DNA from: Hormiphora californensis
Taxonomy: Eukaryota > Animalia > Ctenophora
Reading direction: 5' to 3'
DNA: 64,000 bases
NCBI GenBank assembly: GCA_020137815.1
Contig: CM035358.1
Span: 5,270,001 to 5,334,000 of the forward strand
The first letter of the stretch is position 1. Every line of letters starts with the position of its first letter. The position numbers and the translations under genes are program-made. Under the pieces are notes generated by a model that was not told the origin of the DNA, searched no databases, and saw only the letters and a program-made list of their open reading frames with translations. Below, one piece after another: positions 1 to 64,000 of the stretch.

Positions 1-136
1 AAACCTCGATTTACCGGACCTCGATTTAGCGGAACCACGATTTACTGGACAGATAAATTTCCACCAATATTTTACCAGAGTCCGGTAATTCAATATCGAC
101 TGTAATGCCACAGGGATGCCACACATTATATTTCAG

Positions 137-525
137 GCATGTGATTGTCTTCCTGGGCGGACTCCAGGGCTTGGAACCAGTAATAGAGGCGGATGAGTCA
201 CTTCAGGAGGCAGATCCTCGGACCATGTTTGACTACTACCTCAATACCTGCCCAAACCAGGGCAGCAGAACTATTAGGACTGAGGTTAGTTTGCTAAAAA
301 AGAGGGAATTGGGGGAGTCATAACTCATAGTTTCCCATAATACCCGGGCGTTATGCAGTTAAATCAGCGTTTAGCTAAGTAACCAAATAGAAAATAAAAG
401 GTGACTAAAACCATGTAAATTATACATTGTAACTCGGATAATAATCTCTGAATTCCCAGGAGGCGTTACTGATTACCCTAGCGTCGCTACGACAAAAAAT
501 CGAGGAAAATGGACTGAGAGATTAA
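137..525 (+). CDS. SPOUT1: SPOUT domain methyltransferase (C9orf114/CENP-32), last two exons
   Basis: Exons 137-284 and 460-525 (GT-AG) give HVIVFLGGLQGLE...FDYYLNTCPNQGSRTIRTE|EALLITLASL...*, the characteristic SPOUT1 C-terminus. The 5' part lies outside the window. Confidence 0.9.
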
Positions 526-703
526 AAAGAGTAGGGTGTGTGCATTAGAGTGAGAACTATTTTAACCTTTTTTATTGTGTCATTAAAACAGTTTTTAGAT
601 GCTTGACTGGTTATTTAGTATTTTGTAGTTTATTTCATTACCTGACCTGCCCAAGTTACCCGGTTTCTAAACAACTAATTAGAATCCTCATATTAGCTTT
701 AAA

Positions 704-3494
704 ATGATGGTAGCAGAACCAGGTCAAGAGAGCTCAACAACTACCCTACCCGACTCTACAGAGGAACTGACAGCTTACATCCAACGGTACGGAACAGTTG
801 GTTACAAAGTCCAAATATACTGTTGCTTATCTTGTAATTTCTCGTGTGTTTGATCTGTGATCGTCTCGACCCTTTGTAAATTTGCCCCGTAATTCTAAAC
901 CTGCCCTCGCACGACCTTTCTTTGTGGACCCCACGTACCTAAAACCAACACTCCAACTACTATCAACTATGCAGAATATACCCAAACAGATAAGAAATAG
1001 TCTGTCTGTCAGTCTACCTGTTAATATGTAGTTTGTCTGTCATTGTCTGTCATTGTCTGTCGTTCAGTGAGCCATTTATTTATCACATATCTTATAATTC
1101 ATCTGACCGACCCGTTTCTCTACTGACACCCTATCTCTGACTCCTTCCATCACACCCTATCCCACCCACCCCTCTCCTTCTACCCTATCTTTATAGAATA
1201 TGATTATTATGTTATATCTTAAGGTCTTTTATTGTCTAGTGTTGATAGTATGTTGTTTCTTGCAACCCTGAACACAAGGATAATAGGAGCCACGACAGAG
1301 TCTGTCCTGGCTACTATTTCCACGCCCGCCACCATTCCGGCCACCCAGGTTATGGTTCCCACAGCCCAAAATCTCCTGGTGGTTCTGTACAGCAGTGTTA
1401 ATTGGATTGACAGCCATATCCCTCTGCCACGAACAGCCAACCACCCACAGCTTCCACCCATTAAAATATTCATGAAACTATATCCAATCCAATTCACTTC
1501 CCTTTCCCATTATCCTTACCCTCCAACTGTTACAGGAACTTCGTTACAACATATAGACTACACTGGACAACACCTTTTATAGCCATTCTGATCTCCCCGA
1601 CTGTCCTCGAGTCATCATGGGGACCTCTCAGATCAGAAATGTGCTCCTCAACCTCTCTCTTCTATTCTTCCCGATTCCCACTTCTTCCAAAATCCCTCCA
1701 CGTCGGAGACACTTCAAGATCCGGCACGATAACCAGGACAGCGATGTCCCCCGCATCTGACTCTGTGTTCGGTACCAACAAGTGTACCACTGGGTATCGT
1801 GTATGTCGGTTGGAGTAAGACTGAGTTACTGGGGTCTCCCCTATATTTTCCATCAAGGCTAGCATGAAAATACTATCAGAGTAGACCAAGATGAGGGGGA
1901 GAACTCAGTATCCCAGGTTCCTAAGACGTCTTTAACAAACAAACAAACAAACAAAGTCCAAATATACCATAATCTAGCAAAGAATCATTAGCTTTACCGT
2001 TCACTCCTCGCCCCACTCACAATCATCATTGCTCTTTTTCAGGTTTCCCGAGATTCATATATTCTCCCTTTCCCAGGCTGAGTGAGGAGAGAGATGGAAT
2101 TCAGAGGGATATAGACGTCCATACCACCACCTTAAAAAGGGAGGGGAATGTGGGTATGAATGGAGCTCTAATAGACGAGGAGCAGTACCCGCGTAATGAC
2201 ATTGATTTGGTACGTACAGTAGTATTCATGTGTTCAGTCAGACCCCGCGGGCCCGATTTACCGGATTTAACTAGCAAAACCCTTTTCCCCAAGCATCCCG
2301 GTAAATCGGGGTTCGACTATATTCAGATTTTGTATACAGTACGTGATTACTGAGCTCCAATTCCAAGAAAGTTACAAAAAGAGCGAACTGTTGACTCAAT
2401 ATTACATGTACTATTCCAGGTGGCGGTGAGAACAGCCCGTAACCAGGTTATCTGTCTAACTAACGACATGAGAGATGTAATGGGTAAAATAGAGGATGCC
2501 CTCACCAAACTTCACGAGAACACCCGTACTGGGACAGGGGTAAGAGTGTGACGTCACATCTATGACGTAGTTGGTTGGTTGGTTGTAGGTTGGTATTACC
2601 AACCATTAACCAATCGGTTGGTTGGTAATACCAAGCTCTTAGATGGGTGTGAAGCGGTGAGATCCAACGTAGTTTTGTCCTTTTTTGGTTTCTCCAATCT
2701 CCAATCATGAACATACGGATTTTATTCATGTTTTAGACATTATCTACCTCTCACGTATTTTAGTACACACGAATCCCTGCTGGCTCATTTCCAGATTTAC
2801 AAATACTAAGTTTACATTTACCTACATTTTCCTTGCCTTGTTTTCCCAACTTCTTGTAATGATTGTCCTTTTCAGACTATCTTGCGTCCCTCCTGTTTCA
2901 AAATTAGTTTCATGAATTCCGCGTCGGTGCCTTTGCCCCTCTCTTTCCAAGGCCCGCTTCCTCCCCAGAATACCCACTTCCTCCCCAAAATACCCACTTC
3001 CCGCTAGGTCCAGGTAGCACCAGTACCGGTAGGCCAGACCATGTCGGCCCCCCTTTCTCAGGGTCAATGGTGTCCTGCCAGGATCCCCGGCTGACGAGGT
3101 GGGACTCCAGGATGGGGACCTAGGTCTGCCAACTGGGCTCACTTCACAAGGACAACTTCTCCCGTGAGTTATTAATTAGAACTTACACAATTCATATGTT
3201 TCTCAGATGTTCGACTTTATTTCAATTCTTGATTATTACTATTTACCTAATTGGGCCCCGGTGCTTGCAAGAGTTTATAATTCAGCCTCTTTTCTGAAAT
3301 GGGATGAATCATACATTTAATTAACTAATTGCCCAGGTTTAGTAGATGTAGCAGAGGTAGTTCGGTTGGGAGTAAACAAGGCAGTGCCACTGAAAATCAA
3401 ACGGGGAGACGCAACTTTTACCAGGGCTCTCAAACCGCGTACATGGGCCGGTCGAGGTGTTCTGGGTTGTAATGTAGTAGAACTAACCCAGTGA
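704..3494 (+). CDS. PSMD9: 26S proteasome assembly chaperone p27/Nas2 (PDZ domain)
   Basis: Exons ~704-786, 2077-2208, 2420-2539, ~3008-3163, 3338-3494. Motifs: VGMNGALIDEEQYPRNDIDL|VAVRTARNQVICLTND, PFLRVNGVLPGSPADEVGLQDGD, PRTWAGRGVLGC. An apparent 1-nt insertion near 3123 (ctaggtctgc) shifts the PDZ frame and is probably a sequence error. Confidence 0.88.
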
Positions 3495-4374
3495 AATACT
3501 AATTAATTGATTAATTGATTAATTATAGACTCAGTTATATTTGTTATTGTTGAATTTACAGAAGTTTGGACGTTTGGTGTAACTCTTATTTAGTTGTGTT
3601 GACCACCTCAAAATTCCCCCGATGCTGCACCCTTGTAGCTGTACCCTTGTTCAATAATGAGATTTCTTCTTACACCCTTGTTCCATGGGCAGAATTCGGC
3701 CAAATTTAGGCTGAATTACGCCTTTTAGGCTGAATTCTGCGGCCGAATTACGCCGCAGAATTACGCCTTGTGCACAGGCCGAATTACGCCTAAAAGGCGT
3801 AATTCGGCCTTTTTGGTAGCCCCTCGGGAGGGTGTCATTCACACATCTAATTGATCAATGAAAATTTCATTATGAAATAACTCAGTAGATCTCTCTTTCA
3901 CACCATGCTTAATTAGGGCGTGAAAAACCATCTCACACGAAGTTTGTGCGGCTGTGTGTCAGTATTTTTCTTCCCGTGGAACCGAAGTGCTCACTTTCAA
4001 ACGGCAGATCCTTTTGCGGAGTTCTGCCCATGGAACTAGGGGGTAATCTCCCTTCCATTGTCTATTTAAAACACTCCCCTTTCCCTCACTCGACCCCCCC
4101 CCCCCCCTGGCATAGATTGATCTCCCCTCACTCTCCTACTTTCACTCTCCTACTTGGGGGGGTTCCAACCTATTTCGTGTACGTTTGTACGGAAAAAAAA
4201 CACGGGTTTCCTCAAACAAAAAAATACAAAAAAATACAAAAAAATACAAAAAAGTACAAAAAAATACAAAAAATAAAAACAGTTTTATATGGTAATTTAC
4301 CATTATTGTTCGAACTTTTACTGTTTTTAAACATTCTTCCACGCTATTTTACGCAATTTAGCACAAAATATATA

Positions 4375-4457
4375 CAGTCGGACCCCGATTTAACGGCACC
4401 CTCGGGGGAAAGGGTTTTGTCCGCTAAATCGGGGGCCGTTAAATCGGGGTCCGACTG
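4375..4457. mobile_element. pogo/Tc1-like MITE (CAGTCGGACCCCGATTTA family)
   Basis: TIR CAGTCGGACCCCGATTTA...TAAATCGGGGTCCGACTG flanked by TA, nested in the 4156-5425 element. Degenerate relatives occur near 1-50, 2236-2320 and 25555-25612. Confidence 0.85.
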
Positions 4458-4489
4458 TACATATTTTACATGTGTAGCATGCCAAAATC

Positions 4490-5217
4490 GCGAGAGAAAT
4501 TTCCCCAAATCGCAATTTCTTACCGAGAAAATTTTCCCGAATCGTATTTTCTAAGCGAGAAATTTCCCCGAATCGCAATTTCTTACCGAGAAAATTTTCC
4601 CGAATCGTATTTTCTAAGCGAGAAATTTCCCCGAATCGCAATTTCTTACCGAGAAAATTTTCTCGAATCGTATTTTCTAAGTGAGAAATTTCCCCGAATC
4701 GCAATTTCTTACCGAGAAAATTTTCTCGAATCGTATTTTCTAAGCGAGAAATTTCCCCGAATCGCAATTTCTTACCGAGAAAATTTTCTCGAATCGTATT
4801 TTCTAAGCGAGAAATTTCCCCGAATCGCAATTTCTTACCGAGAAAATTTTCTCGAATCGTATTTTCTAAGCGAGAAATTTCCCCGAATCGCAATTTCTTA
4901 CCGAGAAAATTTTCTCGAATCGTATTTTCTAAGCGAGAAATTTCCTCGAATCGCAATTTCTTACCGAGAAAATTTTCTCGAATCGTATTTTCTAAGCGAG
5001 AAATTTCTCCAAATCGCAATTTCTTACCGAGAAAATTTTCTCGAATCGTATTTTCTAAGCGAGAAATTTTCCCGAATCGCAATTTCTTACCGAGAAAATT
5101 TTCTCGAATCGTATTTTCTAAGCGAGAAATTTTCCTGAATCGCAATTTCTTACCGAGAAAATTTTCTCGAATCGTATTTTCTAATCGAAAAATTTCCCCG
5201 AATCGCAATTTCTTACC
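4490..5217. repeat. 63-bp minisatellite, about 11.5 copies
   Basis: Unit GCGAGAAATTTCCCCGAATCGCAATTTCTTACCGAGAAAATTTTCTCGAATCGTATTTTCTAA. It explains the repetitive ORFs 4390-5256 and 4470-5138. Confidence 0.95.
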
Positions 5218-5458
5218 GTTTATGTATAGCTGGGTTCCGTTCATGTTCATGTACATGTATTATTTATACTTTTTTCACGCACCCACATCCTTCATTATTT
5301 TTTTGTATTTTTTTGTACTTTTTTGTATTGTTTGTATGGAAAAAAACAGGAATTTTGGATACTTTTATGTATGGTCCGTACAAGAAAATACAAAAAAATA
5401 CAAAAAAATAGGTTGGAACCCCCCCTCCTACTTTCACTCTCCCCTTCTTTCATGTAGC

Positions 5459-8268
5459 ATGAGGTTGATAGGGTTGACGGGTGGTATAGCCTCAGGGAAA
5501 AGCTCCGTTGGAAAGGTCCTCCAGGAGGAAGGGGTTATTGTAATTTGCTGTGATACAGCTGCCAAACAAGGTACAGTTCAGGAAATACTGGTCCTTGATT
5601 GGCTGATAACCAGTCACGTGATCTAAATAACGAGTTCTGATTGGTTGTTTACTTGTTTCACTGCAATTCTTTGCAACTACTAAGGATATTGTTTTAAACA
5701 AATCACTATTTGGTACCAAAGATTGGTTTAAACAATTCACTATCACTGTTTACTCAAGTTCTGGTACCAAAGATTTGAATTGGCTCGCCTGTAGTTGTAT
5801 TATGTACCTTTGTCTCAACTCTCACAAGTTCAAAAGACTGCCCTCTTCGCTTACCGTTACAATTCCCCCATTTCCAGTTGTGGAGCAGGGTTGTCCCGGA
5901 TACGAGAAGGTGGTAAAGACGTTCGGTACGGATATCCTTCTACCTAACGGGGAGATAGATCGACAAAAACTGGGTAAGAAAGAGAGGGGGGAGAATAAAA
6001 GTGATTGAAAACAGCCCAAAAACGAAGTTACAACTTCTACAAGTAAAATGTAGTTGTCGAGCTGAAAATATAATACAGTCGGACCCCGATTTAGGGACAC
6101 CCTCGGGGGAAAGGCTCTTGTCCACTAAATCGGGGTGTCCACTAAATCGGGGTCAAATAAGGTCAATTTCCTATATCGGGGGGAAAAAATCCTGTCCCTA
6201 AATCGGGGTGCCACTAAATCGGGGGCCCCTAAATCGGGGTCCGACTGTATATATAATATATATATATAATTACAAAGTAATACAAGTTTTTAATTTTTTA
6301 CTAATAGTTTCATGCTTTCGCAATCGTCAGAAAAAAGAAAACTTGCAAATTTTAAAACGTTCAACTTCCTCTTCGACTCCTTCATCAAACCGTTTGTTGA
6401 AGTGATGCCAGGTGTCCTCTCCGGTGGGGACATTTGTTAAGAAGCTCCCATTTCTTGTTAATTAGTCCTTTCCTCGTTAATATTGCGAACTTTTCGGCCA
6501 GGCATAGAGAGCAGGTGATGTTGCCTGGGCGGTATGGTGGAGCTTTGGCGATGATCTGCCATGTTATGTCATACGTTATCTGTCTGTCATGGAGGCTCCA
6601 AACTAGTTTGGAGCCTCCATGACAGACAGATAACGTATGACATAACATGGCAGATCATCGCCAAAGCTCCACCATACCGCCCAGGCAACATCACCTGCTC
6701 TCTATGCCTGGCCGAAAAGTTCGCAATATTAACGAGGAAAGGACTAATTAACAAGAAATGGGAGCTTCTTAACAAATGTCCCCACCGGAGAGGACACCTG
6801 GCATCACTTCAACAAACGGTTTGATGAAGGAGTCGAAGAGGAAGTTGAACGTTTTAAAATTTGCAAGTTTTCTTTTTTCTGACGATTGCGAAAGCATGAA
6901 ACTATTAGTAAAAAATTAAAAACTTGTATTACTTTGTAATCAGCTCCAGAATCTTGATCCTGTCGAGCGCTTTACCAGCAATCCCTTTATAAGCAAAGAT
7001 ATATATATAATTATATATATAATAATATATTTGATAATATATTTGATACCGATCCCTTACTAAACCATCATCTCATCACCCTGCAGGTTCGGTTGTGTTC
7101 AGCACCAGAGAGAACAGAGAGATTCTGAACAGATGTATTCACCCAGAGATAGCCAAGGTGGTCAGGAGGAGGCTTATCTGGGAGTTTTTGAAGGGAACAC
7201 AGTTGGTGGTATTGGATATCCCGCTACTGTTTGAAAGTTGCAATATCAGACCCTACATGCACTCTGTAGTTCTTGTTTACTGGTATGTGAGGTGACACTG
7301 TTTTACTTTTTGATCACCACACACACATTGCACATTTTCCAAGTCTAACCACTCTAACCACTCTAACCCACTATATATATTAGAGCTCTCTCACTCTAAA
7401 TTCTACCCCTCCCCTAAATCCCCTCCTCCCCCTTCCAGTCCCTCCCCTAAATCCCCTCCTCCCCCTTCCAGCCCCTCCCCTAAATCCCCTCCTCCCCCTT
7501 CCAGCCCCTCCCCTAAATCCCCTCCTCCCCCTTCCAGCCCCTCCCCTAAATCCCCTCCTCCCCTTCCAGTACCCCTCCCCTAAATCCCCTCCTCCCCCTT
7601 CAAGTACCCCTCCCCTAAATCCCCTCCTCCCCTTCCAGTACGCCCCTCCCCTAAATCCCCTCCTCCCCTAAATCCCCTCCTCCCCTTCCAGTACGCCCCT
7701 CCCCTAAATCCCCTCCTCCCCTAAATCCCCTCCTCCCCTTCCAGTACGCCCCTCCCCTAAATCCCCTCCTCCCCTAAATCCCCTCCTCCCCTTCCAGTAC
7801 GCCAGAACAGCAGAAGGAGCGGTTAATGGACCGCAATGATTTCACAGAGGAGGCTGCCAACGCGAGGATCAACTCACAGTGGTCTATAGACGAGAAGAAG
7901 GGCATGGCCGATCATGTTATCGATAACACTGGACTGTTCCTGGATACCGGTACGTGGTGTTTAGATATATGGGATGTAACAATGGTAGTCATTTAATTCA
8001 TCAGTAGCAATAGTGTTAAATCCTTGAACAGGAAGCCGAAGACCTTGACTCCGACTGCTTTCATATTTCGTATTCTGTACTCACTGCTTAAGCAGTGACA
8101 ACTCTTCTTGATACACCAGTATTATCCTGGATTTCTTACCTGTTCCCCCATTCAGAGGCCGAAACTAGAGCACTTCTGGTAGAGCTAAAGAAAGGGATCA
8201 TCCCTATTCGTAATCTTTTACTCCTCATCATGGCTGCTATTGTCGGCTTTATCCTCTACAACTTCTGA
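5459..8268 (+). CDS. DCAKD: Dephospho-CoA kinase domain-containing protein
   Basis: Exons 5459-5570, 5878-5973, 7087-7282, 7798-7949, 8156-8268. [16 protein letters not shown]-loop, [41 protein letters not shown]...ARINSQ, and a C-terminal hydrophobic anchor. Confidence 0.93.
6076..6247. mobile_element. pogo/Tc1-like MITE, same family as 4375-4457
   Basis: Same TIRs with TA flanks, in DCAKD intron 2. Confidence 0.88.
6293..6336 (-). ncRNA. Mirror copy of the hammerhead ribozyme
   Basis: Exact reverse complement of 6873-6916 within the palindrome. Confidence 0.75.
6873..6916 (+). ncRNA. Minimal type I hammerhead ribozyme (PLE-associated)
   Basis: TTTTTT-CTGACGA-T-TGC-GAAA-GCA-T-GAAAC-TATTA-GTA-AAAAA: CUGANGA core, stem II with GAAA loop, GAAAC, very short helix III, GUA cleavage triplet and a U/A stem I. 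Confidence 0.78.
7405..7803 (+). repeat. C-rich tandem repeat containing copies of the DCAKD exon-4 splice acceptor
   Basis: Unit ~CCCTCCCCTAAATCCCCTCCTCCCCTTCCAG(TACGCC). The true acceptor is at 7797/7798. Confidence 0.9.
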
Positions 8269-8814
8269 AGAAGTTTATCTATGACTGTGTGAATTATTTT
8301 CTTAATCTTGAATGAGTTTAATTTTTGATTTGTTTGAAAAAATGCGACGAGGAATGACCTTGTGAAAATTTCACTGAAATGTGATGATCATGAGTGCATC
8401 TGTTTATTTGAAGACGTGTTTATTTGATTGGTTTGTATCATTCTAATTATTCTATTATGAAACTTGTTTTTTCAATTTCTCATCAGTCCTCGTATCGCTA
8501 AATCTGCCGGCGACACACTGTCTTTATGTTGGGAGCAAATATCTCTTTTCAACGTTGCCACGCCGGTCTGCGCGTGCGCGTTCGAACTCGATCCCGAATA
8601 GAAATGAAGTATAAAAAAAGGAATTTAAAAAAATAAAGACGTGATTTTTTTTTCTACACAAAAAAGACACGCAGAAAGTTGTAAAATGTAAACGCTACCT
8701 CGTGTGGTCGCCCTGGCATACCCTGTAGGCCCGGTGTGCGTTCTTTACGGTGACTGTTGTGTACAGGCCAACTCGTATTCCATAACTCAGTCAGGGACGG
8801 CGCTGTGCAGCTGA

Positions 8815-8858
8815 AGTTTCAAACTTTCATCAACTACAACGTAAAACTATTTATTGAG
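8815..8858 (+). other. Spliced-leader-like sequence, variant 2
   Basis: AGTTTCAAACTTTCATCAACTACAACGTAAAACTATTTATTGAG is 43/44 identical to 43925-43968(-). It shares its AGTTTCAAACTTT start and TTGAG end with the SL-like copy at 56237-56293. It is not followed by GT, so this is not an SL RNA gene. Confidence 0.72.
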
Positions 8859-8913
8859 CAGGTAGATATGGTGATGTGACCGCCCCAAAGGGCAGAAAAG
8901 TGAAACGCTGATA

Positions 8914-9939
8914 ATGAAGCCGATGTACGAAGATAAACGATTTGATAATATTCTTCGCTTACCGTACGAGGGCGATAACCCCAAGATAAAACAACTGATC
9001 GAATCTGTTGATGACTTTGTTTTAGGGGTTGAACGGCTGCATTGGGCTGCTGTTCCCGAACAACAGATAAGTATCACACCCGAGAACGTTAGTCAGTGCT
9101 ATAATTCAATCAAATATGCACCTGCGAGGGATTTTACCCCTGATTGCTCGGGCCCACCAGGAAATAACATGGGGACATTCTTCAAACATCGTCTCAAGGA
9201 CCTTACTCCAAAACAAGTTGTTGATGTTACCACCAACCTCTTTGTTTCCAGTGCTAAGCTTGCTCAAGCAGCGATGAACAATTTGAACACCATTATCACT
9301 GCAGAAAAACTCGAGAAACAACTCTCTACGTGCAAAGAAGAGCTTGAACGAAATCGTGTTTTGATCATTGAACTGCAACAAACGGTCATCAGTGCCCAGA
9401 AAGAACAACTGAGCTCAGTGGAAACGTCAGTGCAGAAGGTGAAAGCTTACTCGACCGTCCTGGCTCAAAACTATGCCGCAGCCTCCCCTGTGGCGAAAAG
9501 GCTGCCAACTCCTCGTAAGCCACCAACGTCTAAGCCTCCTGCTACAGTAGTAGCTCAGTCAAACCGAGAGAAGAACTTGGTAATATTTGGGCTCCCAGAA
9601 ACAACTGAGAACGCTGCTAGAACCAATCTGGATGAGCTATTTGAAGAACTGAATGAGAAACCGAAAGTTGCTAATATGAAACGTATCGGTGAGAAAAATG
9701 AGGAACGCCCTAGGCCGCTCTTGGTATCTCTTGAGAAGAGAGCAACCCTTTTGGCGCTGTTGAAGAAGGCACGGCAACTCAAAGAATCCACAAAACACTC
9801 GACCGTTTATCTGTCACCGGATCTTAACCCCTCCCAACTAAAGGAGCGAAAAGCTCTGCTTGCTACCTTGAAACGGGTTCGGACAGATGATCCAGGAGGC
9901 AATTATTACATTAGAAACAATGTAATCCAAGTCGGATAG
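8914..9939 (+). CDS. LINE ORF1-like RNA-binding protein (coiled coil + RRM-like + CTD), 341 aa
   Basis: Intact ORF with a coiled coil followed by NLVIFGLPE...RIGEK..RPRPLLV...VYLSPDL...ERKAL, typical of CR1/L2-group ORF1. Homologous to 55203-56192. Confidence 0.85.
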   Translation: MKPMYEDKRFDNILRLPYEGDNPKIKQLIESVDDFVLGVERLHWAAVPEQQISITPENVSQCYNSIKYAPARDFTPDCSGPPGNNMGTFFKHRLKDLTPKQVVDVTTNLFVSSAKLAQAAMNNLNTIITAEKLEKQLSTCKEELERNRVLIIELQQTVISAQKEQLSSVETSVQKVKAYSTVLAQNYAAASPVAKRLPTPRKPPTSKPPATVVAQSNREKNLVIFGLPETTENAARTNLDELFEELNEKPKVANMKRIGEKNEERPRPLLVSLEKRATLLALLKKARQLKESTKHSTVYLSPDLNPSQLKERKALLATLKRVRTDDPGGNYYIRNNVIQVG

Positions 9940-10108
9940 CGAACTGAACTGTTTCTATATATGTTACCCCGCTTTAGGTAACTGCCGATGCTTTGAGCCT
10001 CTCGGCCTTGTAGGATATATATACTTAACTATATATGTCTATAGTGTAAGAGCGGGAAGAGTCTGTTAAGAACTCTAATATAAATTGTGATGTTCATTTT
10101 CATTTTCG

Positions 10109-11354
10109 GATAAAAAGACCAAGGTCATCCTAGTTCTTCTGGACCTTTCAGCGGCCTTTGACACCATATCTCATGCCAAGCTACTACACCGCCTGAAACA
10201 TGATTATGGAGTGACTGGAAAGGTATTGAGCTGGATTGAATCATATCTTACTAATCGAACAGCTAGAGTAAAGATAGGTTCGGTCGAGTCAGAAGCAAAG
10301 TCTATCAGCATTGGTGTTCCTCAGGGTTCCATCCTGGGGCCCCTCTTGTTCATACTATACACCAGAGATCTACAGAAAATAGCGGAACTATATGGTCTCA
10401 GCCTGCACATGTATGCGGATGATTCTCAACTTTCGATAGCTTTCACACCAGAAACATTCGATGATGTGATAAAGAAAGTTCAGAGCTGTGTGTCTCATAT
10501 TCGTCTCTGGATGACACAGAACCTGTTGAAGTTGAATCCGGATAAAACAGAAGTTCTTATCCTACGAAACAAATGGGATAAATCTACCAGTGATGCCACA
10601 CTGAACATTGCACAAGAAGAAACGGAAGTCAAACCAGTTGCTAAGAATCTCGGCGTCATGGTCGATAGCGAACTCACGATGTCCCAGCACGTCTCCAGAG
10701 TTGTTCAGTCGTGCAACTACCAACTCGTCAACATGTGGAGAATTGCAGGCAAACTGAACAAAAAGCAAAAGACCCAACTTGTGAACTCACTGATACACTC
10801 AAAGATTGATTATTGTAGCGCTCTACTGATAGGTCTCAAAGACAAGGATGTGAAGCGTCTTCAGAAGCTACAGAACTCTGCCACTCGCTTTGTCCATGGT
10901 AAACGTAGCAGACGTGGTGTAACAGATCTACGGAAAAAATCCCACTTCCTACCTGTTAGACACAGAATAGAATATAAGATCTGTATGATGGTATACAAAT
11001 CCCTGAATAATGGGACGCCTGGATACATATCAGAAATGCTACAAAGACGGAAACAAAAACCGATGAGTTTAAGAGTCGATTGTGACACGACAAGACTGGA
11101 AGAGGTACACAGTAACTACAACTACAAAACCACTGAGAGAGCTTTTAGTATAGCTGCTCCGAGGATCTGGAATCGCCTACCTGAAGAAAAGAGTAAACAC
11201 ACACACGCATTGAGCAAGCTCAATGTTTAGCTATTCTCCGGCTGGGTATAGGGCTCTACTAATACCTGAAGAAATTCGAACCACAGAAACCTTGCCGATG
11301 TTTAAAAAGGCCTTGAAAACCCATATGTTTACTTTGGCTTATGGACCTGAATAA
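10109..11354 (+). pseudogene. Reverse transcriptase ORF2 fragment, interrupted near its C-terminus
   Basis: Lacks the endonuclease and the N-terminal RT motifs. A 73-bp insertion at 11190-11262 introduces a stop. Confidence 0.85.
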
Positions 11355-12286
11355 ACCTCACTCGGCATTATATCAGTACCGCACCATCTTCCCGGCACAA
11401 ATCTACCTGCATCATTTCCTGGGCACCCAGTCCAGTTAACTTCACAGTAAATCTGTTGTTTTCCCCCAGGCTCCAGCTCCGCACATAAACGCCTCATTAT
11501 TCCCTGCCTATAATATTCCTTGCATGCGGTTCTAAATCTGATCCTGTTTCACAACTTTTGGGAAATAGATCCCTCCCTTGGCCTTACCTGGTTCGTTCCT
11601 GGGTTCCCGTGTCCTGTCTGCTGTCTCTCGCTATCACTGCCACCACTACCCTACTTCCAGACCCACACTCCAGCTCCCTTATATCCCACCTATGACCTGC
11701 TGACACAATCCTATATCATTTCTTCCTGGAACTAAATAGTCTACCTCCCTGTCCTTACCTGGTTCGTACCTAGGTTCTCGTGTCCTTTCTGCTGTCTCTC
11801 GCTACCATTGCCACCACGCCCTATTTCCAGACCCACACTCCAGCTCCCCTATATCCCACCTATGACCTGCTTTCTCAATCCTACATCATTTCTTCCTGCA
11901 GTTCCATGGAACTAAATAGTCTGCCTCCCTGTCCTTACCTGGTTCGTTCCTGGGTTTCCCGTGTCCTAGGTGCTGTCTCTTCTTCCAGACCCTCTCTCCA
12001 GCTTCCTTACATCCCACCTGACCTACTGTCTCTACTCTGCACCATTCCTTCCTATATTCCTTCCTACATCCCTTCCTACTTTCTACACCATTCCTTCCTA
12101 CATCTACCTGAGACTTAGTAGAGGGACCACCTATGACTGAGTCAATGAGTTAATATTTTCAAGTGTGCATTTTGTGTAAATTGTTAACATTTTCTGGCCT
12201 CTGAGTTGTTTAGCAGAGTTTGAGTAGCTGAGGTTCCAGACTGGCTGAGTTTTATGCCGAAGAATGAAGAAAGAAGACCATACACA

Positions 12287-12472
12287 CCGTTTTTCTCAAT
12301 ACGTTTTTCTCGATAAAAAACTTGTCAAGGATACCGTTTTTCTCAATACGTTTTTCTCAATAAAAAAACTTTTCAAGGATACCGTTTTTCTCAATACGTT
12401 TTTCTCGATAAAAAACTTGTCAAGGATACCGTTTTTCTCAATACGTTTTTCTCGATAAAAACTTGTCAAGGA
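12287..12472. repeat. ~48-bp tandem repeat in the LINE 3' region
   Basis: ACCGTTTTTCTCAATACGTTTTTCTCGATAAAAAACTTGTCAAGGAT x4. Confidence 0.9.
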
Positions 12473-13087
12473 CTCTTCAGTGAGTGTGTGTTTGAAGGAC
12501 AGCTAATTTATTATTTATTTATTACCGAATCTGTGTGTATGTGTTTGTGATTGTCTGTTTGTCTGTGAATGTGTTTGTACGTGTGTTAGTATGTTTTTGT
12601 ATCAACCGTTTTGTATTGACTGCTGATGTTGTGTTTTGCGTCTGTGACTTTGTGTATTCTGTTTAATCTGTTTTTATGTTTGTCTGCTTGTTTTGTTAGT
12701 TCGTTACCTTGTTTTCTATAACCCCTTGTTCCTCGTATTTTGTGCATCTAATGCTACTAGGATGTGTATCACTGTCTCTAAGTATTGTTTAAACCGCTTT
12801 AGGAAACCGCTGATGTGAACTGTATATTTTCACCTCTCAGCCTTGTATCACTTTATTAGTGTATGGTGTAAGAGCGGGACGAAGTTATATATTAATTGTG
12901 TGACTTTGTGATAAATTGTGCGTAAACTTAAACTTAAACTTAAACGGGCCTCCGGTCCAGCAAGTCCCTGAGTTTCCGGGGTGGGGAGCCAGGGGGTGTT
13001 ATCTAGTGCAAGTTACATCGCAGTATTCCACACCCCCTTTACCATTCGCTCACTGTGAGAAACCCATTTCTCCCCATTAGAGGTGTG

Positions 13088-13398
13088 ATGGCTCGTGGTC
13101 ACCAAAAAGAACTTGCTCAGCAGAAGAACGCTAAAAAAGCAGCGGCTGCGAAAAAGGGATCCGATCAAAAGAAATCTGCTGGAGCTGCTCTCCATTTCAC
13201 CTGTACTGTTTGCAGAGTGAGTAATTTCAAGGGGGGAATTACTATTTACAGTGACATTCTAGTGAGGTTCAGAGCCAAGCTAATCTGTACTTTTTATCCT
13301 TTCAGAGCCAAATGGGAGACCCGAAAACTTACAAGCAGCATTTTGAGAGCAAGCACTCCAAGCTACCTCTACCGGATGTCCTAAAGGATCAAGCCTAA
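13088..13398 (+). CDS. ZNF706: Zinc finger protein 706 (4F5/SERF family + C2H2)
   Basis: Exons 13088-13216 and 13306-13398: MARGHQKELAQQKNAKK...AALHFTCTVCR|SQMGDPKTYKQHFESKHSKLPLP...*. Confidence 0.95.
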
Positions 13399-13636
13399 AC
13401 TCTCAATTTGAACACTAGCTGATACAATAATAGTTTCCCTTTTCCCCTTTCAGTTCGATATATATCACTTGACTATAGTTTTTAAATCGTGTGTTTCACT
13501 TGTGGTATTATACTCCCCAAATCTACCCCTAATGATAGCCTAACATTTCATGTGTTAGTCCACCTAGCCTGTACAAATGTACTCCCCAAATCGACCCCCC
13601 ACTCCCCAGTAATTAGCTAACGATCATTCCAGAATT

Positions 13637-16600
13637 ATGGTTAACAGGTCCTGGTGGCTATCTTTACAGCACGACTGGGTCGATGGGTTTGCAGAGAGAG
13701 AAAAGGTGTGGGTTTCAGCACATCATACGGAAGAGAAGACAGTTCACAGTTATCTGAACTCTGAAGGGGGCACCGATAATCTTTTCATCTCTAATCTGGT
13801 GTGAGATATTTGTTGTTTGTTGTTGTTGTTCCATCTGGGAGTGAATTTTTTCTCTTTTAATCATCATTCCTAATCTGTCACCCCATAATAAAACAACTTT
13901 TATAAAACTAATTGAAATTTCACAACAAAATAATACAGCTGTATTGAAATTTCTATGACGTGACTAATTTCCCAGGTCTCATCTAATGACGTCACTAATT
14001 TTCCAGGTCTCATCTAATCGACTGAAGGTGACGCACAAGGAAAGCGGTTGTACGACTACCTTCCTTGCCCCCTCTTCATCCTACAAGATTACACCCCTCA
14101 ACAAGCCGCAGTGTGTGGATGTTACAAGTTCGGGTGGTCTTGGCGCCGTCGCTGATGGTAATTAGTAGACCCACCCCCCGAAGGTCCTTTTCTCTTCCCC
14201 CGACTCTGTTCTTATCATGCATCTCCTTTCCTCTTCGACACCTCCACTGCCCCCACTCCCCGCATATAAATGGGGGGGGGGGTTAGAACATTCAAGATCT
14301 CCATCTCCATCTAACTTGGTAATGAAATTACCCCTCAGCGTTATAATAGCTCATACGATATATTAACAGGGGTGACTTCGTAACCAACCATCTAACTATG
14401 TATGCCCCCTCTCAGGAAAGGATGTGTTGATATTTGAAACTGTCAGCGGTATTGTCAGGAGGAAATTATCAGGTCATCTAGCGGAAGTTGAAACTGTCCG
14501 GTTTTTTCCAAGTGACAAGGTCCTACTTACAGGTTGTTAAAACAAATTGAAACAGATTTTTCTAACTTTAGTTAGGGGCGGGAACGGTATTAGCGTTGTT
14601 CTGAAATAATTTCAGTGAAATAAAATTGAGCCAGCTTGACATGACTCGCTAAAATTACCGTAGCCCCCTTGCTACCGCGACGGTTCCCTACTCCCTAAAA
14701 TTGGTTTTGACCCGTGTAACAAACCGAACCAAGGCCCTGTTTCGCACCAATCACCAATTTATACCAGTCGGTATTCCCCAAATAAATCATTTAAATTCAG
14801 GTGGTGCGGACATGTGCCTGAGAATCTGGTCTGTTGAGGATGGCTCATGTCCGGTAACAATACCTGCCCACAAGAGGATCATCAACAGTGTGGCAATTAT
14901 TGACAGAGGAAAGGAAGTTGTATCGGCTTCTTCGGGTACGTTTTTGATATACGAAAATTCGATTTTATCTGTTTCTTACTTCTGTAGATTTGACAATTTT
15001 ATTATCCTTTATCTGTTTTTGTCTTGTTGCTATGATATCATGGAAGTGTCAGCTTTCCTTGCTGATATCATCTAACGTTGTTATGTTCTTACCCTCCTTT
15101 ATGTATTTGTAGGGCGGAGCTCGCGAAAAGGGGGTCGACCTAGGCAAATCTAACATCTGTTTACATTCTAGATGGATCTATCAAGGTGTGGAGATGTGGA
15201 GATCAGAGTTGCCTGGAAACTATAACCCCTGAAGTGGGGGGAATCAACGATATCTCACTGTTCCCGGTACATGAGCAATTGACAGACATAGACAAAGTAC
15301 AAACACACAGACAGACAGTATAGTAAGGGGATATTTCAGCTTCACCGGGAAAAAATGTGTAACAAGAGTTTTCCAACGCCATTGTACTCAGAATGGATCC
15401 CTCTAACGATCCCAACCAATGCTCAAATTGAGCAGAGGGTGCTAAGGCCTCATTTCCGGGTGGGCGTGGTACCTGTGTTTTCAACCTGAGGCCAAAACCA
15501 TAAGTACCCTTAAAATAGGAGTAGAGATGAAATCGAGGGCACTAAAGTGATCAGCGTCGTCGCATTAGTGGGGGTAGGTGCCGGAATTAAGTCTCTATCT
15601 CATCTGGTTAATTAGATAATTGGATAATTAGGTTTGCGCATAACCGTTTTTTGGCAATGCGGCTATAGCCACTTAAGAATGGTTTGGAGATTTTTCATTG
15701 GTGCCATTTTGTAGGCAAAGCGAATTTACGGGGGGTCGACGTCGGACTTTTAAGCTCTATCTTCAACCGTTTAGCCGTTATCTGGCTTTTAAGATGCTCC
15801 AAATGAGCAAAATACGGTAAAAAGCCCGATTTTGAACACTGTTAAAGCCAAATAACGGCTAAACGGTTGAAGATAGAGCTTAAAAGTCCGACGTCGACCC
15901 CCCATAAATTCGCTTTGCCTACAAAATGGCACCAATGAAAAGTCTCCAAACCATTCTTAAGTGGCTATAGCCGTATAGCCAAAAAACGGTTATGCACAAA
16001 CCTAATTATCCAATTATCTAATTAACCAGATGAGATAGAGACTTAATTCCAGCACCTACCCCCACTAATTTGAGGACGCTGATCATTTTAGTGCCCTCGG
16101 TTTTGTCTCTACTCCTTTCCTAAGTGGCTATAGCCGTATAGCCAACAAACGGTTATGTGCAAACCTAATTATCCAATTATCTAATTAACCAGATGAGATA
16201 GAGACTTAATTCCGGCACGTACCCCCACTAATGCGACGACGCTGATCACTTTAGTGCCCTCGATTTCATCTCTACTCCTATTTTAAGGGTACTTATGGTT
16301 TTGGCCTCAGGTTGAAAACACAGGTACCACGCCCACCCGGAAATGAGGCCTTAGCACCCTCTGCTCAATTTGAGCATTGGTTGGGATCGTTAGATGGGTC
16401 CATTCTGAGTACAATGGCGTTGGAAAACTCTTGTTACACATTTTTTCCCGGTTTGGGCAAAAATTGTCGTTAAATCCCCTTACTAGTAAGGAAACAAACA
16501 AACAGATACATTCGGACAGACACACACACAGACGAACTGACTGAAAGTTCTTGTTTGTGTGAGCTGAGTAAATTTAGGAGGAAATAACTGTTTTTTCTGC

Positions 16601-19040
16601 CCCTTGTGTGATATATAGAGGGATCATTATAAGCACATTATTTCACAGTTTTTCATGTGATTAGACAGTATGTAATCACACCAGTATTTACATATTCTAC
16701 TTGCACATCAGGATCATAACATAATAAAATGTTCAAGATACGATCCTAAAATGTTCAAGATACGATCGTAAAATCAAAATATCCACGCCCTTTAGTTACC
16801 CTTTGACCGCCCCATAGAACCCGGTGTCCCGATTTTTTTTTCAAGCCTGGAATTTTTTTGCTCGTTTTGCTGCAGGAATTTTACTATTTGCTGCAGTCAT
16901 GGATAGGGATTTTGCCGTCCTAAAATACCCCGGCAGTCCCAGTTATACCCCTAACATTGGAATATTTCCCTACTGCAGTCCCTATAAGGTTGGAATATTC
17001 CTTGGAATATTCCATCTTTGCAGTGCCTGCTGCAGTGCTGCTGCAGTAGTGGAAATTCCTTGGAATATTCCATCTCTGCAGTGCCTGCTGCAGTGCTGCT
17101 GCAGCAGTGGAAATTTCTTGGAATATTCCACTCAGGGACTGCAACAGTGACTATAACGATCTCACCCCTTTGTAAAGCTATGGGGAAAAAAGAGAGCTAT
17201 GTTAAAGTATGAATCTCTCTTTTCTTCCCCTTCCCTGCTGCAGTGCTGCAGCGACTGCAGAGATGGAAAATTCCGAGAAAATTCCACTCAGGTACTGCAA
17301 CAGTGACTATAACGATCTCACCCCTTTGTAAAGCTATGGGGAAAAAAGAGATCTTTGTTAAAGTATGAATCTCTCTTTTCTTTCCCCCTCCCCCTTACTC
17401 GACTGTTGTCGGTGCATTACGCATAACTGGGGCATGCCCCAACATATTCTATCTCTGTTACACACTGTTAACACTGCAGCACTGCTGTATCTCTGTGTGT
17501 AAGTATGGGAAATATCTTCTGCTGCTGCAGCAGCTGCTGCTGCAGTCCCCAATATTTTTTCATTTTGCTGCAAGGATTTTGTTTTGCTGCAGAATTTTTG
17601 CATTTATCTTTCCTTCATATTCCAGAGATCGGGACACTGGGCCATAGAACAGGAGAGAAAGCGCCTCGCCTTTAGGTACGGGGTGCCTCCATTACCCCCC
17701 TCCTTCTCAACCCTTCCTCTGATGCGAAAGAGAAAAATAGGGGACCCCCCTCCTTCAACCCTGCCCCTCCATTTAGGGCTCATCTGAAGGAAGTGGAAAG
17801 TTGTGTAGTGTGTCAAGTAATGGAACGCTATCACTCCATAACCTCGGAAATCAAGACAGACGGGAGTACAGGCATACTGGTGGTGAGCTGACTGCTTGTG
17901 CTGCTGTGGACGATGTCACTGTGGTGAGTTGGTGTATCTCCCTTGAATGTGAACAGAGCGGAGGAGATCAGAGTGGAAAAAAGAGAGTGAGAGAGAGAGA
18001 GAGAGATTTGTGTGCTGAGGAGGAGTCTTGGGTGTGTGTAATGCCAGAGTGAAAGCAGGAGAAACCTGAGATATAGAGTCAGTGACCCACAGAGAGATGC
18101 TATTAGCAACCAGAAAAACAGTTTATGATTTATCATAAGACAGTGAGGTGTACCAACTCTCAAATACACTGCATTTATCTCTAGAGAGTCTCTAAAAGGG
18201 GGGAGTCTGAACGAAACTTTTAGTGGTCTTTTTAGAAAACTGTATTCAGTTAGTGCAAAGATAATATAATTGGTTTTTACAAAAAACCAAAATAATGTCA
18301 TCCCAGATGGCGGGATCAGAGAGCGGTGAAATCCTGACTTTTGACTGCCGAGATCTTTCTACACCAGTCTCTATCAACCAGCGCAGTAGATACCGTGTTA
18401 CCAACATTTGTAAAGATCACAGTGACACTAGGTTCGTCAAACAAACACACATGCTTAAATATTTACTTTCTTCCTGAATACGTCCTTTTTTCCTTTAACT
18501 CTAATCGCGTCTCCCCTGCAAACAAATCCCATTGCCGCTCCAATCCCATCTTCCCCCGGCCCCCAAATAACCATCATGTCCCTCCCCCAATAACCACCCC
18601 TCCTCCAATAACCACCCCTCCTCCAATAACCACCCCTCCCCCATAACCAGTAACCACCCCCCAATAACCACCCCTCCTCAGTTCTGTGTGGGTATCTCAG
18701 AGTGACGGAGAGTGCTATCTCTACAACACACTACCGACACAGGACCCCCCCCCCCCATATTCCATAACCACCACCCCCCATAACCACCCCCCAATAACCA
18801 CCCCTCCCCCAATAACCACCCACCCCCAATAACCACCCCTCCCCCAATAACCACCCCTGCTTCAGTTCTGTGTGGGTATCTCAGGGTGACGGAGAGTGCT
18901 ATCTCTACAACACTCAAGACCGCTTTCCAGCGCTCACACTAAGCGGGGGTGATAGTGAGGGGATATTAGGTTTAGCAGTCGCCGAGGGGTTAGTACTGAC
19001 ATCTGCCAAGGACAAGATTGTGCGAAGATACACACTTTAG
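13637..19040 (+). CDS. PAAF1: Proteasomal ATPase-associated factor 1 (Rpn14-like WD40 chaperone)
   Basis: Exons include 13637-13798, 14007-14157, 14416-14532, 14801-14935, 15173-~15267, ~17790-17924, 18308-18431, 18866-19040. Motifs: LQHDW..WVS N-terminus, LSGHLAEVETVRFFPS, GGADMCLRIWSVEDGSCPVT, SQGDGECY...KDKIVRRY. Confidence 0.88.
15321..16486. mobile_element. Long foldback (palindromic) element, family shared with 57138-58935
   Basis: Arms ~15341-15790 and ~15845-16452 are near-perfect reverse complements. Termini are TAGTAAGGGG...CCCCTTACTA, with an internal duplication in the right arm. Confidence 0.85.
16820..17641. mobile_element. hAT-like non-autonomous element rich in CTGCAG repeats
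   Basis: TIR CCCGGTGTCCCGAT...ATCGGGACACTGGG with 8-bp TSD CCATAGAA (16812-16819, 17642-17649). Confidence 0.78.
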
Positions 19041-19253
19041 AGAGACATTATGGGCATTTTCTTGTTGTTTTTTTGGTTAAATTATTATTTGAATATAAAT
19101 TATATTACAGTTTCTATAAGCGATTCGTTTTCATAACTGACAGATTCTGATAACCAATATTGTGTGTGTTTTATAACTGAATCCTGATAATTCTCAATTA
19201 AACCCTTGCCACCGTCCACCACTAGTTAAGGTAAACCGCATTATGACAGAAGA

Positions 19254-40734
<21,481 letters not shown>

Positions 40735-41497
40735 GATATTAGTGGACAATTTGGTTAATTAAAGTATTGGTGGAGTTTTAAAACTTTGATACTTTGTTTA
40801 TCGATAGGAAAGGGGCTGTTTTTTGTCGTCTGTGGTGCCATTGATTAGTCTGAATCTGATTCACCCTAGTCCTATAATTATAATGGGATAATTCTTTCCC
40901 ATTTTATATCTGTTTTATTTCATTGATGTTTTTAGATCGTAAATGTGGGACAGGGATAATTAATAACTCTGGCTAAGGTGCGATAATGTTTTCTGTGTAT
41001 AACCTCCCCGGTGATTTTGTTTTAGATTTGTGTTCCAATGAACAGATTTCATTGCTCCTTATAACCACCTTGTTATTCAATGATTCCAGCGAAACTAAAA
41101 TGCGAAACACGGATGGTTTAGGTTTTGAAAGTAATTGATGAAAATCAAGCTACAAATAAAAAGTTCTAAAAACATCGAAATAAAATAAACGTACAACTCA
41201 TCTGTATAAATCGGGTATTGTTAGTCATCGGTCAATTAATATTTTGTTCTACGTCACCTCTCTCTTTTTCTCCCACGGTCTGGTTGCTAAGGGCAACGAG
41301 AGAGAACATTCTGTGTCTCTCTCTGCAGTCAGAACATCTGAGAATGATCACTCGCGCGCTGCTACCTACTAACTGCTGACATGCTGTACTTAAATAACAA
41401 CGAACATGCCGCGCGCACCGTTATTGTTTCTCTGTTTGGTGTGTTTGGATCGGATCTTGGCTCAACCTTGCTTGACCAAACGTCACAAGCGTCTCTC

Positions 41498-44400
41498 TTA
41501 GATCTCAACTGTTTTTTCTTCTTCACTCCTCTTTCTCAGATCTGGTCTTGTAGGGGGATGTAAAGGGTCGCTCTAGTGATGGCGAGAGAAGGAGGGATGT
41601 GTTGGGAGATATCCCTGCAAACGATGCCCTATGTCTGGTGTTTTGTGGGGTCGAGGTTAGGCCAGCAGATCCACTACCTAAGGAAGATGTTACTAATTAT
41701 TCATTAGATCCATCCAGAATTAATATCACGTAAAGAATTTTGAATCAGAATTCAGAAACATCCACCGTCGCGTAAAGTCTAACCCCCCCCCCCCCAACCA
41801 ACCAAGCTTACAGGACATGCTAATACACTGACCCTCACAAAATTCGCTGCAAGGGACAGTGTATATGCTGTCAAAATCTTACCAGCAAAGATGCTATCAT
41901 CAAGTAAATTCGAGATATCATGCTCGAAACTTGTATAACTCATATTGCTAACTCCACTCCTATCCTTCAACAACCTCCCCTCCTCATCAGGCGAGGAACG
42001 AGTTATCACAGTTGACTGCTCCCCAGAGGGAGGGGAGGTAATGTTCAGTCCGGGTATGACGTCATCTCCCATGATGACATCATCATCAATAATTAGACTG
42101 TCCTCCATTAGGATCAGCGAGTCAACTCCTCCTGCTGCTTCTGCTTCTGTTGGAAGATTCTCCTGTCTTAGTTATTGGCGTGAGATTGGGGGGATCTAAA
42201 AATATGAGAGAATTGCAATATATGTATAATAATACATTGTATATTCAATAATTAGCAAACTAAAGATCTAATTAACTAAAGAATTAGCAAACTAAAGAAA
42301 ATTTTAATGACAATTTAATCAAATCGGTTCTTATCTAAATTTCTACCTCATGTGCACACCACTATCATCATCATCTCCAAAGTCACTGTCTGTCTCGTAT
42401 CCCCTGTTCTCTCTCGCTGCTGCCAGCTCACGTCGCACCCTGAATTTGTTTCCGGGTTAGCCAAACCGCCCGGTTATGGGTATCTATGATATATCGGTAA
42501 CTATGGCCCGGATTGGGAAAAGGAAGGGGGTTCTAGGAGAAGAGGGTCTGACCTGTCACAGTGTCTGGAAAGAAAGATACTGAGAGTATACATTTTCAGT
42601 AGTATTCGCCTCCTCTTCCTCGACATTAGTATCAAGTCCTCATCTCTCTGTTTCAGTCGCACGGCCAGAGTAGGTAGCATTTTGTAGAGCGCTTTGGCTG
42701 ACTCCTAGGAAGTATGAGGGGTTGACAGAAACTTGAATTAGATGGTTTATGAGTGACGGTATCCCGACAGTTTATATTCGAGTTAAAAAGTTAGGGTTTT
42801 TTTGGACAGTTTATATTCGAGTTAAAAAGTTAGGGTTTTTCTGGACAGTTTATATTCGAGTTAAACAGTTAGGGTTAGGGTTAGGGTTATTGTCAACTTC
42901 AGTTTATATATAAACTGAAGTTGACAATAACCCTAACCCTAACCCTAAAATTTCTAAAAATTTAATACAATATTAAATTTTTAGAAATTTAAAAAATGCA
43001 GAAAAAAGTCCTCAACTCACCCTTGAGCCATGAACAGAACAGTCACTGAAGATACTCTTTTTGTAGACACCAGTGTGTGCCTGTATCAGTTCATCTGTAA
43101 TGTCCCACATTGTGTGATGTAACACATGATCATGTAACATGGCCTCCCTACTATATCTGTGGGGAGATGTGTTAAATATTTTAACATGATGGGGATCTGT
43201 GTTAGTAGGATAACAGTACTTGAAACTGTATTTGAAACTGTTTTTGTAACTGTATTTGTAACTGTTTCCCTACTTCATGCACAGTTCGTCAGTGCATTGT
43301 GATAGATAGTGTAACTCACGCGTTTAGGATTTTGATCCTTCTAGACAGCTCATGTGCAGGAGCTAACAGTGGTGCAGTGTTATACGTCTCACGTAGCGTC
43401 ATTTGAGATCTGATGATTGCCACCAGGTAACGTCTACTCAGCTCATCGAGATCACGTTTCACTTTCGTTGTTTTGGTAAGATTGGGCCACAGGGGCCTGT
43501 TGACTCGAACCAGGACTTTCTTCCACCGCAGTACCTGGGAGAAATAAAAAATCATTTGGTACAGAAAGCACTAAGTCTACACTGCCACGCAAAAATCATT
43601 GATAAATTCAGGTTCGTAAAAGGGTATTGGCAATAAATTCTTGTGAAATTTGAATATTTCCAAGAAAAACTACAAAGGCTCAGGCCTTTATCACGCTAGG
43701 ACGTGACTTGTTATTGGTCGAACTAGGGTATGAATTATGATAATAATTTCTTGTGAAATATGAATACTTCCAAGAAAACAATAAAGGCCTAGGCCGTTGA
43801 ACGTGATGCGAGGATAACCATATTATTGCTGCCCCTAAGATAAAGGTTCAGGCTCTCCTGAAAATCAGAACATATTCAATAAAAACCTTGCATATTATTC
43901 AAGAAAGCACGGTGACTTTTGGGGCTCAATAAATAGTTTTACGTTGCAGTTGATGAAAGTTTGAAACTGATATATTATTTTTGCCTTGTTCGACCCTCTC
44001 TCTCTCTCTCCGTGCCCGCAACAAAGATGGTTAGAAAATGACAAATAACTGTGTTCTCAGCCATCTCAAGTCATGAATCCAGTTACAACTGGAAATGTTA
44101 TTGTCTTTTTAACTGTGCTGATGATCGTCTACACTGAAAACTCTGCAAGGTATTTTGGGGGTTTAATTTAAATTCCTGTAAAGTTGTTTTGTCGAACCTC
44201 TAATTTCAAGCTCATGTATTGCCACGTTCTATGAGTTCGAGTCTCCTTGTGGTATTTTCTCTCGCCTACCTACTTTCAACTTTGCTACACCCCTTCTTAT
44301 ATAATATCTGTCTTTTTGGCTTTGGCAATACTCCTAATTTATCCTACCACTTGTACCATCTCCCTATTTTCAGGTTTGGCATCCCTCTCGCCATGATAGG

Positions 44401-47400
44401 GTCAATGCTGAAGAAGAACTGCACTGTCGGAAAGGAGGACTTATGTTGGAGTGAGCAGACGAAAGCGATGGTGATCGGGTCCTACTTCTACGGATACACA
44501 GTCCAAATTATCTCAGTCTACCTGGCACGCCGGTTCAACTGTATGTTGGGTGGTTACAGGTTATATCTTGCTGTTGGGATCGTATCCCAGTTCGCCTACC
44601 CCACGTTAGCTCAAGTCTCCCTGGTGGGTTTGATTTCACTACAGGCTCTACGAGGCTTTATGACAGGGATTATGGTTGCCTACATGTATACCTTTGAGTT
44701 TCAATCTCGGTGGATACCGGCTAGCTTGCGGAGGACATTCATATCCGTTATTGGGGCGACTTGTTACATAGGAAATGGTACTGGTGGTTTGCTGGTGGAG
44801 TTCTTCTCCAGTGCTCTTGGCTGGGAATACTATTTCTATTTCAGTGGCGTTCTGTTTATTATTCTGTTGATCCTGAGTTTGATATTCATGGCTGATAAGC
44901 CTGAAAGCTCCTGGTTTGTTAGAAGTCTGTCTGCCGGTAAAGAAATGAAGAAAGAGGTGAAATTAGCTGTAGATTTAGAAGATGTTGAGGTAAATGGAGA
45001 GAAAGATATCGCGGAAGAAGAGAAAAAGGACAGCGAGGAAGAACCATCGTCGACCCCAACTTCAGTTTCTGTTCGTGACATCCTCTCCCGGGGCTACCTC
45101 TACTCCTTCTGTATCTACTACTTCAGCTACAGTCTGATTTGGTATAATACCCTCAGCACAGGTCCATTCTACCTGCACAACATCCTGGGGGCAGGTACTA
45201 AACCCATTGCAGTACTTGAAACTAGTCTCTCCTTCATAATGGCTGGTAGTTCCATCCTTCTATCCTGGATCTTCCAGACCTTGGATAAACACCTCAGCTG
45301 GCTGACATGCCGACTAACATTCATCTATATCCCCATGGTAATCCAGGTAGTGGTGTTTATTGGGTTTCCTTACATTGCCACATTCACTGGCGCCTCCTTC
45401 CTCCTTGTCCTCAGTACCGTAGCATCGGGCAGCATGTTCAGCGGCTCACTGACTACCGTTAACGTTGAAATTGATCCTGTAAATGCGCCTATCATCCAGG
45501 CATTGTTCAGTGGAGCGGGTCAAATTGCGGGGTTCCTTGGACCAGCTCTAATGGCATGGTTGACATCAGGCGATGATAATGGATGGGACTGGTTCTTTCA
45601 TGTGCTAGCAGCCAGTGCTAGTGTGAGTGTTATTGGGATTGCAGTGAGTATTTATAGTAGGCCGGGTGAGTGGAAGAATCGGAGCAAAAGTGGGGAAACT
45701 TTTAGAAGACAGTAAACTTGTTGTTACTGTATGTTGTTACTGTATGTATTGTTCATCTCCCTATTACCTATACATAATATAAAAACAAGTACTAGATAAA
45801 TAACTAATAAATTCAACTAATAAATTCAACTAATTACCATGAAAATCATCCAGATGATGGTAATAACGTAGAATCCACCATTCAGCACCAGCATCTCATA
45901 GTAAAGGTATTTCTCTGATGGGGGGAGGGGGGGGGGGGTAGCAAGTAGAAATATATCTTTGATGAGTTGAATATACAGCTCTGATATTCTATAGAATATA
46001 CATTGCAGCAAACTATCGGACATGTTATAAAGATTGCATGTTATAATATAGCTATACACACATCTCAGCTCTGATCCTTACCCTGGACGAAAGCGTTTTG
46101 TGTCTCTGTTTCAATGCACGCTCCCACAAAGGCGTTCCAGAAGTGAACGAAGAATGAGAAGAAGAGGATAATGTTGTAGGAGATCAGGCGGTAGGGACGT
46201 CTTGTGAACACGATTCCACCTAAAAATGGTTGTAATTTTCATCGTTCAGAAACTTTTAATAAAATTTCTGCCAGAAACACAATTTGTTTCACAAAATACT
46301 CCTCACTCCGAGCTGCTTCACGATACCGGATACAGCCTCACGTTTAACTCACATAGAACAAAGAAAAATGCAGTGTAAACGAAGGCTTGTACTTTCTCAA
46401 AGTCGAATAGTAAACCATAGATCAGGAGTAATGGCAAACTTGATCATAAACATGTAAACCTGGGGATGGAGGGGTGTTATATATTGGATTGCCATAGCTG
46501 CACGATAGTAAATTGAGAGCAAAAAGATTTACTGCACGAAAGTCGCTATAACTTTTAGAAGAGTGGGGTACTATAAACTATAAACCTACCCTCCAATAAA
46601 CTAGGGGCCTCCGGTAGGACTGAGAGGAGGAAGAATTTAGTTAGTAACCACTCATCATTTATCCCATACACATACTCAGTCTCCTTCAGTAGAGTAAATC
46701 CCTCATGCTCAATCGTGGAATCTGTGGTGGTTATTATTGATTAATTAGTAATTAATAGTTTTAATTGGGAGCAATTAATTAGGTATAGTGATGAGAGAGA
46801 AAATAAATAACAAGCAGCTGGTCTAATTGCCCATTACCTCTTAGCTCATTCACTGGATAACAAAGGAGTTCAGGCCCGGTACCCAACAACTTATCGGTTT
46901 GTGCCCCCAGTTATCGGGTAAAAGGGGTCCCAAATGCACACAATATACTACTTATGAAACCCGATAGCTGATTTATCAGTCATTTGAACATTTTACGCAC
47001 ACACGATATCTGCTAGCTGGGGGATTTAACACCCTGCTCGCTATTTATCAGATCAGTGATCTTTTTCACGCGTTTCTCTTCATTTGCATAACATGCGTGT
47101 AAATTTCCAAGTAATGAAAATGTGTGTAAACACACAGTTCTGTCAATAACGGAGAGGGAAACACATCTGCAACACTTTTGAATGTTATCTCTCTCATAAA
47201 AAGTCAAAAGAATCGCATTCCTATCTCTTCTCTCTCTCATTCTCTCTTTTACTGTGCAATATCTCTCACTGTGTGTATTGGCCCCAATCTTGCTCTCTCT
47301 TAATCAAATATGTTAGGAACAGTAGACACTAAGTCTACACACATTTTGAGGGTGCCTGTTGACTATTTGCCAGCAGTCTTAGTGTGTTTAACCTTGTGTT

Positions 47401-50044
47401 GTGTCTCTTATTTGTGTGTAGTTGCTATCGGGTTTCATAAACTATGAACGTTTGTTAGCCTATCGCGTTATAGGTTTAAATCACCTCCCCCTCACCCTCG
47501 GCTGGCGCCTCGGGATCGGCGTCGGGATTTAAACCAGTTTAATCGCCCTGCCGGGCGATTAAACTCCAGTTGGCTGTCCCCAGCTCGCGCTGGGAACAGC
47601 CAACTTGATAACGCGCCAGTCTACAAACGTTCATATGAACTATGAACGTTTGTAGCTTGGCGCGTTATCAAGTTGGCTGTCGCCAGCGCGAGCTGGCGAT
47701 AGCCAACTGGAGTTTAATCGCCCGGCAGGGCGATTAAACTGGTTTAAATCACGACCCCGAACCCAAGGCGCAGCCGAGGGTGAGGGGGAGGCGATTTAAA
47801 CCTATAACGTGACAAGCTAACAAACGTTCATAGTTTATGAAACCCGATAGCAATTTCACACTAACAAGAGACACAACACAAGGTAAAACACACAAGGAGT
47901 ACTGGCAAATAGTCAACAGACAGTCCCCAAACTGTGTGTAGACTAACTGGCACCTAGTTGCAACTGTTCCTAACATATTTGAGTAAGAGAGAGCAAGATT
48001 GGGGCTGATACACACAGTGAGAGATATTGAACAGTAAAAGAGAGAATGAGAGAGAGAAGAGATAGGAATGTGATTCTTTTGACTTTTTATGAGAGAGATA
48101 ACTTTGAAAAGTGTTGCAGATTTGTTCCCCTCTCTGTTATTGACAGAACTGTGTGTTTACACACAATTTAATTACTCTGGATTTTACACGCATGTTATTC
48201 AAATGAAGAGAAATGCGTGAAAAAGAGAGCGGGACTGTTAAAACACGAGCAGGGTGTTAAATCCCCCAGCTAGCAGTTATCATGAGCGCGCAAAATGTTC
48301 AAACGACTGTTAAATCAGCTATCGGGTTTCATAGTTCATTTAAGGACCCAACAGCATCTCTTACCAGTAAATATATGTTTCTTCACACTCCACCAAATGT
48401 ATATTGGTACTGGGATCCAACAGAGCAGGAGTAAAGTTGGGATGGCTGTGTTTATTACTTGCTCCATACTCTCTAAACTATCCTGCATGCATGGTTGCGT
48501 GGGATCAACATCACTTCGGGGATTACCCTTATCTTTGGAGGGGATAACGATTTTTAGACCAATACACTACTGTTTTTCATATCTTTAGCTTAGGTAGTTT
48601 TCTCGAGGGTTAAATCTTTCTCTCTCTGTTGCATCTTGCTCTCTCTCTCTCTCTTTCGAGTCTTTCAGTAGCGAGAAAAAGACAATTCATTTGAAAGCAG
48701 AAGTAATAACAGATGACTCACATTCAGGGGATTGCGTTCGGCACCACCACCACCTACAAGCCCACGCACCAAACGGTAGAATAGTCGCCTCCGCCAGGAA
48801 CACAAACCATTTGATTAGGTATGCCCTAACTCTCATCGATTTCTCTGATGATGATTAAACGAGTCAGTAACTATTCTTTCCTGTTTTTTATAAGATTCTG
48901 TTTTAAAATTCTAGTCAACTCATCAAATAGTCAATTGTTGTTGTTTTTCTGTTTTACTAACCAGTATCGTCACTAGAGATGACTGCTGTTTTACTAACCA
49001 GTATCGTCACTAGAGATGACTGCTGTTTTACTAACCAGTATCGTCACTAGAGATGACTGCGAAGATTATCCCACAGATCACCACTATTCCGATCATGACA
49101 CCACACACCGCATAGGAGAGGTGACGGTAGGGTATTGGAATGTTGCCCACCACAGCATAACCTAAACGGAGGGAAGGTTTTAAGTGATAAGAGCTATAGC
49201 AAGGGCTGACAAACCTGAAATATACCATACACATTGATACACCTTTAATTGTAATTAATAATTATGTCTCCCGATGAGTCCAGTTAATCGAGGTATACAG
49301 AAAGTATAATATCGCAGCTTTGTATACCTGAATCATCGGGCCAAACACTTGTATCTTCCAGTCTGTTCTCCGATACAACCTTAAACCAGCTCCAATAATC
49401 AAACTGTAGCCAGTAACTCCAGGCAAAGTGACTGAACAAGAGGGGGGGGGGTAGTCATTAGTCAAACTTTAGCGAGTAATCGTATGCAAATTTAGGCGAA
49501 GGATTAGGGTGGATTCGGGTTATGTTTTTGCAAGTAGTGGCACAAGGGAGGCTTTGAACAACTTACTAAGTGAACTTGTAAGACCATGGAGCCCTGAGAT
49601 TTAGAGACAAGATAAACAATATCAGGTAGATCTGGGTGTGGGTGATGAGGAGCATGATTCCATCACTAGCCCACTGTGCCACTGTGTTCTTGGATCTCAC
49701 CTAATAGGGAGCCGGGGGAGTTACAGATAGTGAAATGTTCACGTATTGAACTAACTAGATGATGATACAAAGAAAACGGTTCCTCCTCCGAGGAATGAGG
49801 AGTCCGAAAAATCGAGGTTCAACTATTATAATACCTCATTATTTACCTCATGTATACCTCATTTACCTCATAAGTCATGTAATATACTTCATACACATCA
49901 TACCTCGTTAAACTCATTCTCGAAGTAATCATCATCCTCATTCTGATCCTCAACATCCACCTGTACCTTGGCAGAGTCCCCGACCTCAATTAGGGGCAGG
50001 GTCTCCACATCATCAAAGCCATCTCGTACCTTACTGTAACCCAT
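41498..50044 (-). CDS. Uncharacterised multi-pass membrane protein with a long, low-complexity C-terminal tail
   Basis: ATG at 50044 (MGYSKVRDGFDD...). Many GT-AG-bounded exons carry hydrophobic helices (e.g. YAVCGVMIGIVVICGIIFAVIS, IPTLLLLCWIPVPIYIWWSV, RRPYRLISYNIILFFSFFVHFWNA). The last exon ends KTVEI* at 41498. Family not recognised. Confidence 0.7.
42869..42948. repeat. Perfect 80-bp palindrome bounded by (TTAGGG)3...(CCCTAA)3
   Basis: TTAGGGTTAGGGTTAGGGTTATTGTCAACTTCAGTTTATA|TATAAACTGAAGTTGACAATAACCCTAACCCTAACCCTAA. Confidence 0.92.
43925..43968 (-). other. Spliced-leader-like sequence, variant 2 (second copy)
   Basis: The reverse complement, AGTTTCAAACTTTCATCAACTGCAACGTAAAACTATTTATTGAG, differs from 8815-8858 by one base. 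It is followed by CCCC, not GT. Confidence 0.72.
44073..45715 (+). CDS. SLC17 / sialin-like MFS organic-anion transporter, nested antisense in an intron
   Basis: Exon 44073-44149 (MNPVTTGNVIVFLTVLMIVYTENSAR) plus 44374-45715. WSEQTKAMVIGSYFYGY, GWEYYFYFSG..., and GQIAGFLGP..W..FF match the SLC17 pattern, with about 12 hydrophobic segments. Confidence 0.85.
46953..48333. mobile_element. Composite ~1.4-kb foldback element
   Basis: The arms mirror about ~47635. Each arm has two modules with their own inverted ends (TATGAAACCCGATAG...CTATCGGGTTTCATA and TATGAACGTTTGT...ACAAACGTTCATA). Confidence 0.85.
48949..49059 (-). repeat. 37-bp x3 repeat spanning a splice donor
   Basis: Minus-strand unit CAGTCATCTCTAGTGACGATACTG|GTTAGTAAAACAG. 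Confidence 0.92.
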
Positions 50045-50404
50045 GGTGGGAGCCACACTACATTGTGCTAGTCAATAAGGGTGGGGGTTAATTTATAGAA
50101 GAGACTCGATATAAGGGTTGGGGTTTTAGTAGGGTTCCAGCAAAAACAGGTAGACCTGGAACACGGTAGTCTCCAAACATTTGGTTGGGGGATTATAATT
50201 TAGGGGAGGTAACCAAGAAAAATAAAAACAACGGCAATTAGGGATCAACACACATTTTTTACAGATCTTGTTATTTACAGATAGAAATCTGATTTTTCGT
50301 CACCGCCTTCGGGGGTCACGGGCTGTAAACCACGTGCAAACAGGGTCACACAATCTCTTTCAAAACAACAAATATAAACAGAAATCACACGCACTCTCTC
50401 TCTC

Positions 50405-53284
50405 TCATTTGAACAAACTACCTGTTTGATTTCCCAACCTGCTCAAAAAGTCCACACCATCATCACCACTGACAGCCCGCACCACAGTTGGCTCGGGATC
50501 ATGCGCATCACCCACGTACACATTCTCAACATCATCCGCCAGAAGATCGTCTGTTGTTAGGAACATTTCGGAGAGGTTTCCCGAGCTGGGAGGGTTGATT
50601 AGCAGGGCTGAGTTCACAGCTGGTTCATCTGGGATTGTTAGACGTTCTCTGGGTGCCGCGGGGGATGGTTCCCTGGGTAGTTCATCGGATGAGACTTCCT
50701 GGATTAACATTTTGGGAGCAGGGGAAGGTTTTGCGATGGGGGTTGAGAGCATTTCTTCTAGTAGCATGGCATCCCCTCGCACTCCCCCAGACGTAGATTC
50801 CTCTTCCTCATCTTCATCATCATCATCATCATCATCGATGTCACGAGAGACAATACTACTGAATATGTCTGATGTTGTTGGAGCTGTTATTGTTGTAGGT
50901 TGATTGAAAATTGACTCTGTCTGCGCTGAAGGGGCTGACAGTTCCACAATCTCCTGTTGTTCCACAATATCCTGTTCCTCGGACTGTTCACCACTAGGTT
51001 GTGTGACGAACGTGGCAGGTTCAGTACTAGATCCAGGTTCACTGCTAGGTGCAGGTTCAGTACTATCTTGATCTGCAGAACTAGGTTGATCTGCAGTGTC
51101 AGGTTCCTCAAGCTCTGGCATATCTTCATAATCCATCTCTTCATCCTCTTCTTCCTCTCCAATGGCATATCCCTGGACCTGGACCATCTTCTTCGGTTGC
51201 TCAAAGTTCCCTGCCTTGTCAAGCTCATCTGACTTGGTTGCTAGGGACTCGGGAATGAGCATGCCACTTTTCGTTCTGATCACACCGTCCGGAAGTTTCT
51301 TTTCTGTGGCATTCTGAGGAGGAGGAAATATTATATAACGGTAGTCAGTAAATAAAAGTTTACACAAAGTGTTCAATGAATTATTAGTAGAGGGGTTGTA
51401 GCACCGGGAGGTAATGAGTAAACACACACACACGCATTGAGCAAGCTCAATGTTTAGCTATTCTCCGGCTGGGTATAGGGCTGAGGTACTGGCAAGATAT
51501 AGTAGGATCGCTACTGCCCACATGTCAAGTCTATTCGGATATACAAGTTTAAAAGGTTGGGGGGTCACAGGGACCGTCTTAGCTTCGCTCCCCGTTAACA
51601 TTGCCTGTAACCGGGGGTCCACTAAGCTCTCATATATACTCGGCCATTACTCCCAACCACTAGTAGTGGTTTTCAGTACCTCTTATACTGGTAATTCCGT
51701 ATAGAAACAATCCTTGTGTTTTAATTAATGTTTTAATTAATGTGTGGTAATACTGGGTCAGTGCAAGATATACGGAGTGATCGCTATTAAAACACAAGGA
51801 TTGTTTCTATACGGAATTACCAGTATAAGAGGTACTGAAAACCACTACTAGTGGTTGGGAGTAATGGCCGAGTATATATGAGAGCTTAGTGGACCCCCGG
51901 TTACAGGCAATGTTAACGGGGAGCGAAGCTAAGACGGTCCCTGTGACCCCCCAACCTTTTAAACTTGTATATCCGAATAGACTTGACATGTGGGCAGTAG
52001 CGATCCTACTATATCTTGCCAGTACCTCAGCCCTATACCCAGCCGGAGAATAGCTAAACATTGAGCTTGCTCAATGCGTGTGTGTGTGTTTACTCAATGA
52101 ATTAACTTGGTGAATCACAAAAAGCTTGGTTCATACCTTTTTTATTCTTTGCATGGACTGATAACAGTTCTCAATCTTAGCCCTCTCCCGGGCAATCCAC
52201 CTCTGTCTCTCCTCCTTCTCTGCCTCTGCTCCTCCCCGAGCCCAGGCCTCCGCACAAGCCCTGTCTTTTGGAAAGACCGGTCGGTCATCGAGGTACTTCA
52301 AATTAGCTAACCTTACCGTCAAGATCTGAAATATAGAAAAGAGTTATGAAAATGATTGGAAGATAACCAGTTTCAAGAGAATTTTTAGTTCCACCACCCA
52401 CCTTTCGGTAGTTTTTGATCTTTTTAATAACCGGATTTCCCATTAGATTCACGACAGCTAGCTCTGGTAGTTTCTCCAAAACATCAACTATCACTGGATC
52501 TTCGAGGCTGTTGTTTGACAGGTCAATAACAGAGAGTTTGGGACAACCGACAAGTCCATCTAGAGCATCGCTGGCCCGTAACCTTGAAAAGGAGAGAGAG
52601 ATTGATAATGTCTGCCCGGTTAAATGAAAGTTTGTGCAATCTTTACAAACAATTATAATAATTGGATTTGGTATGGCAGTACCTATGTAATAAACATTTT
52701 ATAACCTAACTTTACCTGTTCTTGGATATCTGTAGGGTATGCATGGATTCCACCATGTTCTCGATCTTTGAAATGTAGTTGTTGCTAACATTGAGGGTGT
52801 GGAGCTGTACCAACGGCTCTAGATTTTCAATCTTGTTTAGGAGATTCTGCTGCAGGTACAGGCACTTCAACTCTTTCTGGTTATCTAAATTTTCTATCTT
52901 CTGGATACCGTTGGCCTCCAACCAAAGGCACTTCAACCCCGTGTACAATTCAAGATTTTCAATCTTCCCGAATCCTTGAAAGTGGAGATAGAGAATGTCA
53001 TTGAGTTCCGGGGTAGCATATCCTTTCTGTTGTTTGCAGATTTTCTTGATCGATTCCAATGTCATTCGTGGACCGTTATCGATGGGAGTTTTTGTGGCCG
53101 TGTTAACATTGTTCTCCTTGATAAGATCCTTCTTGACTTCTTCAATCTTGATTGAATTCTTCTCAGCTGGTGTTGGAGTTATTTCTGACATTGAAACGTC
53201 CTCTCGGTTTGTATCTGTTGTTGTTTCTGTCTTTCCAGTCAGAACAGCAGCTTCCGTGGGTGTGATTTCTTCGATGAACGGCAT
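50405..53284 (-). CDS. DNAAF1: Dynein axonemal assembly factor 1 (LRRC50/ODA7)
   Basis: Exons 53284-52716, ~52582-52403, ~52326-52137, ~51314-50405. Motifs: [52 protein letters not shown], LRRs, [24 protein letters not shown], and an acidic tail. Confidence 0.95.
51416..52095. mobile_element. Young foldback MITE with ~310-bp perfect inverted arms and a ~60-bp spacer
   Basis: GAGTAAACACAC...GTGTGTTTACTC flanked by AAT on both sides. The mirror ORFs 51450-51704 and 51807-52061 are identical. Confidence 0.9.
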
Positions 53285-53540
53285 ATCTAATCGCTAAAGA
53301 ATCAAAAGTGTTTAGGGGTGGCGAAATGATTTTTCTTTAAGGGAGGGGGGAGCTGTCAGCTGACCAACATTTTTTGGTGATGACCCTTTTTAGAGGAGCC
53401 CAAAAAATTGTTAAAGGGCCATAAATTCGATGTTTTCATCGTTTAAAATACTAGCGCACCCATTGGGTGCGCCTCAAATAAGGGGTGTTCACAAACCACC
53501 CGGCTTCGCCGGGTGGCCCTCTTTTTTCCCACATTTGATG

Positions 53541-53554
53541 GTTGCCATGGCAAC
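53541..53554. promoter_or_regulatory. RFX X-box upstream of DNAAF1
   Basis: Perfect palindrome GTTGCCATGGCAAC, ~257 bp upstream of the ATG of a motile-cilia gene. It matches the canonical RFX consensus. Confidence 0.8.
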
Positions 53555-53649
53555 TAAATCGGTAACTATAGAGACTGAATTGCTAAATTATGTTCCGAAA
53601 TAATCACTAACTGCCAGCAGAGTAACATCTGCTCCCAAGAAGAAAGCCG

Positions 53650-54521
53650 GGCAGGTGCACAGTTGCTCGACAGTCTATTTCTGGCTGCTATTTCTGGCTG
53701 CTATTTCTGGCTGCAAGACCTATTTCTGGCTGCAAGACCTATTTCTGGCTGCTAGACCTATTTCTGGCTGCAAGTAGCCAGAAATAGATTTAGCAGCCAG
53801 AAATAGATTTTAGCAGCCAGAAATAGGGTTTCTCTCACGTGATCTCTCTATCTCTGTATGGGATACGAGAGACGAATCGGTGAAGTAATTTGGTATCTGC
53901 AACTAATTGGGTATGGTTTTGTCGTTTCGTGGGAGAGAAGGTATAGCATAGGAGCTGTCCGGTGGCGGCATAATTGATTGCGATGCCTTGACGTCAAAAA
54001 TTTGGCCTTTTATTATAATGGATTGTCATAATGAGTCCCACCCACCTTGTTTGTGACACGAGGCATGAAAAGTTACACGATAAGAGATCTATTTATCGGT
54101 GATTTGACGCAATGGGTGTGATAACACATTATATTCGATCATCGAATCGATGGCGTAAATTTCAAGTTTGGAGCTAGGGGACCGGTAAAACAAAAGAGGT
54201 GCCTCTCGTATCCCATGCCCAGTTAGTTGCAGATACAGAATCACTTCACTGATTCGTTTCCCGTATCCCATACCAAATTAGTTGCAGATACCGAATTATT
54301 TCACCGATTCGTCTCCCGTATCCCATACCCAATTACAGTTACAGATACCAAATCACTTCACCGATTTGTCTCTCGTATCCCATACAGAGATAGAGAGATC
54401 ACGTGAGAGAAAACCTATTTATGGCTGCTAGACCCTATTTCTGGCTGCTTGCAGCCAGAAATAGGTCTTGCAGCCAGAAATAGCAGCCAGAAATAGACTG
54501 TCGAGCAACTGTGCACCTGCC
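53650..54521. mobile_element. Non-autonomous TIR element with 8-bp TSD
   Basis: TIR GGCAGGTGCACAGTTGCTCGACAGTCTATTTCTGGCTGC with TSD GAAAGCCG (53642-53649, 54522-54529) and subterminal CTATTTCTGGCTG repeats. Confidence 0.9.
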
Positions 54522-55202
54522 GAAAGCCGGCTGTTTAGCGTACTTCGTTGCCCGGCTTTGAGTTTTCCATCAAAGTTCCATAACACTCCCATAATTTAAT
54601 GGGTGTGGAATACATGTCACAAAGACATGTGAGCACTGAGCTGATGAGAAATGTGACACTGACAGGGGTACTAATGAGGTTAACTATTAGTAATAGGGTT
54701 GATGTGATCTGATAGCAGGAGATCTGAGAGAACTGTAGAAATAGAAGGTGTCCCTATAGCAACATGAATGATTATGACGACACCTCGACCAAAATGACGT
54801 GTCTGGAACGCGCGGGTAGGAAGTTGAATTGAAAGTTTCTAATGTCTTCTGTGTGTGCTGTGCGCGCCGCGCGATTTCCTTTTTGGCTGCCGTAGTTACG
54901 TCAGTTCACCAATATTTCGTCACAACACGCCATTGGATGTTTTAATGAAGGAGCAGGCTGTCGCTTAGATACCGCCTAACTAACGGCCATCACGACGTTC
55001 ATCTCCAAATTATAATAGAGATGCATTATTTTTCGAATTCATCATCATCATCATTAACAACATTTATTATCCCGCTTTATAGCATATTTGTAAGATAACA
55101 CTTAAAAAAGAAAAACTTTACGGCTACCTCACTGCTTTCAAAAGCGGTTTATCAATATATATGATCTGTATATTATATTGTCTTGATCAAGTGTTTATAC
55201 GA

Positions 55203-56192
55203 TTAATTGTCCCTTGGTGCTACTAACACCCTCTTTCCATGGATTATGTAGTGTGTTCCAGGGGACTGTTTCACCTTCTCCTTCAGTTCAACTACTAACT
55301 GTTTCCGTTCCCTACGTTCTTCAACTGTTCTATCAGGAGAAAGAAAAACTTTACCAAACTTGTCATTCCCTTTTAGCAGGGATTTCTTCGACATTATTGA
55401 CATTTGAGCGTCTCTACTCCTCAGCACCACTTTTACAGGTCTTGCAGATGAAGACTGCTTTCCTAAGCGCTCGGCGGATTTCACTTTCGGAGCCTCTTCA
55501 AGCTCAGTAAAAAGAGACTTAATTTGAGTTTCAAGCTCATCACCATTAACATTGTCTTTCAACTCTTCCAATCCGTGGATAATGATGTTACACCCACGGT
55601 CCTCCGAAGCTGCCACGATAGCCGATTGAATCTTCTTTGGAGCCAGGGCCGAGGCACATTCCTTCTCCAAAACTGATGCAAAGCTCTTCAATTCTTGTTG
55701 TGCCGTTGACTGCACAGCTGTTATCTCAACCTCCCTCTTCTCAAGTAGCTGCCTCTGGATCTTCAGCAGTTCCTCTTGTGCTGCTACAAGGGCTCTTTGG
55801 GATTTGATTAGCTCTTTACTCTGCATTTTGAGCTCCTTCTCTAGCTGGTTTATCTTCAAGGTTTCGTAACCCACCGTAGACAACTGTTCAGTAACTGGGA
55901 AGGTCTGTTCTATCAGAATACGGCATGCACCCTCCACAAGGTCTAGAAGCACTGGCTTGTTCAATGCATTCAGTTTGTTCCTGGAGGGAACTTTCAGATC
56001 ATCCCATACTTCCTCTGTCTGTTTTCCGTACTGCACTCGGCTCGGGTCAATTTCACCGAACCCACTGGTTAGCGTTAGTAATTCGCTTACCCACTCCACG
56101 GTTCGTTCTTGACAGTATCGGATGTGTTCCTCTTCAACGTCTGTTCCTTGCAGGTAGATCCGCGTTTCTTCTTCATTATCGGAGCTTCCCAT
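55203..56192 (-). CDS. LINE ORF1-like RNA-binding protein, 329 aa
   Basis: Intact ORF with a coiled coil, then NIIIHGLEE...ERLGK..ARPVKVVL...VFLSPDRTVEERRERK. Divergent homolog of 8914-9939. Confidence 0.85.
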   Translation of the reverse strand: MGSSDNEEETRIYLQGTDVEEEHIRYCQERTVEWVSELLTLTSGFGEIDPSRVQYGKQTEEVWDDLKVPSRNKLNALNKPVLLDLVEGACRILIEQTFPVTEQLSTVGYETLKINQLEKELKMQSKELIKSQRALVAAQEELLKIQRQLLEKREVEITAVQSTAQQELKSFASVLEKECASALAPKKIQSAIVAASEDRGCNIIIHGLEELKDNVNGDELETQIKSLFTELEEAPKVKSAERLGKQSSSARPVKVVLRSRDAQMSIMSKKSLLKGNDKFGKVFLSPDRTVEERRERKQLVVELKEKVKQSPGTHYIIHGKRVLVAPRDN

Positions 56193-56236
56193 TTTCTTGC
56201 TGCCCTCTTGGGCTCTTACATAGACATTTGCTGAAA

Positions 56237-56293
56237 CTCAAATTAATTTGTTTAAAGTAGTGTTGAAAAGTAGTGTTGAAAAGTTTGAAACTC
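56237..56293 (-). other. Spliced-leader sequence, variant 1, with an internal 13-nt duplication
   Basis: GAGTTTCAAACTTTTCAACACTAC[TTTTCAACACTAC]TTTAAACAAATTAATTTGAG matches the cydippid ctenophore SL as I recall it (needs confirmation). It is not followed by GT. Confidence 0.78.
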
Positions 56294-56900
56294 GTGCGGA
56301 GCGATAGCGAAAATCCGGTTCCGCCACCACTGCACTGAAAAATTGAAAATGCTACATAAAAGAATGAAGCTGTCAACTAGTTCAAAGTATCACGTGATGC
56401 CTCCTACCAGGTCGAGTTTTCTGGCTGGGTCCACTTTTCTTTTTTGGCAAACGTTGTTGGCCAGTGGCCCCCGGGATAAGGCAGCGCTTTTCAACTTTTC
56501 TTTGAAGTCTCACAAAAAATTCCTCTTCGCACGAGTGTTACGGATCAGCGGCGCGCGGCGGCTATAAGTACTGCAGCGCTTAGACGAAGTTTTCGCCGCC
56601 GCGCCCATCGTCACACAAAACCGTGCAAAAACCTTTTTATTTTTTCCCTTTTTCTAAGGGAACAGCGACACCGGAAAACGTTAAAATCTGGGGGGCGCCG
56701 TTACGATCTGGGTGTTTGGTTGAAAAGCGCTGCCTTATCGGGGGCCAGCAACGTTTGCCAAGGTGTTTGGAGGCCTGTTTACAGGTGTGCACTGCCAAAA
56801 AATTTGATTCACTAAAATGGCTCTAACCGCCAAACCACTCAACCGTTTTGGCTGATTCAAAGTTTATCTGGTAGGGAATGTCAAGGCCTAACCCCAACCC

Positions 56901-56966
56901 AAACCCTAACCCTAACCCTAACCCTAACCCTAACCCTAACCCTAACCCTACTTTAGCCCTAACCCT
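56901..56966. repeat. Interstitial (CCCTAA)n telomere-like tract
   Basis: About 8 near-perfect AACCCT units at the edge of the nested-element block. Confidence 0.85.
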
Positions 56967-57035
56967 GAAAAACCGTTTGTCAGCACTCCCAAAACACCCA
57001 GATTTTAACGCTGGCTAAATCTGGGTGCCTTTCAA

Positions 57036-59040
57036 TGGGATCCCATCAACAGTAAAACTCTTACTGATAATGGACCACAGTGATGGTTCTTTCTCTGTAT
57101 TCTCTCTGTGTCGCGCCCACGCCCGGGCATGTCCTATTAGTAAGGGGATTTAACTAAGATTTTAGCCCCAACCAGAAAAAAATTTGTTACAAAGGATTTC
57201 CACCTGAAACGTACTCCTAAGGGTCCCCTCTATCGATTCCAACTAATGCTCATATTTGCTCAGGGGTGCTAAGGCCTCATTTCCGGGTGGGCGTGGTACC
57301 TGTATTTTCAGCTTGAGGCCAAAACCATAAATACCCTTAAAATAGGAGTAGAGACAAAACTGAGGGCACTAAAATGATCAGCGTCCTCGAATTAGTGGGG
57401 GTAGGTGCTAAAATTAAGTCTCTATCTCATCTGGTTAATTAGATAATTGGATAATTAGGTTTGCGCATAACCGTTTTTTGGCTATATGGCTATAGCCACT
57501 TAGGAATGGTTAAGAGACTTTTCATTGGTGCCATTTTGTAGGCAAAGCGAAATTATGGGGGGTCGACGTCGGACTTTTAAGCTCTATCTTCAACCGTTTA
57601 GCCGTTATTTGGCTTTTAAGATGCTCCAAATGAGCAAAATACGGTAAAAAGTCCAATTTTGAACACCGTTAAAGCCAAATAACGGCTAAACGGTTGAAGA
57701 TAGAGCTTAAAAGTCCGACGTCGACCCCCCATAATTTCGCTTTGCCTACAAAATGGCACCAATGAAAAGTCTCTTAACAATTCCTAAGTGGCTATAGCCA
57801 TATAGCCAAAAAACGGTTATGCGCAAACCTAATTATCCAATTATCTAATTAACCAGATGAGATAGAGACTTAATTTTAGCACCTACCCCCACTAATTCGA
57901 GGACGCTGATCATTTTAGTGCCCTCAGTTTTGTCTCTACTCCTATTTTATAGTAGAGTCGATAACTACATCGACCTCTCCCAATTGTTCCAGTTTTTGTC
58001 ACATCTGTTTGGAGCGTCAACACGACCTCTAAACAGGTGTTACTTTTTCACAAACTGTTTTCATCTTGGTGTAATCAGCAGTTGAAATGTTGCTTATCAT
58101 AACAAAAACCTGAATAAATTTTTTCAACTTGGGGTAAAACCATGGGTGTCAAAAGTTAGCTCTAGGTCCCCTGAGTAACCATCCGGAGACTCTAAGAGAT
58201 ATTTCAAGCCGTTCTCCCGTAATCATTAATCCCGGTAGAGCACATATTTGAGTATGGACGTACGTGCAATTGCCTACAACCTCAACTTTAATGTATAACG
58301 TTAATGTGCGTCTCTCTCTTTTCTCCCCCTTGAGAAAGAGTTATCTCGCGCGGCGCAACCGCACGTGCGGTTTTTCCAGAGAGAGTGAGAGACATACAAT
58401 AACATGTAAACAGCCTGCCAGCGCTCACGTACGTCCGCATTGTATTTTTTTCTCCACCGGGATTAATGATTACGGGAGAACGGCTTGAAATATCTCTTAG
58501 AGTCTCCGGATGGTTACTCAGGGGACCTAGAGCTACTTTTTGACACCCATGGTTTTACCCCAAGTTGAAAAAATTTAGTCAGGTTTTTGTTATGATCAGC
58601 AACATTTCAACTGCTGATTACACCAAGATGAAAACAGTTTGTGAAAAAGTAACACCTGTTTAGAGGTCGTGTCGAGGCTCCAAACAGATGTGACAAAAAC
58701 TGGAACAATTGGGAGAGGTCGATGTAGTTATCGACTCTACTATTAAGGGTATTTATGATTTTGGCCTCAGGCTGAAAATACAGGTACCACGCCCACCCGG
58801 AAATGAGGCCTTAGCACCCCTGAGCAAATATGAGCATTGGTTGGAATCGATAGAGGGCACCCTTAGGAGTACATTTGAGGTGGAAATCCTTTGTAACAAA
58901 TTTTTTTGTGGTGTTCCTGGCTTATCACCTTACTATATAGTTCTTTCTCTGTATTCTCTCTGTAGGCAGAGAGAATACAGAGAAAGAACCATCACTGTGG
59001 TCCATTATCAGTTAGAGTTTTACTGTTGATGGGATCCCAT
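57036..59040. mobile_element. Three nested palindromic elements
   Basis: Outer inverted ends TGGGATCCCATCAACAGTAAAACTC (57036-57108 / 58967-59040); a middle foldback 57138-58935 (family of 15321-16486); and an inner palindrome 57950-58742. Confidence 0.85.
57950..58742. mobile_element. PIF/Harbinger-like foldback MITE
   Basis: TAGTAGAGTCGATAACTAC...GTAGTTATCGACTCTACTA with a TTA duplication. The empty site CCTATTTTAAGGGT is visible in the paralogous element at ~16277. Confidence 0.85.
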
Positions 59041-60354
59041 TAATGGGATGCCATTCAGTTAGAGTTTCCCCTTGCTAACAATTCGTAGTTTTAGAGCGTG
59101 GACGGGTTAGGGCTATCCGTTAGGGTCTGGTTAGGGTTTGGTTTGGGGTTATCGGTTAGGGCTATCGATTCTCTATCAGTTACCGTTTAGTTCACTCAAA
59201 TTTGCCATGTGGTTGCGTGGCTATAGCCGTTTGAAAAAAGTCGGTCTAAGTGACAGATGCGATCCGAGAAGACAGAATAGGGAAGGTGATCCAGAGGAAG
59301 GAAGAGGAGGTGATGCGAACTGAAGAGAATTTAGGAAGGTTTGGGAGATCTAGGTTTGATGGAGATGCCAGCAGATGGTGAGTCCATTGAAGGTCGACAG
59401 TAGGAACTTAATTATCTGTTCGGTTGATTGCCGGTTGAAGAGTGTGAACAGCCGCTTGTTCTAGTAGGTTTAGACTGAGGCAGGAAGAAGAAGAGGAGAG
59501 GATAGATGTAAAATTCCAGTCCATAGTGTTCAGTCTTTAGCCCAGTTCGGAGAGGTTAATCTTTTTGTAAGACGAGCTGTCTCGTCTCCTTTTCTGTGCA
59601 ACTGTACCTCAAATGTTACACCACATAACCACTCTATAAATCAATTTCAATATTAGCTTTGTATGGATATGTTAATTGGAACGATAATGAAGGCAAGTAT
59701 TCTGGAAAGACGTTGTGCTGTTCGAAAACCTCATACCATATTGCAGTAAGTACTTTTTAAGTGTGATTATTTTTCAGTTTCAACTGTACTGAACCGCAGT
59801 TTCAACAGTTTTTTAAATGGTAATGTTTAGCTGTTGTAGTATCCAGTATCACAATTACAAGCAACCGATTATTATTTCATCCCGGCCTGCTTGTTGATTA
59901 TTAGAATCCAAGAAAGCACCACTTGATCGTGTATACAAGTACTACTGCAAGTCAGCAAGTGTAGTATAGTATTTTGCATGTGATATTTATCGTGTTTTCA
60001 GCGTGTAAATCTTCACTCATCAATCGTCCAAGTTTTCCGTTGTGTACCACAAGTCTTTAAAGAATATGATATATTGCTTATGAACCACCCATGAACCTCT
60101 TTTTGTTTTATTTGTAGTTTGATTTCTCGATCGATCGGGCAGTCCCATTTCATCCCCTAGTGACGTACTGCACCTCACGCAAACAAATTTCTCTTTGCAT
60201 TCCCCGACGGTATATTTCCATAGGGAATGGAATTTTATGTTAAGCAAACAATGACTGCATATACTCTCCTCATATTAGGAATTGAATACTTACCTTTCCT
60301 TTTGCCGCCCTTGGTCTTGCTAATCCAAGAGTATCCACCTTCCCTGCTGTGGAG

Positions 60355-60463
60355 CAGGAACCGACCGAACCAAGTAAACATCCAATCAGAGCTCGTTATT
60401 TAGGTCACGTGACTGGTTATCAGCCAATCAGGGACCAGTATTTCCTGATTCGGTCGGTTCCTG
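60355..60463. mobile_element. hAT-like MITE (CAGGAACCGACCGAA family)
   Basis: Full TIRs with 8-bp TSD CTGTGGAG. Confidence 0.9.
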
Positions 60464-63400
60464 CTGTGGAGACTGGACGTGAAGGTCGTTTGCAGAATTC
60501 TTTCCTTACTTTATTGTAGTAGTTTCACCACCCATTGCGACCTTTCTAGCACCACTATTTTTGGTGATCATGGCTCAATCAAGCATGTGTACTATTATAT
60601 CTTTGTGTGTCATCTTACATTTTTGTGTGTCATGTCGAAAAGATGTTTGTGCTAATACATCTAGCTAGATGCATCTAAACCATTGTTGTGCTTTCCCCAC
60701 TGCTTCATATCACAAGTGAATGTTGCATTTATTAGGGCGACGAGAAATCAGAAAATAGCTGATCGGTAGGTGTGAGTAGACGGTTGGGTGGGACTGCAAG
60801 GAGATCCAGTAGAGAAAGAGAGAGAGCGAAAAAGAGTAGGAGTAAGAATAAGAGTAAGAGAGAGTAAGAAAGAGAGGGATGCAACCGATGAAGAGAAAGA
60901 GAGAGAACGTGATGGAGAAACAGATCAATCGTTATATCAACACCAACAGACGCTGTTGCATCTCCTGTTAGCAGTGTGTTTTCTTATCCACTGCTAGCTT
61001 CCTCCTCCAGAACACTCCTACAGCTGCTGCTGCTATTGCCACCCTTTCAGCTTTCTCTCTCTCTCTCCCCCTCTTTCGCTCCCTCGCTCTTTCTCCATCT
61101 CTTCCCCACTCTTACTCACATCGTCACACGTTTACCCAACACTTGTTAGTTCTGATCAATCTCTCTCGAATATAATGCTGGGTAAAGCATTTCTCACCGC
61201 TGCTACCCGAAGTCCTGTTATGCGTGTCAATATGAATTAGGAATCTTATCCTCGCCCCAAGATACTAAGATATCTTAATTTCTTCAGCGCAGGGGGCGTC
61301 ACCGGCTCCCTGTACAGCATTACCGTTAGTCTATACTTCTCTCTGATCAATCGATCTTCTATGTCTTCTTAACCTGAGCTGGCTATAGGTAATAGTTATA
61401 CTCAAGTTCGTTTTATTTTCTCACTCTTTCATTTCGTCTTTACATTTCTCTTTTTTTTCTCTCTCTTTCCTTTCTCTCTCTTTTTTCTCTCGTTTACTAT
61501 CCCGGTCCTACACCAAGGCTTAGGCTCCTTTTCGACTTAATAACTCGATTTTCCCGAGGCTTACATTACTGAGAATCTTCTAACTTATGTACCTGATACC
61601 TCATGGATTAAATATTAACCCTCAATTATTCTTCACTGCGATCTCTGGAATTCTAACGTTACCATGACAACAGTGTTTACACAAGCAAATTGGTCATACT
61701 GCTGCAGCAGTTATAGTTTCATCTCCTGCAGGCGTCACTTTGTCCTGGCCTCTTTGCCAGATTGGATGGAGAGTAGGGAATGGAAGGAGAGTAGGGGAGA
61801 AGAGTTTGTAACGTTGTATCCATTTTGACATGCTTGTTAAGGACCAGCGCCCATATCTCTTTTGTGTGTCCAGTCTGTGTGTCCATAACACGTTGCTCTG
61901 ATCTCTTTCTGTCACCTGCATTGGTCCCACCATGATTTGAGTTTCGCTTTTTTGCCACCAAAGTTTTCCTCTAACTGTAATCTGTTCCAGTCGCTATAAC
62001 TTCCATTTGGTTGTTTGTATCTTCCCTTTTTGCATAGGAATTGAGGAGCCGCGAGTCTGTCTAATGTCTGCTGCTACATTCCCCCCGCCTATCATATCTA
62101 AATTTTAATTCGTGTTCACTCGTTTGTTCAAAGGTTTTCTTGCTAGAGATTGCATTTGCTTGCTATAATAATTCTTTGGACTGCTCCTTTTCCTCTAGTA
62201 CCAGGGTCGCAATTTGCCTCACTGCACTTCTCCTCTCTTTCTTAGTTCCTACCGGTGTTAGACAATTTGTCACAACTCACTTCCAAAAATCACCTCACCC
62301 GGCTCCGTAGAACTATGAAGATTGCAGTGAACTACCAGCTCAAATCCTTTGCTAGTTCGATGGAAATACAAGGACAAAGGGTATACCGTGAAATAAATAA
62401 AGGAGCTATTTTCTGCCCTATTTAATTCTTCCAAAGATCTAACCTTATTCCGATCAATTGATGTCCCCGATATATCAACCCTATCACATTGTCGACTCTA
62501 TCACATACAATATCAACCCTATCACAATGAGTCGAATTTACACCCCTTACCATTGAAGCGTGTTACTCCAAGTTTTCTACTGATTACTGATTTAGTAAGG
62601 TGACATGAGCTATTGTGATGTTCACTAACTCTCCCGGCTGGCCCACTGGACAACAAAAATTCCAGGTTTTGAGTCAAAGTAAACAACATTTACTACGGAA
62701 ATACACATCTCACAGAGGTGCCGGACTCGAGTCCTATTATGTTGCATGTTTCCAATCTGTCTGCAGCCTACGTTGATGGCCCCTTTCCAAAGCTGGCCTT
62801 GCCTTGTCCGACCATCTCTCACCATGCCCAACAATAACAACAAATGTGAAGTTTTAGTAAAGGGTTAGAACATATATCTGGGCCCTTTTGAGTCACTTGA
62901 AGTGTCTAATAGTGAAGAAAAATTTCAAAAAAATTCAACCCTTTTCGAATCTGGCTGCTTCACTCACGACCATCACTAATCAGTGCCGACCATAAATCGC
63001 ATCGAATCTTTAGTCACGACAGCCTTGGGCAAGTCGCGCCCCCTGTTCGTGAACCCGTAGGGCGATCCCCTCACGCAGCCAAGCGACAGTCGACAGTCTT
63101 TAGGGTCCTCCAACCCGGAGAAGAAATCTGGCTGCTTTAACATCTTCCCAGGTCATCCTCCAGTCGCAGCAGTCACAAACAAACAACATCTTGGGATGTA
63201 AACACACGAGTTGGGATTATATTTCGTTTTGCGTGTAGTCGCATTCACATGACTTTGATTGTGTTCGTTCATTGAACTTTACATTTAGCTGCATACAGTT
63301 GAGAAAGTAGCCAAAAGTCAGTTGAAAACTTTAAAAGAATGCTTCAAGACACGTGTCTATTACGCATAATGTGGACATGACATGGATAAAACTGCTGCAC

Positions 63401-64000
63401 ATCTGCTCTGTCATTGTAGGGATTTAATTGCTTACCGATTGGCCCATAATATGCATACCCCGTCTACTACTACTACTAAGTATAACCTGTCTAGACTGCA
63501 CTTGATCATAACGGAAAAATGCTTCCATGATCACGTGATATTGTATGATCGATACAACTGTGGGTCTCCAAAGTCCGAAATATTTTTGGTTAGGTCATAC
63601 ATTTGATTGGTTTGATACCCTTGGAAAATGAAACCGCTGCTCAGTGAGAAGGGGTTCCAACTAACTACTTCTCACGTGCATTATAGTCACCAGCTACCGC
63701 GCCTGTCTGTATCCCCCTACTCTTTGAACTAGCTCCGAACTGTCTACCTTACCGCATATCATGCTCCCCTATAGGTCTCCAGCTCAGAGAGGAAAGAATT
63801 AATGATGATCCACTTTTTTCAACGTAAACACTAAATTTGTGACGTAAGCAAATTCCGATGATATCATGGATCACGTGTGAATACTTCTTGAAAAGCCTGT
63901 TCTAAATGATATTGATCTCCATGATATAGCTCAGACTCAGAGGTGCACGGTAGATGCAGGCGTTTGACGTTTTTGAACTGACGTTTAGGTTCAAATTTAG

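Follow-up and report, generated by a model that had tools for sequence, protein, structure and literature searches.

The ctenophore Hormiphora californensis carries a multi-copy family of non-LTR retroposons that code only for an ORF1 protein, and one of its copies, termed E1, was confirmed in the 64,000-nucleotide stretch of DNA analyzed here (the window). The 5′ end of E1 is formed by the spliced leader (SL) of its own host. We assign a probability of about 50% to the cycle favored below, in which RNA of this SL-headed, ORF1-only family receives its SL by trans-splicing at the AG of the copy's own SL and is copied by the reverse transcriptase (RT) of a partner LINE.

E1 consists of an SL head, a short 5′ UTR, ORF1, a stem-bearing tail and terminal repeats, and every part ascribed to it in a preliminary description of the window was found in place (Table 1). 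The duplicated 13-nt blocks of the head lie at 56280-56268 and 56267-56255; the idea that they are the relic of an SL stack was rejected, since their joint lacks an AG. The UTR contains a GCCC-N4-GGGCAG motif (56213-56200) predicted to form a 4-bp hairpin, and 55 nt separate the ORF1 stop codon from the stem. No target-site duplication was found at E1, the longest match between its flanks being 4 nt, and none of the joints listed (15 of 65) bypasses E1 as an empty site would. One flank contig stops two bases inside the head, a hint of a branch there that falls short of proof. Neither a GT donor nor SL intron sequence occurs 3′ of the tail.

Table 1. Features of the window; position 1 is its first nucleotide
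Feature	Position	Strand	Remarks
E1, whole unit	55039-56293	-	Head, UTR, ORF1, stem tail, repeats
E1 head	56293-56237	-	SL1 with 13-nt tandem duplication; 57 nt against the 44-nt leader
E1 5′ UTR	56193-56236	-	44 nt; begins TTTCAG
E1 ORF1	55203-56192	-	329 aa; LINE-1-like type II ORF1p with an extended coiled coil, an RRM and a C-terminal domain
E1 3′ stem-loop	55071-55147	-	Outer CCGCTTT/AAAGCGG enclosing a long inner stem; fold z -3.5
E1 terminus	55039-55070	-	ATAAAT at 55067-55062, (TGA)5 at 55053-55039
E2, whole unit	8815-10107	+	
E2 head	8815-8858	+	SL-like variant SL2; first 13 nt and TTGAG end shared with SL1; putative leader, called from sequence only
E2 5′ UTR	8859-8913	+	Holds the E1-type hairpin motif at 8882-8895
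E2 ORF1	8914-9939	+	341 aa; multi-copy in organisms A and B
E2 tail	9969-10107	+	Stem 9969-10056, ATAAAT 10080-10085, short TTCATT-type repeats
LINE ORF2, 5′-truncated	10109-11354	+	RT and C-terminus; RVT_1 E 1.7e-19
T3, third stem tail	12794-12945	+	Ends in (TAAACT) repeats; no ORF1 ahead
Third genomic SL copy	43925-43968	-	SL2, one base of 44 different from E2; neither ORF1 nor GT donor behind

The preliminary description also held that the same self-contained architecture recurs at a second unit, E2. This stood with respect to the SL variant, the divergent ORF1 (27% identity to that of E1 over 277 aa) and the tail, but E2 is not self-contained, as an RT fragment adjoins its tail. The UTR motif, described as common to both units, is present in each and was also detected in L001 and L002, the closest relatives of E1 recovered in the metagenome scan described below. 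Within the window, the first 13 nt of the SL occur three times when one mismatch is allowed, against 0.32 expected, and the stem pattern three times against 0.07 expected; as both patterns were derived from the element, one match of each is there by construction.

Family size, coding content and selection

Evidence for further copies was drawn from contigs of public runs, which provide a summed depth and no copy number. In three DNA runs, the E1 ORF reached summed depths of 10,980-31,871 (X1), 994-3,256 (X2) and 6,637-142,664 (X5), against 129, 13 and 79, respectively, in the flank bin at 56363-56443, exceeding the upstream flank by a factor of roughly 100 or more. Single contigs without a difference have depths of up to 357 in X2 and 4,020 in X5. 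A search with the E1 protein returned 24 matches, ten of them at 61-86% identity. Relatives of the ORF carry the source annotation Pleurobrachia bachei, which points to a ctenophore host, likely a pleurobrachiid. The supposition that the element is multi-copy is thus borne out both by depths far above that of the flank and by the presence of subfamilies at 61-86% identity.

Full-length relatives of ORF1 reside on contigs with a median length of 1,337 nt (30 lengths, hand-picked). A metagenome scan for ORF1 relatives yielded 45 loci (L001-L045). Among the 39 closer ones (L001-L039), 20 of which extend at least 400 nt downstream, none has an ORF2 behind ORF1 on the same strand. The six weakest matches (L040-L045) all possess an ORF2 and are ordinary two-ORF LINEs, which serve as a positive control. 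No two-ORF parent with near-identical sequence, from which E1 could have arisen by recent deletion, turned up among the sequences searched. Longer fused forms of ORF1 were likewise not found, which is weak evidence. Neither the SL, ORF1 nor the RT had a match in viral contigs; the SL pattern had two bacterial matches in prokaryote genomes, approximately the estimated chance number; and a search of Rfam gave no match. The ORF1-only lineages are long-lived and make up a real family.

The E1 protein matched no ORF1 family in Pfam. In an AlphaFold model built on a 26-row alignment (mean pLDDT 80, pTM 0.39), a helix of 100 residues is accompanied by an RRM and a small domain at the C-terminus. In a Foldseek search with this model, the best nine matches were all to chains of the trimeric ORF1p of human LINE-1 (best 2yko, E 7e-6). 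An independent structure search with VIA-align placed the ORF1p RRM (2w7a) first, with Z 10.6 and an rmsd of 2.4 over 86 aligned residues, while the next unrelated structure had Z 8.8. As modeled, the E1 protein has the LINE-1-type ORF1p fold. Type II ORF1 proteins are found in L1, CR1, L2 and R1 elements (PMC4120745); being common to several clades, they cannot fix the clade of E1.

The ratio dN/dS is 0.153 between E1 and L001 and 0.233 between E1 and L002. Values of 0.13-0.27 were obtained for six out of seven further pairs; in one pair, dS was saturated. The values of 0.15-0.23 to the closest relatives answer the question, raised in the preliminary description, of whether the ORF1 copies are under constraint. 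Among variants listed in the best-supported 40 rows per table, synonymous changes make up 23 of 31 for the E1 ORF and 18 of 32 for the E2 ORF, in comparison to about 22.5-23% of sites. Judged from these substitution patterns, ORF1 is maintained by purifying selection.

The spliced-leader head and its junction

The head was proposed to be the SL of the species, and this proved correct: beyond its duplication, it matches the 44-nt leader of Hormiphora californensis as published (PMC8527503), and the same SL is carried by contig ends of the putative RNA run X18. In X18, it is situated at or near the ends of six of the eight listed pieces and continues into unrelated sequences, in the manner of an mRNA leader. 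This run has matches to the SL but zero cover of the E1 ORF, which indicates neither expression nor silence. A single 260-nt contig of an E2 relative in the oligo-dT metatranscriptome X9 (depth 11.5) is too weak for use, and no RNA contig joining the SL to ORF1 was seen among the assembled contigs of the runs. The leader was reported on 56% of Hormiphora Iso-Seq reads, with 718 genomic SL copies in Hormiphora and 491 in Mnemiopsis leidyi; those portions of the report that we drew on offer no origin for these copies and treat them mainly as a mapping nuisance (PMC8527503).

Seven distinct SL-headed copies were recognized (E1, E2, L002, P0012, P0117, P0291/P0300 and P0373), which belong to three ORF1 lineages (those of E1, E2 and P0373) and have unlike upstream flanks. 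L002 begins with SL1, which agrees at all 41 bases that could be compared; behind it come TTTTAG and the UTR motif in the form GCCC-N4/5-GGGCAG. It is the only one of the 45 loci whose DNA shows the SL: the sequence of L001 begins within the UTR, and in none of the remaining 43 was this SL seen. In the sister group L003/L004, there is no SL in the 35 and 108 nt available upstream. Scanning the translations of SL1 and SL2 against 389 proteins revealed five ORF1 relatives whose N-terminus is a translated SL, namely P0117 (SL1) and P0012, P0291, P0300 and P0373 (SL2), with P0291 and P0300 probably coming from one locus. The scan also picked up one chance 6-mer inside an RT. A different sequence, GC.C.CTTATC, was observed in 8 of 24 upstream regions of relatives lacking this SL (shuffle mean 0.42, maximum 3), the motif having been chosen post hoc.

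In all seven copies, the junction with the UTR falls at the last base of the SL exon, and no SL-RNA intron sequence is present. In P0012, SL2 is followed by FQKMS, which matches the E1 UTR read in that frame (FQQMS), and E1 has SL1. P0373, whose cluster is 44% identical to E2, has a UTR of 21 nt, which leaves no room for an E1-type arrangement. The best tree grouped E1 with the two SL2 copies (82/91); with labelled rows only, neither a single SL1 clade (p-AU 0.094) nor a single SL2 clade (p-AU 0.122) was rejected. An apparent rejection of the SL1 clade (p 8e-7) was set aside as an unfair test in which unlabelled rows were forced out. E2 forms a long branch of unsure placement in the 41-row tree.

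The majority letters behind genomic copies of SL1 (23 contigs in X1 and 19 in X2; agreement 0.46) feature TGATGT at +14, and the same hexamer occurs at +14 in E2 and +15 in L002. This near-fixed spacing suggests that related elements stand behind many different SL copies in the genome. Upstream of the genomic SL copies, the agreement is 0.49 over 20 contigs of X1. The summed depth of the SL exceeds that of the ORF more than 10-fold in X1 and X2; thus, the E1 subfamily by itself accounts for only a minority of the SL copies.

These observations point indirectly to a template RNA that was trans-spliced, and repeatedly so, because the junction lies at the last base of the SL exon in 7/7 copies, the SL has not drifted relative to synonymous sites and the SL types alternate. 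In particular, synonymous sites are near saturation between E1 and L002 (dS = 1.08), while the SL is identical to that of the host, which likewise points to repeated trans-splicing, although the tree test left one origin per SL type unrejected. The preliminary description further suggested that the TTTCAG or CAG adjacent to the SL could be the acceptor of the next cycle. This fits poorly: a TTTCAG-type sequence persists behind the SL in E1, L002 and P0012 (as translated), and copies that retain it were not spliced there. TTTCAG was accordingly rejected as the working acceptor.

Tails and a candidate helper

A CGCT...AGCG stem followed by AAAT was found in seven of the 39 closer loci, six of them with a clear 3-5-nt repeat behind it; the terminus of L001 is of the same kind as that of E1, with ATAAAT and then (TGA)5. 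The pattern also occurs once by chance within the ORF2 of L045. An outer stem of 5-6 bp, enclosing 40-71 nt with inner stems, is kept in nine of nine tails and shows one compensatory pair (U-A, U-G or C-G), and single tails fold better than shuffled sequences (z -1.4 to -3.5). The tails of E1 and E2 have only the outer stem and ATAAAT in common (local score 20, shuffle mean 17), and the E1 tail is unlike both the E2 tail and T3 apart from the stem. The ends of other ORF1 relatives, compared by eye, differ again in having A runs or CAAT repeats, so that tails may have been exchanged. Stringent L2 tails are composed of a 3′ stem-loop and a short terminal repeat (PMC1636434, PMC4176376). By the makeup of their tails, RNAs of the E1 family are likely copied in trans by the RT of a partner LINE that would recognize the 3′ stem and short repeats.

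The RT fragment begins one base after the E2 tail and is broken at about 11189-11262, where a short repeat has inserted. With residues 594-955 of P0168, a 983-aa APE-RT protein, it shares 90% identity, and we take it to be L2-like from its motifs. The fragment is multi-copy, and other copies extend upstream of 10108 into RT, which identifies the piece behind E2 as a separate 5′-truncated insertion and rules out E2 ORF1 and the RT fragment as one deleted LINE. Its depth persists for at least 200 nt beyond the stop codon, as checked over the first 200 nt of the 1.4 kb that separate it from T3, the first stem tail downstream. Homology between T3 and the E2 tail extends over about 125 nt (score 45 against a maximum of 32 in 300 shuffles). 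From this arrangement we lean towards the RT element having a long UTR and terminating in T3, in which case E2 would share the tail of that LINE.

A proposed cycle, its alternatives and known relatives

In the cycle that we favor, a copy would first be transcribed, likely by read-through from flanking DNA. The spliceosome would then take the AG that closes the copy's own SL as its acceptor and put in a fresh SL, restoring an identical 5′ end and allowing the type of SL to be swapped; this step is proposed because the junction is fixed, the SL is unchanged and two SL types occur on one UTR. Third, the mRNA would yield the ORF1p that the element needs, with cis-binding presumed from LINE biology. 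Finally, the APE-RT of a separate, probably L2-type, LINE would prime on the 3′ repeats, giving an insertion without a clear target duplication. Read-through and use of the own SL as acceptor are favored since all visible upstream sequence in these lineages is SL. In its full form, this is a selfish element that has no promoter and restores its own 5′ end through read-through and re-capping at the SL AG, with several ORF1-only lineages persisting in this way and accounting for a major part of the genomic SL copies (718 and 491); we advance this version tentatively, as a possibility with the odds against it. In a bolder form still, the helper LINE may lack ORF1, one LINE having been split into two separately copied units. 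About 30% of Hydra transposable element Iso-Seq reads carry an SL (PMC12220107), which we count in support of the favored cycle.

Several features sit less easily with that cycle. A stronger-looking TTTCAG or TTTTAG persists 6 nt beyond the SL's closing AG, which is a puzzle for splicing at the latter. GAG is a weak splice acceptor. Further, TGATGT at its near-fixed spacing could be an internal promoter, which also counts against the model. So do the unrejected single clade per SL type, the detection of the SL in the DNA of one locus out of 45 with none upstream of L003/L004, the 21-nt UTR of P0373, the depth check covering 200 nt of the 1.4 kb between the RT fragment and T3, and an E1 tail that has nothing beyond the stem in common with T3.

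The retained TTTCAG is readily understood if the masters of the family are SL-less, with a promoter and an outron of their own, and the true outron acceptor lies just upstream. Trans-splicing would then strip the promoter, the SL-headed copies would be promoterless end products, and only unspliced RNAs would found new masters. Such masters would account equally for the fresh SL and for the swaps of SL type, and the GC.C.CTTATC head in 8 of 24 upstream regions could be their promoter element. Against them stand the SL in all seven copies with visible upstream sequence, albeit a small sample in which the protein cases need an open frame, and the lack of any non-SL loose end at the UTR start among the rows listed. 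We regard this alternative as rather unlikely.

A less probable alternative, which we would call unlikely outright, is that capture of the SL took place once or a small number of times and left it as a fixed head, with an internal promoter acting from its first base and producing the appearance of trans-splicing without any splicing, similar to SINEU. Here, too, the survival of TTTCAG poses no difficulty, TGATGT behind the SL would be part of what is expected, and one clade per SL type is unrejected by the AU tests; moreover, SINEU heads were gained repeatedly (PMC4494074). To maintain an exact host SL across a dS above 1 would, however, demand strong selection at every base, and neither the junction at the last base of the exon in 7/7 copies, free of SL-RNA intron sequence, nor the pairing of an E1-type UTR with both SL types is in its favor.

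That the units derive from a two-ORF LINE, by internal deletion or by processing, or that they are insertions in SL RNA genes like those of NeSL, CRE and SLACS, which are site-specific for such genes, is largely refuted and very improbable: although an RT fragment adjoins E2 and the distant L040-L045 have two ORFs, the fragment is a separate insertion given the upstream RT of its other copies, ORF2 is missing from 39/39 closer loci, the many subfamilies at 61-86% identity are under purifying selection, the flanks upstream of E1, E2, L002, the loose ends and the genomic SL copies (0.49 over 20 contigs, X1) are unlike one another, and no SL intron or GT donor follows the tail.

HAL1 elements have an L1-type poly(A) end and a target-site duplication, whereas E1 terminates in a stem and (TGA)5 with a flank match of at most 4 nt. 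Together with HeT-A (derived from Jockey) and Ag-Sponge (from CR1), HAL1 (from L1) represents the known ORF1-only non-autonomous LINEs (PMC5786205, PMC5753468). E1 resembles these elements in having ORF1p as its sole protein, no RT or endonuclease and a LINE-type 3′ end, and would likewise need a helper in trans. It differs in its head, which is a host SL, and in its tail, where a stem is joined to repeats of 3-6 nt as known from L2; the parts of Kojima 2018 considered here list no ORF1-only case derived from L2 (PMC5786205/PMC5753468). The tails of UnaL2/UnaSINE, ZfL2-1 and ZfL2-2 are similar in that a 3′ stem-loop and then a short repeat are common to the LINE and its passenger (PMC1636434, PMC4176376). 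In the E1 family, the outer stem spans 40-71 nt in place of a GGAUA loop, the passenger codes for a protein, and recognition by the RT is a prediction.

Genomic SLs at a 5′ end also mark copied trans-spliced RNAs in dinoflagellates, Schistosoma and Hydra, as in SL-tagged dinoflagellate retrogenes (PMC6050394; PMC11453091, in the portion used, contributed little more) and in six SL exons merged to transposable elements in Schistosoma mansoni (PMC5832876). As far as these sources were covered, those cases are host genes, isolated loci or transcripts, whereas a single full SL here heads several long-lived ORF1-only families with a fixed junction and no relic stack. SINEU likewise has an snRNA-derived head that was added more than once and no known internal promoter (PMC4494074), but it is a SINE, while E1 encodes ORF1p and its head stops where the SL exon is spliced. 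Three further papers (PMC7986045, PMC2566580, PMC4824033) supplied background only in the parts used. In the mostly open-access literature covered, neither ORF1-only elements with an SL head nor these families of ctenophores were found to be described; to that extent, the SL head on an ORF1-only non-autonomous LINE is a new feature, while ORF1-only LINEs themselves are known.

A fourth origin of ORF1-only retroposons would thereby join those derived from Jockey, L1 and CR1. Some of the hundreds of genomic SL copies in comb jellies, which were reported without an explanation and produce false shared first exons in annotation, may come from this family. If the SL-headed copies are themselves the sources, trans-splicing solves the problem of keeping a defined 5′ end and a promoter through reverse transcription, a solution for which no description was found in the literature covered. 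The 13-nt duplication in the head of E1 is a natural tag in this respect, as it would be lost if the SL were exchanged.

Variation at the spliced-leader heads

The leading AG of the host spliced leader (SL) is kept in the two SL-headed, ORF1-only units of the window, E1 and E2, as well as in the third SL copy and in P0373, one of the ORF1-related proteins with the SL peptide at its N-terminus. It is absent in four SL-headed copies: at L002, the only metagenome locus showing this SL in DNA, TG stands in its place (L002:52-56), and in the proteins P0012, P0117 and P0291 an L or an M immediately precedes the SL peptide. Since short tandem duplications upstream of ORF1 were by eye common at the 5' ends of this ORF1 group (L007, L010, L017/L018, L022, L025, L028), the duplication within the SL of E1 may be a signature of how insertions in this group finish.

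The third SL copy is a lone instance of SL2, the variant that heads E2. Apparent minus-strand exons lie downstream of it, and 67-100 nt past it is a TTTTCAG ... AGGGGCAG CAA..ATGG stretch, which in sequence loosely resembles the E1 UTR.

Coordinates of features in the window and at metagenome locus L020
Feature	Position	Strand	Remarks
13-nt duplication in the SL of E1	56255-56280		
Lone SL2 copy (third SL copy)	43925-43968	-	without GT donor, without ORF1
Long ORF	44231-45715	+	begins ~260 nt from lone SL2 copy
E2, truncated RT element and tail T3	8815-12945		one co-oriented block, without target duplication
Small spliced gene	starts near 13088		directly downstream of E2-RT-T3 block
RT-like open frame, 1,652 aa	L020:3315-8270	-	RT similarity
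Small gene, three tandem copies	30539-35029		~90% alike
Leucine-rich-repeat gene exon	52712-53284	-	1.75 kb downstream of E1, same strand as E1
Long fold-back repeats	6269-6940, 51415-52096, 46953-48333, 57034-59041		

Upstream motifs and tails of the ORF1 relatives

Among the relatives lacking this SL, a GC.C.CTTATC motif is common to 8 of 24 upstream regions (L004-L030), in which TACA is also often found immediately 5' of the ATG. These motifs possibly serve as an internal promoter for a broader group of ORF1-only elements that radiated among animals of the marine plankton. Downstream of ORF1, other tail types, namely A runs and CAAT repeats, were seen by eye to end the related ORF1-only elements L005, L006, L009, L010 and L011, L017, L018. 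These differing tails are suggestive of tail exchange among helpers, as happens with SINEs. The long frame at L020 starts with a 2A-like GDIETNPGP motif; it is located right at the end of an ORF1 copy and is oriented oppositely to it.

The E2 block and other features of the window

The block uniting E2, the 5'-truncated LINE ORF2 (RT) fragment and the third stem tail, T3, may have arisen either as a chimera through template switching or by nested insertion. The RT fragment is interrupted at about 11189-11262 by a 68-nt piece of the 51415 fold-back element, and we take the gene directly downstream of the block to be zinc-finger 706-like. The many long fold-back repeats of the window include a perfect 672-nt palindrome without a spacer. 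The start of the tandem small gene is predicted to be signal-peptide-like.
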